IMG/VR virus record: IMGVR_UViG_3300037245_003639
DNA: 64,000 bases
Reading direction: 5' to 3' (one strand)
DNA from: a virus
How positions within the stretch are numbered: position 1 is the first letter of the stretch; the number at the start of each line of letters is the position of its first letter. The translations under genes and the position numbers were made by a program. Shown one piece after another: positions 1-64,000 of the stretch. Under the pieces are notes generated by a model. It made no database searches. It saw only the letters and a list, made by a program, of their open reading frames with translations, and was not told where the DNA came from.

Positions 1-161
1 GCTGTGCGGCCCTTTAGAACGCTATAAGGAATGCCGCCAGGGCCTTCACCATAGTAATCAATCAGGGCCTGCACATCTTCTTGTTTGAGACGGGTAAGTC
101 CAACGTTTATCAACCGTTCGTAAATACCAACGAGTTTGGCTGCGAGTTGTTCTTTGTCCAT
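1..161 (-). CDS. hypothetical protein, N-terminal fragment (gene runs off the left edge)
   Basis: ATG at 161 reading leftward (MDKEQLAAKLVGIYERL...). A GGGGAG-type RBS lies just upstream, and the gene follows directly after the stop of gene 180..623. Confidence 0.4.
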   Translation of the reverse strand, partial: MDKEQLAAKLVGIYERLINVGLTRLKQEDVQALIDYYGEGPGGIPYSVLKGRT

Positions 162-179
162 GTTGGTTCTCCCCAAGTA

Positions 180-623
180 TCATGGAGTATCGATAATGGT
201 TGTTCCTGGGGGGAACTTTGGTGGCTCGCCGTCAGGATCAATAACCGAACCCGAGACATCGGTTATATAGGCTTCAAGAATTAGAGCGCCGTGAGTATCA
301 GTAACCTGATTGATAGCTTTGAGTTGTTCATCATAGTCGCTCCGAATACAATGCCAACAATGGTCATGCTGTCCCATGAATCGACGTTGCAACATTTCAA
401 AGCTGGTCAGCCCCAGTTCCAGAGCAAGGTCTTTATGTTTCTGAGTGGGTTCACTTTGAATTTGCAATTTGGATGGGTCGTCCACCAACTTTGCGAGACC
501 TATAGAAAGAGCGTTCAATTCGTCCGCCGAAAGCTCCAGAACAAACGTGTCATTTCCTGGATCGTCTTTACGAGCAACGAAGACACTGTGCTGTCTGTGG
601 GCGAGTTCGATAAACTTTCTCAT
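180..623 (-). CDS. hypothetical protein (147 aa, trimmed to the MRKF start)
   Basis: Six-frame ORF 180..716. The internal ATG at 623 forms an ATGA overlap with the stop of the upstream membrane ORF. No recognisable motif. Confidence 0.45.
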   Translation of the reverse strand: MRKFIELAHRQHSVFVARKDDPGNDTFVLELSADELNALSIGLAKLVDDPSKLQIQSEPTQKHKDLALELGLTSFEMLQRRFMGQHDHCWHCIRSDYDEQLKAINQVTDTHGALILEAYITDVSGSVIDPDGEPPKFPPGTTIIDTP

Positions 624-832
624 TGGCCATTCCTCTTCCTGCGTTCCCACACTGCATCCCAATAGAATAGAGAGTAGGCAATCACTCCCAGGACAAAGCA
701 AATCCATGCTTCCCATGGGATATGTTTGGCAATGAAGAGATCATAAGGTTTGCCCCAACACGCAATGAACCCGAGGACCACATAGATTCCTATCAATAAC
801 ACTCCAGTAATACCGAGACCATTACGAATCAT
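620..832 (-). CDS. small two-TM membrane protein
   Basis: 70-aa ORF with two hydrophobic stretches (GITGVLLIGIYVVLGFIA, ICFVLGVIAYSLFYW). Confidence 0.45.
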   Translation of the reverse strand: MIRNGLGITGVLLIGIYVVLGFIACWGKPYDLFIAKHIPWEAWICFVLGVIAYSLFYWDAVWERRKRNGQ

Positions 833-841
833 CTTTGGCTC

Positions 842-1330
842 CTATGACGTTGAGAGAGTTCCTTCAAAGTGATGGTGAAGCAGCACAACTTTGTCCTCAA
901 GACCGTCACAAGCCGCCTTGAAAGGACCGAACAGAGGCTTATGCATCAGAATGACGCAATCAGGCAAATCATCACCAATCAGCTTTTGCAGCGTCGTAAT
1001 CCTGTGCTCGTCGTCATCGAAGCCAGCGATAAAGCTGGGTTTTTCATTGCCTGGTTGGAACAAGTTGATATTCCAACGGCCCACGCCATTATCGCCGACA
1101 GTTTGGCCATGTTCCTCACCTCGTTGCATTTTGGCCCATTCCCATACATCGAGATGGTCAGAACTCTTGGAGTCGAGCGACATATAGCCCCATTTTGGAA
1201 AGGGCAGAGTATGATCATGAGGGGCGCCCGAGTCGAACATGAATTTGAATGAAACGCGACCAGTGAAGTCAATCTCATTGGCCGTAATGACTGAGATACG
1301 CTTGGGTTTCGTTTCTTCTGCGTCAACCAT
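842..1330 (-). CDS. hypothetical protein, possible metallophosphoesterase-like
   Basis: 162-aa ORF directly downstream of a consensus promoter and an AGGGAG RBS. The VVLLHHH and GDNGVGRW segments are weakly reminiscent of calcineurin-like phosphoesterases. Confidence 0.4.
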   Translation of the reverse strand: MVDAEETKPKRISVITANEIDFTGRVSFKFMFDSGAPHDHTLPFPKWGYMSLDSKSSDHLDVWEWAKMQRGEEHGQTVGDNGVGRWNINLFQPGNEKPSFIAGFDDDEHRITTLQKLIGDDLPDCVILMHKPLFGPFKAACDGLEDKVVLLHHHFEGTLSTS

Positions 1331-1353
1331 GAGTTATCTCCCTTATTCACCGT

Positions 1354-1382
1354 AGTATACAGGATGGCAGGAAGATTGTCAA
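1354..1382 (-). promoter_or_regulatory. sigma70-type promoter (TTGACA-17-TATACT) for gene 842..1330
   Basis: The minus strand reads ccTTGACAatcttcctgccatcctgTATACT, followed by aagggag and ATG at 1330. Confidence 0.7.
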
Positions 1383-1399
1383 GGCCCTTTAGAAGTGCT

Positions 1400-1600
1400 T
1401 TAACCCGCGGCTGTGGCCACGCCCCCTGAGATAAGTGTCAGGGCGAACCACCCGACAAGGACGCCGACGATGACTGACCATGCCATCAGGCCATTGGATA
1501 CGTCTTTGTCCTTATGCTGGAACTTGACGATGGTGATGTAACCAGCGAAGGGCAAAGCTATGGCTACGAACAGCAGGGTGATACCTGCGACCAATGGCAT
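1400..1600 (-). CDS. small membrane protein (2 TM)
   Basis: 66 aa, two hydrophobic helices. Confidence 0.45.
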   Translation of the reverse strand: MPLVAGITLLFVAIALPFAGYITIVKFQHKDKDVSNGLMAWSVIVGVLVGWFALTLISGGVATAAG

Positions 1601-1604
1601 TGCA

Positions 1605-1970
1605 TCACTCTGCTAACGACTGAGACACGATGACCAGCCGGATCTCTTCTTTGGTAACATCCGTTCCGTCGAAAATGGGGAACAGGGTATCTACCAACTT
1701 ATCCACGACTTGCTCAGCGGCATCCTGAAAATGCTCCTCAATCATTTGCTGGAGATTGGGATTGCTGGCCACAGCAGCAAATACTTCTTCTCCAACAGCC
1801 TCCTTGTAACCAACGAGACGTTCCGCCGCCGTGACCGGGAAACTCTCCGCAGTTTCCGCTTCGGCTTTCTGAGCCCCATCCAAGAACTTCTGAGCCCGTT
1901 CTTCATCGGCTTCGAGAACGCCTTCAACCTTCGCTAGGGCTGCGTGCATTTTTTCAGCAGATACTTTCAC
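1605..1970 (-). CDS. acidic hypothetical protein (GTG start)
   Basis: 121-aa ORF. TTAGGAG RBS lies 9 nt upstream of the GTG at 1970. Promoter at 2003..2031. Confidence 0.5.
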   Translation of the reverse strand: MKVSAEKMHAALAKVEGVLEADEERAQKFLDGAQKAEAETAESFPVTAAERLVGYKEAVGEEVFAAVASNPNLQQMIEEHFQDAAEQVVDKLVDTLFPIFDGTDVTKEEIRLVIVSQSLAE

Positions 1971-2002
1971 TTTTTGACTCCTAAAGCGATATCGCTCATG
2001 GT

Positions 2003-2031
2003 GTTATATCGGTTTCCTCACACATTGTCAA
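2003..2031 (-). promoter_or_regulatory. sigma70-type promoter (TTGACA-17-TATAAC)
   Basis: ccTTGACAatgtgtgaggaaaccgaTATAAC on the minus strand. Confidence 0.55.
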
Positions 2032-2034
2032 GGG

Positions 2035-2355
2035 TTATTCTCTGCTACCGTGAAACTTCTTACCCCGCCGTGCATTTCCTTTGTTGAGTGCTTCTAGCTG
2101 ACGTTGCTTGCGCATGTAGAGCATAATTTCCCACATGACAGCACAAGTGTAGCCCGCGTCGTCGAACCTGTGACGCATCGCCGCAGCGATGGCTTCCATC
2201 CCATTGGTATACGACAACCGGTCAAGCGGCGTATCCAACAGAATGTAGAGCGAATTGATAAAGTCTCGGCCTTTGTCACTAAGGGCCTTGAGGCGCAGAG
2301 TTTCCATATCAGACGATTGCATCACCAGACTCCTGTAGCCCTTTGAGCAAATCAC
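2035..2355 (-). CDS. hypothetical protein
   Basis: 106-aa ORF, no motif recognised. Confidence 0.4.
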   Translation of the reverse strand: MICSKGYRSLVMQSSDMETLRLKALSDKGRDFINSLYILLDTPLDRLSYTNGMEAIAAAMRHRFDDAGYTCAVMWEIMLYMRKQRQLEALNKGNARRGKKFHGSRE

Positions 2356-2361
2356 GCCAAA

Positions 2362-2895
2362 TCATTTCTGCCCCTTTTCGTAGCCGGGCCAACCCACCAA
2401 ATCGCAAGGCCGTAAACCATTTGGACGCTTCACGTTCGGGGCCTTATTGCCCGTATAAACCTTTGTTTTGGAATCAGCACCTTTGGAAAAGAGACTGAGG
2501 TGAAAGAGCACTTTACCATCAGGAACAATGCTTGCAGTAATGCGATAGCCGGTCCACTTCGTCTTTTTGAAGACTGGCCTTGTTGCGAACGTGCCGAGAC
2601 CCCACTCATCCAGTTCGAATAGATCTTTGAGCAACCGCATTACCGATGAGTGAGCATGGGTTTTTGACCAAGCTTTTAGTCCCAAGATTCCTCTTCTCAT
2701 CCGCCATTGACAAATCGAAATCATCGCAGTGTAATGCCGTTGCAAAAGGCGGTCGTGGTCTACGTCGAGCAGAACGTCACCGACATCTGTATCATAGACA
2801 TCAGGGAATTGATACTGACGAACCAGTTTATTACGAGCTTCGCCGAGTGAACTCAAGTCACCAGTCAAAACTGCTGGTCCTACTTGATACTTCAT
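2362..2895 (-). CDS. hypothetical protein
   Basis: 177-aa ORF whose stop overlaps the next gene (ATGA-type coupling). Confidence 0.45.
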   Translation of the reverse strand: MKYQVGPAVLTGDLSSLGEARNKLVRQYQFPDVYDTDVGDVLLDVDHDRLLQRHYTAMISICQWRMRRGILGLKAWSKTHAHSSVMRLLKDLFELDEWGLGTFATRPVFKKTKWTGYRITASIVPDGKVLFHLSLFSKGADSKTKVYTGNKAPNVKRPNGLRPCDLVGWPGYEKGQK

Positions 2896-3233
2896 TGCTT
2901 ACCTCCCAGTTTGATATAAGCCGCCTTGGCCCTAATGAACATCTTAGTGGCCTTCGCCTTGGCATCATCCCCTTGATGTTTGTCGGGATGCCATTTCAAC
3001 GCAGCAATCCGATAGGCTCGCTTGATTTCATCCATCGAGGCGCCATGTCCAATACCAAGAATAGCCCATGGCGAATCTTCGCCAACAATCTCTTCGACTT
3101 GTTCCTCGGAAAGAGCATCTCGAAAAGCGGCTCGCCACTGGTCAGCGGTCCAGCGAGGGCCAGAATATGTGCCGTAAGGACAAAATCCCTTCGCGAAGAT
3201 GCTAGGACGCTTTGGGCCTTTCTTACGTGGCAA
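2892..3233 (-). CDS. J-domain (DnaJ-like) protein
   Basis: C-terminal WAILGIGHGASMDEIKRAYRIAALKWHPDKHQGDD, with the diagnostic HPD tripeptide of J domains. Confidence 0.7.
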   Translation of the reverse strand: MPRKKGPKRPSIFAKGFCPYGTYSGPRWTADQWRAAFRDALSEEQVEEIVGEDSPWAILGIGHGASMDEIKRAYRIAALKWHPDKHQGDDAKAKATKMFIRAKAAYIKLGGKQ

Positions 3234-3513
3234 GTTTCTGCCTCCATTGCTTGCAAGCCAGACTACGCCGCTGTTTGCGTCCTGGGAGCCCCATTGCTGT
3301 TAAATGCTTACAGTTGCCGTGACGGATATTTCCTGGGCAGGAACAGGTCCAGTAACCCGCTCCAGGCGCAGCATCAAACGAGACCCGATAAACGCGTTCA
3401 GATGTACTAGAGCCAACGTCGAAACGGCATTTGAAACGCTGTGTATCGGGATGAGTTGCTAGAGCATATCGCTTGGCTCCCGGGACCACCGCTAAAGCAT
3501 TAGCCATTCTCAA
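3223..3513 (-). CDS. SWIM zinc-finger protein
   Basis: YWTCSCPGNIRHGNCKHLTAM matches the SWIM CxC...CxH signature. TTG or ATG start sits behind an AGGGAG RBS. Confidence 0.55.
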   Translation of the reverse strand: MRMANALAVVPGAKRYALATHPDTQRFKCRFDVGSSTSERVYRVSFDAAPGAGYWTCSCPGNIRHGNCKHLTAMGLPGRKQRRSLACKQWRQKLAT

Positions 3514-3534
3514 TCTCCCTTTCTTGCTACGCAG

Positions 3535-3563
3535 AGTATAACCGAAGCCAGGAAGATTGTCAA
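3535..3563 (-). promoter_or_regulatory. sigma70-type promoter (TTGACA-17-TATACT) with conserved leader
   Basis: TTGACAatcttcctggcttcggtTATACT, followed by the leader CTGCGTAGCAAGAAAGGGAGATTG that is shared with the promoters at 16654 and 23688. Confidence 0.7.
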
Positions 3564-3600
3564 GGATATTTTTAGGTTCAGACCTGGAGAGATGAGGGGT

Positions 3601-4098
3601 TTATCTCCACGGATGTAGTTTCATTTTATGGCAAATAGCACAGGTACCTGTGTGAGGGGTCTCACGACCCGTGCATTTACAATAGTAGTCATTACTTTGG
3701 AGAGCCTCGGGCTGTCCGTCAAGTTCCCGTTTCATATCCACGATATCAGAATATTCAAAGAGTTGCCCGCATAAAAGACAGCGGTCTTCTGGCAGGAGTT
3801 CGAAAGTATCCTGGTTTCGATTCACCAACAATATTCCAAATTTACACTGAGGGCAGTCGCTTCTGAACGGCGAATTTTCGCTAGCACGAGTCAAACTGGC
3901 GTGCTTGACCACCTGCTTGGGTTCATCGATATTCAAAACCCCCAGCAGTTCTTGAATGCGATGATTACCCTCGGGCGTTTTCTCATCTATGCGGTTGATT
4001 TCCTGCATGATGACTTTTCGTTGTTCAGGTGTCATTGATTTTTCTCGATGCTTGGAATTAACGAGGCAATAGCCCAAATGCATTTGTTCAGGCGTCAT
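3601..4098 (-). CDS. Cys-rich zinc-ribbon protein
   Basis: CPQC...CLLCGQ...CKCTG...CAICHK motifs. Confidence 0.45.
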   Translation of the reverse strand: MTPEQMHLGYCLVNSKHREKSMTPEQRKVIMQEINRIDEKTPEGNHRIQELLGVLNIDEPKQVVKHASLTRASENSPFRSDCPQCKFGILLVNRNQDTFELLPEDRCLLCGQLFEYSDIVDMKRELDGQPEALQSNDYYCKCTGRETPHTGTCAICHKMKLHPWR

Positions 4099-4405
4099 TT
4101 CTCTTCTCGATGCTTTGGATCAACGAGACAATGGCCCAAATGCAAGTCACACCCGCGTCAAGGGCTTCCGCTGCGAAGTCTTCAACGACATTCGTTTGGT
4201 GGGCATCAATGAGTTCTTTCCACTCCTCCAAGAGAATGCCCATTGACTCCGCAGGGCTGGCATGTTTGCCCATGCCGAACTTATCGATGCGGCGTTGGAG
4301 GTTGTGACGTAACAGATCGAAGGCCATCTCGATTTCTTCGGACGTGGCTTCCGTTCGCACTACAACTGGTTTCTTGTAAGTCGCTTTCAAGGTTGGTTCC
4401 TCCAC
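4088..4405 (-). CDS. hypothetical protein
   Basis: 105-aa ORF behind the promoter at 4424..4451. Confidence 0.45.
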   Translation of the reverse strand: MEEPTLKATYKKPVVVRTEATSEEIEMAFDLLRHNLQRRIDKFGMGKHASPAESMGILLEEWKELIDAHQTNVVEDFAAEALDAGVTCIWAIVSLIQSIEKRNDA

Positions 4406-4423
4406 AGGATGACCTTGATTTCA

Positions 4424-4451
4424 GTGTATACGATTCAGTAAGAAATGTCAA
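4424..4451 (-). promoter_or_regulatory. sigma70-type promoter (TTGACA with a TACACT/TATACA -10)
   Basis: cccTTGACAtttcttactgaatcgTATACAct, with a spacer of 15-17 nt depending on which -10 is used. Confidence 0.45.
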
Positions 4452-4535
4452 GGGAAATAGGAAGCCCCGTCCGTGATGTTATCCAAGCCGTTTCTCCCAG
4501 AGCGGGATTGAAGTGACGGACGGGGCTCATGGGAT

Positions 4536-4564
4536 ATGCTACAGGATTATCGGAGGATTGTCAA
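4536..4564 (-). promoter_or_regulatory. sigma70-type promoter (TTGACA-17-TAGCAT) upstream of the hairpin and tiny ORF
   Basis: TTGACAatcctccgataatcctgTAGCAT. The predicted transcription start coincides with a 12-bp perfect stem (4463-4474 with 4516-4527). Confidence 0.55.
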
Positions 4565-4600
4565 GGGTTTTTTCCTGAAACCAGTATTGTATGATCAGGC

Positions 4601-5437
4601 ATGAAACATGCAATTGGCTTAGTCATTCGCGACCGATGGGACTTGACAAAACAGACTCTCAAAAGCTTGCGAGCCAGCGCTCAGAAAAAATACGATCTGT
4701 ACCTTGTGGATAACGGTTCATCTGATGAGAATGTCAAAAAACTCCAGACCTTCATTGCAAAATCCAAATTACCCGTCAAGCATCTGTTTTTATTAGATGA
4801 AGTTCCTATATCAATAGCTTTCAATCTGACGTTATATATGGCCAGGGGTTATCAATTCCGCGTAAAAATGGACAATGATATTCTGATAGCTCACAGTCAG
4901 AAGAACTTTTTAGATATCATGGTCAAAACAATGCGGAGCAAACCCAAACGTCGTAAGCAACCGGAAATTGGGTTAGTTAGTGTCTTGCCGATAGCCACCA
5001 ATTGGACTAAGAACAAAACTCTCATAAAAAGATTTCGAGAAGAAGCTGCCACCTATCGAGAATTTGGTAAGCCATACATGTTCGCAGCCTGTCTGATGAT
5101 TTCAAAGGCGTGTTTTCAACAAGTAGGGTATTTCGACGAACGTTTATGGCGACGTATCGACGTTGATTACTGTCATCGGGCTCACTCCGCGGGCATCGGA
5201 CTTGCTTACGCCCATGATTATTGGATTGTGCATACAGGCGCTGGGACTTCCACGGAAGGGAAAGAAGAAGTTCGGAATAGGTACCGTCAAGCCAAGAAGT
5301 TTGCGCGGAGAGGCAAACGATCACATGGCACTATTTGGAAGGGACTCCAGGTACCTAACCAGCAGATTATTGACTGGCGGGGATTGTTACCCGAGCAGAT
5401 TGTGTCAGCCAATTGTGAGCCGCCCGAATCAACATAA
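4601..5437 (+). CDS. family-2 glycosyltransferase
   Basis: The N-terminal LYLVDNGSSDEN matches the GT2 D-N-G-S-x-D nucleotide-sugar binding motif. This is a lone plus-strand gene inside the minus-strand block. Confidence 0.6.
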   Translation: MKHAIGLVIRDRWDLTKQTLKSLRASAQKKYDLYLVDNGSSDENVKKLQTFIAKSKLPVKHLFLLDEVPISIAFNLTLYMARGYQFRVKMDNDILIAHSQKNFLDIMVKTMRSKPKRRKQPEIGLVSVLPIATNWTKNKTLIKRFREEAATYREFGKPYMFAACLMISKACFQQVGYFDERLWRRIDVDYCHRAHSAGIGLAYAHDYWIVHTGAGTSTEGKEEVRNRYRQAKKFARRGKRSHGTIWKGLQVPNQQIIDWRGLLPEQIVSANCEPPEST

Positions 5438-5933
5438 GAGCATCATCGTCTTTAGTCACCTGCCGCACTGTCGGACTGGCACATTCTGCCACAGCTTTGC
5501 GAGCCCACTGGCGAGACCTATGAGCATCCTTCATCGGATTTTCAAGTTTCATGCCCTGTTCGCCTAGAGCCTGACGTAGCATTAGCATTCGAGGATCATC
5601 AAGATCAAAAAACTTGAAATTAGCGCGTAAATCTTCGATGAGAACAATAATGAAGCGAGTAGGTTGCTGAATCATTTTGACGATTTCAAGTAATGACAGC
5701 GGCCCTGCCGTTTCTCCCGTAACCTTGAACATGAGGATAGGATTTTGTTCGAGATTGTGAAGCTCATGTTCGATATCAGCCTCGCACCAGCTTCTACCGT
5801 GGGTCTCAGGCATAACTTGGGGGTCAAAATAAGGCAGACCAATATGTTCTAGTTGAAGACGATAATAGTCTCGCCATTTTGACCCGCCGCAGGTTCCAAA
5901 AAGACCTACACAGTTTTTGGGATCGCTATCCAT
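5367..5933 (-). CDS. hypothetical protein, possible nucleoside 2-deoxyribosyltransferase-like Rossmann protein
   Basis: N-terminal VGLFGTCGGSKW resembles the glycine-rich start of the NDT/LOG-like fold. Weak call. Confidence 0.3.
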   Translation of the reverse strand: MDSDPKNCVGLFGTCGGSKWRDYYRLQLEHIGLPYFDPQVMPETHGRSWCEADIEHELHNLEQNPILMFKVTGETAGPLSLLEIVKMIQQPTRFIIVLIEDLRANFKFFDLDDPRMLMLRQALGEQGMKLENPMKDAHRSRQWARKAVAECASPTVRQVTKDDDALMLIRAAHNWLTQSARVTIPASQ

Positions 5934-6222
5934 GTTTCACAGAACCTCCAGCACCAACGTCGCCGCCCACGTCGCCACACTTTACGGAGCCCGAAGCGAC
6001 AACAGAGCCTTCCACGCTGCCGCATGTTACAGATCCACCCGCCTCCACGCATTCCCCGACGTTGTGACATGTTACCGAACCACCAGCATAAACAGGGCCT
6101 TGGACATTGTGACAAATCACGCTCGTGTTGGTCGTAAATGAATGAACATCATTTTCGACCTCAACGGTGATATCGTCACTGTCGATTTCGAGCGTTTGGC
6201 CGTTGATAGTCACTTTGGTCAT
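5926..6222 (-). CDS. small beta-helix-repeat protein (bactofilin- or hexapeptide-like)
   Basis: Degenerate six-residue GSV-rich repeats (GGSVTCHNVGECVEAGGSVTCGSVEGSVVASGSVKCGDVGGDVGAGGSV). Trimmed to the MTKV start. Confidence 0.35.
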   Translation of the reverse strand: MTKVTINGQTLEIDSDDITVEVENDVHSFTTNTSVICHNVQGPVYAGGSVTCHNVGECVEAGGSVTCGSVEGSVVASGSVKCGDVGGDVGAGGSVKHG

Positions 6223-6461
6223 AATAGTTCTTTTCCTACGTGATAGATGCCCACGCAGAAACAGATCAGACAAACGAGACCTATCAAAGCCACAGTAGTA
6301 CCTGCTACACCGTGGAAAACGCCGGATTCTTCTCTGTCTGAACTGATAGAACGACGGTCAGCCATATAAAACAGAATTGCCGCTACAAGTCCGCAGACCA
6401 GAGTTCCAATCAGATTCGTTACTGTGAACAACATCGGTCCTGACATTGTAAATCCCATCAC
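6219..6461 (-). CDS. small membrane protein
   Basis: 80 aa, two TM helices. Confidence 0.45.
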   Translation of the reverse strand: MMGFTMSGPMLFTVTNLIGTLVCGLVAAILFYMADRRSISSDREESGVFHGVAGTTVALIGLVCLICFCVGIYHVGKELL

Positions 6462-6471
6462 TTAACCTCCT

Positions 6472-6786
6472 TTATTCCTTGGTTAGAAATTCCAAAACTA
6501 CCCAGCCCCCGTTTTTGTAAACTTCCACTGCCTGTTCTACTGTAGTGACTTTGGGAGGCGTACAAAATTTACCCCTTGGTTCTGGAATTGAAGAATCTGC
6601 GTCCGCAATCTTCAAAGCGTTGGCGAGCAATGCTTCTTCACTTTCAGTGCTACCCATAACAACCATATTACGATAGCGAGAATCACCGTGGGCAGGACAA
6701 CCTCGAAAAACGCCGTGAGAAAGCCCTTCGACTTCCCCAACCTGCGCCTCTCCCGGTCGTGCTTCGATCACAAGAAACTGTCTCAT
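6472..6786 (-). CDS. hypothetical protein
   Basis: ORF 6472..6873 trimmed to the MRQF start. No motif. Confidence 0.35.
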   Translation of the reverse strand: MRQFLVIEARPGEAQVGEVEGLSHGVFRGCPAHGDSRYRNMVVMGSTESEEALLANALKIADADSSIPEPRGKFCTPPKVTTVEQAVEVYKNGGWVVLEFLTKE

Positions 6787-6802
6787 GCTAATTCTCCACT
6801 GT

Positions 6803-7138
6803 TCAACTGCAAGCGCAATTGTCAGATTGGTCGGCGTCTCGTGCAATGGATGATTGTTTGATAAAGCCCGCATCTAAGGCAGCCGCCTTATTCATCACGA
6901 ATGTCCGCCAATGCCCTGGATACAGCGACTTCTTAGCATCCCGACGATCCATCGCCCAGCGGATCTGTTCGTGGACCGCCTCGCCACTCTTTGCCCCAAC
7001 AACCTCCGCAAACTGGTCGCAGAATTGCGCGAACCCTTTCGGGCGAAGAGTCGTCCATGTCTCGTGCGGACCAAATTTCTTGACAAGCCTACGATACAAA
7101 AATGTCAAGTTCAACAACGTCCAAATCGTGCCATCCAT
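6803..7138 (-). CDS. hypothetical protein
   Basis: 111-aa ORF. Confidence 0.4.
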   Translation of the reverse strand: MDGTIWTLLNLTFLYRRLVKKFGPHETWTTLRPKGFAQFCDQFAEVVGAKSGEAVHEQIRWAMDRRDAKKSLYPGHWRTFVMNKAAALDAGFIKQSSIARDADQSDNCACS

Positions 7139-7163
7139 TGCTTTCTCCGTATTTCACCCACTA

Positions 7164-7475
7164 TCATCCAGCCATATCGAATGAAATAGCGTCATAGCCT
7201 TGAAAACCATCGAGCCCCGGCAGGATGTTTGTGGCGTGATAGCCAATCATCTCGGCCACGTCGCACATAATCCACGTTGGATCAGTTACACCCGGTATTG
7301 TGACTCTGATGGGCTCTGAAAGATCGGCTTTGGGGCATTTGAACACGTAGCCATGACGGCAGGTATGCTCAAACCCATCATCGGGAGCCGACTCTACTTG
7401 ACGGGGAGCCGAGCGGGGTTCTTCATGAAGAGGGGGACGAACCCACTTTCCTTCTGCGTTTTGGCCGTAAGGCAT
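7164..7475 (-). CDS. hypothetical protein
   Basis: 103-aa ORF. Confidence 0.4.
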   Translation of the reverse strand: MPYGQNAEGKWVRPPLHEEPRSAPRQVESAPDDGFEHTCRHGYVFKCPKADLSEPIRVTIPGVTDPTWIMCDVAEMIGYHATNILPGLDGFQGYDAISFDMAG

Positions 7476-7478
7476 AAC

Positions 7479-7814
7479 TCACTCCATGTTGTTCGCGACG
7501 ATTTCGATCCAACTGTCACGGATTTCCTCTTGGATTTCCTCATCGCAGTCTTCCCACGCGTCTTCGAGACCACTGCGCGAGCAGAGTTCCTCCATGATGG
7601 CATCAACGATTCGCTTTGCCGTCTTTTCGTTCTCTGACTCAGCAGGGAGCATGCCGCCAAAGGCTTTTAAGTTGTTCTCGACGACCTCCAGCCAAGACTG
7701 CCGGATTTCCTCTTGGATTTCCTCATCGCAGTTTTCCCACTCATCTCCAAGACCGCTACGGTCGCAGAGTTCGGTAATGATGGCATCGACGATTCGCTTG
7801 GCTACGTCGGTCAT
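7479..7814 (-). CDS. acidic protein made of two tandem ~50-aa repeats
   Basis: AKRIVDAI(I/M)(T/E)ELC(D/S)RSGL(G/E)D(E/A)WE(N/D)CDEEIQEEIR(Q/D)SW(L/I)E(V/I)V(E/A)NN occurs twice. The DNA duplication spans about 7486-7640 and 7650-7805. Confidence 0.5.
   Translation of the reverse strand: MTDVAKRIVDAIITELCDRSGLGDEWENCDEEIQEEIRQSWLEVVENNLKAFGGMLPAESENEKTAKRIVDAIMEELCSRSGLEDAWEDCDEEIQEEIRDSWIEIVANNME
7486..7805. repeat. about 160-bp direct tandem duplication inside gene 7479..7814
   Basis: The two halves of the ORF are about 80% identical at the protein level. Confidence 0.55.
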
Positions 7815-8194
7815 TTCTTCCCTTTCTTGATAACCCGCTTAATCTCGAATTCTGAGATGAAACAAATCTCAGGCCCAATAGAACCACGATCAGGCAGAGC
7901 AGGGTCTCCTCTTCGGGCCTTGCAACCCGCAGCCCCCTCAGCGATGGCGTCTGTCAAATGGGCAGGCGTCAGTTCGGCCCAAAACCGCCAACCGCATTCT
8001 TCGTCATACCAGCCCTTGACGATGGTTACGTGCCATTCTCGATGCTCGTCAAAAACAATGGTGCCACCAGCTTTATTGTAGCCACAGATCATTCCTTGGG
8101 CTGCGACTAAATCACCCAGTTTGAAGCGGCAATGATCCAAATCTGTGCAAGTTCCCATTTTATCCCCAAATCCATTTGAGGGCCGACAATACAA
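7811..8194 (-). CDS. hypothetical protein
   Basis: 127-aa ORF. Confidence 0.4.
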   Translation of the reverse strand: MYCRPSNGFGDKMGTCTDLDHCRFKLGDLVAAQGMICGYNKAGGTIVFDEHREWHVTIVKGWYDEECGWRFWAELTPAHLTDAIAEGAAGCKARRGDPALPDRGSIGPEICFISEFEIKRVIKKGKK

Positions 8195-8438
8195 ACGTCG
8201 TACCCGCCAGCCCCGATATTACGCAAAGAAATACTATGCTGGCCACCACTTTCGGGGAATCAGGTGCATATATGATTTCATAAGAGGCATGCGGCGAGTG
8301 CAGAACCGCTTCGCCTGCACACCTGAGAGCAATTTGAGCATCTGGCGTCAGATGACGGAATTTCACTGAATGGACGCTGTGGGTTTCCTTGTATCGCTTC
8401 CGAATATCACCGGGCACATACAGCTTCAAGTCCATCAC
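8160..8438 (-). CDS. small membrane protein
   Basis: C-terminal hydrophobic segment VVASIVFLCVISGLAGTTFVL. Confidence 0.35.
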   Translation of the reverse strand: MMDLKLYVPGDIRKRYKETHSVHSVKFRHLTPDAQIALRCAGEAVLHSPHASYEIIYAPDSPKVVASIVFLCVISGLAGTTFVLSALKWIWG

Positions 8439-8791
8439 TTTGACTCCAGTTGTTTTTCAGCCTTGTCTATCTTCTTGAGTTCTACTGCGATTTTCTGACG
8501 AGCCCATTCGCCATTGGCTCCATCAACAAACTCGCGGCAGAGTTGCATTACTTTATCCCTCCCGCGTTCCACTTTCGTATGCAAGTTCCAACGCAGGTCT
8601 TGATCTTTACTCTCTGCCTCCCATTTGGCGCTCCGCGCAGCCCTTCGTTTCTCGACTAGACTCGGAGCATGTTGCCAACAATAGAACTCTCCACCCTCTT
8701 TGATTGTGCCTGTCCGAATACACTGGTGATCCCACGGACCACTCAACAGGGTTGGGCTACTACATTGCGGCTTGTCTCTTTCGCGGGCCAT
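8435..8791 (-). CDS. hypothetical protein (leaderless mRNA)
   Basis: The ATG at 8791 lies 6 nt downstream of the -10 of promoter 8798..8826. Confidence 0.5.
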   Translation of the reverse strand: MARERDKPQCSSPTLLSGPWDHQCIRTGTIKEGGEFYCWQHAPSLVEKRRAARSAKWEAESKDQDLRWNLHTKVERGRDKVMQLCREFVDGANGEWARQKIAVELKKIDKAEKQLESK

Positions 8792-8797
8792 AACGGC

Positions 8798-8826
8798 AAT
8801 ATAGCCGTTTACCGAAAGATTGTCAA
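8798..8826 (-). promoter_or_regulatory. sigma70-type promoter (TTGACA-17-TATATT)
   Basis: ccTTGACAatctttcggtaaacggcTATATT. Confidence 0.6.
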
Positions 8827-8865
8827 GGATTTTAGAGGGAGTGTTTCAGGCAGCGAGAACGGCAT

Positions 8866-9147
8866 TCAGATGCGTACATGCGGGGCTATCTCGGTCTTGA
8901 CTTCAACGATATTGACGATGTTGCCGCGTGAACGGCCTGTTGGACCAAAGGAATTAACCCAGCTCTCAATATGGGCTTCGGTGGTCGAGGGACTTTCCAG
9001 CAGTTTCTTTGCCCCTTCTTCATTCTCAAGGATTGTGTTGTTATTGTTCTCTTCCAGCAACACGCGGAGGAGAGCGAACAGGTTGGCAAGGCTATATTCA
9101 TACGCATTGACATGGCCGTTGCTGTCTTGGATGATGATTGCTTTCAT
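8866..9147 (-). CDS. hypothetical protein
   Basis: ORF 8866..9249 trimmed to the MKAII start. It lies directly downstream of the U-tract terminator of ncRNA candidate 1. Confidence 0.4.
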   Translation of the reverse strand: MKAIIIQDSNGHVNAYEYSLANLFALLRVLLEENNNNTILENEEGAKKLLESPSTTEAHIESWVNSFGPTGRSRGNIVNIVEVKTEIAPHVRI

Positions 9148-9160
9148 CGTTCGTCTCGGA

Positions 9161-9446
9161 GAAAAAAATCTGCCATGATGCCGACTTACTTTGACTGTCT
9201 GCGAGCTACCGCTCTTGCGTGCTTCCGTTACACCACACCACATAAACACAATATATGCGTCTCATGGATGGACGGATTCGAACCGCCATTTCCAAACCAT
9301 CAAGACGGCGACTACGGAATCGAATCGCAGGAAGTTGGCGCTGCTGTGTAGCCGACCGCATTGTCTGCCGACAATGGGCGGGGTGGCCCTTCCTGGCGAT
9401 ATCCGTCCAAGGCCCGCTCATGGCTTCGACGGGCAGCCGTGTCTCA
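9161..9446 (-). ncRNA. structured small RNA candidate 1 (tRNA-like T-arm module)
   Basis: Promoter 9453..9481 predicts a start near 9446. The transcript contains GGCGGTTCGAATCCGTCC, a T-arm-like hairpin. A 7-bp long-range helix TGGACGG/CCGTCCA (+ coordinates 9403-9409 and 9269-9275) encloses about 141 nt, and there is an internal hairpin CATTGTC-GGCA-GACAATG. It ends with GATTTTTTTC (+ coordinates 9161-9170). Confidence 0.4.
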
Positions 9447-9452
9447 CTCAAT

Positions 9453-9481
9453 TTTATATCGGATAGCAGCCAGATTGTCAA
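9453..9481 (-). promoter_or_regulatory. sigma70-type promoter (TTGACA-17-TATAAA) driving ncRNA candidate 1
   Basis: cccTTGACAatctggctgctatccgaTATAAA. No ORF lies downstream for about 290 nt. Confidence 0.6.
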
Positions 9482-9647
9482 GGGAAATCTCAGACGACGG
9501 GAGCGGAGGGGTGGTCTATCATTGACGAGGCATCCCACGTTCATCGGGCCTTGCGAGCCCTCCAGTGGGCGGTATACGTCCTCTTCCACCTATTACTTTG
9601 CACTCCGCTCTTTCAGCAGCGTCCTGCCTAGTCGCCCGACCATGGTT

Positions 9648-10736
9648 TCACTTAGTTCGATACCCTCTACGAGCCTTCGTATTCACAGGCAGATCCGGTC
9701 TCACCGTAGTCTGCCCGAAAAACATCAACTTCACCATAGCTTTTCCTGGCCCGTGCCTGACCCAATGCCAGTGGGCTCCCCGCTGATGTTGGAAACTCAA
9801 TACTGAGCCATCTCCTGGCTCTCCTGAGCCCGTCTGACAGCCCGGAATGACGATTTCCCGCCCCATAGTCCAACCATGCTTGTGATTTCGTATGGCTCGG
9901 CTAATGATGCGCTCCTGAATCTCGGTATCTTCTTTTTGCTTCGCATCCAAATAGCGAAGTAGGTCTCTGTTTAGAACGTCACATTCGACGATTTTGTCTC
10001 CACCCGTGGCGAGAAAAGTTACGGCGACAGCAATCCTGTAACAGGCATCGATAACCGTGAGCGGGATGGGGATTCCACCATTAGCGACGCAATTGTCTTT
10101 GATATACAAACCCTTCTCTATATTCTTGCCCAAGACTTCTTCAACTGTCTGGGTCTCATCAGAGAACAACAACTGCTGATACGTAAGAATCGGATACTGC
10201 TGTTCCCCCATCGGCTCAAGTTCATTCACGTCTATAAAGATGATGATTTGGCGGAATTCACCCTCTACCACGCCCCCTTGAGGATTGCCGAATACTAACC
10301 CTGGATGCTTGCCTTGTTGATCACCGCCAACCAGGATGGTTCGAACGTAATGATTATCATCAATTTTAAGAACATCGACATTGTGTTCTTTAGGCAAGCG
10401 AATGATAAAAGCAGGAAAGGGTAAACGGAAGTATTCCGATGGAACATCCAGTTTGGTAGAGACAAAATACGGAAGCAAATCAGGATAAATTTTGTAATAG
10501 GGTCTCCGGTTCAGTTCCCAACTTCTCTCGCAGGTGTATTGGATATTGCCGAGAGTTGGTGTAAGCGTCTGCTCTATTGTAGCCTGCCCTCGTTTCTGGG
10601 CGTCAGACGACCTTAGAGCATCAGCAACTGTTCGTTTCAGCTCCTGATCATACCAATCGAGGGCAGACAGGGAAGTTCCCTTAAGCCGACGTATCAGATC
10701 GTAGATAGAAAGATATTCGTGAAATTCCATATGCAC
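9648..10736 (-). CDS. hypothetical protein (362 aa)
   Basis: Long clean ORF, no confident motif. Confidence 0.5.
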   Translation of the reverse strand: MHMEFHEYLSIYDLIRRLKGTSLSALDWYDQELKRTVADALRSSDAQKRGQATIEQTLTPTLGNIQYTCERSWELNRRPYYKIYPDLLPYFVSTKLDVPSEYFRLPFPAFIIRLPKEHNVDVLKIDDNHYVRTILVGGDQQGKHPGLVFGNPQGGVVEGEFRQIIIFIDVNELEPMGEQQYPILTYQQLLFSDETQTVEEVLGKNIEKGLYIKDNCVANGGIPIPLTVIDACYRIAVAVTFLATGGDKIVECDVLNRDLLRYLDAKQKEDTEIQERIISRAIRNHKHGWTMGREIVIPGCQTGSGEPGDGSVLSFQHQRGAHWHWVRHGPGKAMVKLMFFGQTTVRPDLPVNTKARRGYRTK

Positions 10737-10761
10737 AATCTAACAGGGGACAAGCAGAATG

Positions 10762-11577
10762 TCAAGAGCGTCTTCGCAACTCTTTGATTCCTTTCCAGAT
10801 ACCGACAAGGAATCCTATCCATACCCCAAAAGAAAACGCCCATCCGGTGGGTGTAAGTTCTGCTTGAAACAGACTGGCAGAACCGACCTTCAAAGTAAAA
10901 GCAGATGCAGTCTTCATGTCAAGCGAGCCAAAACTAAGAGCGTAAAGAATTAGCAAAATAGCCACGCCAAGAACGGCTCCGGAGGCGGTGTAGAATAACC
11001 ATGCCCCCAAACCGTTGGATAGTCGTCGTCCGAGGGTCTCTTTTGGTTGCCCGATAATCAGGATCTTTTCTGTTTCATCCATTTTTCTCTCCGTTGAAGG
11101 TTCAGGAGTATAACTCGGAACCCGGTCGTTCAGAATCCATCGGATAACTTTTCGCTGCCTGTCTGCGATATGATACTGAGTCCGCAGAATCGCCTCCAAA
11201 TGTCCTGTATCTGCGTCTTTCAAACGAATCCAACGTAACGGCCCAAGACCATCCTCGCCCATCGTTCCCCATAAGGCACAGTAAGCCAGTTCCTCAATTG
11301 TAGGATTATGAGTGACTAACGTTGCATTGGCTTCATTGACTTCATTGACCCCGTGGGTCTTATCAAGGTATTCAGGGCAGAACGCAGGATGATACAAAAT
11401 GACCCATTTATCTTCGGGAACATATCCTAACTTGATGGCCTCAGGAGCATAAACGCGGAAAGTTTTGTCTGCGACTCTGCAAAGGATATCTCCGGTGCCG
11501 GCGTGAGCGGGATCATCTACTTTGCAAACTCTACCCGCAGCGATAGCTGGCTGTCCGTATTTGTGGTTCGTTCTCAT
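10762..11577 (-). CDS. membrane-anchored hypothetical protein
   Basis: Soluble N-terminal part of about 180 aa, followed by 2-3 C-terminal TM helices. Confidence 0.45.
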   Translation of the reverse strand: MRTNHKYGQPAIAAGRVCKVDDPAHAGTGDILCRVADKTFRVYAPEAIKLGYVPEDKWVILYHPAFCPEYLDKTHGVNEVNEANATLVTHNPTIEELAYCALWGTMGEDGLGPLRWIRLKDADTGHLEAILRTQYHIADRQRKVIRWILNDRVPSYTPEPSTERKMDETEKILIIGQPKETLGRRLSNGLGAWLFYTASGAVLGVAILLILYALSFGSLDMKTASAFTLKVGSASLFQAELTPTGWAFSFGVWIGFLVGIWKGIKELRRRS

Positions 11578-11852
11578 TGGGTTTTACTCCGCACAATATT
11601 CCCGCCTTGCTTCACCACTTCTCCCGTTCCAGCCGCAGTATCACTGATACGTTCGGGCGAAGGCACCGTGCTCACTGTTATCTGATCGGCTTTCTCGTCC
11701 AACGTTTTACGCATCAAGCCACTTTGGAGAACTTCCTCATACCAATAATCAGGGTAATCGCCAAGAGCGGCTTTCACCTTGTCGCAGTTTTCATTCCACT
11801 CTTCGAGGCTGCGACTACTGGTCATCAGTTGAAGAACTTCTTCTTTGGTCAC
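11574..11852 (-). CDS. hypothetical protein
   Basis: 92-aa ORF overlapping its neighbours by 4 nt at both ends (operon-like coupling). Confidence 0.45.
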   Translation of the reverse strand: MTKEEVLQLMTSSRSLEEWNENCDKVKAALGDYPDYWYEEVLQSGLMRKTLDEKADQITVSTVPSPERISDTAAGTGEVVKQGGNIVRSKTQ

Positions 11853-12136
11853 AGTCTTACTCCCCGAAGGAACTTGAGACTATCGATAAACCAAGTCTTC
11901 TGGATGAGACGTTCCTCCGTGTCAGTATCCTCACCGTGATTCTCATCCATCAAACGTGCCACTATCTTTTTGATGGTGTCGAGATCCCTGTCAGGCGCGA
12001 CGATAGCGAAGGTAGTATTGCCCGTGAAAGTGGGTATAGTCCTATTTCTCTCGTGCTTGCGTTGCGAGGGAAAGTCAGAAATCATAGACCACTTAACTTC
12101 CACTTCAAACAGAAACTGTTCGTTCCGCTCGGGCAT
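11849..12136 (-). CDS. hypothetical protein
   Basis: 95-aa ORF. Confidence 0.45.
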   Translation of the reverse strand: MPERNEQFLFEVEVKWSMISDFPSQRKHERNRTIPTFTGNTTFAIVAPDRDLDTIKKIVARLMDENHGEDTDTEERLIQKTWFIDSLKFLRGVRL

Positions 12137-12137
12137 T

Positions 12138-12671
12138 TCAGTCCTCCACTTCCATTGGTTTCAGGCTTCCCGTCAAAAGGCCCCATTTCGTCAAAGCAAC
12201 GATTGTTTTGGCATCGGTAATTGTTCCGTCCGAAATCTGTTCGACAACATGACCGACAGACAGAGTAATCGGCTCAAATTCACGCTCACCCGGACAGACT
12301 TCCAATCCCCAAGCCAAATACAAGTGGATGACTTCGGAACAGAATCCGGGGGAAGGCAGCATCGTTCCCAAAGATGCTATGTGAGACGGCTTGTGGCCGA
12401 TTTCTTCCACCATCTCACGGACCCCCGTCATACTCAGGGCTTCGCCTGCCACGTCACAAGTCCCCGCAGGGATTTCGATAACGTCACATTCTGGCCCCGC
12501 TCGATGCTGACTACAGAGCAATATCAAAGAATCCTCTGCGCATGGCGGGGCTTGCCCTGCCTTGAGATCCTGTGAGCCCCATTTGAGCACAGGAATCACA
12601 GCGACGGAGCCAGGGTGATCAACGACGCTATAGCCGTTGTCACGGATAACAACTTTGAAGGGAGCAGGCAT
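12138..12671 (-). CDS. NUDIX hydrolase, ADP-ribose pyrophosphatase-like
   Basis: Nudix box GTCDVAGEALSMTGVREMVEEIGH (GX5EX7REUXEEXGU). The N-terminal SVAVIPV resembles the ADPRase family. Confidence 0.7.
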   Translation of the reverse strand: MPAPFKVVIRDNGYSVVDHPGSVAVIPVLKWGSQDLKAGQAPPCAEDSLILLCSQHRAGPECDVIEIPAGTCDVAGEALSMTGVREMVEEIGHKPSHIASLGTMLPSPGFCSEVIHLYLAWGLEVCPGEREFEPITLSVGHVVEQISDGTITDAKTIVALTKWGLLTGSLKPMEVED

Positions 12672-12673
12672 AT

Positions 12674-13006
12674 TTACATCCTTGTAAAACGACGCATTTC
12701 TCGAAATCGATGGCCCTGGTTAGCCAAATGAACCATCACTTCAATGCGTGAGCATAGAGATTGGCAAGGGACGCCACCCAAAACCATATCAGCAGGCACC
12801 CGCGCATCATCGAGGGCCTTTTCAATATTCTGCGTTCGCCTATGAGCGAAAGCGAGTCTCTTGCCAAGTTCTGCGCAGAGATTATCCAACTCCTCGCGAG
12901 AAAGAAACTCATCGACAATAAGTTTATCAAGAGCCGCTTTCGCTGCGGGATCTATGACAGCCTCTTTGCAAATTTTCGCGGCAACTGGGAGCAACGCTTT
13001 CTCCAT
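12674..13006 (-). CDS. hypothetical protein
   Basis: 110-aa ORF with its ATG directly behind promoter 13018..13046. Confidence 0.45.
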   Translation of the reverse strand: MEKALLPVAAKICKEAVIDPAAKAALDKLIVDEFLSREELDNLCAELGKRLAFAHRRTQNIEKALDDARVPADMVLGGVPCQSLCSRIEVMVHLANQGHRFREMRRFTRM

Positions 13007-13017
13007 TCACTGGATAC

Positions 13018-13046
13018 AGCATACCAGCAGACAAAAAGATTGTCAA
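13018..13046 (-). promoter_or_regulatory. sigma70-type promoter (TTGACA-17-TATGCT)
   Basis: ccTTGACAatctttttgtctgctggTATGCT. Confidence 0.6.
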
Positions 13047-13062
13047 GGAGAAATTCGAGTGC

Positions 13063-13371
13063 TTAGGCGGGTTCTGTTTCGATAAGATGACCGCATTGAG
13101 CGCAGCGGAGTAGTATTTGATCACTCTTTTTGCATCGAATTACATCCGTGGGAATGCGACAATGAGGACAATCGCTGCCATGTGGTAGTTCAAAAACAGC
13201 GTCTACATCGTCAAGAGCGTAATGAGTTTGGTGATTAATTGCAAAATGATAACCGTTCCAGCCCGCCACCATCCAACCGTCAGTAACATTGTAAATCAGA
13301 TATGGGCCAACGGTTAGTTGCCGGGCGTCAGTTTTCACTCTCCAAATGTTCATCGGATTCTCGACTTTCAT
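13063..13371 (-). CDS. zinc-ribbon protein, paralog of 13898..14203
   Basis: The C-terminal CPHCRIP...LLRCAQCGHLIETE is shared with ...CSCGLP...LLYCSQCGNLVEME in the paralog. Confidence 0.5.
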   Translation of the reverse strand: MKVENPMNIWRVKTDARQLTVGPYLIYNVTDGWMVAGWNGYHFAINHQTHYALDDVDAVFELPHGSDCPHCRIPTDVIRCKKSDQILLRCAQCGHLIETEPA

Positions 13372-13383
13372 TTATCCTATCCA

Positions 13384-13412
13384 AGTGTAGCGGATTGGCA
13401 TCCTGCTGTCAA
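13384..13412 (-). promoter_or_regulatory. sigma70-type promoter (TTGACA-17-TACACT)
   Basis: ctcTTGACAgcaggatgccaatccgcTACACT. Confidence 0.5.
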
Positions 13413-13579
13413 GAGTTTTATCACCCGTATAAAACTAAACATGCTTCTTACCTTCACAACGAGTGCATTTGGGGTTAGGAGTGGGAGAGCCGCACCATCC
13501 ACAAAAGTTTCTGCTCAATTGTGGTTTCTTCCATATGCCACCTACCATTTTCCGGTGCGGCGGACGCGGAGGCACAGGA

Positions 13580-13873
13580 TTAATCGGTCTTACCATGTTT
13601 CCACCAATCTCCCCCAAGACCGAATAAGTCGTCATCTTCGTCATCTTCGTCATCATCCTCGTCGCCTTTGCCGCATGCCATACGCATGGCTTTATATAGT
13701 GTTTCCGCATCTATGTCATGAAGTTTTGCAACCTTGTCGATCATACTCTCAACCATATCAAGTATAGAATGACCCAATTTCTCGGCGGTTATTTTATCCT
13801 TCAGATAAGCATCAAAAACTTTACTTAGATCCTGCGCAATTTGCAGAGTTATCCTTCTTAGTTCCGACTGCAT
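13580..13873 (-). CDS. hypothetical protein with poly-acidic tail
   Basis: 97 aa; C-terminal DEDDDEDDEDDD. Confidence 0.45.
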   Translation of the reverse strand: MQSELRRITLQIAQDLSKVFDAYLKDKITAEKLGHSILDMVESMIDKVAKLHDIDAETLYKAMRMACGKGDEDDDEDDEDDDLFGLGGDWWKHGKTD

Positions 13874-13897
13874 GTTTTATGTTGCCTCCACACATCT

Positions 13898-14203
13898 TCA
13901 TGATTCCATCTCCACCAGATTCCCGCATTGAGAACAGTAGAGAAGTTTTTGGTGGCTCTTTCTACAATAAACTGCGCTAAAGGGAAGACCGCAAGAACAA
14001 TTTCTCTGAGGGGATTCAAAATCGGGAATCTGGTCAATCCGCAAAAGATATGCACCGAAACCGAGATTCGCCGAAGACATCTCATCACTATGGATTTTGA
14101 GACATCTTTTCCATCGTCGCGTTGCCCTGTAAGTCAAGAACAAATCAACAATAGCAGGGATGATAGAAGCGAGCAAAATCCACCCCAGCCAATTGAACTT
14201 CAT
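13898..14203 (-). CDS. membrane-anchored zinc-ribbon protein (paralog of 13063..13371)
   Basis: Trimmed to MKFNWLGW because a TTGACA element (14233-14238) lies inside the longer six-frame ORF. About 101 aa, matching its paralog. Confidence 0.4.
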   Translation of the reverse strand: MKFNWLGWILLASIIPAIVDLFLTYRATRRWKRCLKIHSDEMSSANLGFGAYLLRIDQIPDFESPQRNCSCGLPFSAVYCRKSHQKLLYCSQCGNLVEMES

Positions 14204-14393
14204 GGTTGTCCAATTGCAGTTCAATGACGCCATTGTCAAGGCAAAAACAATGTAGATGGATTGCAAGTAACCGAAAAGTTTGTTTCTGCGAGTCATCTCG
14301 CACCTCTTAGAAACACTCTCATTGCGGTCAGTATACTCGATTTTCAAACCAATAGCAAGCAGGAGCCCAAATAAGATTTTCCGCAATATAGTT

Positions 14394-14918
14394 ATGAACT
14401 GGCTCCAAACACATTTGGCTCAAACCTCACCAATCTTTCCTGATGAGGTTGTCGAGAAGTATGTCAAAAACTTCTCTCCCGGCAAAGATAAAGTAACAGC
14501 GCTGTGCGAAAATTTCGATGATTCTAATGTCGCTGATTTTGGAGAGTGGATGCTACAAAATAGACCTGACATTTTCCCTGGATATCTGGCAGAGTTAGTT
14601 CAACAAATGGAGACAGAAGAGGCAGAGTTTCAAGCCCAAATGTATCCCGGCAAAGCACAACAGAGTATGGGATTCATCTTGGAGGCCATCATGAATCGAA
14701 CTCTTTCTTTCGATGATATTCCTAGCCCCGATGTTCGCCAAAAGTTAATTAACCAAATCAGACTTGATTACATCCCATCGTCTGCTGTAAGGCAGTTTAT
14801 GCTTCAAGACCCAGATTTCCGAACAGAAATTGAGAGAATTATTATCAACCATTCTACTTGGGATGGTGGTTTATTGAAAGATTTGGGCTTAGCCGAGGAC
14901 TTTCTCAATCGGACGTGA
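14394..14918 (+). CDS. hypothetical protein (plus-strand gene inside the minus block)
   Basis: ORF 14280..14918 trimmed to MNWLQTHL. TATACT and TATAGT boxes lie upstream on the + strand. Confidence 0.4.
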   Translation: MNWLQTHLAQTSPIFPDEVVEKYVKNFSPGKDKVTALCENFDDSNVADFGEWMLQNRPDIFPGYLAELVQQMETEEAEFQAQMYPGKAQQSMGFILEAIMNRTLSFDDIPSPDVRQKLINQIRLDYIPSSAVRQFMLQDPDFRTEIERIIINHSTWDGGLLKDLGLAEDFLNRT

Positions 14919-14922
14919 TGTT

Positions 14923-15040
14923 ATTTTTTACCGAGATAATGAATGAGAAGAAGCACTCCCCTCACTACGAGCTTCCACAGTAGCGCAGCTATAAAGAATA
15001 CCGCGATGACCCCCATGGCACCAATGATGGCTTTTACCAT
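14923..15040 (-). CDS. 39-aa hydrophobic peptide
   Basis: MVKAIIGAMGVIAVFFIAALLWKLVV... abuts the stop of gene 15041..15409. Confidence 0.25.
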
Positions 15041-15409
15041 TTACTTGTCCCTATCAGGATGAGCATTCCAAGCAGTCTCCAAACCTGTACCCCCGCCTTT
15101 TTCGCTCGGTTTCTTGGAATCAGAATGGAAAGCAAAAGGAACAATCTTCCAGGGAAATATCCTGGCATCAACGTTCTCGCATGCCCATTCCTCGGCATCT
15201 GACGGCATGTTGAAGGCTCCCACGATTCTCTCACTGTCACCCACGCGGATTTGCAGACAGTAACTTTTCTTAGCCAGGAGTTGTAGAGCTTCATGTAACC
15301 CCGTCTGAAAAGCCGTGTCTACCAATTTCCCGAGTTCACCAGACACTCGGCCCTCAAAGCGTTTTCGGTATGCAGCAGTAATCTCTGCCAGTTCTGCTTC
15401 TGATAACAT
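15041..15409 (-). CDS. hypothetical protein
   Basis: 122-aa ORF. Confidence 0.45.
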   Translation of the reverse strand: MLSEAELAEITAAYRKRFEGRVSGELGKLVDTAFQTGLHEALQLLAKKSYCLQIRVGDSERIVGAFNMPSDAEEWACENVDARIFPWKIVPFAFHSDSKKPSEKGGGTGLETAWNAHPDRDK

Positions 15410-15417
15410 AACTCTTC

Positions 15418-15735
15418 CTACCCTGAGCCGGATTCAGTTGTCTGTAAGTCCGCTGGTACTTCACTGCGCTCAAGCCAGCGTTCGGCCAACAGCTTGACAG
15501 CCGCTTGGCCAATCGTCTGAGCCATATGATGTCCATTCCCATGCACTTGTCCCGCATCTTCCAGCCGCTCGAACAGTATGGCTGCGGCATAGACTTGAGA
15601 TTCCAAGCTCGCTCGGGCAGTTTCAAAGGTCACTTTTGGAACTGACACAACTTTCTCCTGATTCAGACAGGCAAGCGTCCGCCAGCCACAGCGAACAGCA
15701 CTAGGAAGAACAACAGAACAAGCGCCACAATCCAA
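15418..15735 (-). CDS. hypothetical protein
   Basis: 105-aa ORF. Confidence 0.4.
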   Translation of the reverse strand: MDCGACSVVLPSAVRCGWRTLACLNQEKVVSVPKVTFETARASLESQVYAAAILFERLEDAGQVHGNGHHMAQTIGQAAVKLLAERWLERSEVPADLQTTESGSG

Positions 15736-15821
15736 CCAGCTAGCGGCAAGGTTAATGAGTACGTTTTACGCCAACGCATCTGCCTAGATTGGCTCTTTTC
15801 GTCCATCGTCGTTCGTTACTC

Positions 15822-16019
15822 CTATTCACGGCGGGGTGCGTCGCGACGGATCTGGGCGTGACGATAGCTCAAGTCCTTTTGAGCTTTGCGGAAACCAGTC
15901 TTATCGCACTTATGCTCAGTCCCGTCAGGATTCAGAGGACCGCCCCCTGCACCCCAGAGAAAACGTTGGCCACAATAAATGCAACGTCTAAGTGGCGGAG
16001 GCGGGCCTTTGCCGCTCAT
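15822..16019 (-). CDS. small zinc-ribbon protein
   Basis: CIYCGQRF...HKCDK. Confidence 0.4.
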   Translation of the reverse strand: MSGKGPPPPLRRCIYCGQRFLWGAGGGPLNPDGTEHKCDKTGFRKAQKDLSYRHAQIRRDAPRRE

Positions 16020-16034
16020 TTCGTCAACTCCTGG

Positions 16035-16625
16035 TTACAACCTGGGTTTACGCGCTCGGAGCATTCGTGGCCGCTTTTTGGCCTTTGTCACCTTGGCTGC
16101 CGCTTTGGCTATTGCTGCCTGTTTCTCAGGGCAATCAGCCGTATGCGTATAACCCCGTCCACGCCTCGGGCCACCGCATTTGGAGCATGTCACGACTGTT
16201 TTCTTCTTCTGCGTTGAGCAATCCGGCTTGTGAGCGTAGCCCTTGCCGCTCGCCGGGCCTCCGCAAGCCTCACAGGTCTTCACAGGTTTGTTGGCAGGCA
16301 ACGTGGAGCATTCAGCCGCATGGGCATAACCACGACCTTTGCGAGACCCACCACAATCAGGACAGGTCTCAGGACGATCATCATCTTTCGCGACGATGAC
16401 CCGAGGATCATATACAGGAAGGGAAGGAACCCAGTCGGTCTTGCAATCTTTGCAAGCAATGGCATCAACTGGATACGTCTTGTCCGGCACGTAGGTGTAC
16501 TTAGTCGCACAAACATCACATGCGCCGGGAGCAGTATTCTCATCGTCTGCGGTTGCAACGGTGACAAACCCAATCTTGCCATGCGGCGTTCTCGGGTCAT
16601 TCAAATGAGCCTGAATTACTTCCAT
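16035..16625 (-). CDS. protein with three tandem CxxCGG-(R/K)G(R/K)GY(A/T)H..(D/E)C zinc-binding repeats
   Basis: CPDCGGSRKGRGYAHAAEC, CEACGGPASGKGYAHKPDC and CSKCGGPRRGRGYTHTADC. Start trimmed to MEVIQ behind the conserved leader and AGGGAG. Confidence 0.5.
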   Translation of the reverse strand: MEVIQAHLNDPRTPHGKIGFVTVATADDENTAPGACDVCATKYTYVPDKTYPVDAIACKDCKTDWVPSLPVYDPRVIVAKDDDRPETCPDCGGSRKGRGYAHAAECSTLPANKPVKTCEACGGPASGKGYAHKPDCSTQKKKTVVTCSKCGGPRRGRGYTHTADCPEKQAAIAKAAAKVTKAKKRPRMLRARKPRL

Positions 16626-16653
16626 CGTCAAATCTCCCTTTTCTGCTGCGCAG

Positions 16654-16682
16654 AGTATATCACACTGGCGAGAGATTGTCAA
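16654..16682 (-). promoter_or_regulatory. sigma70-type promoter (TTGACA-17-TATACT) with conserved leader
   Basis: ggTTGACAatctctcgccagtgtgaTATACT, then CTGCGCAGCAGAAAAGGGAGATTTG. Confidence 0.65.
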
Positions 16683-16865
16683 CCGTTATTTATATGTTCA
16701 ATCTTGCCTTCAATCTGAAATTTCCCATTGGCCCAAATCCGTAAATGTAAGGTTTCCGGGCAAAGAACAAAACCACTTACCTGAATTTGATCAGGCATTA
16801 TCAGAATAGTGGTTTTGTCAAAGCGGCAATCTTTAGTAGGTCTCTGTTCCTTCTTGTTGGCCATG

Positions 16866-17303
16866 CTATAATTCCGCAATGATTAATTCGCACCGTTCAC
16901 AAACCTCATCCCCATCCTTAAGTTTGCAATCATCACAGCCGCAAGGATGCTCATGGGCAAAATGGTTGAATTTCAACCGCACACTACCCTGGTCCATGCA
17001 GATTTGGTCATTATCCAAAACACCGCAATGAGGACAGTAGCCAGCCTTTTGGGTGATAGCAATCTCAGCAAACTCTTGACAACGACGACAAAAAGCCGTC
17101 GCCAAATGCCAGTCAAATTCGATGAACGGTTTCTCGTCTGATGTTGTGATCCGAGGAGACATGTGAAGCCGCTTCGTTTCCTCGTCTATGCAAATAATGA
17201 TATTGTGAGAATCGTGATGCAGCATCGCTCCCAAGACAGGTTCTTCTTCAAGTGTGAACATGCCCGATCGAGAAGGTTGTTTGTATACAGCCTCGTATTT
17301 CAT
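16866..17303 (-). CDS. Cys-rich zinc-binding protein
   Basis: CRRC...CPHCG...CGCDDC...CERC. Confidence 0.45.
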   Translation of the reverse strand: MKYEAVYKQPSRSGMFTLEEEPVLGAMLHHDSHNIIICIDEETKRLHMSPRITTSDEKPFIEFDWHLATAFCRRCQEFAEIAITQKAGYCPHCGVLDNDQICMDQGSVRLKFNHFAHEHPCGCDDCKLKDGDEVCERCELIIAEL

Positions 17304-17621
17304 AACTGCTACCTTTCAGGGGCTTGAAGAATCGAGGCACTTCATCCCTCCCATCACCGTCATATCTAACAAAATATCATAGCTCCAGCGACAACCCACG
17401 GCAGGAGACACCTGTTCGTCCCTCGATTGAGCAGAATGACGATTCCGGCAAGACCTGCCAGCACCGCCATTGCGACCCCTGCCATAAAACAGGGTTGGCT
17501 TCCATTTATTTCTCGTTCATACCATGACCTCCATGTCAAACTACCGCATCCATGCTTTCTTTAGGGACTAACTCCACGGTAGAGTTTAGCCTTGAGCAAT
17601 ATAACGCATCAGCGAGAAAAA

Positions 17622-18494
17622 TCAACTGGAAGGACCATCTCCCCAACGAAATTTCGTAACTAGGTTATGCCAACGGGGATAATGGGGATTCTGCATGATT
17701 AGAGCGCGTTTCCGAGCGCTCCGCACTTCAAGAATATCCTGTGCATCAAGGTTAAAAACGTCCTGCCCGTCAACGACAACATCTGTTCCTTCATTGACTC
17801 GGACTGCCTCGATACGGATTTGGCTGTCAGCATCCACCACGATCGGGCAACAGTCAAAGGAATGGGCGTTGAGGGGATTGAGGATGATTCCTGGCATTCC
17901 AGGCATCATTACGGGGCCATGAGCGGACAGATTGTACGCTGTAGAGCCTGTAGGTGTCGCCACAATAATGCCGTCCCCACCGACCGTAGCAAGCTCGATA
18001 CCGTCCACAATCAGCTTTAGATAGACCATACGATGCGGGGCGCCAGCGTTGATAACCACGTCATTCAGCGCCCACTGCCACGGTCTCCAATCGCCCAGCT
18101 TGCCTTGAATCCGCATTTGCAGCATAAGTCGCCGTATAATGTTCGCATCTGTGAGTTCTGGCAGTAACTCTTTCAATTCCGCGACTGAAAAAGCGGTCAG
18201 GAATCCGACCTTGCCGAAGTTGACACCAATCAGCGGAACCTGACGTTCTTCCAACTGGCGGGCCACTGACAACATGGTTCCATCACCACCCAGAACGACG
18301 ATGCGGTCTGCATTGTACTTTGGCAAATCGCCAATAGTGAACTTGGAACCCTCCCCAACGGAGTCTACACAGACGAGTTCTCCAACAGACTTTACCAAAG
18401 CCAGAATTTCTGGGAGAGCATCTTGAACTTCTTGCTTCATGAGATTAGAGACAATTGCATATTTCATAGAGTTGCACTCGTGGGATGTTGCCAA
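17622..18494 (-). CDS. nadK: NAD+ kinase
   Basis: GGDGTMLSVARQ, NDVVINAG and DGIIVATPTGSTAYNLSAHGP are the diagnostic NadK/PpnK motifs. Confidence 0.8.
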   Translation of the reverse strand: MATSHECNSMKYAIVSNLMKQEVQDALPEILALVKSVGELVCVDSVGEGSKFTIGDLPKYNADRIVVLGGDGTMLSVARQLEERQVPLIGVNFGKVGFLTAFSVAELKELLPELTDANIIRRLMLQMRIQGKLGDWRPWQWALNDVVINAGAPHRMVYLKLIVDGIELATVGGDGIIVATPTGSTAYNLSAHGPVMMPGMPGIILNPLNAHSFDCCPIVVDADSQIRIEAVRVNEGTDVVVDGQDVFNLDAQDILEVRSARKRALIMQNPHYPRWHNLVTKFRWGDGPSS

Positions 18495-19507
18495 TGATAC
18501 GTGATATCCCCAGTATGAGGATCGAGTATTTCTGTTCGGATGGTATCAGGACTGTCAGAAACAGTCAAACAGTCAGCCAAACAAAGATTCTGGCCGTCGA
18601 TATCATAGACATGGAACTCGTGGTCACCGGCAGTGAAAGTATAGATACGAACACCGTTTTTCTTAACCCATGCCTCGATTATCTGTTCGTCTTGCGGTTC
18701 TAAACCATGTTTGTCAACCCATTCATCAGCCTCGGTCAGTTGACCCTCGGGCTTATGCTCAGGGCGACGGATTGGACGGATGGTAAGTTCTTCTATTCCA
18801 TATTTACGACACCAATGAACCGTTTGATTCACCGCATCAGATGAATCGACAAAACCCTTCTGCATCATCACGCAGATACGAACTTTGAATCCGAAACCAT
18901 GAAGGAACTGCACTGTCCGTTCGAGAGGCGGATACTCTTCATGCTCGCGGTGATGTAAATAAACTCTTTGATTCCATCCCTGGTGAACTCCCACCGTAGA
19001 AATGGCGATTTTGTTCAAACCAAGTTCTCTCCATTCCATCAATGCCCGATACAGACGTAATTGAGGCAAAGAAGCGCCCGTTTTAACTCCACGGTTCTCT
19101 TTCATCGCCACCTGGAACCGAGCCACTCCGTACTCTTCAATCAACTTGGCCAACCGGCCAATACGGATCGCATTGGTTTGTAGTTCCAGGATCGGGAAGA
19201 CAGGTAAATGAACTTTTTGGATTGGCTGCACTGACCCCGCAGGAGTAAACTCTACATCTTGTCCCATAGCTCGTAAAGCCCTGAGATAAGTTGTAATCTC
19301 TAACGGATAAAGTGTCGGTTCTCCCTTACCTGTCAGTAAGAGAGTTGTAGTTCGAGATTGTCGCGCTAATGCGACAGCCCTGCCAAACTCAGGCCAGTCA
19401 ATCCCAGCGGTGTCTTTTCTGTAACCGGTGCATTTCGAGATACAGAAAGGACAGCCGCCATCACAGGACGATGTACCTACCACAATAGAGAAGGTTGATA
19501 TCTTCAT
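18464..19507 (-). CDS. radical SAM enzyme (subfamily unknown)
   Basis: N-terminal CDGGCPFC (the CxxxCxxC cluster) and a GKGEPTLYP glycine-rich SAM motif. Trimmed to the MKIST start. Confidence 0.65.
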   Translation of the reverse strand: MKISTFSIVVGTSSCDGGCPFCISKCTGYRKDTAGIDWPEFGRAVALARQSRTTTLLLTGKGEPTLYPLEITTYLRALRAMGQDVEFTPAGSVQPIQKVHLPVFPILELQTNAIRIGRLAKLIEEYGVARFQVAMKENRGVKTGASLPQLRLYRALMEWRELGLNKIAISTVGVHQGWNQRVYLHHREHEEYPPLERTVQFLHGFGFKVRICVMMQKGFVDSSDAVNQTVHWCRKYGIEELTIRPIRRPEHKPEGQLTEADEWVDKHGLEPQDEQIIEAWVKKNGVRIYTFTAGDHEFHVYDIDGQNLCLADCLTVSDSPDTIRTEILDPHTGDITYHWQHPTSATL

Positions 19508-20034
19508 GCTGCCGCCCTCGGTTGTGCTAAAGTAAGGTTGTGTTCCCAAAAATAACGAGTCGGACTGTCGTCATCGAACTCGATTTCGTATGCTTGACAG
19601 CCAGGAGCAGGGAGACCAAACTCATTGTTGCGAGCTATCACTGTCCCTAGTTGGTCGTTCTTTGGACCGTAGGGGTACATAATTCCACTTCGCCCATTCA
19701 CGAAGACCCTATCTCCCACGTCGAACTTTCTGGCTGCCTCAGCCCGTTGCTTGGCAAGATCGAAGCCCTCTCGAATCAGGGCTTTCGGCGGGCCATAATC
19801 AGGATGTTTATTAGTTAGCCTGCAATGGCTGAATGAGACACAATTGTAATGACCACATTTCTTACAGAAGTAGCCAGAACCACAGCCGAGCATGTTGATT
19901 GTGGTATGACATTTGCCACAGCATTCACCGCTCCAACCATTGAAGCCCGGCCAACAAAGAGCATCGGCCACTTTCTCAATCGTCCAGCCCATAAGTCGGG
20001 CGAATCGGATAGCTGCTACTGCTGCACTTGCCAT
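19504..20034 (-). CDS. Cys-rich hypothetical protein
   Basis: CWPGFNGWSGECCGKCH...CGSGYFCKKCGHYNC. Confidence 0.45.
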   Translation of the reverse strand: MASAAVAAIRFARLMGWTIEKVADALCWPGFNGWSGECCGKCHTTINMLGCGSGYFCKKCGHYNCVSFSHCRLTNKHPDYGPPKALIREGFDLAKQRAEAARKFDVGDRVFVNGRSGIMYPYGPKNDQLGTVIARNNEFGLPAPGCQAYEIEFDDDSPTRYFWEHNLTLAQPRAAA

Positions 20035-20036
20035 GG

Positions 20037-21821
20037 CTAAATCCTCAATCTGCGGCAGCGTCTTTGCCGCTTGGACGCGGGCCGTTTCGCTTTGGGCGTT
20101 CGCTTGACCCCTGTACTGGCTGCTACTTTTGTTTTGTTCATGCCAAGCTTCTTCTGGCGCAATTCAAGTGCTTTTACTTCTCTCTCTTGGGCTTTGTCAT
20201 ACTTCTCGTCAATACGGGCGGTCTTCATTTCGTCACGAAAATAATTGATTCCAATTAACGGAGAAGTCAATGAATCATCATCAACGTCTCTGGCCCGGCC
20301 TTGTGACAAATCGTGATAAAGACGATAGAACTCCTCGGTGTGGATATGCGTTCGCCCTGTATCCTCATCGTGAGCCATTTCATGCGTCAGGACTGAGAAC
20401 AGTTCAACCATGCCACGTTCGCTGCCTGTCGCAACTCGCTTGAGCCATGTTTTACTCATGGCGATATACGTTCCGCCGTCAGTCCAAGCGGCGTAAGTAT
20501 CACTGACACCAACTGTCAAATGACGACCACGCCATAAATTGAAATACCCACCAACTTTATTCAAAACCCTGATAATGCGCCGTTCGGCCTCATTCCATTT
20601 ATCCTGAACCAAGATATAGGTAGACCGCGTGTAGGAACTCGACAAACCGCCGTAACCATCGAAAGGTCGAAACCATTTGCTGGACGGTTTGAAGGCATCG
20701 CCACCCGTGAGCCAAACGAAGAAATCAGCGGGGTCGCCCGAATAGCTCAACTCCGACAAGATTTGAGCGTTGATGCAGATAGCCCTGTCAAGCTGCATGA
20801 GTTTATCTGCGACTTCATCGTCCTGAGGAGCGAATGTCCACGGCGAGCGGTTCTTTCGTATTAGATCCAACGTCAGAGCCCGACCAGAACTCGTTTCGAT
20901 TAGAGAGATAGTTTTCCAGTCTGCGAATCTTTCAACGCCATCTCGCAAGTCGAGCAGCGTGGCAATTCGCTCATGCGGTTGGAGATATCCACGAGATTCG
21001 GTTCTTGTCCGTCTAACTCGATTCTCGCGGATAACTGCCTGAATGCACTTCCATACCGGGCAATCATATTGGATATCGTTGCGAGCGAAGTTCACCTTCA
21101 ACTGACGCTTCGAGACGACTACGCCGGTCACGCCAGCCGTCGAGGCGTCGATATCCTTACAGTGGGCTCCCAAGTTGTAAACGCTTAGATTGACGCCCCG
21201 CGCCCACAGATAGTAGGCGTAATCGTCCTCGTCATCCCAATCAAGTTCTGCGGGGTCAGTCGAAATCAGAGTCCCGTTGAAATAAACAGGGACAGCCACG
21301 AACTCAACTAGCTTCTTGATAGCCTCTTGTAGGGCATCCACTGAGGAATAGCCGTTGCCAATCGGATTCCTGTAAAGTTCAATGGCAATTTTGCACCCTT
21401 TAACAAGAGACTGTTTCTCTATCCAGTCAAAATCAGCAGTGCAATTTTCCTCATCAACCTCAATATTCCACTGTTCAATATCCACTACGAGCTTATGGGT
21501 TCCAGTGAGCCAAGTATTGACCCCGAAACTAAACAACTGTCCACGGCCAATGCGGAATTGAGCCCAAATCTTATGTTCGTCTGCTGTATGGGGCTGACCA
21601 ACCGAGGCGAAATACCGCATGATATCACGCTTTGTGATAATGCCCCCACCAGTATCGTCAATAGTTAGGATGGTTCCATCCAAACCTACATGCACAGCTT
21701 CAGAGCCCGCCTCAATAGCATTCATAACGCCTTCTAAGACGGCTTTAGCTAACGAACCAGCCTGCCGCCGAAAAGCGTCATAGATGAATTTCGGATGGAC
21801 TCTGAAAGCATGTTTTGCCAT
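20037..21821 (-). CDS. GHKL-type ATPase fused to an HExxH metallopeptidase-like region and a basic tail
   Basis: Bergerat motifs LEGVMNAIEAG (ExxxNAxDA) and DDTGGGI (DxGxG), as in MutL, Hsp90 or MORC. A distal THEMAHDED segment and a Lys/Arg-rich C-terminus follow. AGGAG RBS, promoter 21854..21882. Confidence 0.55.
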   Translation of the reverse strand: MAKHAFRVHPKFIYDAFRRQAGSLAKAVLEGVMNAIEAGSEAVHVGLDGTILTIDDTGGGIITKRDIMRYFASVGQPHTADEHKIWAQFRIGRGQLFSFGVNTWLTGTHKLVVDIEQWNIEVDEENCTADFDWIEKQSLVKGCKIAIELYRNPIGNGYSSVDALQEAIKKLVEFVAVPVYFNGTLISTDPAELDWDDEDDYAYYLWARGVNLSVYNLGAHCKDIDASTAGVTGVVVSKRQLKVNFARNDIQYDCPVWKCIQAVIRENRVRRTRTESRGYLQPHERIATLLDLRDGVERFADWKTISLIETSSGRALTLDLIRKNRSPWTFAPQDDEVADKLMQLDRAICINAQILSELSYSGDPADFFVWLTGGDAFKPSSKWFRPFDGYGGLSSSYTRSTYILVQDKWNEAERRIIRVLNKVGGYFNLWRGRHLTVGVSDTYAAWTDGGTYIAMSKTWLKRVATGSERGMVELFSVLTHEMAHDEDTGRTHIHTEEFYRLYHDLSQGRARDVDDDSLTSPLIGINYFRDEMKTARIDEKYDKAQEREVKALELRQKKLGMNKTKVAASTGVKRTPKAKRPASKRQRRCRRLRI

Positions 21822-21853
21822 TTCGACACTCCTCTTGTCTGACCACTAAGAGT

Positions 21854-21882
21854 AGTATACCAGAGCCGCCCATAATTGTCAA
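21854..21882 (-). promoter_or_regulatory. sigma70-type promoter (TTGACA-17-TATACT) for the GHKL-radical SAM-nadK operon
   Basis: cccTTGACAattatgggcggctctggTATACT. Confidence 0.65.
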
Positions 21883-21892
21883 GGGCATTTGA

Positions 21893-22675
21893 TTAGTTCA
21901 GATTATTTGCTTGCTCTCGTATCACCCGCAAACTATGTGGATGCGAGGCCAGTCTATGCAAAATGGCCGCATCATGCAAGGTGCCCGCATGTTTATACGG
22001 AGCTAGCTTATTGAAATGTTCGGGAAGTTCCTCGAAGAATTCGGGATGCTGACAGATGAGCCCCTGGAGGATATGCTGGTCACTGTGTCGCCAACCATCG
22101 ACGCCATTGACGGATTCCGCAGCCCATTTCAACAGCAATGGACTGGCCTGTCTGACCGCAATCACCCCCGAGTTGTAGAATTGTTCACTTTCTGGAATTA
22201 GGTTGTTTTCCCGTAGCTGCCGTCCCAAACGGGTCATATGAAAAAAGGGGTCACGGGCCAGAGCGAGTTTGTTCGCGTAATCGAAAAGGTCATCGATATT
22301 AGCTGCGACTTCGCAATCTAAGTCAATCCAGGCAATGCGTTTAAAGGGAGCATACAAGGGAGCAAAAGCTTTCCAGCCATGCTCAATACCGAATACTTTG
22401 TCATGCTCATCACCTTGGAGTAAAGAGCCCGTGAAGTCCAGAACACAGCCATGGGCCAAGCACCATTCGTGGCCCTCTCGGCTCATGCCTGCATTGACAA
22501 AAGCGACAGGATAGTCGTTGTGCTGACTGTAATGATACCACCACCATTTGAGCATCCATTCAAAGGCAGCGTTGCAACCGACCACCACGCCCTTCTCGGC
22601 TATTGTGCGGTTTTGGTTGAAGGCTTCAACTAAGTCAATAGGGTTACGAGCAGCAAAATGGTAGGTCTCATTCAT
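21893..22675 (-). CDS. GT8-like glycosyltransferase
   Basis: IDLDCEV (DxD motif) and YNSGVIAV are typical of the GT8 nucleotide-diphospho-sugar transferase fold. Confidence 0.5.
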   Translation of the reverse strand: MNETYHFAARNPIDLVEAFNQNRTIAEKGVVVGCNAAFEWMLKWWWYHYSQHNDYPVAFVNAGMSREGHEWCLAHGCVLDFTGSLLQGDEHDKVFGIEHGWKAFAPLYAPFKRIAWIDLDCEVAANIDDLFDYANKLALARDPFFHMTRLGRQLRENNLIPESEQFYNSGVIAVRQASPLLLKWAAESVNGVDGWRHSDQHILQGLICQHPEFFEELPEHFNKLAPYKHAGTLHDAAILHRLASHPHSLRVIREQANNLN

Positions 22676-22883
22676 TTAGGTATGCTTTCGCGCAGTCTTG
22701 GCAACAGTGATCTAAGTGCAGAGCACTGATTTCAACTTCCAAATCCCATGCCACTTTTCTGCCGCAAAGTGCATCAGTATCTGCCCCGCCCCCGGGTTTC
22801 CTCCCTTGAGAACTCAACGGGCGGATATGCCAAGGGCTGGTTCCTGTAGCTGTCACGGTTTCACAAAATGAATAATCACTCAT
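22668..22883 (-). CDS. small hypothetical protein
   Basis: 71-aa ORF. Confidence 0.3.
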   Translation of the reverse strand: MSDYSFCETVTATGTSPWHIRPLSSQGRKPGGGADTDALCGRKVAWDLEVEISALHLDHCCQDCAKAYLNE

Positions 22884-22897
22884 ATTGGATCATACCA

Positions 22898-23650
22898 TTA
22901 TTCAGGTTCAAGAGACAAACTTTCTCCGCTGGGTCGCACAATAAATACCTTATGTTCATCGTCCCAGTTCCCCCATTTACCATTGACAATCCCTCGCATC
23001 TTATCCATCGCATCAATGAAGGATTCAAGACTAAGAACTTGTCCGGGCTCCCACCCTTCCCACGCTGGTGCTATGTCATCATTCCAGTGGTTTTCAACCA
23101 CTTCGAACATATTGATAAGACGTTCGCCAAAACGAGGCAGGAACTTGCATTTGAGTTGAGGGAATCCGTCAGCGTAGACCGTTACCAAACCGTCTTTGGG
23201 AGAAGGAATAACCTTGCAAATCCACCAGAGAGTTCGCCCGATCTGGTTAAGGGGTTGGTAATACCAGGGAAGATCGTGTTCCAAAGTGGAGTTTCTGGAA
23301 TCGAGTTCTACACGGACGCTGTGCCACATGTCACGCAGGGTTTCACGGAACTCGGTTTCGTCCGTCCGCGACGCCTGTCCAGAGCAAATTTGTTCCGAAG
23401 CAGGAGTAGCAGGACAAACATTCACCAACTTGGCAAGATCGTCCGTTGTCACCGTAAATTCATGTTCGTCCATATCATGGATAAGCTGGTTCCCCGAAAA
23501 GACCTCCAGCCAATTGCCTGTGAGATTGACGATTTCCGTGGCGAAATCAACGTCAGGATGGGCCACAGCGTAACGCCGCAGACATTGTATATCCTGCAAC
23601 TGGAAGCGAATGACTTGGCTAACGCCATAGTGAAATCGGACGGTTTCCAT
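22898..23650 (-). CDS. hypothetical protein
   Basis: Trimmed to METVRF, which sits behind the conserved leader and AGGGAG. Confidence 0.5.
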   Translation of the reverse strand: METVRFHYGVSQVIRFQLQDIQCLRRYAVAHPDVDFATEIVNLTGNWLEVFSGNQLIHDMDEHEFTVTTDDLAKLVNVCPATPASEQICSGQASRTDETEFRETLRDMWHSVRVELDSRNSTLEHDLPWYYQPLNQIGRTLWWICKVIPSPKDGLVTVYADGFPQLKCKFLPRFGERLINMFEVVENHWNDDIAPAWEGWEPGQVLSLESFIDAMDKMRGIVNGKWGNWDDEHKVFIVRPSGESLSLEPE

Positions 23651-23687
23651 GAATTCTCCCTTTGGTGAAACCACGCTTTGCTACGCA

Positions 23688-23717
23688 GAGTATACAACGA
23701 AAAAGAGAGATTGTCAA
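23688..23717 (-). promoter_or_regulatory. sigma70-type promoter (TTGACA-17-TATACT) with conserved leader
   Basis: cccTTGACAatctctctttttcgttgTATACT, then CTGCGTAGCAAAG...AAAGGGAGAAT. Confidence 0.65.
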
Positions 23718-23735
23718 GGGCATTTTAGAGTGCGA

Positions 23736-25145
23736 TTAATCTTCGGACGTATCATCGTCCGACATTTTCACCAGTCGGGGATGGAAACAAGCGATAATGT
23801 CCACAAGGTCAGTCTGAGCGTCCATGACCTTCAAAATGTCTTTATACGCTCCTGGGACTTCATCCAATCCCGCGGAAATTAGTTTGACATTCCGGTGTCG
23901 TAATTGTTCTCGGACATCAGACCAGCGATACTTTTCCTTAGTTTTTGTTCTGCTCATCGCCCGCCCCGCACCATGCGATGCCGACGATAATGATGCAGCG
24001 TTACCTTTTCCCCGAACAAGAAAACCAGGCGTTGCCATTGAGCCCGGAATGACCCCTAGAACATCCACCCCAGCGGGAGTCGCCCCTTTGCGATGGACAA
24101 TCACAGTCCTGCCATCGTGTTCCTCTCGCCACGCAAAATTATGATGGTTCTCTACCTGTAGCAGAGCATCCCACCCCAATTCACGCAATACATGATAGTG
24201 AATCAGATTATGGTTTGCTGATGCATACTCTCCAGCGAGTTCCATCGCCTTCCAGTAAGCTATGCCATCTTCATCATCCATCGACAACCACGCCAGCCTT
24301 TTATACTGAGGCGGCAGCAAGGGATGTTTCGCTCCTGCAACACGGGTGAAGTGATTGGCCACCTTCGACCCAAGCCCGCGAGAACCGCTATGCGTCAAAA
24401 TGGCTACATACTTACCAGGAGGAACATCTCCAAATTGCTCAGTGAACTCTATTTCACCAACATCGAGGAAGTGATTCCCACTGCCTGATGAACCAAGCTG
24501 ATTCCACGCTCTGTCTTTATCCACAATCCCATCAAGGATAGACCAGTCCCGATCCATTACTTCGTGCTGGCGACGACCTGAACGTTGGAATGCGGCTCCC
24601 AGACCAAAGCGGGTATGCTTCTCGATTGCTTTCGTGATTACAGTTTCTTGCTGCTTGATGGGGTCTCCAGCCGTATCGATGGGGACCACAGATAGCATCA
24701 TGCGACATGCAATGTCTACGCCCACACCATAAGGCATGACAGCATTGTCCATAGCGAGCACGCCACCGATTGGCAAACCATAACCAAGGTGAGCGTCCGC
24801 ACATAAAGCCCCTCTTATCGCAGGCGGAATACTCAGAGCGCGGTTCATCTGATCGATGGTATTTTCATCGATGAAGTCTTTGCCCCAAATGGCTAAGGGC
24901 TTATCTTCGCGGAATGTATACAGTTCTTCTGGGTGGAGAATATTGTACCATAAAGACGCCGCTTCGCCAAAGTGCGCATCGCTTCGTAAAGATGCTGGGT
25001 TGCTAAACAACTCGCGAGCAATCTTCTTGCGAGTTTCAGCACCAACTCCTGCTGTCTTCGCGGATTCCTCGGCTTTCAGCAAAACACCAATCACTGGCCC
25101 TTGCTTGAAGCCAATATTGAGCAATCCTCGTGCCTTGAGTCCCAT
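23736..25145 (-). CDS. rtcB: RtcB-family RNA ligase
   Basis: Diagnostic ENHHNFAW motif, the HNLIHYH stretch, and overall length and composition consistent with 3-phosphate/5-OH RNA ligase. Confidence 0.8.
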   Translation of the reverse strand: MGLKARGLLNIGFKQGPVIGVLLKAEESAKTAGVGAETRKKIARELFSNPASLRSDAHFGEAASLWYNILHPEELYTFREDKPLAIWGKDFIDENTIDQMNRALSIPPAIRGALCADAHLGYGLPIGGVLAMDNAVMPYGVGVDIACRMMLSVVPIDTAGDPIKQQETVITKAIEKHTRFGLGAAFQRSGRRQHEVMDRDWSILDGIVDKDRAWNQLGSSGSGNHFLDVGEIEFTEQFGDVPPGKYVAILTHSGSRGLGSKVANHFTRVAGAKHPLLPPQYKRLAWLSMDDEDGIAYWKAMELAGEYASANHNLIHYHVLRELGWDALLQVENHHNFAWREEHDGRTVIVHRKGATPAGVDVLGVIPGSMATPGFLVRGKGNAASLSSASHGAGRAMSRTKTKEKYRWSDVREQLRHRNVKLISAGLDEVPGAYKDILKVMDAQTDLVDIIACFHPRLVKMSDDDTSED

Positions 25146-25157
25146 AGCTCTTCCGCC

Positions 25158-25616
25158 TCATTCGGTAAATTTCGACAATAACTCTATGGCCTCGGTCTTG
25201 TGGTATTTGAGGAAGCTATCAATCAAGATCGAAACTTGCTCGGCGGTCAGTGGACCGAGCGTATCAGCCCTCTCAGTCACGAGCTTCTTGAGCGTCTTAA
25301 GTCGCTCGGAACTGCTCGGCACCTGATCGATCAAGTCGTGGATTGTTTTCCATGACGACGGCATCGCGGCATACTCGTTTGCGCGTTGCTCAGCCTTCTC
25401 ACTCTCTTGTTGGGCAATGAGAACCGCAAAGAATACGAAGATGACGACCAGGGCCGAGGTGGCGGCCACGGGCTGCCACGCAATTCGCTGATACCAGCGT
25501 GGTGTTGCTCGTGTTGGCTGATACGCGTCAATCTTCTTTCCACAGCGATTACAGAACTTCGCCCCGGGAGTGACCACTGCGCCACAGGATTCGCAGTAAA
25601 GCGTCTTTGACTCCAT
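25158..25616 (-). CDS. membrane-anchored zinc-ribbon protein
   Basis: MESKTLYCESCGAVV...CNRCGKK, then a TM helix. Trimmed behind promoter 25660..25689. Confidence 0.45.
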   Translation of the reverse strand: MESKTLYCESCGAVVTPGAKFCNRCGKKIDAYQPTRATPRWYQRIAWQPVAATSALVVIFVFFAVLIAQQESEKAEQRANEYAAMPSSWKTIHDLIDQVPSSSERLKTLKKLVTERADTLGPLTAEQVSILIDSFLKYHKTEAIELLSKFTE

Positions 25617-25659
25617 CGCTCGCGTCCCTTCTGGTTGCCGCAGTCTTTGTCCAGTGAGC

Positions 25660-25689
25660 ATATTACCAGAGAGAGACCAGATTGTCAAG
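25660..25689 (-). promoter_or_regulatory. sigma70-type promoter (TTGACA-17-TAATAT)
   Basis: ccTTGACAatctggtctctctctggTAATAT. Confidence 0.6.
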
Positions 25690-25857
25690 GATTTTTGCAG
25701 GGTGCTTTACTACTTTCTTGTGTTTTCCAGAACAGTCACACTTCCATAACCTCGGTCGTCTGGGTCTATACTCTCTGCCGCTTCCTGAAACTGTGACAGC
25801 AGCAATAGTGCAACTACCACTCCAAGAAGCAGCAGGAAGACAAACCCTTTCCATACG

Positions 25858-26589
25858 CTATTCATTGTTTGTGCCCACCATGTTTAGGAATACCGCCAGT
25901 TGATTAAGAAACACATGTAGTTCCTTATCACTGGTAAAGACCAGTGTACTGGTATCACCTACTCCCCGTAGTTCTAACGCTGGCTTTCCCTTTGCTTTCC
26001 TTATCTCTGTAGTAGGTAGAAACTTATTGATTGTAGTAAGACTGTCGTTGATTGTACCTGCCCACTTGTCTACCGTTGCATTGCATACCTTGCAACCTGC
26101 CTGTTTCTTCATTCCGCATTTGCAAGGCACTTTGCCTTTGGTACAATCAATGCACTTGCCTTTGACTGTCCTACTCCCTTCACCTAAGCAACGGGGACAG
26201 ACGACAGTGCCTTGGTTGTTGCAAGTGGTGCAAGGTAGTTGTCCACGAGTGCATTTATGACAATCTGTCGTATACTTCTCTATCCACCATTCTCTACGGT
26301 TATATCGGTTGTAGCGTTTACGCGAAGTTGTTATACTGCCACTGCCGTTGCAGACTCCGCATTTCTTGCACCCTTTACCAAAGCATTTATTGCACCTAGC
26401 TATCCCCGCTCCATTGCAACCTGTATTCTCTGTACGCTTGCACGTTACTTGTCTCTCTACTCTGACCCAGTCACCCTTGCAAGTATTACAGATACTCTCG
26501 CCTGTGTTGTTGCAGTCTGTACAGACTTGTCCATGCGCAGGAACAACAACAAACGCCAGCAGCACAACGATTGTCAGTAACGTCCTCAT
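25858..26589 (-). CDS. secreted Cys-rich protein with DnaJ-type CxxCxGxG zinc-finger repeats
   Basis: Signal peptide MRTLLTIVVLLAFVVVPAHG, then repeated CxxCxGxG units (CNGAGIARCNKCFGKG, CGVCNGSGS, CTTCNNQGTVVCPRCLGEGS). Confidence 0.55.
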   Translation of the reverse strand: MRTLLTIVVLLAFVVVPAHGQVCTDCNNTGESICNTCKGDWVRVERQVTCKRTENTGCNGAGIARCNKCFGKGCKKCGVCNGSGSITTSRKRYNRYNRREWWIEKYTTDCHKCTRGQLPCTTCNNQGTVVCPRCLGEGSRTVKGKCIDCTKGKVPCKCGMKKQAGCKVCNATVDKWAGTINDSLTTINKFLPTTEIRKAKGKPALELRGVGDTSTLVFTSDKELHVFLNQLAVFLNMVGTNNE

Positions 26590-26607
26590 ATCTTATCTCC
26601 AGTCGTT

Positions 26608-28128
26608 CTAACGTCTATACACTCCTAACAACGCAGCCAAGTCCGAAAGGTCTACGTCTCCATCAAAGTCAAAGTCTCCCTCGGCTGGCGTCGTATCCCC
26701 GGTCTCTCTGTAGTGGCTGAGGAGTGCGGCGAGGTCAGAGAGATCTACATCCCCATCTCCATCCATATCACCAGGACGATGCGAAGCGTATTCATCGGCA
26801 CCCATGTCCACCAGCCAGCCAGACCCGCCATCCCAAACGCGCAATTGACCGTCCATATCACGCTCATAGAGTGAGTACAGAACATCAGGATCGCCGGTAT
26901 CAATACAGGGAGAACCTGACAACAGATGCCCCTCGCTGCCCAGTAGAGGGTCGAGAGCGATAGAAGTATCGTGGTCCCAAAGAAGCACGCCGCCCGGGGT
27001 GATAAAAACCCCATACCAGCCATATTCGACATCAGAATATGAGACTGTGACGGTGCCGGAACTGCTAATGGCTATTTCCGCCCCCTCATTTGCTGTATCT
27101 CCCCATAAAATCGAATTCACTAGATAAACATCGCCGCGGTAGTCGCAGTGGACGCCGCCGCCACGATCGAAAGCCGTGTTCCCCGTGATCGTGCAGTTGG
27201 TGATGGTTATGTCGGAGTAGTAGTCGCAGTGCGCCCCACCGCCGCCGTCGTCAGCCGTATTCCCACTGATTGTGCAGTTGGTCAGCGTCGCGCTGCTGTT
27301 TTCACTGCAATGGACGCCGGCGCCGGACCCGCCCATGTTGTCGCTGATCGTGCAGTTGGTCAGCGTCGCGCTGGAGGAGTAATAACAGCTAATGCCGCCG
27401 CCGAAGGAGCTTGCCGTGTTCCCCGAGATCGTGCAGTTGGTAATCACCGAGCTGGAGTCGCGGCAGTAGATGCCCCCGCCGTAGCCGTCTGCCGTGTTGT
27501 CGTTGATCGTACAGTTTGTGAGCGTGGGGCTGCCGATCCGACAGTAGACGCCGCCGCCGTAGACTGCCGTGTTGTCGTTGATTGTGCAATTTGTAATGGT
27601 CGGACTGGAGGAGTCGTTGCAATAGACGCCGCCGCCGTTTGTGCTTGCCGTGTTCCCAATTATTATGCAGTTTATAATAACCGGGCTGGATGAGTTGATG
27701 CAGCGGATACCACCGCCATAATCGCTAACCTGCCCATTAGTAATAGAAAATCCATTCACCACGGAATCAGGCCCTTCACCAAACCTGAAATAGAACCCCC
27801 TGCCATCACCTTCGCAATCGATGACGCAATTAGCAGCTCCGTTCTCGGAGCGCACCGTGACCGCCTTACCGCCAAAGTCCAGGTTTTTGTTGAAAAGCCC
27901 CGTATAACGCCCATTGGCCACCAGAACAGTATCGCCATCTTGACAAAGGAAGATAGCTTCCTGAATAGCATCGAACGGATGCTCGACAGAACCATCCTCC
28001 AGTGGGTCACTAACCATCGGATCGCCGGGACCGGGGTCACTGGGTGCATTGTCATCAACATACCAAGTGGTTTGGCTCCAGGCAGGAGCAATAACGAATA
28101 ACAAAACCGAAAGAGTGAGATATCTCAT
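26608..28128 (-). CDS. secreted parallel beta-helix repeat protein with C-terminal dockerin
   Basis: Signal peptide, NCTI(S/N)(G/D)NTA beta-helix repeats, and C-terminal DMDGDGDVDLSDLAALL plus DFDFDGDVDLSDLAALL (type-I dockerin Ca-binding repeats). Confidence 0.7.
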   Translation of the reverse strand: MRYLTLSVLLFVIAPAWSQTTWYVDDNAPSDPGPGDPMVSDPLEDGSVEHPFDAIQEAIFLCQDGDTVLVANGRYTGLFNKNLDFGGKAVTVRSENGAANCVIDCEGDGRGFYFRFGEGPDSVVNGFSITNGQVSDYGGGIRCINSSSPVIINCIIIGNTASTNGGGVYCNDSSSPTITNCTINDNTAVYGGGVYCRIGSPTLTNCTINDNTADGYGGGIYCRDSSSVITNCTISGNTASSFGGGISCYYSSSATLTNCTISDNMGGSGAGVHCSENSSATLTNCTISGNTADDGGGGAHCDYYSDITITNCTITGNTAFDRGGGVHCDYRGDVYLVNSILWGDTANEGAEIAISSSGTVTVSYSDVEYGWYGVFITPGGVLLWDHDTSIALDPLLGSEGHLLSGSPCIDTGDPDVLYSLYERDMDGQLRVWDGGSGWLVDMGADEYASHRPGDMDGDGDVDLSDLAALLSHYRETGDTTPAEGDFDFDGDVDLSDLAALLGVYRR

Positions 28129-28376
28129 GTTTTTCTCCGACCGCCCCGTTTACCCAATTCCAGTGATTTGTCAGGACCGTAGAAAATATACTGCACTACT
28201 TCGACGCTGACCGTGTGGCCATGTGCTTTGGCATGTCTCGCTGCAACGCCCTGAGCATTCAGACTGGACCATTCCTTCTCACAGTCTTGGCATACTGCAA
28301 AAATGCATCGGCGACCCAGTTTGTAGCTCATGTCAATCCTACCAGCTAATTCCGTAGTCTCCAAGCAAGTCGGCAA
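28125..28376 (-). CDS. small zinc-binding protein
   Basis: CIFAVCQDCEKEW...HAKAHGH. The start is uncertain because the ORF overlaps its neighbour. Confidence 0.3.
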   Translation of the reverse strand: MPTCLETTELAGRIDMSYKLGRRCIFAVCQDCEKEWSSLNAQGVAARHAKAHGHTVSVEVVQYIFYGPDKSLELGKRGGRRKT

Positions 28377-29115
28377 GGTCGCTTAGATCGACGCACCCAT
28401 CACCGTCGAAATCAGCGTCAGGGTTGTAGTCATCATCGCCGGTGCATGAGAAGTAGGCCGCTAACAGCGCGGCGAGGTCGGAGAGATCCACGTCACCGTC
28501 ACCATCGATGTCGCAGATCACAACGACTTCCAGATCATCTATCCATACATCATCATGATGTTCCGGTATGTAATTCCCAAGACTGAGTTCAACAGAGTAG
28601 ATAGCATTACCTTCCGTAGATATACCAAATCGCCGACTATGTCCGTCACCTCCTCTGGATGGTTGTATTTGATGAAGTGGGTTACCTTCGGCATCAAACG
28701 CAGTTATAAGAGTACCCCATCCCTCTGCTGATGCTTCGAGATCAATGAAGCTTGCGCTTACAGATTGAACTCCCCGTGGACTGCCGCTGATTGGATCGAC
28801 AAACCGTAACCGAAAAATCCCCGAAACCCAAACCTCGCCAGGGATGACCCCAATGGAAGGGGCTGGAATCAGTACGTGGCCCAAATACTCTCTACCATCA
28901 CCATACACATTTTGCATAGTTTGTCCATTTTGCACGGACGGCAGTTGAGACTCGTCAGGATCTCCCAGGTGAGAAATGGGTTCGAAAACGATTCCCACAC
29001 TCATCAACTGGTTCGCCAGGATAGTTCCCACGGGGAATGTATCAAAATTCACAGTTGTCGTCGAGCCTCCATAGGCCACAGCCGCGAGCAAGAACGATAC
29101 CAAAGTCGCTTTCAT
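28339..29115 (-). CDS. secreted protein with C-terminal dockerin
   Basis: MKATLVSFLLAAVAYGG signal peptide behind a GGAGG RBS. C-terminal DIDGDGDVDLSDLAALLAAY and DFDGDGCVDLSDLADLL. Confidence 0.65.
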   Translation of the reverse strand: MKATLVSFLLAAVAYGGSTTTVNFDTFPVGTILANQLMSVGIVFEPISHLGDPDESQLPSVQNGQTMQNVYGDGREYLGHVLIPAPSIGVIPGEVWVSGIFRLRFVDPISGSPRGVQSVSASFIDLEASAEGWGTLITAFDAEGNPLHQIQPSRGGDGHSRRFGISTEGNAIYSVELSLGNYIPEHHDDVWIDDLEVVVICDIDGDGDVDLSDLAALLAAYFSCTGDDDYNPDADFDGDGCVDLSDLADLLGDYGISW

Positions 29116-29167
29116 AGTTTGCCTCCAGAGAATCACAGAATCATAACCAGGACTACTGCCGAGATGT

Positions 29168-29196
29168 ATGCTACCAGAGATAGAGAAGATTGTCAA
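29168..29196 (-). promoter_or_regulatory. sigma70-type promoter (TTGACA-17-TAGCAT)
   Basis: ccTTGACAatcttctctatctctggTAGCAT. It lies in a roughly 47-bp block that is duplicated at 29684-29730. Confidence 0.6.
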
Positions 29197-29221
29197 GGCT
29201 TTTTTCAGGGTGCCTCATCTC

Positions 29222-29674
29222 TCAAGCACATTGGATACCAGCAACAATCGAGACCAGCACAATTACAGCCGCGACCCCGACGACTACCGGCGCATGTCGG
29301 CCACTCAATTCTCGACATCGGCGACATGCTACTTGGCCCTGCGCCTTCATAGCCGCCATCGCCCTCTGTCTGTTCTCCTTCCACTCCGCTCTCAGTTCAT
29401 TTTCTCTCTGGAGTTGCTCTTGGCATTCCCTTTGTTGTCGCGCCGCTTGTTCGTTATCTTGTTCCTTACGCTTCTTTATCACAGCATCCGGGATGGCGGG
29501 CACTGCCGCAATCGCGATGAGCGCAAGTAGACTAAAAAAGAATCCCACCGCAAACCACCCGCCAGGATCTCGGTTTTTCTGGCCTGCGATGTAGGCGCAA
29601 AACCCACCCATCACAACACCCCCAGCAAGCATTAGGATCAACAAGAGTCCTACCGGCAACTCATCCATAGCCAT
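29222..29674 (-). CDS. membrane protein
   Basis: Three TM helices and a Gln/Arg-rich coiled segment. Confidence 0.45.
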   Translation of the reverse strand: MAMDELPVGLLLILMLAGGVVMGGFCAYIAGQKNRDPGGWFAVGFFFSLLALIAIAAVPAIPDAVIKKRKEQDNEQAARQQRECQEQLQRENELRAEWKENRQRAMAAMKAQGQVACRRCRELSGRHAPVVVGVAAVIVLVSIVAGIQCA

Positions 29675-29684
29675 CCTCCAGTAA

Positions 29685-30245
29685 TTATATGCTACCAGAG
29701 ACAGACGAAATTGTCAAGGCTCTTTTAGAGTGTCCAATTTTCTCCATTAGTTTCTCCATAAAATCGGCCACTTTTCTTAGTTCCTCCGCCGTCGCATCAC
29801 TTTTTATAGTGTTCGCCCGATGGCTGATAATCTGAACATTTCCCTTAACGTATCCTTCTGATGGGACAATTCGATCCACTGTAGGAGAGTTGTGTCCGGC
29901 ACCACCTGAGTTGATTTCGAGTGTGTAACCAAGAACAGGACATTTTTCCGGAACCTTAACATCATCATGAGTCAAATTAAACGGAAGCCCTCGTTTTTTT
30001 GCCCGAGTCTTTGTTTGGTACAGCAGATAGGATTCAGGATTCCGCCTGATTTCTGCCCGCTTATACGCCCGCATAGCATCGGGATCTTTCTTATACTTAC
30101 CATTGTAGCTCTTTAGGGCTCTGGCAATCTCCTGGCCTCGATTTTCAACGTAATAACGTTTTAGATAATCCTTACACTTGGAACATGTTTTCAAACCATT
30201 GAAATCGGACTCTGGGCGGTCTTGTCCACATCTGGAACAAATCAT
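29685..30245 (-). CDS. HNH endonuclease
   Basis: CSRCG...CSKC zinc ribbon plus GHNSPTVDRIVPSEGYVKGNVQIISHRAN (the H-N-H core). Its last 10 codons overlap the promoter copy at 29688..29716. Confidence 0.65.
   Translation of the reverse strand: MICSRCGQDRPESDFNGLKTCSKCKDYLKRYYVENRGQEIARALKSYNGKYKKDPDAMRAYKRAEIRRNPESYLLYQTKTRAKKRGLPFNLTHDDVKVPEKCPVLGYTLEINSGGAGHNSPTVDRIVPSEGYVKGNVQIISHRANTIKSDATAEELRKVADFMEKLMEKIGHSKRALTISSVSGSI
29688..29716 (-). promoter_or_regulatory. sigma70-type promoter (TTGACA-17-TAGCAT), the duplicated copy
   Basis: ccTTGACAatttcgtctgtctctggTAGCAT. Confidence 0.55.
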
Positions 30246-30312
30246 GGCAATCTCCTGTCAAAAGCCTATTGATACTTAGGCTTTCGACGAAAGAGATGTC
30301 TGTTCCTTTATT

Positions 30313-31257
30313 TTATCCAAAAAAGTCATCGGCGTGGATGAATTGGAATCCGCATCGAGAGGCGAAGGTGCGATCTGTCGTCTGATCCCCCACCATTATT
30401 GAGTCACTCGGGGACAGGTTATGTTTCATAATGAACTGGACGCCCAATCCGCTCATTGGTTTGCGACAGTAGCAGTTGATGGGAGCAGGGTTATGAGGAC
30501 AGTAGGCATACTCAATGTCTACCTGGAGCTTCCTATTCGTAATATCAAAGCAAGCTCTAGCTTGCTCATCAGTTGGGCTCCCCTTGGCCACTCCGCTCTG
30601 GTTGCTGACGCCGAGTAAGGCGTAGCCCTCTTTTTCATACTTACGCAGGACAGCCGCCCGCCCTGGAAGAACCACAACTTGCTTCGGGTCTGTAGGCCAC
30701 TTCAACTCTGCCCCATTAGTATCTTCGCTTACCCGGAGAGTGCCATCGTAGTCCAAGATGATAGCGGCGTTCGTCCACTTTGCGGGAAAGCCCCGCATAA
30801 ACGGTCGCCTGTCAACTCGATGGAAGCCCTCAGCTACAGTGGGCGCCTGGAACTGCTTGCGGTAATTGAACAACACAGCAGTGGGAAACATATTTGGGCT
30901 GGAATGCTTTTTGATTTCCTCAGGCATCAACAGTCTGCCTTCACGCTCGATCATCCGCACGCAAGCGTTGAATTGAGCGTCTTCGATGGTGGCTGTGAGC
31001 CAGTCACAAATGACTGTAACATCGAATTTTTTGGCAGCCTCAAGGAAGGGTTTGCGGCTCTCGACTGTAGGGAAGGTGTTGTCGAGAACAACGTCTTTGC
31101 CCGCTTTGAGAGCGGCCACCATCTTGGGAACCAAATCAGCTACTTTGCCCCCGGCCTTATCTCGATTGAGATAGACAAAACCCTGCTCTGTATAGGCCGA
31201 GGCGATTGAGGACTTACCCGCAGCGGGATAGCCCATTACCATAACGACTCGTGGCAT
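30313..31257 (-). CDS. pnkp: T4-type polynucleotide 5-kinase / 3-phosphatase
   Basis: N-terminal P-loop GYPAAGKSS (kinase) and C-terminal ILDYDGTL (the DxDGT HAD-phosphatase motif), in the same order as T4 Pnk. Confidence 0.7.
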   Translation of the reverse strand: MPRVVMVMGYPAAGKSSIASAYTEQGFVYLNRDKAGGKVADLVPKMVAALKAGKDVVLDNTFPTVESRKPFLEAAKKFDVTVICDWLTATIEDAQFNACVRMIEREGRLLMPEEIKKHSSPNMFPTAVLFNYRKQFQAPTVAEGFHRVDRRPFMRGFPAKWTNAAIILDYDGTLRVSEDTNGAELKWPTDPKQVVVLPGRAAVLRKYEKEGYALLGVSNQSGVAKGSPTDEQARACFDITNRKLQVDIEYAYCPHNPAPINCYCRKPMSGLGVQFIMKHNLSPSDSIMVGDQTTDRTFASRCGFQFIHADDFFG

Positions 31258-31264
31258 CAGATTC

Positions 31265-31489
31265 TCACGTTGCAAAGTAGATGACGACAGTAACGACAGT
31301 AATCAAAGCAGCTAGTCGAACGTAGATGCGGGCTTCCATGCCATTCACGCCATTCACGCCATTCACGACTTCCGCTCGCAGTTTCTCGTAACAATCCGGA
31401 CTAATGTCGCCGTTGGCAAGAGCTTCGGCAAAATGCACCGTGTGGCCCGGTGACTGTATCGTCTCCGCAATCAGCTTCTGGCTGTCCAT
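31265..31489 (-). CDS. hypothetical protein
   Basis: 74 aa with a C-terminal TM segment. Confidence 0.35.
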   Translation of the reverse strand: MDSQKLIAETIQSPGHTVHFAEALANGDISPDCYEKLRAEVVNGVNGVNGMEARIYVRLAALITVVTVVIYFAT

Positions 31490-31890
31490 CAGTCTTCCTT
31501 TGAGGCTTTCACGATACGAGGCATGGTTTGGTCTGGAACTTTGTAGAAAGCGACGTAATACTTCTTGTCTTCTACCATGCTGTTGTAGAGTTCCAGGTCT
31601 GTGGTTTCTTCTGAGCCTTCACAGAGCCAAGTCTTTTGTTTGTCATCTACGACGAAGAATTGTTCCTTGTGCTCTCTCTTCTCGGCGATGGTAATGAAAC
31701 AACGCTGTAGATTCTGCTGGGCTTCCTCAACTTGTTCGAGTTCTCTTGCTCGATTGATAGAAGGGATGAGGATTGAAGCACAGAGCGCGACAATAGCCAC
31801 CACCACGATGAGTTCGAGTAGCGTGAAGCCTTTAGTCGGGATAGAGCTTTTGGCGTGCCTCATTGAGTTTCTCCGATACGAACTCAGCAA
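31489..31890 (-). CDS. prepilin-type (type IV pilin or pseudopilin-like) protein
   Basis: KGFTLLELIVVVAIVALCASILIP is the classic prepilin N-terminal cleavage and methylation segment. Confidence 0.6.
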   Translation of the reverse strand: MLSSYRRNSMRHAKSSIPTKGFTLLELIVVVAIVALCASILIPSINRARELEQVEEAQQNLQRCFITIAEKREHKEQFFVVDDKQKTWLCEGSEETTDLELYNSMVEDKKYYVAFYKVPDQTMPRIVKASKED

Positions 31891-32059
31891 GCAGACTGCC
31901 TTCTACATCTCCGTCGTAGAATTTGGCCAACAGTGCGTCATCCCCTGGCTCGTCCTCAGTTTCTGGGACGCCATCTCGTTCTAAAAGCTCCCAGCATTCG
32001 TCCTCGTGATTACAGCGGAAATACAGTTTGCGAACATCGTAGGTTTCTTGAAGTTTCAT
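31832..32059 (-). CDS. small acidic hypothetical protein
   Basis: 75-aa ORF. Confidence 0.35.
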   Translation of the reverse strand: MKLQETYDVRKLYFRCNHEDECWELLERDGVPETEDEPGDDALLAKFYDGDVEGSLLAEFVSEKLNEARQKLYPD

Positions 32060-32098
32060 TCTCGCCCTCAGTGATGGATGAATTCCTCGGGCGGAATG

Positions 32099-32184
32099 AA
32101 AAAAATCAACGTGGGAGATATGTTCCCGGCTACACCACCGACCCTATGGATCGAGCAGGATTCGAACCCGCCATCTTCTCCCAC
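32099..32184 (-). ncRNA. tRNA-like small RNA candidate 2 (74-nt cloverleaf-like core plus U-tract)
   Basis: Promoter 32191..32219 puts the start exactly at GTGGGAG. The RNA forms a 7-bp terminal helix GTGGGAG/CTCCCAC enclosing three hairpins, the first being GCGGG-TTCGAAT-CCTGC (a T-arm consensus), and ends in GTTGATTTTTTTC. It shares the motifs ATGGCGG(G)TTCGAATCC, GGTGTA(A/G)C(C)GG and GATTTTTTTC with candidate 1. Confidence 0.5.
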
Positions 32185-32190
32185 ATTTCT

Positions 32191-32219
32191 ATCATACCAT
32201 ATGTACCTGAGACTGTCAA
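32191..32219 (-). promoter_or_regulatory. sigma70-type promoter (TTGACA-17-TATGAT) driving the tRNA-like RNA
   Basis: ccTTGACAgtctcaggtacatatggTATGAT. Confidence 0.65.
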
Positions 32220-32234
32220 GGGAAATCCTGAGTG

Positions 32235-32804
32235 TTACGGGACTTCCGGAGCAGTGATAGTCACGAATTTCTTGAGCATGTCCGTGAGCGGCACAGACTG
32301 TCCCATGGCGGAACTATCGGAAAAAGCCTGATTGACAATGCGAGTGAAACCTGTCAAGCCCAAAGACGGAAGATCCTCGGCATTCTCCAGGAAAACGCCA
32401 AGCGTCAGCAAGCGGGCTTCTTGGTTGACGTAACCCTCCATCTCGCCCATGCTATCGTAGAGAACTTTCCACGCTCCCGGCAGATCATCATTCAACGCCG
32501 CTTCGCCAGCTTCGATGACGTTGCCGATGCAGAAGATAGCTCCACCCAGAATCACTGAAACCATCGTCACGGTGAACACGAGTCTGCCAATCACGCCCGG
32601 ATGCTCTTTCATGTAGGCTCGGGCTTTCTTGACGCGGAAGCCTACCACGCGCATGAATCCAGCCAGCAAAACCAGCCCACCAGCAGCCATCCAGCCCCAC
32701 GACAGGAAACCCTGCCATAGAGCCCGCATCGCAACAGGGTCAAACGCGATTTGTACCCCGTTCTCTGTCCATTCAGCGTCCATTTCGGAACTCCAAGTAG
32801 TCAA
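32235..32804 (-). CDS. membrane protein
   Basis: Several TM helices (WGWMAAGGLVLLAGFM, LVFTVTMVSVILGGAIFCIG). Confidence 0.45.
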   Translation of the reverse strand: MTTWSSEMDAEWTENGVQIAFDPVAMRALWQGFLSWGWMAAGGLVLLAGFMRVVGFRVKKARAYMKEHPGVIGRLVFTVTMVSVILGGAIFCIGNVIEAGEAALNDDLPGAWKVLYDSMGEMEGYVNQEARLLTLGVFLENAEDLPSLGLTGFTRIVNQAFSDSSAMGQSVPLTDMLKKFVTITAPEVP

Positions 32805-33090
32805 TTACAGTCCCAGGCAAGAGATGTTTCGGATCCCATCTCCACGTAACCAGTGCGAACATGGGCCAGCAACAGGCCCATAATATCAATGCTTCGGGAT
32901 ACATCAGGAAACTACGGATGAAATGCACAGAGAGCTTCTTCAACTCAAACTTACCTGAGATAGCTTCGTCGAGTCGGAGCATCAGAGCATAGCAGCGTTG
33001 CAAATAAGCAGCGGCTGCCAGCTTGACACAAACCCAACCGATAATCAGGCTGGCCGTTGAAAACTCGATGACAATGCGGTCTTCATCCAT
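32773..33090 (-). CDS. membrane protein (leaderless)
   Basis: Trimmed to MDEDRIV, 7 nt downstream of the TATTAT of promoter 33098..33126. Confidence 0.4.
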   Translation of the reverse strand: MDEDRIVIEFSTASLIIGWVCVKLAAAAYLQRCYALMLRLDEAISGKFELKKLSVHFIRSFLMYPEALILWACCWPMFALVTWRWDPKHLLPGTVIDYLEFRNGR

Positions 33091-33097
33091 AAACACG

Positions 33098-33126
33098 ATA
33101 ATACCCGTCTTTGAGAAGATTGTCAA
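33098..33126 (-). promoter_or_regulatory. sigma70-type promoter (TTGACA-17-TATTAT)
   Basis: gacTTGACAatcttctcaaagacgggTATTAT. Confidence 0.6.
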
Positions 33127-33833
33127 GTCTTTGAGTCTGTCTTTTCTTCATCTTCTGGCTCCCCTTCATAAAGAGGGGCAAGCTCGAAGGATGGCTCGGG
33201 TTGGCTCGGAGTGTAATCGTCCAACCTTAGCTCTCCATGGGCCTTGAGCCCCACAGCCCAAGTTTGGTTCAATGTCAAAAGTCGAGGGTCTACAATAACA
33301 TCTCCAACATCACGTTTGCATTTACTGCATTCCAAGACATGGATAAAAGGTCTACGGGCCACAATATCATCTCTTGTCCATGACTTCAATTGTTCCACAC
33401 CGCATTCGAGACATTGCCATTTGATATAGGCGGTAGGAATGGCTGGTTTATTGTAGTGAGGTTTATGATCCTCTACATATGTCGCGAGAATACGGGGCAA
33501 CTTGGATGGAGGGGTTTTATCAAAGGGATGGCCACAGACTGGACAGAACTTTACGTTCTTTTGGACAATGATGACGTTACAATTAGGGCAGCGTGGCTTA
33601 TAGCTGTCGATTTGCGGTATCAGTTCCGCAGCAAGTTGTTGGACAGTGGGCGGCGTCCACTTGGGTGGTTCCCAATCCGCTTTTTCCTCTAGCGCATTGA
33701 TTTTGTCGCGTAGCTCCCAATAATTCCTGGACTCCCTAGCAATCCGAGCAGTTTGTTTGGCGAGCACTACTGATACCGCGATGATAAACCCTACAAAGGC
33801 GGCAATAGAGAATCCTATCCACACGGCAATCAT
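33123..33833 (-). CDS. membrane-anchored protein with zinc ribbons
   Basis: N-terminal TM segment, then CPNC...CPVCGH and CLECG...CSKC. Confidence 0.45.
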   Translation of the reverse strand: MIAVWIGFSIAAFVGFIIAVSVVLAKQTARIARESRNYWELRDKINALEEKADWEPPKWTPPTVQQLAAELIPQIDSYKPRCPNCNVIIVQKNVKFCPVCGHPFDKTPPSKLPRILATYVEDHKPHYNKPAIPTAYIKWQCLECGVEQLKSWTRDDIVARRPFIHVLECSKCKRDVGDVIVDPRLLTLNQTWAVGLKAHGELRLDDYTPSQPEPSFELAPLYEGEPEDEEKTDSKT

Positions 33834-34011
33834 GGCTCTGCTCGTTTGAAATTCCGTAATACCGCACGTACTCGCAGTTGTAATCGAGACCACCGTGATC
33901 TTTGCCGCCTGGGTGGCTTATTTGCTCGGCATACAGCAAGCATCGTCAGCATCGGCAGGGCAAACGGTAAACGTTTGATCCGAGCCTCAAGTTCTTGATC
34001 ATTCATTCCAC

Positions 34012-34494
34012 TCATGGTTGCTCGTCATCAGACTTAGTTTTCCTGCCGGGCAGATGTGCTTTTAACGCATTCAAGGCTCCACGAGCGCCGCCTCGAATCC
34101 CGGCTCCCACGCCAGCAAGATTTGCGGCTCGCCGTTCGACAGTAAGATCGTCGCTTGTATATTCTTCTCCATCAGGCCCCCAAGACCGAACTTCAACGGT
34201 CTCCATTCCTCCACCACGAGAATACAAGGCCACAAGACTGTTACCCCACGGGTCTATCTCAGGCAGAATATGCTTTGGCTCATCATTGTCTGGTCGCTTG
34301 TAAACGCCAGCATCTGTTGTCTGGCTATCCAGATTGGCTGCCCATTTCGTGCAGAGATTCTTGGCGGTCTCAATTTGCGCAGCGTTCTTCGCGGCGTTCT
34401 CGTTCATCTTCCAAATTGCAGCGCAGCCAAAGACAAGAATCACAAGGACTGTGACCCCTAGAGCAGCGTAATGTTTGTTCCCGTCTTTGTTCAT
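34012..34494 (-). CDS. membrane-anchored GspG-like (pseudopilin-domain) protein
   Basis: A signal-anchor, then PEIDPWGNSL and SWGPDGEEY, which resemble the DPWGN and SxGxDG motifs of type II secretion pseudopilin GspG. Confidence 0.4.
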   Translation of the reverse strand: MNKDGNKHYAALGVTVLVILVFGCAAIWKMNENAAKNAAQIETAKNLCTKWAANLDSQTTDAGVYKRPDNDEPKHILPEIDPWGNSLVALYSRGGGMETVEVRSWGPDGEEYTSDDLTVERRAANLAGVGAGIRGGARGALNALKAHLPGRKTKSDDEQP

Positions 34495-34591
34495 CCTTAA
34501 TCCTCTAAAGCTTTGGACCAACTTGCCCTAAACGTATTCCCTTCGGGCAACATCTGATCTCGGGTATGGTGATACAGTTCTTTCCTTCTGG

Positions 34592-34771
34592 TCAGCTCGG
34601 AGTTTTCGTATCTTCATTGAGTTCTCTTGTGATCGCTTTGCGAACTAAATCCGACATCGTGACATCCGCATCTTGCTCAATGCTTTTCTTCCGCGCCAAT
34701 CGCTTGAGCCGATCACGGTCGTTCGGATCAACCAAAACCGATATCATCACTTTTCTGCTGTTTCTGCTCAT
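34592..34771 (-). CDS. ribbon-helix-helix (CopG/Arc-type) DNA-binding protein
   Basis: MSRNSRKVMISVLVDPNDRDRLKRLARKKSIE is the RHH beta-strand plus helix signature. Confidence 0.5.
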   Translation of the reverse strand: MSRNSRKVMISVLVDPNDRDRLKRLARKKSIEQDADVTMSDLVRKAITRELNEDTKTPS

Positions 34772-34841
34772 ATGAGGGAGTATACCATATGATGCTATGA
34801 AAGTCAATAATTGACGGCGATGATTTCAGATTGGTTTTCGG

Positions 34842-35477
34842 CTAATATCTTTCCGAAGTGATATCGCGATATTTAAGCTTGAATTGGCAACGCGACTTCT
34901 TCGAGCTATTTAGGTCAAGTTGCAACTTACCGCGTTTCTTCTTTAGCACAATGCCTTCGGTGAGATGCATTCCCATGCCACCTGCGATCCAGTCGTCCTT
35001 GAGTTCATTGAAGTGGCCAAAGAAATCATTCTCGCGGGTCTCGGCCAAACAGACATCCTGCCCGTTGGCAAGGTCTTGACAACGAGCCCAACGCTCGACG
35101 TATGGTTCATTGGGCAACCATGCGTCATCCCACGCCAAACAGTCGAAGATGTAAACCCGAGGTTCATGGCCTCCCCGTGGACCCACGAACTCAGCATCAA
35201 TGACTGTCTCATCAGGAATGGGCAGCCGCAGCAACTGTTGGATGATGACTTCGGGCATCTTCGATCTGGCACTGATAAAGCGCCCCACCCGAGACAGTAG
35301 CGACATACCGGCTGGAGTTTGACCATCAGGCAACAGGATCATACCTGCCGATTTGTAGATTTCCAAACGCCAGCCATCATATTTGTGCTGACTGAGCCAT
35401 TCATGGGGGCGCAGGGTAGGCAATAACTCTGGTGTGCATTCCTTGGGCTTATCTGGATGACGAAAGCGCTTGAGCAT
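34842..35477 (-). CDS. minimal ATP-dependent polynucleotide ligase (DNA-ligase-like nucleotidyltransferase)
   Basis: Motif I KYDGWR (KxDGxR), motif III VIDAEFV, motif IV EGIVLKKK and motif V FKLKYR. Confidence 0.6.
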   Translation of the reverse strand: MLKRFRHPDKPKECTPELLPTLRPHEWLSQHKYDGWRLEIYKSAGMILLPDGQTPAGMSLLSRVGRFISARSKMPEVIIQQLLRLPIPDETVIDAEFVGPRGGHEPRVYIFDCLAWDDAWLPNEPYVERWARCQDLANGQDVCLAETRENDFFGHFNELKDDWIAGGMGMHLTEGIVLKKKRGKLQLDLNSSKKSRCQFKLKYRDITSERY

Positions 35478-35810
35478 TTAGCATTTCCAAATAGGGGCCG
35501 TTAGAAGTTGATTGACAGTCGCCCCATCATAACCATCAGGCACTGGTTTGGTATGCTTTTGGTCAACGGCTAGGAACTTGACGCCAAGATTGGCTTCTAA
35601 TGCTGTCAGTAATTCTCGGTCATGTTCCGGCAGCACCGCAATGTCACAGATAGGATGCAAATGCCCTTCCGTAAAGCCGTGCCCCTCAGGAACAGCACAA
35701 TTCCCAAAGAGACAGGCGATCTTGCGTCCTGAACTATCGGGAGCATCCCCATATTGCCGGAATATCAACTGTCCCGTGATAACATGGTCTGTCTTGACTG
35801 TCTTGGCCAT
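35478..35810 (-). CDS. hypothetical protein
   Basis: 110-aa ORF with its ATG behind promoter 35817..35845. Confidence 0.45.
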   Translation of the reverse strand: MAKTVKTDHVITGQLIFRQYGDAPDSSGRKIACLFGNCAVPEGHGFTEGHLHPICDIAVLPEHDRELLTALEANLGVKFLAVDQKHTKPVPDGYDGATVNQLLTAPIWKC

Positions 35811-35816
35811 GCTGAC

Positions 35817-35845
35817 ACTGTAATAAATATCGGGGAGATTGTCAA
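35817..35845 (-). promoter_or_regulatory. sigma70-type promoter (TTGACA-17-TACAGT)
   Basis: ctaTTGACAatctccccgatatttatTACAGT. Confidence 0.55.
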
Positions 35846-35870
35846 TAGAAAAGGCCCGCCGAAGCGGGCC
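35846..35870 (-). terminator. intrinsic terminator (GGCCCGC-ttcg-GCGGGCC followed by TTTTCT) abutting the next promoter
   Basis: Perfect 7-bp GC stem with a tetraloop, followed on the minus strand by TTTTCTATTGACA. Confidence 0.6.
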
Positions 35871-35945
35871 TTGTTGGGTTCAAAAAGAACCGATGGGCAA
35901 AAGTTTGGACAGCGAGGATGCTGGCCGAGGCCAGCGGTTCACCAT

Positions 35946-36197
35946 TCAACTGGTTTGTACGCTGCTCCTGCTAGGCTGCTCATCGATTCTGTCCGAAGTA
36001 TAACCCATGTTTCCGTGGTTGTCAAGCCCTAATTCCGAAGAAATTACCGCATCCATTGCTGCATCCATTTTTGCCTTTGTCAAGTAAGTTCCGTTCTCAA
36101 TCTCGCTTCGAACTCTTGCTATCTTTTGAGCATCCATTAGCTGGTCTCCCTTACTAATAGATATCGGTAGTTTGCCTATCCGACTTGAAGTAAGCAA
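35946..36197 (-). CDS. possible FlgM-like anti-sigma protein (uncertain, contains an internal consensus promoter)
   Basis: KIARVRSEIENGTYLTKAKMDAAMDAV resembles the FlgM GTY helix. A perfect TTGACA-17-TATACT at 35997..36025 lies inside this ORF, so the region may instead encode a roughly 145-nt RNA that ends at terminator 35846..35870. Confidence 0.3.
   Translation of the reverse strand: MLTSSRIGKLPISISKGDQLMDAQKIARVRSEIENGTYLTKAKMDAAMDAVISSELGLDNHGNMGYTSDRIDEQPSRSSVQTS
35997..36025 (-). promoter_or_regulatory. sigma70-type promoter (TTGACA-17-TATACT)
   Basis: ggcTTGACAaccacggaaacatgggtTATACT. Confidence 0.55.
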
Positions 36198-36583
36198 TTT
36201 TCTTTGCGGATTTTTTGAAGGGCGATAAAGTGGATGCTCAGAGCGAGTTTATTGGGAAGCCCGACGACATGATCCCCGCCATTGGTAAGCCAAAGATGCC
36301 TCCCCACATCCTGTTCTATCTTCTCAATCGCCTCTATGGTTCGCTCGGCCTGGATGATGAACGTGCCTAAAATTTTGCCTCTTCCATCTTCTTGGGTGGC
36401 GACAAACCAGGAGGGATGAGGGATTTCACCCTGTAGTCTAATCCTATTCTGTAAAGCTGTGGATTCGATGATAGCATTGTCATTCCCCAATACCAAACCG
36501 CCGGGCAAGGCCCTTCTCCTGGCTGGCAGAGGAGGGTCTATGCACGGCGGTATGGGATGTCGTTTTGTCGTATTCGCTACCAT
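36176..36583 (-). CDS. hypothetical protein
   Basis: Trimmed to MVANTT behind promoter 36594..36622 (TTGACA-17-TACCAT). Confidence 0.4.
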   Translation of the reverse strand: MVANTTKRHPIPPCIDPPLPARRRALPGGLVLGNDNAIIESTALQNRIRLQGEIPHPSWFVATQEDGRGKILGTFIIQAERTIEAIEKIEQDVGRHLWLTNGGDHVVGLPNKLALSIHFIALQKIRKENCLLQVG

Positions 36584-36593
36584 TGTCTTGCCT

Positions 36594-36622
36594 ATGGTAG
36601 CAGAAAACATCCAGGTTGTCAA
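36594..36622 (-). promoter_or_regulatory. sigma70-type promoter (TTGACA-17-TACCAT)
   Basis: agcTTGACAacctggatgttttctgcTACCAT. Confidence 0.5.
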
Positions 36623-36631
36623 GCTATTTCT

Positions 36632-37453
36632 TTAGCGTCCATGCTGAAAAAAAGCATTTTTACTGAGTGACCCAGACGACACTCGGGCTTGGCTGGTCGA
36701 GATTACCGACTGCGAAACTGTACCGAAGACTCGACGAATACCCGTGCCATCCAAGCTTGAAGTTAGACGATGATGACGAGGGAACCCAATTTCATTAGCC
36801 GCTCCATCACCATCGTTCTCCTCGCCAAAGAACACGTAGGCCAGTACAAACTCCTGGGCCTTTAAAACATCCGCCGTCAGATTGCGGACTTTTGTCTGGC
36901 CCACCAGCGAGGCGTTCTCCCAGCCATCAGACAAAACGACCACAATCGATTTCGTGCGGGTTCCGTTGTCTCGCAAAGTCTGACCGTAGCTTACCAACCC
37001 GGTAATTCCCTTGAAAACCGCGTCAAACAGTGGGGTCATACCGTTCGGTTGATAATCAGCGTCGGTCAGTTCAGGACATTGAGGGACCGGCGTAAAACCA
37101 TGAATCAGCCGCACATTATCCTTGGGCTCACCGATACGAGAGAAAGCCCATACAGAGACCAAAATCGACTCAGCATTCTTGGCCCCCTTGAGCGGCTCAA
37201 GAAACTGTTCTTTGTACTGCTTGAGAACTTCGGCCTGATAAGGATTCATCGAATCGCTGGCGTCAAGCAGAACCACGACCAAGGTCACTTCTTCCGAATC
37301 GATCTCATCCACGTCCACGCCCGCGCATCCAGCCAGAGCGATATCGTCCAACTCTGTCTCGATGGCTGCTTGTGAAGCAGAACTGATGATACCCGCCGAG
37401 GCCGCATTCGCAAGCGTTGCGGCCACCTGGGGATTGCTTACAGATGAAACCAT
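36632..37453 (-). CDS. von Willebrand factor A (vWA) domain protein
   Basis: The MIDAS motif DASDS in VVVLLDASDSM, plus the downstream LSDGWEN. Confidence 0.65.
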   Translation of the reverse strand: MVSSVSNPQVAATLANAASAGIISSASQAAIETELDDIALAGCAGVDVDEIDSEEVTLVVVLLDASDSMNPYQAEVLKQYKEQFLEPLKGAKNAESILVSVWAFSRIGEPKDNVRLIHGFTPVPQCPELTDADYQPNGMTPLFDAVFKGITGLVSYGQTLRDNGTRTKSIVVVLSDGWENASLVGQTKVRNLTADVLKAQEFVLAYVFFGEENDGDGAANEIGFPRHHRLTSSLDGTGIRRVFGTVSQSVISTSQARVSSGSLSKNAFFQHGR

Positions 37454-37456
37454 GTG

Positions 37457-37801
37457 TCAAACTCCCTTCCAGTAACATTGGCCCTCTGCGGGCATGTAAC
37501 CCCGACGTTCCAAGAACGCTCTAAGTCGTTCGTTGTGAACACATTCAACAAAAACTACCAAACCCAACTCGGTAGCATAACTTTCCACCAACGCAATAAA
37601 GCGAGTAAACAAACCCTTACCTCGATATCGCTCTGGAATTTCAAAAGAGGCCAAGTCCAACGTCTCCACCCGACTTTCACCAAGATATCTTTTTGCTCTT
37701 CTTGTGTAAAGTCGGAGTTTGAAGGCTGGAAGCTCGATCCACGCATTGATAGGATACTGTTCGTATCCTTGAGCAAAATCAATAAGGGGTTGAATTTCCA
37801 T
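37457..37801 (-). CDS. GNAT-family acetyltransferase-like protein
   Basis: RGKGLFTRFIALVE...ELGLVVFVECV...FLERRGY matches the acetyl-CoA binding motif A (R/QxxGxG/A). Confidence 0.5.
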   Translation of the reverse strand: MEIQPLIDFAQGYEQYPINAWIELPAFKLRLYTRRAKRYLGESRVETLDLASFEIPERYRGKGLFTRFIALVESYATELGLVVFVECVHNERLRAFLERRGYMPAEGQCYWKGV

Positions 37802-38818
37802 TTACACGCCGATGGGGTCTGTGGAATTGACCAATTTCACGCCCAATTGTTCCAGTTCGGCAAGCCGAGCGTTGGCCATCTTATCAAACTCAATCTTGCT
37901 GCCATCAGGCAGGTCGATATCGGCCACACTGCTCATACAGTCTTGCAGAACGTGTAGCTTCTCCAGCAGGTGATTCTTTCCTTGATGCTGAAAAAGAGCA
38001 ACGACTTGGTTCAGCGTCTCGATGACGCAGTGCGATTTGGCCTGACCTGCAAAATAGACGCGATCGGCCTCTTCCCACTTGGCCAGAACTCTTGTATTGA
38101 GCCGAGTTTGCGGGTCTTCGGGAAACTCTACTTCGGCTTGCAGGACGCCGTAGTTCTCCGATAATGCCGACATTCCCTTTGTGGTCGCATCATATTGATT
38201 CGACCGAGCCGAGGAGTGAAACATAAGAGCCTCGGCGAAAGCCGGATCGAAGGCATGGCCGGGCGTGCCAAGTATGCAATGGATAGGCCAGATACAAAGG
38301 TTCTTTTTCGACTGTTGTTCGAGCTTATCGAGATACTGTTGCATCTTGACCGGATGACGCACTGGACGCCATACATCGTCCCGAACATCCTTGGCCGTAA
38401 TGATGGTAAAGGGGTCGGGATGCTCGTTCTGCTGATACACTACTCCGTTCGGCCGCGTCGTCGGCTTCGTCCCAGCAATCCAATTGAAGCGATGAAAAGG
38501 CTGGTACAGGAAATGTGAATCCAGCGAGCCAAGAACGTGAGAAATTCTGCCCACGTTCTCATACATGAAACGGCAGAGACGGTCGGTGTCTGCTACCGCC
38601 CCAGGGACCGGCAGGGCTCCCTCGGGATGAACAAAATCGACTTGGCAGTCGATCACTGACAGAATGATACCACCATCTTCATCATTCTGCCACTTTTGGC
38701 ATTTCTTGACGCCATGCTGCGCAGCAAAAGCGGCACCATCTGTAGCTGCCCGATCCAATTCGGGAAGTCGAAGAGTACCGCATCGGGATGCGTCATGCCA
38801 GGATGGAACGTTACTCAT
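37802..38818 (-). CDS. isochorismatase/nicotinamidase-family cysteine hydrolase (long form)
   Basis: ILSVIDCQVDF (compare LLVIDMQNDF) and AGQAKSHCV (the catalytic Cys motif GxxxxxCV). Confidence 0.55.
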   Translation of the reverse strand: MSNVPSWHDASRCGTLRLPELDRAATDGAAFAAQHGVKKCQKWQNDEDGGIILSVIDCQVDFVHPEGALPVPGAVADTDRLCRFMYENVGRISHVLGSLDSHFLYQPFHRFNWIAGTKPTTRPNGVVYQQNEHPDPFTIITAKDVRDDVWRPVRHPVKMQQYLDKLEQQSKKNLCIWPIHCILGTPGHAFDPAFAEALMFHSSARSNQYDATTKGMSALSENYGVLQAEVEFPEDPQTRLNTRVLAKWEEADRVYFAGQAKSHCVIETLNQVVALFQHQGKNHLLEKLHVLQDCMSSVADIDLPDGSKIEFDKMANARLAELEQLGVKLVNSTDPIGV

Positions 38819-38848
38819 AGGTCAGACCTCCATGTAGAGTCCATCAGT

Positions 38849-38889
38849 AGCTTACTCGATTGTCAAGGGTCTGTCAAGGCCCTGTCAAG
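38849..38889 (-). promoter_or_regulatory. promoter with a triple TTGACA array (tgtcaa at 38861, 38872 and 38884)
   Basis: gcTTGACAgggccTTGACAgacccTTGACAatcgag TAAGCT. The middle copy has a 17-nt spacer to TAAGCT. Confidence 0.5.
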
Positions 38890-38895
38890 CCAAAA

Positions 38896-39096
38896 TCACT
38901 CGTTTATGCAATCCCACACGACCAGTGACACGGTGATGAAAAGAAACGCCGCGCCAATGCCTAATCCCAGCCAGCCGCCGGTCGGCGGACGACGGGGCAA
39001 CCCCAACCCGTGCATCTCACGGGCATACGCATAGCCGTCCCATTCCTCCGGGGGCATACCTGGAGGGGGCGGACACGGGCCTATGGGTATCACCAT
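38896..39096 (-). CDS. small Pro-rich membrane protein
   Basis: PCPPPPGMPPEEW, then the TM segment GIGAAFLFITVSLVVW. Confidence 0.35.
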   Translation of the reverse strand: MVIPIGPCPPPPGMPPEEWDGYAYAREMHGLGLPRRPPTGGWLGLGIGAAFLFITVSLVVWDCINE

Positions 39097-39113
39097 ATCG
39101 TTTTACTCCAAAA

Positions 39114-41018
39114 TCACATAATCGTAAGATAGTTAATTGTCTTATCTCCAGTCACCAATAGGCCATCTCTATACTGGTCAATGGTATCGCTATCGGAGAC
39201 AAACTGTTCAGTTTCACTAATCAGTCCGAACTGGCTTTTCCCTGATAAGTCAATAATTTCCTGCACCACTCCGTCATCAGTTGGATGCAGAATAATGCCA
39301 TTTACGCCCTGTGGAACAGCAAAAGCCTTACCATGAATGTTCCTATGAGTATCCGAGGAGACCGCATCCACTCGGTAATGGCACTTGATTACGTCCTCAC
39401 GGATGATGAATACATGCGTGAATGTCTTTCCTTGGATTTCGGTTTTTAGCAACAATAGAATCGATGATCCCGCAAAACGGACAGATACATCGATAATAGA
39501 TTCATTGTCTTTGAGTTTTGTTTCAGCCGGTGGGTACCAGAGTTCACCTTGAGGCTGCTTGTCAAAACGATATACGAAGAACTTCAAGACATCAAAGAAA
39601 CGTTGCATTCCGAATAGCATGTCTCTGTGTGATGAGGCCGTAATCCAGGTTTGCTTACGGGCTACCGCGTTTATATTCCGCTCTTCCGTAGTAATGAGAT
39701 TCACTCGATAGAGGAACCCCTGAGAAACCCTGAATAAGTAACTCTTGCTGCTACTAAAAACGCGGGAGCCATGGAAGGAATCCACGGGCAGTCTGTTTGG
39801 TATTGGAGGATTATCGATAGCAATGAAAGAGAGATCGTCTCGCATACCGTCATTGATAACCAAATACCCTTGGCAGAGAGCAAAACGAGGTTTCCCCCTC
39901 CGTACCATCACTGGCATTCTGTGGGGAACCTTGTTGGGCTCAGAGTGATACAAGACGTACTGTGAGCCCTCCAGAGCAACAGCGTAGATGCTACGACCCG
40001 ACAGATGCCGCCAGACAAAGCTTCCAGGGGTCTCTAGCATCTTCTCGCAGTTCACCGTTCGCTTTCCTGGAACGACCTTGACCTTAACCTGCCGTTGGAT
40101 CTGTTGGGTATTGACTTTGGCACATTGCGGACAAGATGAATGCTCCGAAGGGTACATGGCCGCACATGAATGGCAAGTAACCAGCGAATCTCTGTATTCT
40201 TCTAAGACTTCCACAGGGGGAATGAAACGCTCACCCTTTTTGAACATTCTGTCAAATAACCCCTTCAAAGCATCACCCAACAAATCAGGATGGAAACCTG
40301 CTTTGGGATATTTTACATCAGGATCAAAAAAAGTAATGCGGGCCTCAGCTCTGTCTGGGACTGTCTTGAACTTCTTATGAACGCCACCGTATGGGTGGAC
40401 CATCAACAACGACCTAATATACATGACCAACCATGCATACCAGTCATGTTCCGGCTTGAAATACGGCTTAGTTGCAAGTTTCAGATTGTACAACTCTGGG
40501 GCCAGGAAATTCTCTGTTCCAACCATACAGGGATGCTGACCAAACTGAAAGCTATCAGCATCAATGAAAACCATACGGGTTTTCCAAAAAAGAGCGTTCA
40601 AATCGTTGTAGTCGCCGACAGTGATGCCCAAAGGGTGAAGGAGGCTAGTTGTTCTATGGGCATCCAAAAACAGGTCCGTCACCACCGCAGAAGTAAGGGC
40701 GGGATTACTCTGACGGAACTTTTTGCTGGCGAGCATCTGGATAACTTCAAACTGTGGAGAAACCATTTGCATCGCATAGCCAATGACCTTCTTACCCGAT
40801 GGGTCAAAAACCAAAGATGATGGCGCACAAATCGTTTTGGGGAGCCCAGTGATTTTGAGGAAATCTTCTAATTTCTCAGCGCGGGCTGAACTGGGTTTAT
40901 GGAATAGTTTGACCGCAGTTGATCCAACTTGCACAACAGTCGCTTCCCCACCTACGCCGAGAACGTCGCTCTGGCGGAGTTTTATCCGCTTCCCGTTAAG
41001 GAGTATGGTCTTCTGCAT
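39114..41018 (-). CDS. eukaryotic-like Ser/Thr protein kinase with C-terminal zinc-ribbon and extension
   Basis: GVGGEATVVQVG with TAVKLF (Gly loop and the VAIK lysine), DADSFQFG (DFG motif), GTENFLAPE (APE motif), then CHSCAAM...CPQC. Confidence 0.65.
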   Translation of the reverse strand: MQKTILLNGKRIKLRQSDVLGVGGEATVVQVGSTAVKLFHKPSSARAEKLEDFLKITGLPKTICAPSSLVFDPSGKKVIGYAMQMVSPQFEVIQMLASKKFRQSNPALTSAVVTDLFLDAHRTTSLLHPLGITVGDYNDLNALFWKTRMVFIDADSFQFGQHPCMVGTENFLAPELYNLKLATKPYFKPEHDWYAWLVMYIRSLLMVHPYGGVHKKFKTVPDRAEARITFFDPDVKYPKAGFHPDLLGDALKGLFDRMFKKGERFIPPVEVLEEYRDSLVTCHSCAAMYPSEHSSCPQCAKVNTQQIQRQVKVKVVPGKRTVNCEKMLETPGSFVWRHLSGRSIYAVALEGSQYVLYHSEPNKVPHRMPVMVRRGKPRFALCQGYLVINDGMRDDLSFIAIDNPPIPNRLPVDSFHGSRVFSSSKSYLFRVSQGFLYRVNLITTEERNINAVARKQTWITASSHRDMLFGMQRFFDVLKFFVYRFDKQPQGELWYPPAETKLKDNESIIDVSVRFAGSSILLLLKTEIQGKTFTHVFIIREDVIKCHYRVDAVSSDTHRNIHGKAFAVPQGVNGIILHPTDDGVVQEIIDLSGKSQFGLISETEQFVSDSDTIDQYRDGLLVTGDKTINYLTIM

Positions 41019-41805
41019 TTAATCTCTCCGCAGTTATGATGGAACAATCGTCCTCGAAATATCCCCTATCGGAACGACTGTTCATCCACTTCTTAAGCCC
41101 GAATTGACCCGTCTTTCCCCATTGTTGATTGAAAAGGACAGGCGTTAATTCGGAATGCTTCTGCATGGAGAGGCTAAGTTTATGTTCATTGTGATGGCTG
41201 AAACCATCAGAAGCCACCATGACCCGTTTGGTATTGGCATCGAATGATAGCGTTTCAAAAGCCATGGGAATTACATCAGGACCGACTCCCACACTGCCGG
41301 GGTCTCGCAAACAATGATAGGCCAGATAATGTGGAACATTCTGCTGGTCAAGCTCGTGGTGGTAATCGTCACAAGCGTAGATGCCGTCACCGCAATGGAA
41401 TATGATTCCGCTTCCTTCACGGGGGATAATGAACCCCATCATAGTAGCCAGCCAATGATGCTTGACGTAATAGGCGATTTGCTGAGGGGTCTCTATAGGA
41501 CATGCCAAATGCACCTGCATATCAACGAAACGGGTCAAACTCCCGAACAATGTGGTCACAATTTCATCAGAAGTAAACCCCATACGATGCAAGCGAGAGA
41601 CTTCGGACAAAGCAAAATTGCACAACATACGAGCGCCAACTTCGGAATAATCACCTGAACCGCAGCCATCACAACCTATGCCGCAGATAATTTCATCGGA
41701 AGCGAAAAAGTCAGCCGCATCTTGGCAGTTGGCTCCCTTGTAAAGGTGATGATGACCTACCTTGACAGCGGCACTCACTGTCCATCGGTCTGTATCAACT
41801 CTCAT
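40996..41805 (-). CDS. PP2C-family Ser/Thr phosphatase
   Basis: NCQDAADF, IGCDGCGSGD and VASDG are the PP2C metal-binding Asp motifs. Confidence 0.65.
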   Translation of the reverse strand: MRVDTDRWTVSAAVKVGHHHLYKGANCQDAADFFASDEIICGIGCDGCGSGDYSEVGARMLCNFALSEVSRLHRMGFTSDEIVTTLFGSLTRFVDMQVHLACPIETPQQIAYYVKHHWLATMMGFIIPREGSGIIFHCGDGIYACDDYHHELDQQNVPHYLAYHCLRDPGSVGVGPDVIPMAFETLSFDANTKRVMVASDGFSHHNEHKLSLSMQKHSELTPVLFNQQWGKTGQFGLKKWMNSRSDRGYFEDDCSIITAERLNAEDHTP

Positions 41806-41812
41806 CTAACAC

Positions 41813-42043
41813 CTATGTGCGAATGGCACGTTTAATGCTGCGGGTTCGGCGTTGTTTTGGAGTCACAGTTCTGGAACGGCTTCGCTTAACAGGGCGTCCA
41901 TCATTTAGGGCATCTTGATAAATCTGATGAGCCCTGGCACGAGAGACTCCTAGTTCGTCCGCGATTTCTCGGAAAGTCATTTTCTTCTGTGAACGCAGAG
42001 TCAGAACTTTTCGATACCTACGATTACGTTCGTACGGCTTCAT
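41813..42043 (-). CDS. small sigma-70 region-4-like HTH protein
   Basis: MTFREIADELGVSRARAHQIYQDAL resembles region 4.2. No region 2 is present. Confidence 0.5.
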   Translation of the reverse strand: MKPYERNRRYRKVLTLRSQKKMTFREIADELGVSRARAHQIYQDALNDGRPVKRSRSRTVTPKQRRTRSIKRAIRT

Positions 42044-42066
42044 GGAGCATCTCCATTTCCACTCCC

Positions 42067-42095
42067 AGTATACACGACCACAGGTAAACTGTCAA
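42067..42095 (-). promoter_or_regulatory. sigma70-type promoter (TTGACA-17-TATACT)
   Basis: ctaTTGACAgtttacctgtggtcgtgTATACT, then gggagtgg and the ATG at 42043. Confidence 0.65.
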
Positions 42096-42103
42096 TAGAA
42101 AAT

Positions 42104-42131
42104 GCCGCCTCAGGAACGTCCCGAGGCGGCA
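42104..42131. terminator. strong hairpin (GCCGCCTC...GAGGCGGC) with T-rich flanks on both strands
   Basis: 8-10 bp GC-rich stem. On the minus strand it is followed by ATTTTCTATTGACA. Confidence 0.55.
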
Positions 42132-42149
42132 TTTCCTTGCTCGTTATGT

Positions 42150-42857
42150 TTACTTCGCAAATGAAGGTTTCTGGAGCTTGCAGAGCCCATTCTCTTGCAG
42201 CGTTTTCCAACGCTTTGTCATCTTCGGATTGGTCATGGCCTCCGTCAAGAACGCCTCAGTCGGCTTCACCGAAGTTACAATCGTGAGAATGTCGGCATCC
42301 TCCCCAAGAGCATTGAGCAAGCGGTTGGCCAGCCCTTTACGCTCGTTGATCGCGGACACGTCGATCTCGAACTTCTGATCGGTGGCAAACAGCCGCTTGT
42401 ATTCCACGGGATCAGTGAACTCGGCCTCAAGTGCGGTCTTGGCGGCGTCAGTCATCTTGAGAAACTTGGCTGCTTGAGTACAGCGGACGCTGCCCTGGAA
42501 ATGCTTCTGAACAGGCTTGCCATTCTGGAGGACGGGACTTCCATCGGAGTCCACCTGAACGTATTCGCATTCGCCAGCAAGACGAACCGACTTGACCACT
42601 GAACCACTTTTGAGCGATCTCTCAGCCAAATCTTCCAATCCGATGTCGATGAGGGTTTCCTCGGCAGAGGCCATGAGGGATTCACCGGTCTTCTTCAACC
42701 GATGACCATTATGCCAATTCATGACCGCTTCGGCGTCGCCTGCATCGAGGGTGGTTGACTGAATCGTGCTCTTTTTGGCGGCTGTAGTGGGCTTTTTGCC
42801 CGCAGCGGCGGTAAGAGCAGCGAGAGCGTCAGTACCGGTACTCTTACGCTTTGCCAT
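42150..42857 (-). CDS. hypothetical Lys/Ala-rich protein
   Basis: 235-aa ORF with a GGAG RBS, behind the tandem -35 promoter. Confidence 0.45.
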   Translation of the reverse strand: MAKRKSTGTDALAALTAAAGKKPTTAAKKSTIQSTTLDAGDAEAVMNWHNGHRLKKTGESLMASAEETLIDIGLEDLAERSLKSGSVVKSVRLAGECEYVQVDSDGSPVLQNGKPVQKHFQGSVRCTQAAKFLKMTDAAKTALEAEFTDPVEYKRLFATDQKFEIDVSAINERKGLANRLLNALGEDADILTIVTSVKPTEAFLTEAMTNPKMTKRWKTLQENGLCKLQKPSFAK

Positions 42858-42917
42858 TGCTGCATCTCCTCTGTGATTTAAGACTTTGCGGCATACACAG
42901 CCGCTTTCATTACTCGT

Positions 42918-42958
42918 ATACTACTCGGTGTTGCTCCCTTTGTCAACCCTTTTGTCAA
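42918..42958 (-). promoter_or_regulatory. promoter with tandem TTGACA (tgtcaa at 42941 and 42953)
   Basis: acgTTGACAaaagggTTGACAaagggagcaacaccgag TAGTAT. Confidence 0.45.
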
Positions 42959-42989
42959 CGTTTTTCTGAGTTCTCTTTTTCTTTTCAGC

Positions 42990-43475
42990 TCATTTCCAAT
43001 TTGGAGGGATAAAAGAAAACAGTCTATTTCGACGCATTGGATGCTGCAAACTCCTAATGGCCTTGGCCTCAATTATCCGAACGGTCTCTTTAGACAGCCT
43101 GAACATCTCGCCTATTTCTCGTAAATTATGCGAGGAGCCACCGATGCCATATCGCAGCCTGATCACTTTTTGCTGCCTATATGTCAAGGTGCTGACCAGC
43201 TTGTCTATTATTTCTTTTAGTTCAGACGCGCAAATAGGGTCAACGGTATGATCATCAACAGCGAGGTGTTCAGCCGTTAATGCTCGCTGCATCAAACATT
43301 TGCTAGGGTCCAAGTCTTCGGGCCTACAGTCGCATAAGGCAGATATTTTGTTCAGAGTTTCTATCCCTACCGATAGCCGACCAGTTTCGATGCCATTCCA
43401 AGTCCCTAAAGCCGTTCCAGAAAGCAAAGCAGCGCAAGCTTGACTTAAGTTATAGTCCAAACGGAACGAAACCAT
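42990..43475 (-). CDS. XRE-type HTH fused to a sigma-70 region 4 domain
   Basis: N-terminal LSQACAALLSGTALGTWNGIETG...IETLNKISALC...PEDL (Cro/C1-type HTH). C-terminal LTYRQQKVIRLRYGIG...HNLREIGEMFRLSKETVRIIEAKAIRSLQHP (classic region 4.2). Confidence 0.6.
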   Translation of the reverse strand: MVSFRLDYNLSQACAALLSGTALGTWNGIETGRLSVGIETLNKISALCDCRPEDLDPSKCLMQRALTAEHLAVDDHTVDPICASELKEIIDKLVSTLTYRQQKVIRLRYGIGGSSHNLREIGEMFRLSKETVRIIEAKAIRSLQHPMRRNRLFSFIPPNWK

Positions 43476-43492
43476 GATTTTGTTCCGCGAAC

Positions 43493-44509
43493 TCATAAGA
43501 GCATCAAGGGCATCTCGCCCACCATGACTTCGAACTCGAAGCCTTCTTCCACAAAATTAGGATCACCTACCCACACCGGATGGATATAGCGCCGTGGAAC
43601 TTTGTTCATGTGGACCAAACGAATACGATCTGTGGGTCGCTCGGGCAAGAACATCCTATTGACGGGCGGAATGCCTTTTAGCCACAGATGCCGAATATGA
43701 CCATGCCGGAAATGAGAAGCATGAGGCTGCCCCTCATCGGACTTGCCATTGAGAACATGATACAACCGCTCATGCGGAATCACGCTGAAAATTGCTTTAT
43801 CGCGAGTAAGTCTCTTGATTTCCCCCGTGGGACCAAACCCTTTCTTGGGCTTACTGCGAAGCATGTAATGGCAAGGAATGGCAAGGTTTGCCAAGTAAGC
43901 CAGAAAATCCGCCGCCAATCCAGGTTTAGGCTGTTTGGACTCCTGTTCGAAAGCCACCCACGCAGAACAGCCTTTCTGAACCAAAACCCTACTGAGATAG
44001 TCTCGGTATCGCTCGGGAGTGGTTTCCGCTCCAATGCTTTTGCAGACTTCTTCCAGAATTGCGATGGTTTTGTTTTTCGATACATTAGGGTTTTTATCAT
44101 CGAAACGGTCAGGGTCGAGATGTTCTAACCAGTGGAGCGCAGGTTTAGTATGAACCAACCTGCCGTCAATCAGCATTACGGCTCCCACATAAACCAACTC
44201 CGAACTGTCAGGTCGAGCAAGCAAAACTTTCAGGTTCTTACTGTAGACCATCCAGACGAGGCTGCGAACTGTCTCATCTTTGCATATTAATGAGGCAGCT
44301 ACGTCTTCGGCCAAAATCACGCAAGCATCATCTGGCCAAGGAATCTGCTCGATTGCTTGAAGAGATTGCACTCCGAGCCCCACTCGTTCCACGTCGCCAT
44401 CGAAGGCAAAGTAATAGACTGGCAGTGGCTTTGCAAATTGGGTGCGGGGATTCCGATAGATCGTAATCAAGGCCTCTCGAATCAGCCGTTGCCAAATCTT
44501 ACCGATCAT
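43493..44509 (-). CDS. hypothetical protein (338 aa)
   Basis: Long ORF, no confident motif. Confidence 0.45.
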   Translation of the reverse strand: MIGKIWQRLIREALITIYRNPRTQFAKPLPVYYFAFDGDVERVGLGVQSLQAIEQIPWPDDACVILAEDVAASLICKDETVRSLVWMVYSKNLKVLLARPDSSELVYVGAVMLIDGRLVHTKPALHWLEHLDPDRFDDKNPNVSKNKTIAILEEVCKSIGAETTPERYRDYLSRVLVQKGCSAWVAFEQESKQPKPGLAADFLAYLANLAIPCHYMLRSKPKKGFGPTGEIKRLTRDKAIFSVIPHERLYHVLNGKSDEGQPHASHFRHGHIRHLWLKGIPPVNRMFLPERPTDRIRLVHMNKVPRRYIHPVWVGDPNFVEEGFEFEVMVGEMPLMLL

Positions 44510-44994
44510 CCTTCGACCTTCGTTTTTTTAGCCCGTTGGCGTTGCTCTTTACGTTTACGAGACTTAGACTTCTTAGACTCCGGCATTGGTGCCGGTAGCT
44601 CAGGTTCGCGCCCAAGGGCTTTCAGGGCCTTGATTTCCATACTCTTCTGAGAGCAGAGCTGAACTACTACATCGCACTCGATGACAGTCAGATACTCGAT
44701 ATGCATCTCGGGCGACGTTAGATTGAGTCGGTCGGCTAACCATTTGTATGCCTGCCCTCGCTTGAGCCATCGTTCTTGCCAGAGCGGATCAAATGCTGCA
44801 TGAGCCCGCTTACGAGCGTCCCGGGTGGACTGGTCCGAGATACGGAACTTCTTGTCATGCTGCGAAGTATCTCCAATGATATCACAGTCTGGCCATGCAG
44901 GACAACCGTAAAACGAGCCGTACCTCCCGCTGCGTAATTCCAAAGCGATGCTGTGATTCGGACATATACGTGAACTCGTTGTCGGTACCGGCAT
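44506..44994 (-). CDS. topoisomerase-type C4 zinc-finger DNA-binding protein
   Basis: CPNHSIALELRSGRYGSFYGCPAWPDC matches the Topo I C-terminal zinc-ribbon consensus. Basic tail. Confidence 0.55.
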   Translation of the reverse strand: MPVPTTSSRICPNHSIALELRSGRYGSFYGCPAWPDCDIIGDTSQHDKKFRISDQSTRDARKRAHAAFDPLWQERWLKRGQAYKWLADRLNLTSPEMHIEYLTVIECDVVVQLCSQKSMEIKALKALGREPELPAPMPESKKSKSRKRKEQRQRAKKTKVEG

Positions 44995-45672
44995 CTACAA
45001 CTTCGCTATATCATCCGCCTCAGCCGTCAACTCCTCGGGCTCTGGCGTGGTTATCGGTGCTGGAATTACATCGCCCTCATCAGGGGCAGCGGCCCCCAAG
45101 TCGGCTGTATCAGAAGGGGCAGAGACATAAGATTCCGCCGTCGTGTCATCAAACTCCCAGAGCGTGATATTCAGCTCCAGCGGCGTATCAGTATGTTCCT
45201 TGACCCACTTGGCAAACTTACTGCTGGTCTCGGTTCTCTTCTTCATTGCCTCGATGATTCCGAGAATCTTGGCTTTATCGCCACCTGCCAAACCACTGCC
45301 CATACCCGCCGGGATATGGACCTGATAGCCCAATCGCAAAGCTCTTAGAAACGTTACTTTCAAACAACGCTCCAAAGCTCTGTAATCAACCAGACAACCA
45401 GTACCGAGGGTTTGAGCGCACATGTTGGCGACAAACTTGCCCGTCTCGACTTCGACAAACTGTGTCTCCCCCATCGGAATGTCGCCCTGTGATTGTTCGT
45501 GCCACGCTTTGTAGGCCGCGACAGGAATGGGTGACATTTTACTCAGTGCCAAAACGAAGCCCCCACCCCAGGCACCCTTGCAGTTGACGATATGGGCAAT
45601 GATGACCCCATTTTTAGGAGTTCGAGAAACCGCCGTGGCATCTCCAGTTTTTATCTCAATCGGCATGGACAT
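44995..45672 (-). CDS. macro domain protein (ADP-ribose binding or hydrolase)
   Basis: VIIAHIVNCKGAWGGGFVLAL parallels the macro-domain (I/V)VNAAN...GGGGV motif. Confidence 0.6.
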   Translation of the reverse strand: MSMPIEIKTGDATAVSRTPKNGVIIAHIVNCKGAWGGGFVLALSKMSPIPVAAYKAWHEQSQGDIPMGETQFVEVETGKFVANMCAQTLGTGCLVDYRALERCLKVTFLRALRLGYQVHIPAGMGSGLAGGDKAKILGIIEAMKKRTETSSKFAKWVKEHTDTPLELNITLWEFDDTTAESYVSAPSDTADLGAAAPDEGDVIPAPITTPEPEELTAEADDIAKL

Positions 45673-45913
45673 ACCTTTCCAGTTCTTTTTTGTGACGACG
45701 ATAACAGGCCGAGCCAATCGGCCAAGCCCCAGCGTCATCTGACTGTTCAGCTTCGGCAGGCGTCAAGAAACGACAGTTGCCATCGCCAACGTAAACCCAT
45801 ACAGCCGCTTTGCCCTCATCTATTCCTTTACCACAAACGGCGCATGAAGTCTGGCTGTCTCCACAACGCCGTTCATTCTCGTGGTATCTCGGATGGCTAA
45901 AGGGCCTCAACAT
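45656..45913 (-). CDS. small Cys-containing protein (leaderless)
   Basis: ATG lies 6 nt after the TAATAT of promoter 45920..45948. Confidence 0.4.
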   Translation of the reverse strand: MLRPFSHPRYHENERRCGDSQTSCAVCGKGIDEGKAAVWVYVGDGNCRFLTPAEAEQSDDAGAWPIGSACYRRHKKELERYVHAD

Positions 45914-45919
45914 AGCTGC

Positions 45920-45948
45920 ATATTACATTCACACAGCCAGATTGTCAA
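45920..45948 (-). promoter_or_regulatory. sigma70-type promoter (TTGACA-17-TAATAT)
   Basis: ccTTGACAatctggctgtgtgaatgTAATAT. Confidence 0.6.
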
Positions 45949-45953
45949 GGATT

Positions 45954-46256
45954 TCACGCGACGATTCGCAGCTTCGGATGCTTGCCACTAGTCGAAACTC
46001 GACAAGCCCCATTCAGCACTTTCTGAGAGGAATCGTTTTCGCCTTTACGCCAATCACTCAGTTTGACGCCCTCTTCCTTGGCAACGCGATAGACTCGTCT
46101 GATCTCTGTATCGCTCGCCGTGTAGTTAGGATTCCCTCCACCAAAGATGCGGGCAGCAATGACCCGTCCATAGAAGCCATACTCTGCGAGCAAAGCAATC
46201 CGCCAGCGCTCCGAATCAGTCACTACTCGGCGTACGATTCGTTTGTTTCGACCCAT
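45954..46256 (-). CDS. hypothetical protein
   Basis: 100-aa basic ORF. Confidence 0.4.
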   Translation of the reverse strand: MGRNKRIVRRVVTDSERWRIALLAEYGFYGRVIAARIFGGGNPNYTASDTEIRRVYRVAKEEGVKLSDWRKGENDSSQKVLNGACRVSTSGKHPKLRIVA

Positions 46257-46283
46257 CGTGGTCTCCTGTTTATTAGGGTCTCT

Positions 46284-46889
46284 TTAGTCTGTTGCCAACG
46301 CTACAAGGATGCGAGTGAGACCCATAATAGCCTCAGCTTTCTTTTCATTCAACCGACGCAGAGAAAGAATCTCGGACGCTGCGGCAGACGGATCAAAGAC
46401 TTCTTCGGTCGGGTTTGGGAAGAGTCGGTTGGCATCCTTCTTGAGACCGTAAACTCCATACCCAATTCTTTGGATGTCGCCGCCGCCTTCGCGTGCTGCG
46501 GTCGATATGCGAGTGCGCACGGAATCGTCATTCCGGCTGTCGGTAACACCATTCTGACGAAGATCGTCCATGATTTCGGCGGTTGTGAGTTGGAGAGTAG
46601 GAGACCTGCGAAGAGCATCGATCATACCTTCCATGAAACGCCGCGAACTGACAGAAGATCTAACCCTTTTCCTTTTCACCACCTCCCTTTTTGGCTCCCT
46701 TAGCTCATCCCTTGGCTCCTGCGTCCCAGGAAAAGTTGGGAGTTTCTCACGATCATTCAAAAGGGCCTGCCAGTCTGTATCCCACTTCCCCAAGTCCTTA
46801 TGAACACGACTAAAATGGACTTGTGCGCCATGTGCCTTTTCAAACTTACGATTACAGCCAGGGGCAACGCATGGATACGGTTCCGCCAT
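46284..46889 (-). CDS. C2H2 zinc-finger plus HARE-HTH (winged-helix) protein
   Basis: CVAPGCNRKFEKAHGAQVHFSRVH (C-x4-C-x12-H-x4-H). C-terminal TAEIMDDLRQNGV...SVRTRISTAAR...IQRIGYGVYGL resembles the HARE-HTH / RNA polymerase delta subunit N-terminal fold. Confidence 0.5.
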   Translation of the reverse strand: MAEPYPCVAPGCNRKFEKAHGAQVHFSRVHKDLGKWDTDWQALLNDREKLPTFPGTQEPRDELREPKREVVKRKRVRSSVSSRRFMEGMIDALRRSPTLQLTTAEIMDDLRQNGVTDSRNDDSVRTRISTAAREGGGDIQRIGYGVYGLKKDANRLFPNPTEEVFDPSAAASEILSLRRLNEKKAEAIMGLTRILVALATD

Positions 46890-46933
46890 CGGTTTTCTCC
46901 TGTTGGCTACTCATGAATAGTAAATCACCATCG

Positions 46934-46995
46934 CATCCTAACTTATCGGGGCTTGATTGTCAAGTCCCTGTCAAGGAGATAATTTCGTGCTGTCA
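46934..46995 (-). promoter_or_regulatory. promoter (TTGACA-17-TAGGAT) with two extra upstream TTGACA copies
   Basis: tgtcaa at 46957, 46968 and 46990. The proximal copy gives TTGACAatcaagccccgataagtTAGGAT. Confidence 0.5.
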
Positions 46996-47164
46996 AACTG
47001 GCAGAAACAGCAGACACTACAAGGACGATAACCCCTGACACCCACAGACATTACGAAGTTTTAGTCCCCTGGCACGCCGTTTGCATGGATATTCAGTGCT
47101 ACTCGTTAGGAGTGGATTTAGAACATTTTGGAGGTATCTGAGGGCGTACCGTCCCTCTGTCTTT

Positions 47165-49861
47165 TTAGATCAACGGTTCTTCAGGCCCAGGCCCAGACAC
47201 TGGCATACCTGGATGAAGCGTCGGCCCAGGCCCTTGCTCTGCTATCGGAATGCCAACATTACGTGGATTACGAACAACCTGGCGCAATTGCTCCCAGAGT
47301 TCCTCGTCATCTTCATCCCAATCACCATCATCCTCTTCCATTTGATTGAAACCAAGCTTTATTCTGTCTTGGAACTCATTGCGATGACGATCAAAGAGTC
47401 TAAAAGTGCGTCCGGTATCAAGTTTTTTGTGACTAATGATGTCCAAAGCAAACAATTTGCGAATTTCTTCCATTTCCGCGAAAGTATAATCTTTTGTGCG
47501 TTCGGTCAGATCGCTTATATCCAAAACGCTCAACATGTCCTGTTGGAACCTCTCTGTAATAAACTGCGTCCGTAGTTTCTCTCCCGGGGCAGAGAATGGC
47601 AGCCACAGGTCAATACGCCCTGGACGCACAAACGCTTCATCCAATTCAACCATTTCGTTGGCAGTAAAAACGAAGACGATTCCTTCGGTCGGATAGATAC
47701 CATCCATGTTCGTCAGGAAGGGCAGAATCTCATAGTTGCCTGTCTTCCGATCTTTGATCATTACATCCAAATCATCAAAGAAGACAATAGCCGAACGATT
47801 GCGGGGCGGCGTGAATAACTGCCGAACTGAACCATGCCGTCTGACATCTTCATATTCTTCAAGCGTTATTACTCGATGGTAGAATCCATGTTCAATGGCC
47901 AGATTTCGCAGCCATTTGCAAGTCATCGTGTTATGATTTATAAAGCCACCCGCAGCGAAGGAGTGAGATTCTGGCACATAGAAGTCTGCGACAAAGTTCT
48001 GCGCAGAAACGTTGCTTTTGACCTGATCCCAGAAAATATCACCGCGAGCAATATTCCGCATTCTCGCAAGAACTTCTTTCCCAATTTTAGTTTCATCTAC
48101 AAGTTGAAGAAGGCGTTCAGACTTTCCATGAGACATTCTCTGAGTTCCGTCCTTGTATCTCTGGAACTCAGCGTGCATTCGACGATTGAAATTGCCACTT
48201 AATTTACATACATCTCTGAGCAAATCTGGATCATAGGGCACAATATCATAATTAGTGTTATACTTTTTCTCCTGGAATCTGATTTGTTTCCGTGCCACGC
48301 GGAATCCGATTTCGTCGAAGAAGCATTTAGCCTCCTTGCCATTTATATCTATAGCCCAAGCACCGTTATAATCATTGGGCTTATGACGCAATGATGAGAT
48401 AATACCAAAGTTGGTGAGCATCAGATGGACTGTTCGAGCTAACTCCTCAGAGTAGGAGTCAAAACCAACTCGACCCGTTGTATCTGCCCACCCGTCAGTA
48501 TCAAACAACCCCTGCAAAAACGCTCTTACACAGTCTTGCGGAGCCTCCAAAATACAACGTGGAACAGATTTTTGACATGCTCCCGCAGAACCAAGACCCA
48601 GGAGTTTGAGGAATCCTTTGATCTGAACGCTTTCAATGGTCACCGAAGTCAACCCATCGCGTCGTTTATCATCCTGCACATGAGGAGTTACCGAGAAGAG
48701 TCTGGAGAATAAAGCCACATATTCTCTCTCTAAGTCCGCCGTGGAGAATGCGATTCTGTTCTTGGTAGTTAAATTACCATCACCAGTAAGTAACCCCAGA
48801 AGATATGCGAGATCATCATCGAGAACAGATGGCAAGGAAACAGGGAGCCTACCAGAAGCCGTATGAGCATACGAGATATCTGTTTTGTACCCGAACAACA
48901 TCATCTTACGAGGAACAGCTACAAAATCGCCCTCTTCAATCTCGTCTAGCCTTTTCCATGTAATATCCTGTCCATCTGTTACAATGACGCGATGATTCCA
49001 CGTTCCTTCAAGTTGATAGCCAAAACGAGTGCTTATCTTTTTAGTGTCTCGCCATCCGCCATTGTAAATTTGGGCAGTTTCTTCTCGATGGCCATCTTTA
49101 TTCCATATAGTTACTGACTTGTCTGTGGCGTCATCAACTGCAAGATCTTCTATAAACTCGCCAATAGGCAGCAACCCGCTATTTGTAAATACAGGAGTAT
49201 CAAGAGAACAGCACTTTCCACATCCGGGTTTTCCGCACAACAAGGCTCCCCGTTTGTAAGGAATGTTGTACTTATCGTATTGGGCCTTCTTCTCTTTACC
49301 ATCCACTAGAAAACCAATAGTGTTTTTGTAAATATCAGTCAACATTCCACGAGGCAGGACAGGTGGTTCCAAGTTAGTAGCAGAGTGCTTCTCAATCTTC
49401 CTGGCGAATTTACGTAGACTAAAAAGGTTCCGTTTCTCCACAAATATGGAGAAACTAAGGGGATGATCGTCGAATTCACCGTTCCAATGCCAAAAACGAA
49501 CGGAATCACGTTCTCTTTGTGGACGGTTACGCTGATCAGGATTGAAGATAACGTATTCCCGCAACCCTACATCATAGCGGTCATACCATGAGCCATCATG
49601 TAATGCTGCCTGGGTTTGAACTATAAGTTTACCTTTTCCCTGGTCCTTTTTAGGCAACATTCCCATGGGCATGTCAATAGCGACAGGAATTCGCCTGATA
49701 TGTTTGACATCACGGGTTTCTTTAGAATTAGTAAGCTTGAGGCTTGCAGAAAATCTGCACATACAAAGGTCATCTTGTGAGAAGTCATATTCATCACAAA
49801 GGGCCTTAACAGCATATGCAAAAACAGCTTCGGGGTACTCAGGTTCAAAAACCATATTCAA
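47165..49861 (-). CDS. AAA+ ATPase (classic-clade type) interrupted by an intein
   Basis: The Walker A motif GKPGCGK|C...HN|T is split. The second region of homology is FTANEMVELDEAFVRPGRIDL. Acidic C-terminus. Confidence 0.7.
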   Translation of the reverse strand: MNMVFEPEYPEAVFAYAVKALCDEYDFSQDDLCMCRFSASLKLTNSKETRDVKHIRRIPVAIDMPMGMLPKKDQGKGKLIVQTQAALHDGSWYDRYDVGLREYVIFNPDQRNRPQRERDSVRFWHWNGEFDDHPLSFSIFVEKRNLFSLRKFARKIEKHSATNLEPPVLPRGMLTDIYKNTIGFLVDGKEKKAQYDKYNIPYKRGALLCGKPGCGKCCSLDTPVFTNSGLLPIGEFIEDLAVDDATDKSVTIWNKDGHREETAQIYNGGWRDTKKISTRFGYQLEGTWNHRVIVTDGQDITWKRLDEIEEGDFVAVPRKMMLFGYKTDISYAHTASGRLPVSLPSVLDDDLAYLLGLLTGDGNLTTKNRIAFSTADLEREYVALFSRLFSVTPHVQDDKRRDGLTSVTIESVQIKGFLKLLGLGSAGACQKSVPRCILEAPQDCVRAFLQGLFDTDGWADTTGRVGFDSYSEELARTVHLMLTNFGIISSLRHKPNDYNGAWAIDINGKEAKCFFDEIGFRVARKQIRFQEKKYNTNYDIVPYDPDLLRDVCKLSGNFNRRMHAEFQRYKDGTQRMSHGKSERLLQLVDETKIGKEVLARMRNIARGDIFWDQVKSNVSAQNFVADFYVPESHSFAAGGFINHNTMTCKWLRNLAIEHGFYHRVITLEEYEDVRRHGSVRQLFTPPRNRSAIVFFDDLDVMIKDRKTGNYEILPFLTNMDGIYPTEGIVFVFTANEMVELDEAFVRPGRIDLWLPFSAPGEKLRTQFITERFQQDMLSVLDISDLTERTKDYTFAEMEEIRKLFALDIISHKKLDTGRTFRLFDRHRNEFQDRIKLGFNQMEEDDGDWDEDDEELWEQLRQVVRNPRNVGIPIAEQGPGPTLHPGMPVSGPGPEEPLI
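47930..49213 (-). mobile_element. intein (about 428 aa) with a LAGLIDADG homing-endonuclease domain, inserted in the P-loop of the AAA+ ATPase
   Basis: It starts at Cys217 (CSLDTPV) and ends FINHN followed by Thr. It carries two LAGLIDADG motifs (LLGLLTGDGNL and LQGLFDTDGWA). Excising it restores GKPGCGKT. Confidence 0.65.
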
Positions 49862-49895
49862 TCCCAGTTAGCGGTCAAATTTCAGTCACAATTCA

Positions 49896-50909
49896 TTATA
49901 CAATTTTGACGAAAACCGATGCAGAAGCCGCGGAAGGAGCTATTGATGGAGGGCGCTTGCTTTTGCGGGCTTTAGCGGGAGCATAAGCGGCATCGAATTC
50001 CCGTATAGCAGTGGCTTCATCCACTCCTTGTTGCGCTCTTTGTTGCACCCACTCGGGTTTCCCTTTTCCTATGTTCCTTAACATTTGTCTGGTGGGAGTC
50101 GGAGCTTGTGGGGCCATTGGAGAAGCAGCAGCAGCCGGGGCTGTTTGGGGTGTAACTTGCTCTACAGGAGCAGCGGGGCCAAGATCCGCAGGCAGAGGCT
50201 GCTCGAAACCAGGCTGCGGAGCGGGTCGTGTAGCTGGCATTCCTGCCCCTCCAGCAGGTGCCGCTGCCCCTTCAGCAGGTGCCGCTGCCTGGGGTTCAGG
50301 AGTTACCCCGTAGGGCTCAATAGATGATTTTGGAGTGGGTGTTCCTACATCAGGCGCTGTTTGTGGAGCTACTTGTGGAGTTTCTTGTGGAGTTTCTTGT
50401 GGTGCCATACCTTGTAAAGCAGCATTTTCTTCAGGAGTTGCTTGCCCAATCGGCTTGCCTGTGGTTGGGTCCATCTGGCCTACTTCTCCCTGCATGCCCA
50501 AGGCCCCTGCGAGTTCAGTAACAGTCTGGTTGATATTCGACAAGACTTGGACATCCTGGTTTTCACCTTGTACAGCCTGATTCAGTGTATCAATCAACCC
50601 TTGTATTTTCTGAGCATGTTCACCAAGCAAGTTATTGTCAGGATCAACAGCCTTCATGGTTCTGATGATCATTTCAACGTGTTTGTAAGCTGCTTTGAGA
50701 GGTTGAATTTGCTGATTGTATAGATTGGCAAAGGTTCTCCAAGCAGTTCCCAGTTGCTGCGCCATTTCCTGCACATTTTGGAATTGCGGTGCCTGTGGGG
50801 TAGTGGGTTGAGTTTGTCCGCCAGGCATGAGACCACGCATTGTATCCATAAATCCTGCGGCTTCTTTGTAGCCAACTGTTTCTCGGGCTGTAACGAGACG
50901 CAATTCCAT
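49896..50909 (-). CDS. Pro/Gln/Ala-rich low-complexity protein
   Basis: Trimmed to MELRLV. Long PQ(A/T)P-rich region. Confidence 0.45.
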   Translation of the reverse strand: MELRLVTARETVGYKEAAGFMDTMRGLMPGGQTQPTTPQAPQFQNVQEMAQQLGTAWRTFANLYNQQIQPLKAAYKHVEMIIRTMKAVDPDNNLLGEHAQKIQGLIDTLNQAVQGENQDVQVLSNINQTVTELAGALGMQGEVGQMDPTTGKPIGQATPEENAALQGMAPQETPQETPQVAPQTAPDVGTPTPKSSIEPYGVTPEPQAAAPAEGAAAPAGGAGMPATRPAPQPGFEQPLPADLGPAAPVEQVTPQTAPAAAASPMAPQAPTPTRQMLRNIGKGKPEWVQQRAQQGVDEATAIREFDAAYAPAKARKSKRPPSIAPSAASASVFVKIV

Positions 50910-50965
50910 AATAAACCTCCTAGGCAGATAACTTATCTTCTTGATCCCAGGAGTTCGTTCCTTCC

Positions 50966-51244
50966 TCAATATATCAATTGTTCTGGCTCATGGTGACAGC
51001 GGCAAGCAGCCGCCAACATCCAGCCCGCATCCATGTCCAAAGGTTTCTCTATACTTTGTAACTCTTTCCAGGTCGCCTCTATATCTGGCAAAATCAGGTC
51101 AACCAGACCTTCTTTGTATTTCGTCACAAGTTCTGTGTGCGAAATACTTTGTATCACTTGTCCTGCTTCAGCAGGTTCAATCCCCAACTCCAATAGCTTT
51201 ATATACAGGGCCAACAAAATGTGGCTAGCGCGTCGAACACTCAT
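50966..51244 (-). CDS. hypothetical protein
   Basis: 92-aa ORF. Confidence 0.4.
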   Translation of the reverse strand: MSVRRASHILLALYIKLLELGIEPAEAGQVIQSISHTELVTKYKEGLVDLILPDIEATWKELQSIEKPLDMDAGWMLAAACRCHHEPEQLIY

Positions 51245-51743
51245 TGTGACTCCCTAACACTTTGCGGGGGTTAATGGTTGGCTGTTCAATTTTGCGATAG
51301 CCAAGGCTAATAAATAGCTCAAAAATCTCAGTCAATGAAGGAAAGGGCTTATTATTGAAATGCTTAAAGCCCTCGCAAGCCAGCACAAACTCGAAAGAAT
51401 CGCCTTCATATTGTCCAGTTTCAGCCGCCAGACGTTCATCACTGCGTCTGATGCCTGCTCCTCGCTTGCGAATAATTGTCTCAGGTAAATCTTCATCTGA
51501 CCGGTCATTGAATTTACCTTCTCCGAAGAAGAACCATGGGATACTCACTTCAATGGCATTGACTATCATCCACAATTGATTGAGGGACCGATACTGTTTA
51601 CCACCCTCAATATTAACGATGGCGCTTGTCTTAACCTGAGCCTGCTTGGCAATCTCTTCCACTGACAAACCGTGTATCAAACGGTAGGCTTTTATTCGCT
51701 CACCCACTTTGGTGAAATTCACTTTGTCTAGTTCTACTTTCAT
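51225..51743 (-). CDS. XRE-family HTH regulator (repressor-like)
   Basis: VGERIKAYRLIHGLSVEEIAKQAQVKTSAIVNIEGGKQYRSLNQLWMIVNAI matches the Cro/C1-type HTH. Confidence 0.55.
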   Translation of the reverse strand: MKVELDKVNFTKVGERIKAYRLIHGLSVEEIAKQAQVKTSAIVNIEGGKQYRSLNQLWMIVNAIEVSIPWFFFGEGKFNDRSDEDLPETIIRKRGAGIRRSDERLAAETGQYEGDSFEFVLACEGFKHFNNKPFPSLTEIFELFISLGYRKIEQPTINPRKVLGSHNECSTR

Positions 51744-51744
51744 T

Positions 51745-52053
51745 TTACATCTCGTCGATGAGCTGGTGCAAAATACTCTGACCATCAAGTTGGGCAGGGC
51801 GTCTGAAATCTACCAGTTCTCGGAGGCCATGGGGGAAACGGATGTACAAAGGATAGAATTCACCATCTTTAACCGCCCATAAGATAGCCTCTCTATCCGA
51901 TGTTATGACGATGGCCATCGTCAGTGTGTAATCGGGATGAACTGCAAAAACAGCTTCTCGATAGCATCCTGCTTTGTCGAGATATTCAATCTCGAAATTG
52001 AACCCATTGATTGCTCCCCCGAATAATTCGATGCCAGAATCTGTGATAATCAT
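51745..52053 (-). CDS. hypothetical protein (last minus-strand gene before the strand switch)
   Basis: GGAGAGG RBS. A TTGCAA-16-TAATAT promoter lies at about 52090-52117. Confidence 0.45.
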   Translation of the reverse strand: MIITDSGIELFGGAINGFNFEIEYLDKAGCYREAVFAVHPDYTLTMAIVITSDREAILWAVKDGEFYPLYIRFPHGLRELVDFRRPAQLDGQSILHQLIDEM

Positions 52054-52234
52054 CGTTCCTCTCCGTCACCTTTTCCGAGACGCTATGCTATATTAGCAGT
52101 ATGAAATGGGATTGCAAGCGGATTCAGGATAAAGTTCACCGTCCAGTAAATCATCGTCCTTTAACAAAAGCTCTGATAACGTTTCTCGACAAACCTTGCA
52201 GGAATTACATCACTTTCTGAGTTACACACATATC

Positions 52235-55200
52235 ATGGAGTCCCAAATGTCCTTCCGATATCAATTCAATAAAAAAGCCATGTTTGTCCATGGCGAAGGC
52301 GACCAAATTGTTGCTTACCGCGATAAAATATGGCTGCTGAGTCGTAACGACGACGAAGCCAATGTCCCTATTATGGAAGACATCGAGAAAACGCTCGCAT
52401 TTGAGCCATTAGGAGATGTCCATGATTTGCTGGGAGCTATTAGGGACAATCGCCCTGATGTTCTGACAGGTTTTATCGAAGGTGACCAGTTGAATATCAA
52501 CGTCGGTAGCGACTGGCGTTTTGGTCGAGGGTCTCACCTTCTTCAGAAAGTCATGGAGGAACTTGGACTAAGAGAAGTCATCTATACCAACCTTGAAGGA
52601 GAGGAATACGAAACCACTCACGGTTCAGAAATCACTGGCCAAATGCCCAAGTATCTCTATCATGGAACTACATCAGAGAACGCTTTCGGCATACTGCGTT
52701 TCGGACTCGCTCCTGACAGAGCCGATACAAATTACCCCAGTAAAGGCGGTAATCCACCCATTGAACATTATGACAAAGTATTCCTCACGGAAGATATCCA
52801 GAATGCTGAGTATCACGCTTTCAATGCGGTAACTCGCGATATCCAACCTGGAATGCCTGGGCAATATGACGTTAACAACCAAGGCCGAGGATTCCCGGTT
52901 ATCTTCCAGTTTCAAATTCCTGATCCAAATCTCTTAATCGCAGATTTAGATGTTGAACATATGTCGGATACTCCTACCGGGCACTATGATTATGTGCCTG
53001 AAAGGAGAGAGCACGATCCCCAAATTAAAGAATCCCCCGAGCAATTCTCTAAGCAAGTTGGGCTTCTGGGATATAAAGGTCGTATCCCTGCGAACTTCAT
53101 TACTGACATCATGGTCTGGATCGGCGACACAGAAAAAACCTATGGCTTTGATGAGGACAACTGGCAAAGAGTAGAGGCCGAGCAACTTGAACGAGCATTG
53201 GAGTGGGGCGACATTCAAGGCATCTATTACGATCCTGAAGAGGATGAAGACTACTGTGCTGAATGCGGTAGTATGCGTGATGATGAAGGCCGCTGTGAAT
53301 GCGAGGAACCTGAAGTTGAGTCCATAGCAAGACAAGCTATGGTCAAAACCGCTCGCACGAAAAAGATAGTTAATGCACTTGCGGAAACTAAAACCGAAAG
53401 TTATTTGATTCACGATATTGACCGCTACATCTCAGATGATATTGCCATCAATATTACTTTCCAAGAAACAAAGCATCGTTATTCCGTGGGCGTATACAGC
53501 ACTAACTATAAGGTTGGAGTTTCCGGCTATCAAGAATACTGGCATTATGATCGTAGCGACCGAGCGCAGGCCCTAAAGACTTACAACTCTATCGTCGCTG
53601 TGATAGCCGAAATGGTAGAAGAAATCGAGTTCAATGCTATCCCGCACACTTTGGCTAAGCCTTTTTTGGTAAAACGTCTCGATAAAATCGACGTGGAGCA
53701 CAAAGAACGAAGTGGCGTGTATCATTACAATTGGTTCGCCGCAGAGGCTGAAAAAGAAGAAGACTGGCGCTCAACCATTTATGGCAAACGGTATCCTGTT
53801 GCTCCTTACTTAGAGCGGTTAGACCACAACTGGAATGAGCCCGGGCAAAGCAGTGCTATTGAAACTAAAGGCCAAAGCAGGCACAAAACATATCAATTCC
53901 GTTATGCGTCAAGCAAGACAAGTCTGACTAAAGACGGAGGCAAGGGTCTAGGATTCTTACTCGGTTTGTCACCTGGATTATTGGGTGCCTTTCTAATGTG
54001 GGCTGCTCATATTAAGGGGCTACCACAAGAAGAAGTTATTCAGCAGGCCAATGAGAATCCTCAAATGCTCGCTCCTATTGTTCATGAGTTTAAGGAGTAC
54101 GCTGAAGTTCCCCTGTACGAGGAACCACTAGAAGCCATCACAGCCCCTACCGAGACCACTTCTTTTGACGATGCTTTAGCCGTCACATTGCAACATGAAG
54201 GTGGCTACGTCAAAAATGAGGTTGAGGAATCTTACCGAGGTGTTCGACGAATAACCTACGAGAGATATCTGGAGCAGCGGGGTTTACCGACTGACAATAT
54301 AGACATGCATAACATTCCAGAAGAGCATCTTCAGGATATTTATCGCACAATGTATTGGGATGCTTCAGGGGCAAACGAATTATCTCCACTTTTGGCTCAG
54401 CAAGTATTTGATTTTGCAGTCAATTCTGGCTCAGGCCGAGCAACACGTTATCTTCAAGGGATTATTGGAGTTGGTCAGGACGGGATTTTCGGCCCAAAAA
54501 CAAAAGCAGCCACAGAAGCCTATATCACCAAACATGGCGAGGAAGCCTTGGCCCAAGAGTACATTCATCGCCGTCGTGCTTTTATAACAGAGTCTGAGAA
54601 GATTCCTGACAAACTCAAGCCAGGGTTATTGAACCGTATTGATGCTATGGAACAATTGATTTCTCCCGCGAAAGAGATGCCCATCAAACCAAACTCTCCC
54701 GAACGTCGTTCCAGGGATGTTCCTGAACGTTTGATTCGTCCATTCTGGAGCAACCAGATTCATATACTGAATGATGGCAAAGAGGCTCAAGCCAAACCTA
54801 TGGCCTTAGAGCCAGGGGCTTACAAAGACGAGCCCATTCCGCACAGGTGGGTCAGCCATTTAGATGCCGCTCCGACGCCATATGGCATAATCCCTCAAAA
54901 ACAAGATCCGAAAGAAATTGAAGAGATGTATGCAGGCGTTCACGCTACTCCCAATATCAACATCGCCGCAATTTATGCGAACAACAGGGGGACAAAAAAA
55001 GATCCACCCGTTGTGATTGAGTTTGCCACTAAGCAATCTTGGGAACCTGACGTGGATATCGATACTCCAAGCGCTCGCGCTCAAATGGAGAGTATTCACG
55101 AACAAATTCAGGAAATCGATGGCCTTGGAGAACATATTGAGAGGTTCGAAGAGACCAACGAAATCGACTGGGAATATATCGAGGAGGTGTTCGATAAAAT

Positions 55201-55909
55201 CGAATCTAACGACGAATATCCCGATGTCTATGAGACCGATTATTCCAATTTTGATGTAAGTGACTACTTGCAAGAGAATGCTCAACGCGCTACACTCTCG
55301 GACTTGGCTGAGTTTTTCAGGACATTCTACGCGGAAGAAGATGACAGACAAGGCGTCTTTGATTTCCAACCTCCCCGGCACCTATTGGGTTTCTACGAAT
55401 GGTATCTAGCACCACTTTTCACAGGTCATGGAACCCTCGATGCGCGAATCGACGCTTGGTTTCTGAACCAGATGCGGTTTATGGACCCAATAAATGAGGA
55501 CGAAATCCTTGCTATTTACGAAGTTACCCGCTATAATCCAGAGGTATATGACTCCTGGAATCCCGAGACCGGCGAGGATGACGCTCGGGAGGAAGACGAT
55601 GAGGGTCGTCAGCTTGTCTCTCTGGAAGAAACGAATTATTGGGAACCGTCATTATCAAAGATTTGGGAATCGCCAACTGCCGATGCCAACCGCCAAAAAC
55701 AAACCTCTTACTACCATGGAACATCACTCAACCGAGCCCAAAAGGCCCTCAGTGGCATTCTTGATGTCCGCTCTGCCGCTTCAGAACTTGTGGTCAAACA
55801 TGGCCGGCATTGGGGAAAGATTGCCACGGAATTACGGCGGCGCGGCTTGCCCAAAACAGTGATAGCGAGCGTAAATGAGCAGTTTTTGAGAAATTTACGC
55901 ACCGCCTAA
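52235..55909 (+). CDS. giant multidomain protein with a GH108-type lysozyme and a peptidoglycan-binding domain, flanked by PARP-like (ART) segments
   Basis: The central LAVTLQHEGGYVKN...YRGV is the GH108 EGGY signature. It is followed by a PG_binding_3-like region (FDFAVNSG...GQDGIFGPKTKAA). YLYHGTTSENAFGILRFGL at the N-terminus and YYHGTSLNRAQKALSGIL near the C-terminus resemble the H-G-S/T...GIL catalytic start of the PARP at 59513. The start could be 52235 or 52247. Confidence 0.55.
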   Translation: MESQMSFRYQFNKKAMFVHGEGDQIVAYRDKIWLLSRNDDEANVPIMEDIEKTLAFEPLGDVHDLLGAIRDNRPDVLTGFIEGDQLNINVGSDWRFGRGSHLLQKVMEELGLREVIYTNLEGEEYETTHGSEITGQMPKYLYHGTTSENAFGILRFGLAPDRADTNYPSKGGNPPIEHYDKVFLTEDIQNAEYHAFNAVTRDIQPGMPGQYDVNNQGRGFPVIFQFQIPDPNLLIADLDVEHMSDTPTGHYDYVPERREHDPQIKESPEQFSKQVGLLGYKGRIPANFITDIMVWIGDTEKTYGFDEDNWQRVEAEQLERALEWGDIQGIYYDPEEDEDYCAECGSMRDDEGRCECEEPEVESIARQAMVKTARTKKIVNALAETKTESYLIHDIDRYISDDIAINITFQETKHRYSVGVYSTNYKVGVSGYQEYWHYDRSDRAQALKTYNSIVAVIAEMVEEIEFNAIPHTLAKPFLVKRLDKIDVEHKERSGVYHYNWFAAEAEKEEDWRSTIYGKRYPVAPYLERLDHNWNEPGQSSAIETKGQSRHKTYQFRYASSKTSLTKDGGKGLGFLLGLSPGLLGAFLMWAAHIKGLPQEEVIQQANENPQMLAPIVHEFKEYAEVPLYEEPLEAITAPTETTSFDDALAVTLQHEGGYVKNEVEESYRGVRRITYERYLEQRGLPTDNIDMHNIPEEHLQDIYRTMYWDASGANELSPLLAQQVFDFAVNSGSGRATRYLQGIIGVGQDGIFGPKTKAATEAYITKHGEEALAQEYIHRRRAFITESEKIPDKLKPGLLNRIDAMEQLISPAKEMPIKPNSPERRSRDVPERLIRPFWSNQIHILNDGKEAQAKPMALEPGAYKDEPIPHRWVSHLDAAPTPYGIIPQKQDPKEIEEMYAGVHATPNINIAAIYANNRGTKKDPPVVIEFATKQSWEPDVDIDTPSARAQMESIHEQIQEIDGLGEHIERFEETNEIDWEYIEEVFDKIESNDEYPDVYETDYSNFDVSDYLQENAQRATLSDLAEFFRTFYAEEDDRQGVFDFQPPRHLLGFYEWYLAPLFTGHGTLDARIDAWFLNQMRFMDPINEDEILAIYEVTRYNPEVYDSWNPETGEDDAREEDDEGRQLVSLEETNYWEPSLSKIWESPTADANRQKQTSYYHGTSLNRAQKALSGILDVRSAASELVVKHGRHWGKIATELRRRGLPKTVIASVNEQFLRNLRTA

Positions 55910-56032
55910 AACTTGAAGATAAGGGTGATAAAACAAGCCATAGGTAGTCTCAAACCCGTATACCACTAGTTATAGTGACCTTGTAGAAACTCAATGAATA
56001 CTACATTAAAGCTGGAAAGTGCAATAAAAAGC

Positions 56033-56061
56033 TTGACACGACTTGTCAAGCCCTGTAATGT
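56033..56061 (+). promoter_or_regulatory. sigma70-type promoter (TTGACA-17-TAATGT) embedded in the palindrome CTTGACAcgacTTGTCAAG
   Basis: gcTTGACAcgacttgtcaagccctgTAATGT. Confidence 0.55.
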
Positions 56062-56135
56062 CTATCGACGGGGTCAACGGGGGATTGGTAATAAGACCAA
56101 AAATGTAAGTTCATTAGGACGAACGGAGAAAGACG

Positions 56136-57113
56136 ATGGCGACGGCAATAAGGAAAAGAAAACAGCCCCCGGCTAAGCCCCAAATTCCTTTGCAAGGAAG
56201 AAGGGCCAACCGAATAGCTCTGGACTTTACAAGAGGTCAGGGACCAAATCGCCGCACATTTTACAAGTGCGGCGTACTCGAAGCCGCAAGACGGCATCAG
56301 CTTCCGCTAAGAGTGGTTGATAAGAATGGCGTTGTACACCTCATTCCGCCTGACCGCATGGTTCACCGACCCCAACTCGATGACAAATTCGGTGATGCCC
56401 ATGAATTGTCAGGACAGGGCAAATACATCGACAACGATGCCCTCAGCGGGCGAGGCCAAAACACAACCGTAACCGGCGCTCAATATGTCAACCCGTATCT
56501 GGCCGAAGACCGTTCCTACCATACCATCATTCAGTGCTTCCATCATCTTGCAAAACAGACCATCACCAGATTGTCGGCTCGCTTTGCGCGTGATCGCGTC
56601 AACGGTCAACATCTGCTGTGGCAAGGTAAATCCGCTGTGGACGGAGCAGTAGCTGTCTCACCCTGGATCACCGAGGACGAATTGTGGGAGCTGGCCAACA
56701 ACCTCAATCCGGGTTTGAAGGCTCTACTCCGCAAATCCAAAGCCGCCATCAAGAAGGGCGTCAAGAAGCATCAGACGCCGAGAGGCAAATTCGGCGACAA
56801 CCTAAATGTTCTTCGTCGTGCGCGACGGACATTCCGGACAGCGACAGGTGAAACCGAGTATCGCGGCGGTGAGACACCTTACGGAGTCCCGTTGGAGCAA
56901 TGTGGTTTTGCCATCGACATGTTCTTCCTCACGACAGGCTACGACGAGGGTCTAGAAGTAGGCGAATACCACTTCCGTCTCGCCTATGGTCGAAATACGC
57001 CGTGGATACTGTATTATCGTGACTGGCAAGGCATGGGAACCCAAGACCGCATCGCGTTCCTCAACAACAAAATCCGCACAGACGTAATCCAGCGATACGA
57101 TCAGCAGACTTAG
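56136..57113 (+). CDS. hypothetical protein (325 aa)
   Basis: GGAG RBS, no confident motif. Confidence 0.45.
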   Translation: MATAIRKRKQPPAKPQIPLQGRRANRIALDFTRGQGPNRRTFYKCGVLEAARRHQLPLRVVDKNGVVHLIPPDRMVHRPQLDDKFGDAHELSGQGKYIDNDALSGRGQNTTVTGAQYVNPYLAEDRSYHTIIQCFHHLAKQTITRLSARFARDRVNGQHLLWQGKSAVDGAVAVSPWITEDELWELANNLNPGLKALLRKSKAAIKKGVKKHQTPRGKFGDNLNVLRRARRTFRTATGETEYRGGETPYGVPLEQCGFAIDMFFLTTGYDEGLEVGEYHFRLAYGRNTPWILYYRDWQGMGTQDRIAFLNNKIRTDVIQRYDQQT

Positions 57114-57529
57114 TTGGGCTCGCCCGGTGATACGGCGTGTTCGCCGCCGGGCATGACTGCTACTGTTAGATGTAGTGGGACTAAAGGTTGTGCAGGCAAC
57201 CCAAGAGCCTGACGAATCTGCAATAAACCTTCACATTCTACCGGCAACCAGAGATGCTTGTCATTCGTGACAAGTTGGTGGGCATATCCAAACTGCATCT
57301 CTCTGTTCTGGTACGGTAGAATCTTTCCTTCCTCTACCAGTTCTTGTCTCATAACTGTAATATGCGGCCCCCATGCTGGAGGCATCATGGCCGCATAGCG
57401 ACAAGTGAACTTGCGACATAGGTAACGATGATACCGAGCAAGCTCAGTGCAACATTCCACGAGCATCCACCAGTAACCGGGTCTAGCCCGAGATGGAATC
57501 ACTTTAATGTTTCCGCTTGACAATCTCAT
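57110..57529 (-). CDS. 2H phosphoesterase superfamily protein (LigT/CPDase or Acb1-like fold)
   Basis: Two H-x-T-x motifs (GPHITVM and PLHLTVAV). This is a minus-strand gene inside the plus block and is leaderless behind promoter 57536..57564. Confidence 0.5.
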   Translation of the reverse strand: MRLSSGNIKVIPSRARPGYWWMLVECCTELARYHRYLCRKFTCRYAAMMPPAWGPHITVMRQELVEEGKILPYQNREMQFGYAHQLVTNDKHLWLPVECEGLLQIRQALGLPAQPLVPLHLTVAVMPGGEHAVSPGEPN

Positions 57530-57545
57530 GGCTACAGCGTATTCT
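57517..57545 (+). promoter_or_regulatory. sigma70-type promoter (TTGACA-17-TATTCT)
   Basis: cgcTTGACAatctcatggctacagcgTATTCT. Its -10 overlaps the -10 of the opposing minus promoter. Confidence 0.55.
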
Positions 57546-57564
57546 ACACGAGTAAGATTGTCAA
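57536..57564 (-). promoter_or_regulatory. sigma70-type promoter (TTGACA-17-TACGCT) for the 2H phosphoesterase gene
   Basis: ccaTTGACAatcttactcgtgtagaaTACGCT. Confidence 0.5.
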
Positions 57565-57577
57565 TGGAGACCTTAGC

Positions 57578-58054
57578 ATGGCTGTTGAATTTACACATGG
57601 CGGAAAGACCTACTCGGTGGTCTTTGACACAAAGCAACATCGAACCAGGAATCTCCAGAAAAGAGGGATTCTACAACCCCGCAAAACCCAAGCCAAGCGG
57701 ACTGCGGACCCGCTAACCCGCCGATGTACTCATTGCACCGTTAAGGATGGCGAAAAGCCGATTGCCAACGGGATGGCAGTCTGTAGTCCCACGGACAAGT
57801 TCGATAACAGGACTGGCCAGAAGATGGCATTACGGCGAGCGATTAGTCGGGCTCGACAAGACAGAACCCGTCAACTAATAGTTGACAGGACGCTGCCGAC
57901 TGCCGAAAACATTGTCTCTCTTGACAAGGGACTAACGCCAGTTTTAGATCGAGATTGGGCCGCAGAAGCGTGGCAAGCTCTATTTGATTCGCAAACCATC
58001 AACGCCAGAGCCGCGCGACAACGTGCAAAGAAACAGACCGAGAAACACGCTTGA
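57578..58054 (+). CDS. hypothetical basic protein
   Basis: GGAG RBS, 158 aa. Confidence 0.45.
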   Translation: MAVEFTHGGKTYSVVFDTKQHRTRNLQKRGILQPRKTQAKRTADPLTRRCTHCTVKDGEKPIANGMAVCSPTDKFDNRTGQKMALRRAISRARQDRTRQLIVDRTLPTAENIVSLDKGLTPVLDRDWAAEAWQALFDSQTINARAARQRAKKQTEKHA

Positions 58055-58079
58055 CTTTCTACAAGACTCCTGATAGTCT
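58051..58079 (+). promoter_or_regulatory. sigma70-type promoter (TTGACT-17-TAGTCT)
   Basis: cgcTTGACTttctacaagactcctgaTAGTCT. Confidence 0.45.
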
Positions 58080-58102
58080 ATATAGAGAGAAAGGATACAA
58101 GC

Positions 58103-58339
58103 GTGCCTAAGAACCAACAACCAACGCCCAAAAAACAGGCTCTTTGCATAGTCACCCAAGAGACCCAAAGGGGAGACAGGCTTGTTGCCACTACTGCTCT
58201 CTTCAATCCAAGATTGCGCGACGTTGACAACACCACTATCCTTGTGATGGCCAATTTCTTTGTCAAAACTCTTGCTAGAAGAGTGGGACCAGAACGAGCC
58301 CAAGAGCTTATCGCTGCAAGTTTGATGGGTAATTTATAA
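58103..58339 (+). CDS. hypothetical protein (GTG start)
   Basis: 78-aa ORF with an AGAAAGGA RBS. Confidence 0.4.
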   Translation: MPKNQQPTPKKQALCIVTQETQRGDRLVATTALFNPRLRDVDNTTILVMANFFVKTLARRVGPERAQELIAASLMGNL

Positions 58340-58343
58340 AATT

Positions 58344-58790
58344 ATGACAGACAGCAACGTGGATGACAGACAGCCTACGACCGTATTGGCTCGGCAGGCT
58401 ATCAAAAAAGCGCTCAAGGAAGTAGAATGGTGGAAACTTGTTCACGATGAAGTGAAAAAAGCCTTACATCTCATCATTGAACATATAGATACGCTTGGAA
58501 CACCTTTTCGAGATTCGTTTCGGGCAGCCTGTCAACTCGAAGCCATCCGTCGAGTAATACTCCAACAAAGCGGGGATGATAGCCCTAGTATCGTGTTCGG
58601 CTCAAAACTCCCAGAAGAAAAATACCAAAGCTCAAAGGCACCCGTAAAGTTATTGCTGGGATTAAATGACTGGTTTGATCCTAATGAAGCTGATGTTCAA
58701 TCTTGTTATTTAATCTGTGACCATGTGAACATTCTGGAACGACTAGATGTCATCGAAGGTCAAGATAAAAGCGGACCAAATGAAGAATAG
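58344..58790 (+). CDS. hypothetical protein
   Basis: 148-aa ORF. Confidence 0.45.
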   Translation: MTDSNVDDRQPTTVLARQAIKKALKEVEWWKLVHDEVKKALHLIIEHIDTLGTPFRDSFRAACQLEAIRRVILQQSGDDSPSIVFGSKLPEEKYQSSKAPVKLLLGLNDWFDPNEADVQSCYLICDHVNILERLDVIEGQDKSGPNEE

Positions 58791-58801
58791 GGAGCTTCCG
58801 C

Positions 58802-59443
58802 ATGATCAGCGAGGCCCAACTGCTCAAACAATGGGGAAACGACAGATTGGGTCTGGCAGCATTCCTGGGTTCAGCACTCAGTCACATTCCATCGTTAACC
58901 GATCCTTTTTGTAGCAGCTTCGGAGAAACTCTGTTTGCGAAACTAAGGATGTGCGAACGCATCGACCACTTGTACAACAAAATCGAACATCGACACAGAG
59001 AAAAAAAGGAGTTCCAAAAAACTGTAATATTCGGCTACCGAGATAAAATCGCATTCATCGAAGACAAAATCGGGGATTATGGTCATCTCTGCCTGATGAT
59101 GCTTCGCGATTTAGACCCTCCGAATCAAGTCTACGCTATTCGAATTTATACCGATGGCTCAGATTGTCCTCCTTTCTTATTGTCCACTTGGACTGACAAA
59201 TTTCCGACTTTCGAGAATGTCGCTGGTTATTGTAAACATGTGGTTCATAATAGCAGCAGTGAAAACGAAAGTGATTATGAACATGTTTGCGACCACGATG
59301 AAACCTTCTGGAATTTCGTATGCAATGACGAAGGTCTAAAAGTCTGGGAGCACTCCGAAGGGTTCATGGACTTACGTATGACCCGACGCATCGCCAAGCT
59401 TACCGAATGGACGAGCAATATGCTCGGATTCCAGGAAAGTTGA
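58802..59443 (+). CDS. hypothetical protein
   Basis: 213-aa ORF. Confidence 0.45.
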   Translation: MISEAQLLKQWGNDRLGLAAFLGSALSHIPSLTDPFCSSFGETLFAKLRMCERIDHLYNKIEHRHREKKEFQKTVIFGYRDKIAFIEDKIGDYGHLCLMMLRDLDPPNQVYAIRIYTDGSDCPPFLLSTWTDKFPTFENVAGYCKHVVHNSSSENESDYEHVCDHDETFWNFVCNDEGLKVWEHSEGFMDLRMTRRIAKLTEWTSNMLGFQES

Positions 59444-59457
59444 TTTTCTATAAAGGC

Positions 59458-59486
59458 TTGACAATCTTCCGAAAACTTGGTAATCT
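59458..59486 (+). promoter_or_regulatory. sigma70-type promoter (TTGACA-17-TAATCT)
   Basis: ggcTTGACAatcttccgaaaacttggTAATCT, then ggagatcctgcATG. Confidence 0.6.
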
Positions 59487-59512
59487 TCCGTAGTGTCAAT
59501 CGGAGATCCTGC

Positions 59513-61114
59513 ATGGCTACCAAACTTGGCAGAAAAGCGTATCCATCTGGCGTCAGCCCAGGCGATTTTGAGTGCTTTGGCCCAGTTGCTACAAAAGATG
59601 GTGAATTCGACGACGCCCGGCTCGCTGACCTGGGATGTTTCAACCAGGAAGGCGTAGATTCCAACAAATATTACCATGGGTCCATATGTAAAGCGAATGG
59701 CAAGTGGTATGTATACTTCCAGTGGGGACGGACGGGAGGCACGGGTGATTTCCAGTTCTTCGAGTGCTATGATGAGCATGATGCTCAGGAACAGTTCACC
59801 AAACAACTACGCTCGAAGAATGATAAACGGGGTGAATGGGTGATGAAAGGGGGACTCGGCAAAGTCCTCCGGGCCAAGCCCAATAAAGACTGCTATTTGG
59901 TTCGCCCGCTGGCTACCCGAGACGATACCAGCCCTGGATTGCCAGGAGCAATTGCTGTTACCACAGGTGACGTGAAGGTTAAGAAGACCGTCAAGAAAAC
60001 ATCGAAGAAGAAAACGAAAACTCCGTCTCGCACTTTCGATGCTGAAACGATCAGTCTCATGCGAGCAATGAATGTTGCTGCCGTCCAGTTTACAAAGAAA
60101 AGCATCCAAGGCGGCACCATTCCCACGCAAGCGTCTATCGAGGAAGCCCGAACGGTTCTTATCGAAGCCCAAAAACGGCTGGTCGTTGTAGGCGACAACG
60201 TAAAATCCCAAATCGCTGATACAGAGCTTCGCCAGTTGACCTATCACCTGTACGGCAGGGTTCCCAAAATCAAGCGGGTAGGAGCCCCCGAGAGCGAGTG
60301 GATTCTAAGCCAGGATAACATCTTTACTTGGACCGCTGACTTGGATGCGTTCGAAAACGCTCTGGCCGTTGCTACAGTCGAAATCGAGGAAACCCAAACT
60401 GACAAAGACCCGCTCGGTGGGATGAAGATCGACATGCGGCACCTGCCTCTCGGTGACAAGCAAGGTGATTTCATCCGTAAATGGATGCCTGACGCTTCGC
60501 TTGACCGCCATTCGTGGGTTGGGGACATGAAGATCAAACATGTTTGGGAAGTCACTCGCCACGATGACCCCAAACGATTTGCTGGAGCTATTGACCGAAT
60601 CACTAAGGGGCGAGTGGACACAAGGCATAAGCCAATCAAACAGCCCCGAAAGCGAATCGACTTGGACACTCAGGAAGCCAAGCGTTACGAGGCTGCCAAT
60701 GTCGGAATGCTTTTCCACGGCACTCGTAGCGTCAACGTCCCGGGCATCCTGCGCACAGGATTGCGTTTACCCAACCAACTTGTTGGCGTCGTCATTACAG
60801 GAGCCATGTTTGGCCCTGGTATTTATTGGGCTGACGACTGGAAGAAGAGTGCGGGATACACGAGCCTCAGTGGTTCATACTGGAGTTCTGGCAGCGGCGG
60901 GGTGCGCGGTCGCAAAGCATTTATGTTCGTGGCCGACGTTGCACTTGGGACTGCCCACGTAGCAAACGGATACCGTGGTTATACGGCGGCGCCAAGGGGC
61001 TGTCACTGTGTTTTCGGGAAAGCGGGTAGTAGCGGAGTTGCAAATAACGAGTGGATCGTCTATACTAACGAGCAAAATCGTCTTCGCTATCTCGTGGAGT
61101 TTGATGCCAAATAG
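59513..61114 (+). CDS. WGR-domain poly(ADP-ribose) polymerase-like protein
   Basis: WGR motif WYVYFQWGRTGGTG. The catalytic core LFHGTRSVNVPGILRTGLRLP...AMFGPGIYWADDWKKSAGY...NEWIVY parallels the PARP1 H-G-S / GKGIYFAD / YNEYIVY triad. Confidence 0.75.
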   Translation: MATKLGRKAYPSGVSPGDFECFGPVATKDGEFDDARLADLGCFNQEGVDSNKYYHGSICKANGKWYVYFQWGRTGGTGDFQFFECYDEHDAQEQFTKQLRSKNDKRGEWVMKGGLGKVLRAKPNKDCYLVRPLATRDDTSPGLPGAIAVTTGDVKVKKTVKKTSKKKTKTPSRTFDAETISLMRAMNVAAVQFTKKSIQGGTIPTQASIEEARTVLIEAQKRLVVVGDNVKSQIADTELRQLTYHLYGRVPKIKRVGAPESEWILSQDNIFTWTADLDAFENALAVATVEIEETQTDKDPLGGMKIDMRHLPLGDKQGDFIRKWMPDASLDRHSWVGDMKIKHVWEVTRHDDPKRFAGAIDRITKGRVDTRHKPIKQPRKRIDLDTQEAKRYEAANVGMLFHGTRSVNVPGILRTGLRLPNQLVGVVITGAMFGPGIYWADDWKKSAGYTSLSGSYWSSGSGGVRGRKAFMFVADVALGTAHVANGYRGYTAAPRGCHCVFGKAGSSGVANNEWIVYTNEQNRLRYLVEFDAK

Positions 61115-61180
61115 CGGTAGCGAGTGCGTCAGCGTAGACGGGCTCGTAGCGTTTTGTTTCACACAGCTTGGAGGTTAGTC

Positions 61181-62566
61181 ATGCCTTACGGAAATTCAGG
61201 ACCAGCAATCTCAAAACGCACCATTTTCGGAGGTGCAGCGGCAGTCTTCTGCATTATTATTTTAGTTGTCGTCCTCATAGGCGGCTTCGGGATGAACAAT
61301 CTCAGCGACTGGCAGGTCAAACAGAGCATCAATGGCCACATTACGGTCATTGACAACCCCGGCTGGTACATGAAGATGTTCGCCAGCGTTTGGACGTATC
61401 CCCGTGCCTATCAGACCGAATACGGCACTGGTGATGATGACAGCGGCAACCAGACAGTGCGGGTCACCTTCAACGACGGCGGTACGGCTCAAGTTAGTTC
61501 GATGATCCGTTTCGGCACGCCCAAGAGGGAAGAGACCCGCTTGCTCTCTCACCGAGAATTTGGCAGCATCGGAAACATTGCCTCCTCTGTGCGAGCCCAT
61601 CTGGTAAACTGCATGAAGGCGTCCGCGCCGTTGATGTCGTCATCGGAACACCAATCGGCGCGTAAAGCCGAGTTCACGCAGATTGTGGACGATATGCTCC
61701 GCAAGGGCATCTACCAGATGCGACAGGTCGAGACGCAACTGAAAGATCAGACAGACGAAACCGGTGCTCCAATCACAGTCATGGCTACCGAAGTCATACG
61801 TGATGAAAACGGCCTGCCAGAGATCGCCCAAACATCGCCGTTACTCACCTACGATATCGAAGTCTTGCAGTTTTCGATCACTTCGACCAACTATGACGAG
61901 ATCACCTTGCAGAAGTTCGCAGCCAAGAAAGAATCGTACCTGCGGGCTGAGCAGTCCAAGGCCGAACGTGAGGAAGAAGTTCAGCAGCGATTGATGGTTA
62001 TCGAGAAGGGCAAACGCGAACTCGCCGAAGTTGAAGCTGCGGCAAATAAAGAGATGATGACTGCCACAGTTAACGCCGAGCGAGACGCCAGCGTTGCCAG
62101 AATCGATGCCCAGAAGAAAGTCACAGTGGCAGAGCAAACTAAGCTTGAAGCTGAGACTGCTGCCAGTCAAAAGGTTGCAGTGGCCGAACTTCAACTCGCA
62201 GAGGCTAAGCTGATTGCCCAATCTGCTGATGAACAAGCCAAGGCCATCCGCGTCCTGGCGGCTGCTGAGGAAGAGAAGATTCAAAAGGGTGGAGCCATCA
62301 CCGAACACGAGCGTGTCCTCGCCCAAATCGAATGGGACGGACGAGCCAAGGTAATGGAAGCCTTCGCTCAGATGAGCCCAAACACGCTTGTTCCCAGCGT
62401 TATGATCGACGGCGGGGGCGGCGCGGGATCTGGTACCAGCATGAAAGATGATCTGATTGTTCTTAAGCTTCTGCAAGAACTTGGCATGCTCAATATGTCC
62501 CAGGCACGCCCTGGTGCTGGAAAGATGATTCCCAGCAGCGCGGCAGCTCCTGAGATCAGCGAGTAG
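61181..62566 (+). CDS. SPFH/flotillin-like membrane protein
   Basis: N-terminal TM helix, a band-7-like region, then a long Ala/Glu-rich coiled coil (EAE repeats) as in flotillin or YqiK. Confidence 0.55.
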   Translation: MPYGNSGPAISKRTIFGGAAAVFCIIILVVVLIGGFGMNNLSDWQVKQSINGHITVIDNPGWYMKMFASVWTYPRAYQTEYGTGDDDSGNQTVRVTFNDGGTAQVSSMIRFGTPKREETRLLSHREFGSIGNIASSVRAHLVNCMKASAPLMSSSEHQSARKAEFTQIVDDMLRKGIYQMRQVETQLKDQTDETGAPITVMATEVIRDENGLPEIAQTSPLLTYDIEVLQFSITSTNYDEITLQKFAAKKESYLRAEQSKAEREEEVQQRLMVIEKGKRELAEVEAAANKEMMTATVNAERDASVARIDAQKKVTVAEQTKLEAETAASQKVAVAELQLAEAKLIAQSADEQAKAIRVLAAAEEEKIQKGGAITEHERVLAQIEWDGRAKVMEAFAQMSPNTLVPSVMIDGGGGAGSGTSMKDDLIVLKLLQELGMLNMSQARPGAGKMIPSSAAAPEISE

Positions 62567-62587
62567 TAAAACACCTGGGAGGTTGCC

Positions 62588-62947
62588 ATGCGAATGTTCG
62601 CTTACCTTATACTGCTGGGAATCGCTGCTTTGATTTCCTTCCTGGCCTGGATTATTATCTTGGCCAAGAGAGAATATCAGTACAAGCGGCAATTCAGACA
62701 AGCCCTGGACCGTGAACAGTCGAAGCGTGATACCATCTGGAAAGAGGCGAGAGCCATTACGGATATGGTGAACCTGTACATGGGCGTGGTCTGCAAACAC
62801 GGCCCAAATTCGCCAACGGCAAAGGCTTTCCGCTTCGGAACAGATAGTAAGCTGATGAAGAAGCTCCACGGTGACGATGAGGCTATGGAGGCGTTCAATC
62901 AGCAATGTGACATCATTGACGCTACTTACCGACAAGCTGTGAGATGA
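62588..62947 (+). CDS. membrane-anchored hypothetical protein
   Basis: N-terminal TM, 119 aa, GGAGG RBS. Confidence 0.45.
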   Translation: MRMFAYLILLGIAALISFLAWIIILAKREYQYKRQFRQALDREQSKRDTIWKEARAITDMVNLYMGVVCKHGPNSPTAKAFRFGTDSKLMKKLHGDDEAMEAFNQQCDIIDATYRQAVR

Positions 62948-63333
62948 TGACAACGAACCCAAAAATCAAGTTCGTTTGTCCCACCTGTAGGGAAGATCGA
63001 ATTGTTGAACTTCGCTCTCAGGTGGACCTTAAAACCGAAGTGGCGGGGGTCTTTGTAACAAGAGACCCCGCCACCAATGGGACTAAGTGCAGTCTCGAAC
63101 AGGGTAATGAAGGCGGACGTACTGACGGAAAAGTAACTGGCTTCTGTTGTGACGCCTGCGGGTTTATCATCAAAACCCAACGACGACTTCTCGGGACGTG
63201 GCAGCGCAAACATTACAATAAGCCCGAGTTTTCAACCCCGAAACCAATTACCACCCCCAGAGGCTTGTATCTTTGGCTGAAACGCAACAATATGATCGAG
63301 GAGCCAGAAAATGCAATTGCAACTACCGCCTAG
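62944..63333 (+). CDS. zinc-ribbon protein
   Basis: CPTCRED...CCDACG. Confidence 0.45.
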   Translation: MMTTNPKIKFVCPTCREDRIVELRSQVDLKTEVAGVFVTRDPATNGTKCSLEQGNEGGRTDGKVTGFCCDACGFIIKTQRRLLGTWQRKHYNKPEFSTPKPITTPRGLYLWLKRNNMIEEPENAIATTA

Positions 63334-63559
63334 CGCCATCTTCGGGATTATTCTTTTCGCTCTATCATTCGTCCATTTAATTGCAGCCATAATAATGGGT
63401 CAGATAGCTGCCAAAAAGCAAGGGGAGCACGTAGGCGACTATGGCTGGACAATCGGCTGCGTTGTATCCGCTATCGGAGCACTAGTCTACGGGATTTTGT
63501 TTGCCCGGTTCCTGTACAACCTAGGCGAGAGTTTCTTTGGTCATTCATGTACAATCTAG
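63311..63559 (+). CDS. small membrane protein
   Basis: Two TM helices. Confidence 0.4.
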   Translation: MQLQLPPSAIFGIILFALSFVHLIAAIIMGQIAAKKQGEHVGDYGWTIGCVVSAIGALVYGILFARFLYNLGESFFGHSCTI

Positions 63560-63584
63560 GTCTGCGATTTCGGGCAGAAAATCC

Positions 63585-63613
63585 TTGACAATCTCTGGTT
63601 AATGTCTTAGTGT
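63585..63613 (+). promoter_or_regulatory. sigma70-type promoter (TTGACA-17-TAGTGT)
   Basis: atccTTGACAatctctggttaatgtctTAGTGT. Confidence 0.5.
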
Positions 63614-63651
63614 ATGCTCTGACGAAACATTACTCTAACCGGAGCGATACA

Positions 63652-64000
63652 ATGGACAGCGCGGTTCTCAAGCAGCGGGTTCGTGATGCGGTTTTTGAGA
63701 AGATCGAGGGCCGCGTGGCCTTCACGAACGTAGACATCAGCCATCCCATCATTTCCGACGATTCCAGCGTTCGTCACAGGGAAGTGCGGGCCGAAATCGA
63801 CGCTTTATGGGATGCCGGGGAAATCCAAAACGAAGAGTATACGGCATCCACCATCACAGTCTACCCGAAGCCCAGCAAGCCGGTTGGAGCGCGACTGTTC
63901 CACCCTGACGAGCCCGACTACGACCCCGACGAATATACCGCCACTAACCAGGAACTCCATCGATCTGGCTCTGGAACTTCCCCTACTCTCTCAGCCCCCG
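63652..64000 (+). CDS. hypothetical protein, N-terminal fragment (runs off the right edge)
   Basis: ATG at 63652 behind a GGAG RBS. No stop before the window end. Confidence 0.45.
   Translation, partial: MDSAVLKQRVRDAVFEKIEGRVAFTNVDISHPIISDDSSVRHREVRAEIDALWDAGEIQNEEYTASTITVYPKPSKPVGARLFHPDEPDYDPDEYTATNQELHRSGSGTSPTLSAP

Follow-up and report, generated by a model that had tools for sequence, protein, structure and literature searches.

A conserved WGR-HD-ART protein of the PARP1/2/3 type encoded by a huge bacteriophage

Introduction

PARP1, PARP2 and PARP3 are central sensors of DNA damage in eukaryotes, whereas the role of the same protein architecture in prokaryotes and viruses is almost unexplored. 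In PARP2 and PARP3 the WGR domain together with the catalytic region (CAT) suffices for break-dependent activation (PMC4081085). Bacterial enzymes with a WGR, PARP_reg and PARP domain order have been described, and two of these, HaPARP and CdPARP, are active in vitro, HaPARP in a DNA-dependent manner (PMC8120803). The phyla covered by that survey of bacterial PARPs omit the Planctomycetota (PMC8120803), the home of the cellular members of the subfamily treated here. PARPs of jumbo phages are mentioned in several papers (PMC7824862, PMC9503650, PMC11662467), one of which cites the protein of Xanthomonas phage XacN1 as its example (PMC7824862), and jumbo phages have been found to pair genes for NAD+ synthesis with PARP1-like genes (PMC11662467). 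The literature searched contained no biochemistry of any phage PARP, and the assayed bacterial WGR-PARPs in it were two enzymes. Since the architecture is on record for bacteria and, as an annotation, for cultured phages too, a phage PARP is not a new class of system. An earlier note on the DNA analyzed here had called such proteins rare outside eukaryotes, which is overstated in view of the published bacterial and jumbo-phage cases and the several hundred metagenomic members of this subfamily.

The gene under study lies in a stretch of 64,000 nucleotides (64 kb, hereafter the window) from the virus record IMGVR_UViG_3300037245_003639 of IMG/VR. Here, we establish the domain architecture of its PARP and show how strictly the catalytic and regulatory residues are conserved, to what family the promoter belongs and in what genomic setting the gene lies; we also present a predicted fold. 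With a probability of about 0.6, we read the protein as a PARP1/2/3-type ADP-ribosyltransferase, intact, regulated and NAD+-dependent, with a minimal WGR-HD-ART layout. Encoded by a huge phage under its own sigma-70-like promoter, it would be activated by breaks and act in phage DNA metabolism.

The PARP gene and its motifs

The gene and its translation signal are as follows.

59502..59505, + strand: ribosome-binding site GGAG, read from the sequence, 7 nt 5' of the PARP ATG
59513..61114, + strand: PARP gene, 533 aa plus stop codon (ORF list; Pfam PARP and WGR matches; start by homologue alignment)

That translation truly begins with the ATG at 59513 is shown by the alignment, in which the homologues begin with M-A/G-x-K-L, and by the GGAG just before it. 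The same protein, 100% identical, is also found on Logan and JGI contigs. All four motifs that the earlier note had read in this ORF are there in the order claimed, namely QWGRTGG (W71-G72-R73, nt 59723-59731), FHGTRSVNVPGIL (H402, nt 60716-60718), FGPGIYWAD (Y438, nt 60824-60826) and NEWIVY, as part of NNEWIVY (E513, nt 61049-61051). The protein matches the Pfam PARP catalytic domain (PF00644; E = 8e-21, 74.9 bits, cutoff 26.7) and, over aa 49-105, the Pfam WGR domain (PF05406; E = 3e-8, 34 bits, cutoff 22), and motifs and matches together are far beyond chance. Its top sequence matches in the PDB are PARP2 (best single-sequence match, E = 8e-11) and PARP1; these alignments place H402, Y438 and E513 on the WHGSR, GIYFAD and NEYIVY motifs of PARP1/PARP2, and both the PDB and the profile alignments pair KKSAGY with SKSANY. 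An NCBIfam search returned no model for the protein.

Domains, conservation and predicted fold

Four segments can be distinguished in the protein.

59549..59917, + strand: WGR domain, approximately aa 13-135, with N51 (NKYY motif), W71-G72-R73, K102 and Y128 (Pfam, PARP2/PARP1 alignments, fold match)
59933..60040, + strand: linker rich in Lys, Thr and Ser, aa 141-176, predicted disordered, varying in length among homologues (pLDDT, identity, alignment)
60041..60397, + strand: helical regulatory (HD / PARP_reg-like) domain, aa 177-295 (model helices 177-290; profile alignment; fold match)
60398..61111, + strand: ADP-ribosyltransferase (ART) domain, aa 296-533, with H402, Y438, S446/Y449 and E513 (Pfam, PDB alignments, invariance)

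Conservation was assessed in a set of 121 sequences, made up of the window PARP and 120 homologues. Invariant in 121/121 are H402, G403, Y438, K445, S446, Y449 and E513 as well as N51, Y54 and R73, while W71 is kept in 118 and G72 in 119 of the 121; the homologue alignment also has K102 and Y128 invariant or almost so. G403, S446 and Y449 correspond to the Gly, Ser and Tyr of the nicotinamide pocket (PARP1 G863, S904 and Y907). Mean identity between the window PARP and the 120 homologues is 61% in the WGR domain, 52% in the HD and 58% in the ART domain, against 30% in the linker, where pLDDT falls below 50 at aa 157-170. After the Ser-Tyr helix, the ART domain carries a family-specific loop, SYWxxGxGxVxGR (aa 454-467), which is present in the Klebsiella phage PARP and not in PARP1, and the position of PARP1 Tyr986 is taken by Asn511 in both alignment and profile.

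PARP2 WGR aligns with the phage protein over aa 13-104, and in this alignment N51 falls on PARP2 N116, a WGR-to-CAT contact required for activation (PMC4770219). The invariant Y128, in D-C-Y-L-V near the WGR end, sits where PARP2 has Y188, which touches the DNA 5' end (PMC4770219); the equivalence is one of motif position only, because the HMM alignment to PARP2 ends at residue 104. Profile comparison with PARP1 gives four collinear segments corresponding to WGR, HD, ART core and Glu strand (E = 8e-26), in which profile positions 213-354 align with the HD and the start of the ART domain, LYSRIPK falling on FYTLIPH.

The helical regulatory domain was absent from the earlier note's description of the protein. 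The single sequence gave no match to Pfam PARP_reg at E <= 0.01.

The AlphaFold model of the protein (pLDDT 86.4, pTM 0.84) was searched with Foldseek, and the predicted fold matches that of PARP1 WGR-CAT on a double-strand break (4dqy_C, the best Foldseek match, E = 3e-21, target-normalized TM-score 0.70) as well as PARP2/HPF1 on a DNA break, a further top match. PARP1 chains of HD plus ART match the model with a target-normalized TM-score of ~0.70. Sequence, profile and predicted fold thus agree on a WGR-PARP architecture with an H-Y-E triad on a phage-like element, as had been proposed.

The conservation data bear on the possibility that the protein is catalytically dead or repurposed, for instance as a DNA-binding regulator with a degenerate PARP domain that uses its WGR domain in the manner of MolR-like transcription factors. 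Transcription factors with WGR domains are indeed known from bacteria and jumbo phages (PMC7824862). However, neither a substitution of the catalytic His, Tyr or Glu nor a loss of the WGR fold was found: all tested NAD+-binding and catalytic residues (H402, G403, Y438, S446, Y449 and E513) are kept throughout the set, confidence in the predicted ART fold is high, and a WGR fold is predicted too. We therefore regard a dead or repurposed protein as extremely improbable.

Promoter, 3' hairpin and neighboring genes

The gene is flanked by the following features.

59458..59486, + strand: sigma-70-like PARP promoter, with TTGACA at 59458-59463, a 17-nt spacer, TG at 59478-59479 and the -10 element TAATCT at 59481-59486 (direct reading, regex scan)
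61114..61159, + strand: interrupted 14-bp hairpin followed by UUUUGUUU, directly 3' of the PARP stop codon (RNA fold)
61181..62566, + strand: SPFH (Band 7, flotillin/HflK/prohibitin-like) membrane protein, 461 aa (phrog_11908, homologue Pfam, AF2 fold)
62588..63559, + strand: three small genes with no assigned function, at 62588-62947, 62944-63333 and 63311-63559 (ORF list, gene calls)

The earlier note had placed the gene behind its own consensus promoter. The promoter of its own stands, with a perfect -35 element, a 17-nt spacer and conservation in three relatives, but the term consensus does not extend to the TG-extended -10 element, 27 nt before the ATG, which fits at only 3/6 positions, and for this reason a generic consensus promoter scan missed it. 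It is one copy of the TTGACAATC motif, of which the window has 20 copies where chance would give 0.79 (~25-fold), oriented with the gene strand. In the relatives L025, L027 and L029 a promoter of the form TTGACA-N17-TAT(A/C)(C/T)T is found at the equivalent place. The next TTGACAATC promoter of the window, at 63585, follows the three small genes, with which family searches gave no matches.

The hairpin behind the stop codon has a centroid energy of -20 kcal/mol, the z-score of the full 81-nt stretch being -0.31, which is not significant, and a consensus terminator scan did not report it. It may be an intrinsic terminator, probably a leaky one.

The downstream neighbor, described earlier as a flotillin-like membrane protein, proves to be of the SPFH type. 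Its ATG is preceded by GGAGG at 7 nt, and the protein matches phrog_11908 (E = 2e-45). Pfam Band_7 (PF01145) is matched by 23 of 28 homologues and, at E <= 0.01, not by the window copy itself; searches of PDB sequences, with the single sequence and with a profile, were unproductive. In the AF2 model, a transmembrane helix at the N-terminus (12-35) is followed by a beta-rich SPFH domain (36-238) and a long helix (240-366), and the best Foldseek matches, with E = 2e-9 to 1e-5, are HflK/C, prohibitin, flotillin, erlin and stomatin. The identity was settled solely by the Pfam matches of the homologues together with the predicted fold.

Outside the window, the PARP and SPFH genes lie side by side only in L029 and L027, its closest relatives, and the gap between them is just 12-26 nt in close relatives. 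In L025 and L026 the PARP is followed instead by a LAGLIDADG gene and a gene for a 742-aa protein, and a tblastn search with 21 neighbor proteins in 22 IMG/VR and 46 genome loci detected no SPFH homologue within 5-10 kb of the PARP. A functional PARP-SPFH operon as a general feature was rejected, the pairing being missing in most relatives. The co-transcription of the two genes given in the earlier note is likewise to be taken as putative, a hairpin lying between them.

Relatives and genomic setting

Several hundred metagenomic homologues of this subfamily were found, on contigs of up to 595 kb. The PARPs nearest to that of the window are encoded on viral contigs of 340-530 kb in IMG/VR and by LR756511, an uncultured phage of 595 kb. 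At the 22 IMG/VR loci nearly none of the window's neighboring genes are still detectable by tblastn, and in every comparison with a relative the PARP ranks first or second in conservation among the genes of its neighborhood. The gene is thus under strong purifying selection.

The same family also occurs in 43 genome records of Planctomycetota, with 42-53% identity in full-length matches. Among them are an isolate, two chromosomes (7.8 and 8.3 Mb) and a contig of 4.0 Mb, and in all four loci examined the neighbors are cellular. A gene for a Macro-domain protein, a putative eraser, directly follows the PARP in 9 of 46 genome loci, giving a writer-eraser pair.

The occurrence in Planctomycetota raises the question of whether the window itself is cellular DNA, from a chromosome of Planctomycetota or some other element, with the PARP as an ordinary host gene; no capsid, portal or terminase gene is visible in its 64 kb. 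Against this, no neighboring genes are common to the window and the chromosomal PARP loci, and the window contains genes of phage families, namely a GH108 polyvalent protein (endolysin-type), endonuclease VII, an HNH endonuclease, a sigma factor, an Srd-like anti-sigma factor and the phrog_11908 member, besides an ATPase bearing an intein and the dense, strand-coherent TTGACAATC motif. The closest PARPs are on viral contigs and LR756511, as given above, and a neighbor-joining tree clusters the window PARP with the viral copies. As this tree was a quick one, midpoint-rooted and without support values, no direction of transfer is drawn from it. A cellular origin of the window is very improbable: the gene is carried by a huge bacteriophage of roughly 400 kb (~403 kb), and its locus belongs to a non-structural region. 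A megablast search with 19 kb found no near-identical DNA among GenBank phages, and no tRNAs were found in the window.

The phage carries several genes connected with NAD+. NAD+ synthase (NadE; 524 bits, cutoff 479) and PRPP synthetase (Prs; 335 bits, cutoff 297) are encoded 5-7 kb downstream of the PARP on an identical contig, and an NAD kinase gene lies at 17622-18494 in the window. No eraser of the Macro, PARG or ARH type was seen among the ~90 ORFs of the 64-kb window and the 7 kb beyond it, the Planctomycetota Macro protein as query found nothing in the window or the phage PARP loci, and tblastn detected no eraser in the related phage LR756511. A reversible cycle as in eukaryotes or Planctomycetota is therefore unsupported for the phage, for the ~71 of ~403 kb covered.

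Proposed function and its alternatives

By homology with its eukaryotic and bacterial counterparts, the phage PARP most likely depends on nucleic acid for its activation and has the targets and role set out here. The WGR domain would bind a strand break or end of DNA (or RNA), upon which WGR-HD contacts would free the autoinhibitory helical domain and the H-Y-E site would move ADP-ribose from NAD+ to the PARP itself, to nearby proteins and possibly to nucleic-acid ends. The NAD+ would be supplied by the NAD+ synthase, PRPP synthetase and NAD kinase of the phage. The enzyme most likely serves the phage's own DNA metabolism and may mark breaks, nicks and ends in a very large genome that replicates and recombines. 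The genes for DNA and RNA end processing in the window, named below, speak for this reading, and the lack of a repair gene consistently beside the PARP speaks against it. An H-Y-E triad is necessary but not sufficient for polymer synthesis, PARP3 being a mono-transferase.

A different role, as an effector of host takeover or counter-defense, with the WGR domain merely a switch at DNA ends (injected phage DNA or the degraded host chromosome), is the reading given for jumbo-phage PARPs (PMC7824862) and for viral ADP-ribosyltransferases generally (PMC9503650). About 3.6 kb upstream of the PARP lies the gene of a 1237-aa polyvalent-type protein, of a type thought to be injected, that combines a GH108 lysozyme with a weak ART-like motif, and the stretch from this gene to the PARP is kept in four relatives. 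The ART-like region of this protein is N-terminal and gives only a sub-threshold Pfam PARP match; phmmer with aa 1-330 found nothing in the PDB. The absence of an eraser gene nearby would fit an irreversible attack, and with its sigma-70-like promoter the gene could be expressed early by the host polymerase. However, conflict effectors typically evolve fast (PMC9503650), and this PARP is unusually conserved among phages whose remaining genes have diverged beyond recognition, a pattern that suits a conserved substrate (DNA, NAD+) better than a fast-evolving effector. The full autoinhibitory HD and the WGR-HD contact residue have also been kept, and the Planctomycetota copies, among ordinary cellular genes and often beside a Macro gene, suggest signaling of a housekeeping type. 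PADLOC had no match for the PARP, SPFH, polyvalent and 2H-like proteins. On balance, an effector role is unlikely.

The main substrate might also be phosphorylated DNA or RNA ends in place of protein, so that the ADP-ribose caps would shield the phage genome ends from host exonucleases or tag broken tRNA/RNA for RtcB/Pnkp repair. The minimal WGR-HD-ART layout is that of PARP2/3, for which breaks with a 5' phosphate serve as activators (PMC4081085, PMC8190142). Enzymes of the PARP family can ADP-ribosylate DNA and RNA ends (PMC6582358), and modification of phosphorylated ends has been shown in vitro for PARP2, PARP3 and other PARPs. The window holds genes for end processing, namely RtcB, a Pnkp-like kinase-phosphatase, a ligase-domain protein and endonuclease VII, and also a 2H-phosphoesterase-like gene. 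Yet the RtcB, Pnkp-like, 2H and ligase genes are neither beside the PARP nor syntenic with it across relatives, where no repair gene at all stands steadily beside it, and no sequence feature tells protein-directed from nucleic-acid-directed PARPs. We consider nucleic-acid ends as the main substrate quite improbable.

Break-activated ADP-ribosylation in phage DNA metabolism thus being our preferred reading, a wider scenario can be outlined, unlikely as it is in its entirety. A widespread clade of huge phages, probably with Planctomycetota hosts, would run its own eukaryote-style sensing of DNA breaks by ADP-ribosylation, with a PARP2-like writer under strong purifying selection, phage NAD+ synthesis and no dedicated eraser, and the PARP would have been exchanged with Planctomycetota, where it would have become part of a PARP-Macro module. 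If true, this would be the first DNA-damage-type PARP signaling shown in a virus of bacteria and would give the history of PARP1-3 a large further branch, prokaryotic and viral, that has so far gone unsurveyed. This is a large family, very well conserved among phages of roughly 350-600 kb and also represented by cellular copies in Planctomycetota. A conserved PARP beside NAD+ synthesis genes in huge phages therefore offers a handy test case for whether such phages sense their own breaks and why they make NAD+.

Comparison with known systems

The annotated phage PARPs are those of Klebsiella phage vB_KpM_FBKp34 (QQV91759.1, 428 aa) and Xanthomonas phage XacN1 (BBA65562.1, 423 aa), for the former of which a WGR, a PARP regulatory and a PARP catalytic domain are named in the GenBank note, as in the window PARP. 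They share 42% identity with it over the ART core, and a GxYWxxGSG loop. However, they are ~100 aa shorter, their N-terminal two-thirds have no BLASTP similarity to the window PARP, with hhalign spanning columns 241-530 only, and they belong to 141-385 kb phages of Proteobacteria, so that both phages and hosts differ. The transferases of the Alt/Mod type of T4 are likewise phage-encoded, NAD+-dependent and used in infection (PMC8120803, PMC7824862), but are mono-transferases of the R-S-E clade without WGR or HD, in contrast to the H-Y-E clade of the window PARP (PMC9503650). A test of the window PARP for the R-S-E motif (Arg / Ser-x-Ser / Glu) did not find it, and the protein matched the PARP model and not the Alt/VIP2 type.

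Among cellular proteins, those of Planctomycetota, for example of Neorhodopirellula pilleata Pla100 (NZ_SJPM01000010.1), are of the same family and full length, but their genes have cellular neighbors and a GC content of 56-67% that tracks the host, while the phage copy has no Macro partner nearby. HaPARP of Herpetosiphon aurantiacus and CdPARP of Clostridioides difficile, likened here by their description, also combine WGR, helical regulatory and PARP domains (PMC8120803); they are partnered with a PAR glycohydrolase (PMC8120803), whereas no eraser was found near the phage PARP.

Human PARP1, the best profile and fold match, is collinear with the phage protein over WGR, HD and ART, but sequence identity is low and the phage protein is without Zn1-Zn3 and BRCT. 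Human PARP2 and PARP3 differ from the phage PARP in their setting, in that the latter is phage-encoded and no HPF1 or PARG partner was found for it, in the place of the basic disordered segment, which is N-terminal in the human proteins and lies between WGR and HD in the phage protein, and in the conserved extra SYWxxGxGxVxGR loop and the Asn at the PARP1 Tyr986 position of the phage protein, identity in structural alignments being ~18-21%. Nevertheless, they have the same domain order (after a short N-terminus, WGR and then CAT, comprising HD and ART), with neither zinc fingers nor BRCT, and have in common with the phage PARP the H-Y-E triad, the Ser/Tyr residues of the NAD+ site, the WGR motif and the Asn of NKYY.

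The PARP gene and its product

The window encodes an intact WGR-HD-ART enzyme (WGR, DNA-break-sensing domain; HD, helical regulatory domain; ART, ADP-ribosyltransferase domain) that has its own promoter and a phage NAD+ supply, and its catalytic and NAD+-pocket residues as well as the WGR-HD contact residue have all been fixed by selection. The gene and the parts of its product are:

59513-61114, plus strand: PARP open reading frame (ORF), 533 aa
about aa 13-135: WGR domain
aa 141-176: disordered linker rich in Lys, Thr and Ser (pLDDT <50; mean identity only 30%)
aa 177-295: HD
aa 296-533: ART
60872-60913 (aa 454-467): Gly/Ser-rich insert SYWxxGxGxVxGR, directly after the Ser-Tyr NAD+-pocket helix, relative to PARP1

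The start is placed at ATG 59513 because the N-terminal M-A/G-x-K-L is common to the homologues and a GGAG lies 7 nt upstream; a longer version from a TTG at 59477, possible on paper, was rejected on the same grounds. The earlier note described a WGR-PARP with catalytic His, Tyr and Glu on a phage-like element, and this observation is real and was described well. Every motif it quoted is found in the ORF: W71-G72-R73 in QWGRTGG, H402 in FHGTRS, Y438 in GPGIYWAD, and E513 in NNEWIVY. The Pfam matches to the PARP catalytic domain (E = 8e-21) and to WGR (E = 3e-8) both exceed curated cutoffs, the top PDB sequence matches by phmmer are PARP2 and PARP1, and these alignments pair H402, Y438 and E513 with their WHGSR, GIYFAD and NEYIVY. 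Neither substitution of the triad nor loss of the WGR fold was seen: when the window protein was aligned with 120 homologues, H402, G403, Y438, K445, S446, Y449 and E513 were 100% conserved, and the WGR residues R73, N51 and Y54 were likewise invariant. Three cysteines of the WGR region, Cys21 (59573-59575), Cys42 (59636-59638) and Cys127 (59891-59893), are kept in 119-121 of 121 homologues, and Cys21 is aligned to a PARP2 cysteine (DPEC). The three may make up a metal site or a disulfide, or simply belong to the core.

A family profile of 36 members aligns with PARP1 in four collinear segments, namely the WGR domain, the HD with the start of the ART, the ART core, and the Glu strand; in the second of these LYSRIPK pairs with the PARP1 helix FYTLIPH. 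The AlphaFold2 model built on the same alignment (mean pLDDT 86.4, pTM 0.84) was compared with the PDB by Foldseek and matches PARP1 WGR-CAT (CAT, HD plus ART) on a double-strand break (4dqy_C, E = 3e-21, target-normalised TM-score 0.70), PARP2/HPF1 bridging a break and, next, isolated PARP1 HD+ART chains (TM-score about 0.70). Profile alignment and model therefore give the layout WGR-linker-HD-ART, which is the minimal PARP2/PARP3 type without zinc fingers or BRCT. The invariant N51 is aligned to PARP2 N116, the WGR residue that touches CAT and is needed for activation (PMC4770219), and the invariant Y128 probably corresponds, by motif position, to PARP2 Y188, the Tyr touching the DNA 5' end. 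By homology with PARP1-3 (PMC4081085; PMC4770219; PMC8190142) and with HaPARP and CdPARP of Herpetosiphon aurantiacus and Clostridioides difficile (PMC8120803), the WGR domain would bind a nucleic-acid break, which would release the HD and so turn on ADP-ribosyl transfer to the enzyme itself, nearby proteins or nucleic-acid ends.

The phage and its NAD+ genes

The window is read as a non-structural part of a huge phage. From 58832 onwards its sequence is the same as the opening 5,169 bases of a 14.9-kb Logan contig, which extends past the window end, and an identical copy of the SPFH protein encoded after the PARP is recorded on a 403,172-bp contig. Contigs as long as 595 kb carry full-length homologues of the PARP at 52-78% identity; among the carriers are the huge phage LR756511, which is uncultured (53%), and viral contigs from IMG/VR that measure 340-530 kb. 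Phage-family genes of the window encode a GH108 endolysin-type domain, endonuclease VII (within 0-52 kb in batch ORF scans), an HNH endonuclease, a sigma factor, an Srd-like anti-sigma factor and an ATP-dependent ligase domain (among the 25-52 kb ORFs), and further genes encode RtcB (Pfam E = 4e-78), a Pnkp-like kinase-phosphatase, PP2C and a radical SAM protein. The 64-kb window holds no tRNA and no virion genes, and a megablast of 19 kb against GenBank phages gave no match to known phage DNA. The genes for NAD+ metabolism, the RNA/DNA end-repair set (RtcB, Pnkp-like and 2H-like proteins) and an intein-bearing ATPase are:

17622-18494, minus: NAD kinase
23736-25145, minus: RtcB ligase
30313-31275, minus: Pnkp-like kinase-phosphatase (AAA_33 + PNK3P)
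47165-49861, minus: AAA ATPase interrupted by an intein that carries a LAGLIDADG homing endonuclease domain (898-aa ORF; Intein_splicing, LAGLIDADG_3 and AAA matches)
57110-57640, minus: weak 2H-phosphoesterase-like protein
Logan contig, 5-7 kb past the window end, PARP's strand: glutamine-dependent NAD+ synthase NadE (NF010588; 524 bits, cutoff 479)
same 5-7 kb stretch and strand: ribose-phosphate diphosphokinase (PRPP synthetase) Prs (NF002320; 335 bits, cutoff 297)

On L001, which covers this stretch past the window end, NadE and Prs have the coordinates 7398-9179 and 9479-10486.

Transcription of the PARP gene

The PARP gene has a promoter to itself, which belongs to what looks like a phage-wide family:

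59458-59463, plus: -35 TTGACA of the PARP promoter, followed by a 17-nt spacer and TG
59481-59486, plus: -10 TAATCT of the PARP promoter
1374-1382, 29188-29196 and 46955-46963, minus: TTGACAATC sites
57517-57525, 59458-59466 and 63585-63593, plus: TTGACAATC sites (with the preceding line, examples out of 20)
61114-61159, plus: interrupted 14-bp hairpin and UUUUGUUU, directly after the PARP stop

The promoter ends 27 nt upstream of the ATG, and it was missed by a generic promoter scanner because its -10 agrees with the consensus at only three of six positions. The label "own consensus promoter" therefore needs qualifying for the -10, and better evidence for the promoter comes from its family and its position in relatives. 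The window contains 20 copies of the extended -35 TTGACAATC, where 0.79 would be expected (0 of 100 shuffles reached 20). The copies usually have TGnTAnnnT 17 nt on and track the coding strand, with minus copies where the genes are minus (1-47 kb) and mostly plus copies beyond 57 kb. The set looks like a promoter family across the phage. The three closest relatives have TTGACA-N17-TATACT, TATATT or TATCTT at the same spot before the PARP, and farther relatives have another recurrent motif upstream of the gene. Two sigma-70 region-4 proteins and one Srd-like anti-sigma factor are also encoded in the window. A further TTGACAATC promoter (57556-57564, minus) falls within the long 2H ORF, so the true start of 2H probably lies further downstream.

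RNA that starts at the PARP promoter either ends at the hairpin or runs on across the SPFH gene and then three small genes, the next plus-strand TTGACAATC promoter being that at 63585. The hairpin has a centroid energy of -20 kcal/mol with a z-score over the whole stretch that is not significant, and a consensus terminator scan did not report it; in close relatives the gap between the PARP and its neighbour is just 12-26 nt, too short for this hairpin.

Gene neighbourhood

61181-62566, plus: SPFH protein, 461 aa (phrog_11908, E = 2e-45)
52196-55909, plus: 1237-aa polyvalent-type protein, GH108 lysozyme and peptidoglycan-binding domain (aa 662-798)

The label "flotillin-like" for the downstream neighbour was right. 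The ORF has no Pfam match of its own at E <= 0.01, and 23 of 28 homologues match Band_7/SPFH; its model, with a transmembrane helix, an alpha/beta domain and a 125-residue helix, best matches HflK/C, prohibitin, flotillin, erlin and stomatin. The notion of the pair as a functional unit is not supported: the two genes are side by side in the relatives L029 (PARP 78% identical) and L027 (65%), a homing endonuclease and another gene replace the SPFH gene in L025 and L026 (69%), and no SPFH gene was found within 10 kb of the PARP in L030 and 22 IMG/VR loci or within 5 kb in 46 genome loci. The endonuclease is of the LAGLIDADG type and directly follows the PARP (L025 11680-12495, L026 5851-6666), with VWA and Band_7 genes about 4 kb after it; a VWA gene also immediately follows the PARP of phage XacN1 (L077 3059-3709).

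The upstream block is kept slightly further than this pairing, down to L030 (PARP 56%), in the order 1237-aa GH108 polyvalent-type protein, 325-aa, 148-aa and 213-aa genes, PARP. The 1237-aa protein, kept upstream of the PARP in four relatives, contains, within its phrog_11974 region, a PARP-like His motif YLYHGTTSENAFGIL (aa 131-176) that scores below the Pfam threshold (E = 0.017). Lying 3.6 kb before the PARP, this protein may be a second ADP-ribosyltransferase, perhaps an injected one.

Distribution of the family and possible roles

When 1.84 billion cluster representatives were searched with a profile, 3978 matched at E <= 1e-3, a set that stands for the whole PARP superfamily. At E <= 1e-30 there were 123 matches, of which about 30 are full-length (roughly 480-580 aa, E < 1e-100). 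Among 50,697 GenBank phage records LR756511 is the sole full-length match, and seven cultured phages (Klebsiella, Xanthomonas, Stenotrophomonas) match in the ART domain only. Prokaryotes were scanned, one genome per species, with short peptide patterns specific to this subfamily, which leave other bacterial PARPs outside their reach; 43 of the 46 loci found are titled Planctomycetota (Pirellulaceae, Gemmataceae, Planctomycetaceae, Isosphaeraceae). Four loci were looked at more closely, one in the isolate Neorhodopirellula pilleata Pla100, two on chromosomes (7.8 and 8.3 Mb) and one on a contig of 4.0 Mb; their GC content is 56-67%, and the PARP lies there among ordinary genes of the cell (Ser/Thr kinases, polyprenyl synthetase, FlgI, MFS transporter, cytochrome c). 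A Macro-domain gene (Pfam E = 1e-45) immediately follows the PARP in 9 of the 46 genome loci and is nearby in a tenth, which looks like a chromosomal writer-eraser pair:

L046 5001-7123 (N. pilleata Pla100): PARP then Macro, stop and start overlapping
L037, L039, L050, L051, L053, L057, L066, L068 (further Planctomycetota genome loci): PARP then Macro

A quick neighbour-joining tree, as a hint only, places the window with L029, L025 and L027, then the IMG/VR copies, with the genome copies as a nested clade. Planctomycetota are absent from the phyla of a bacterial PARP survey as summarised in PMC8120803, and our literature search found no paper linking PARP with this phylum.

No Macro gene was found in the window, in any phage locus compared, or in LR756511. 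The missing eraser and the conserved polyvalent protein just upstream speak for the main rival explanation, in which the PARP is a DNA-triggered effector for host takeover or counter-defence, as proposed in general terms (PMC7824862). A third option, that the PARP caps DNA or RNA ends, fits the RNA-repair genes of the window. Our preferred reading is that the PARP serves the DNA metabolism of the phage itself, because few genes around it are as well conserved, because it retains its entire regulatory apparatus and because its relatives in cells look like modules of writer and eraser with a housekeeping role.

Comparison with known systems

Our literature search found no paper testing a phage PARP. 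The earlier statement that such enzymes are rare outside eukaryotes was too strong, given HaPARP and CdPARP and the phage PARPs annotated in GenBank, all of them among the closest known things to the PARP of the window. Klebsiella phage vB_KpM_FBKp34 (QQV91759.1) is annotated in GenBank with WGR, regulatory and catalytic domains, the PARP of XacN1 (BBA65562.1) is already in GenBank and cited in PMC7824862, and Iyer and colleagues place PARPs with the commonest families of viral ARTs (PMC9503650). Less known are how large this subfamily is, how strongly it is conserved in huge phages and that Planctomycetota chromosomes share it. The NAD+ genes show the same pattern as the "NAD-jumbo phages" described in PMC11662467. 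In architecture the phage PARP is closest to PARP2 and PARP3; its best profile and fold match is PARP1. It differs from PARP1 in having Asn in place of Tyr986, and from PARP1 and PARP2 in the extra conserved loop, which it shares with vB_KpM_FBKp34 and which could shape the acceptor site.
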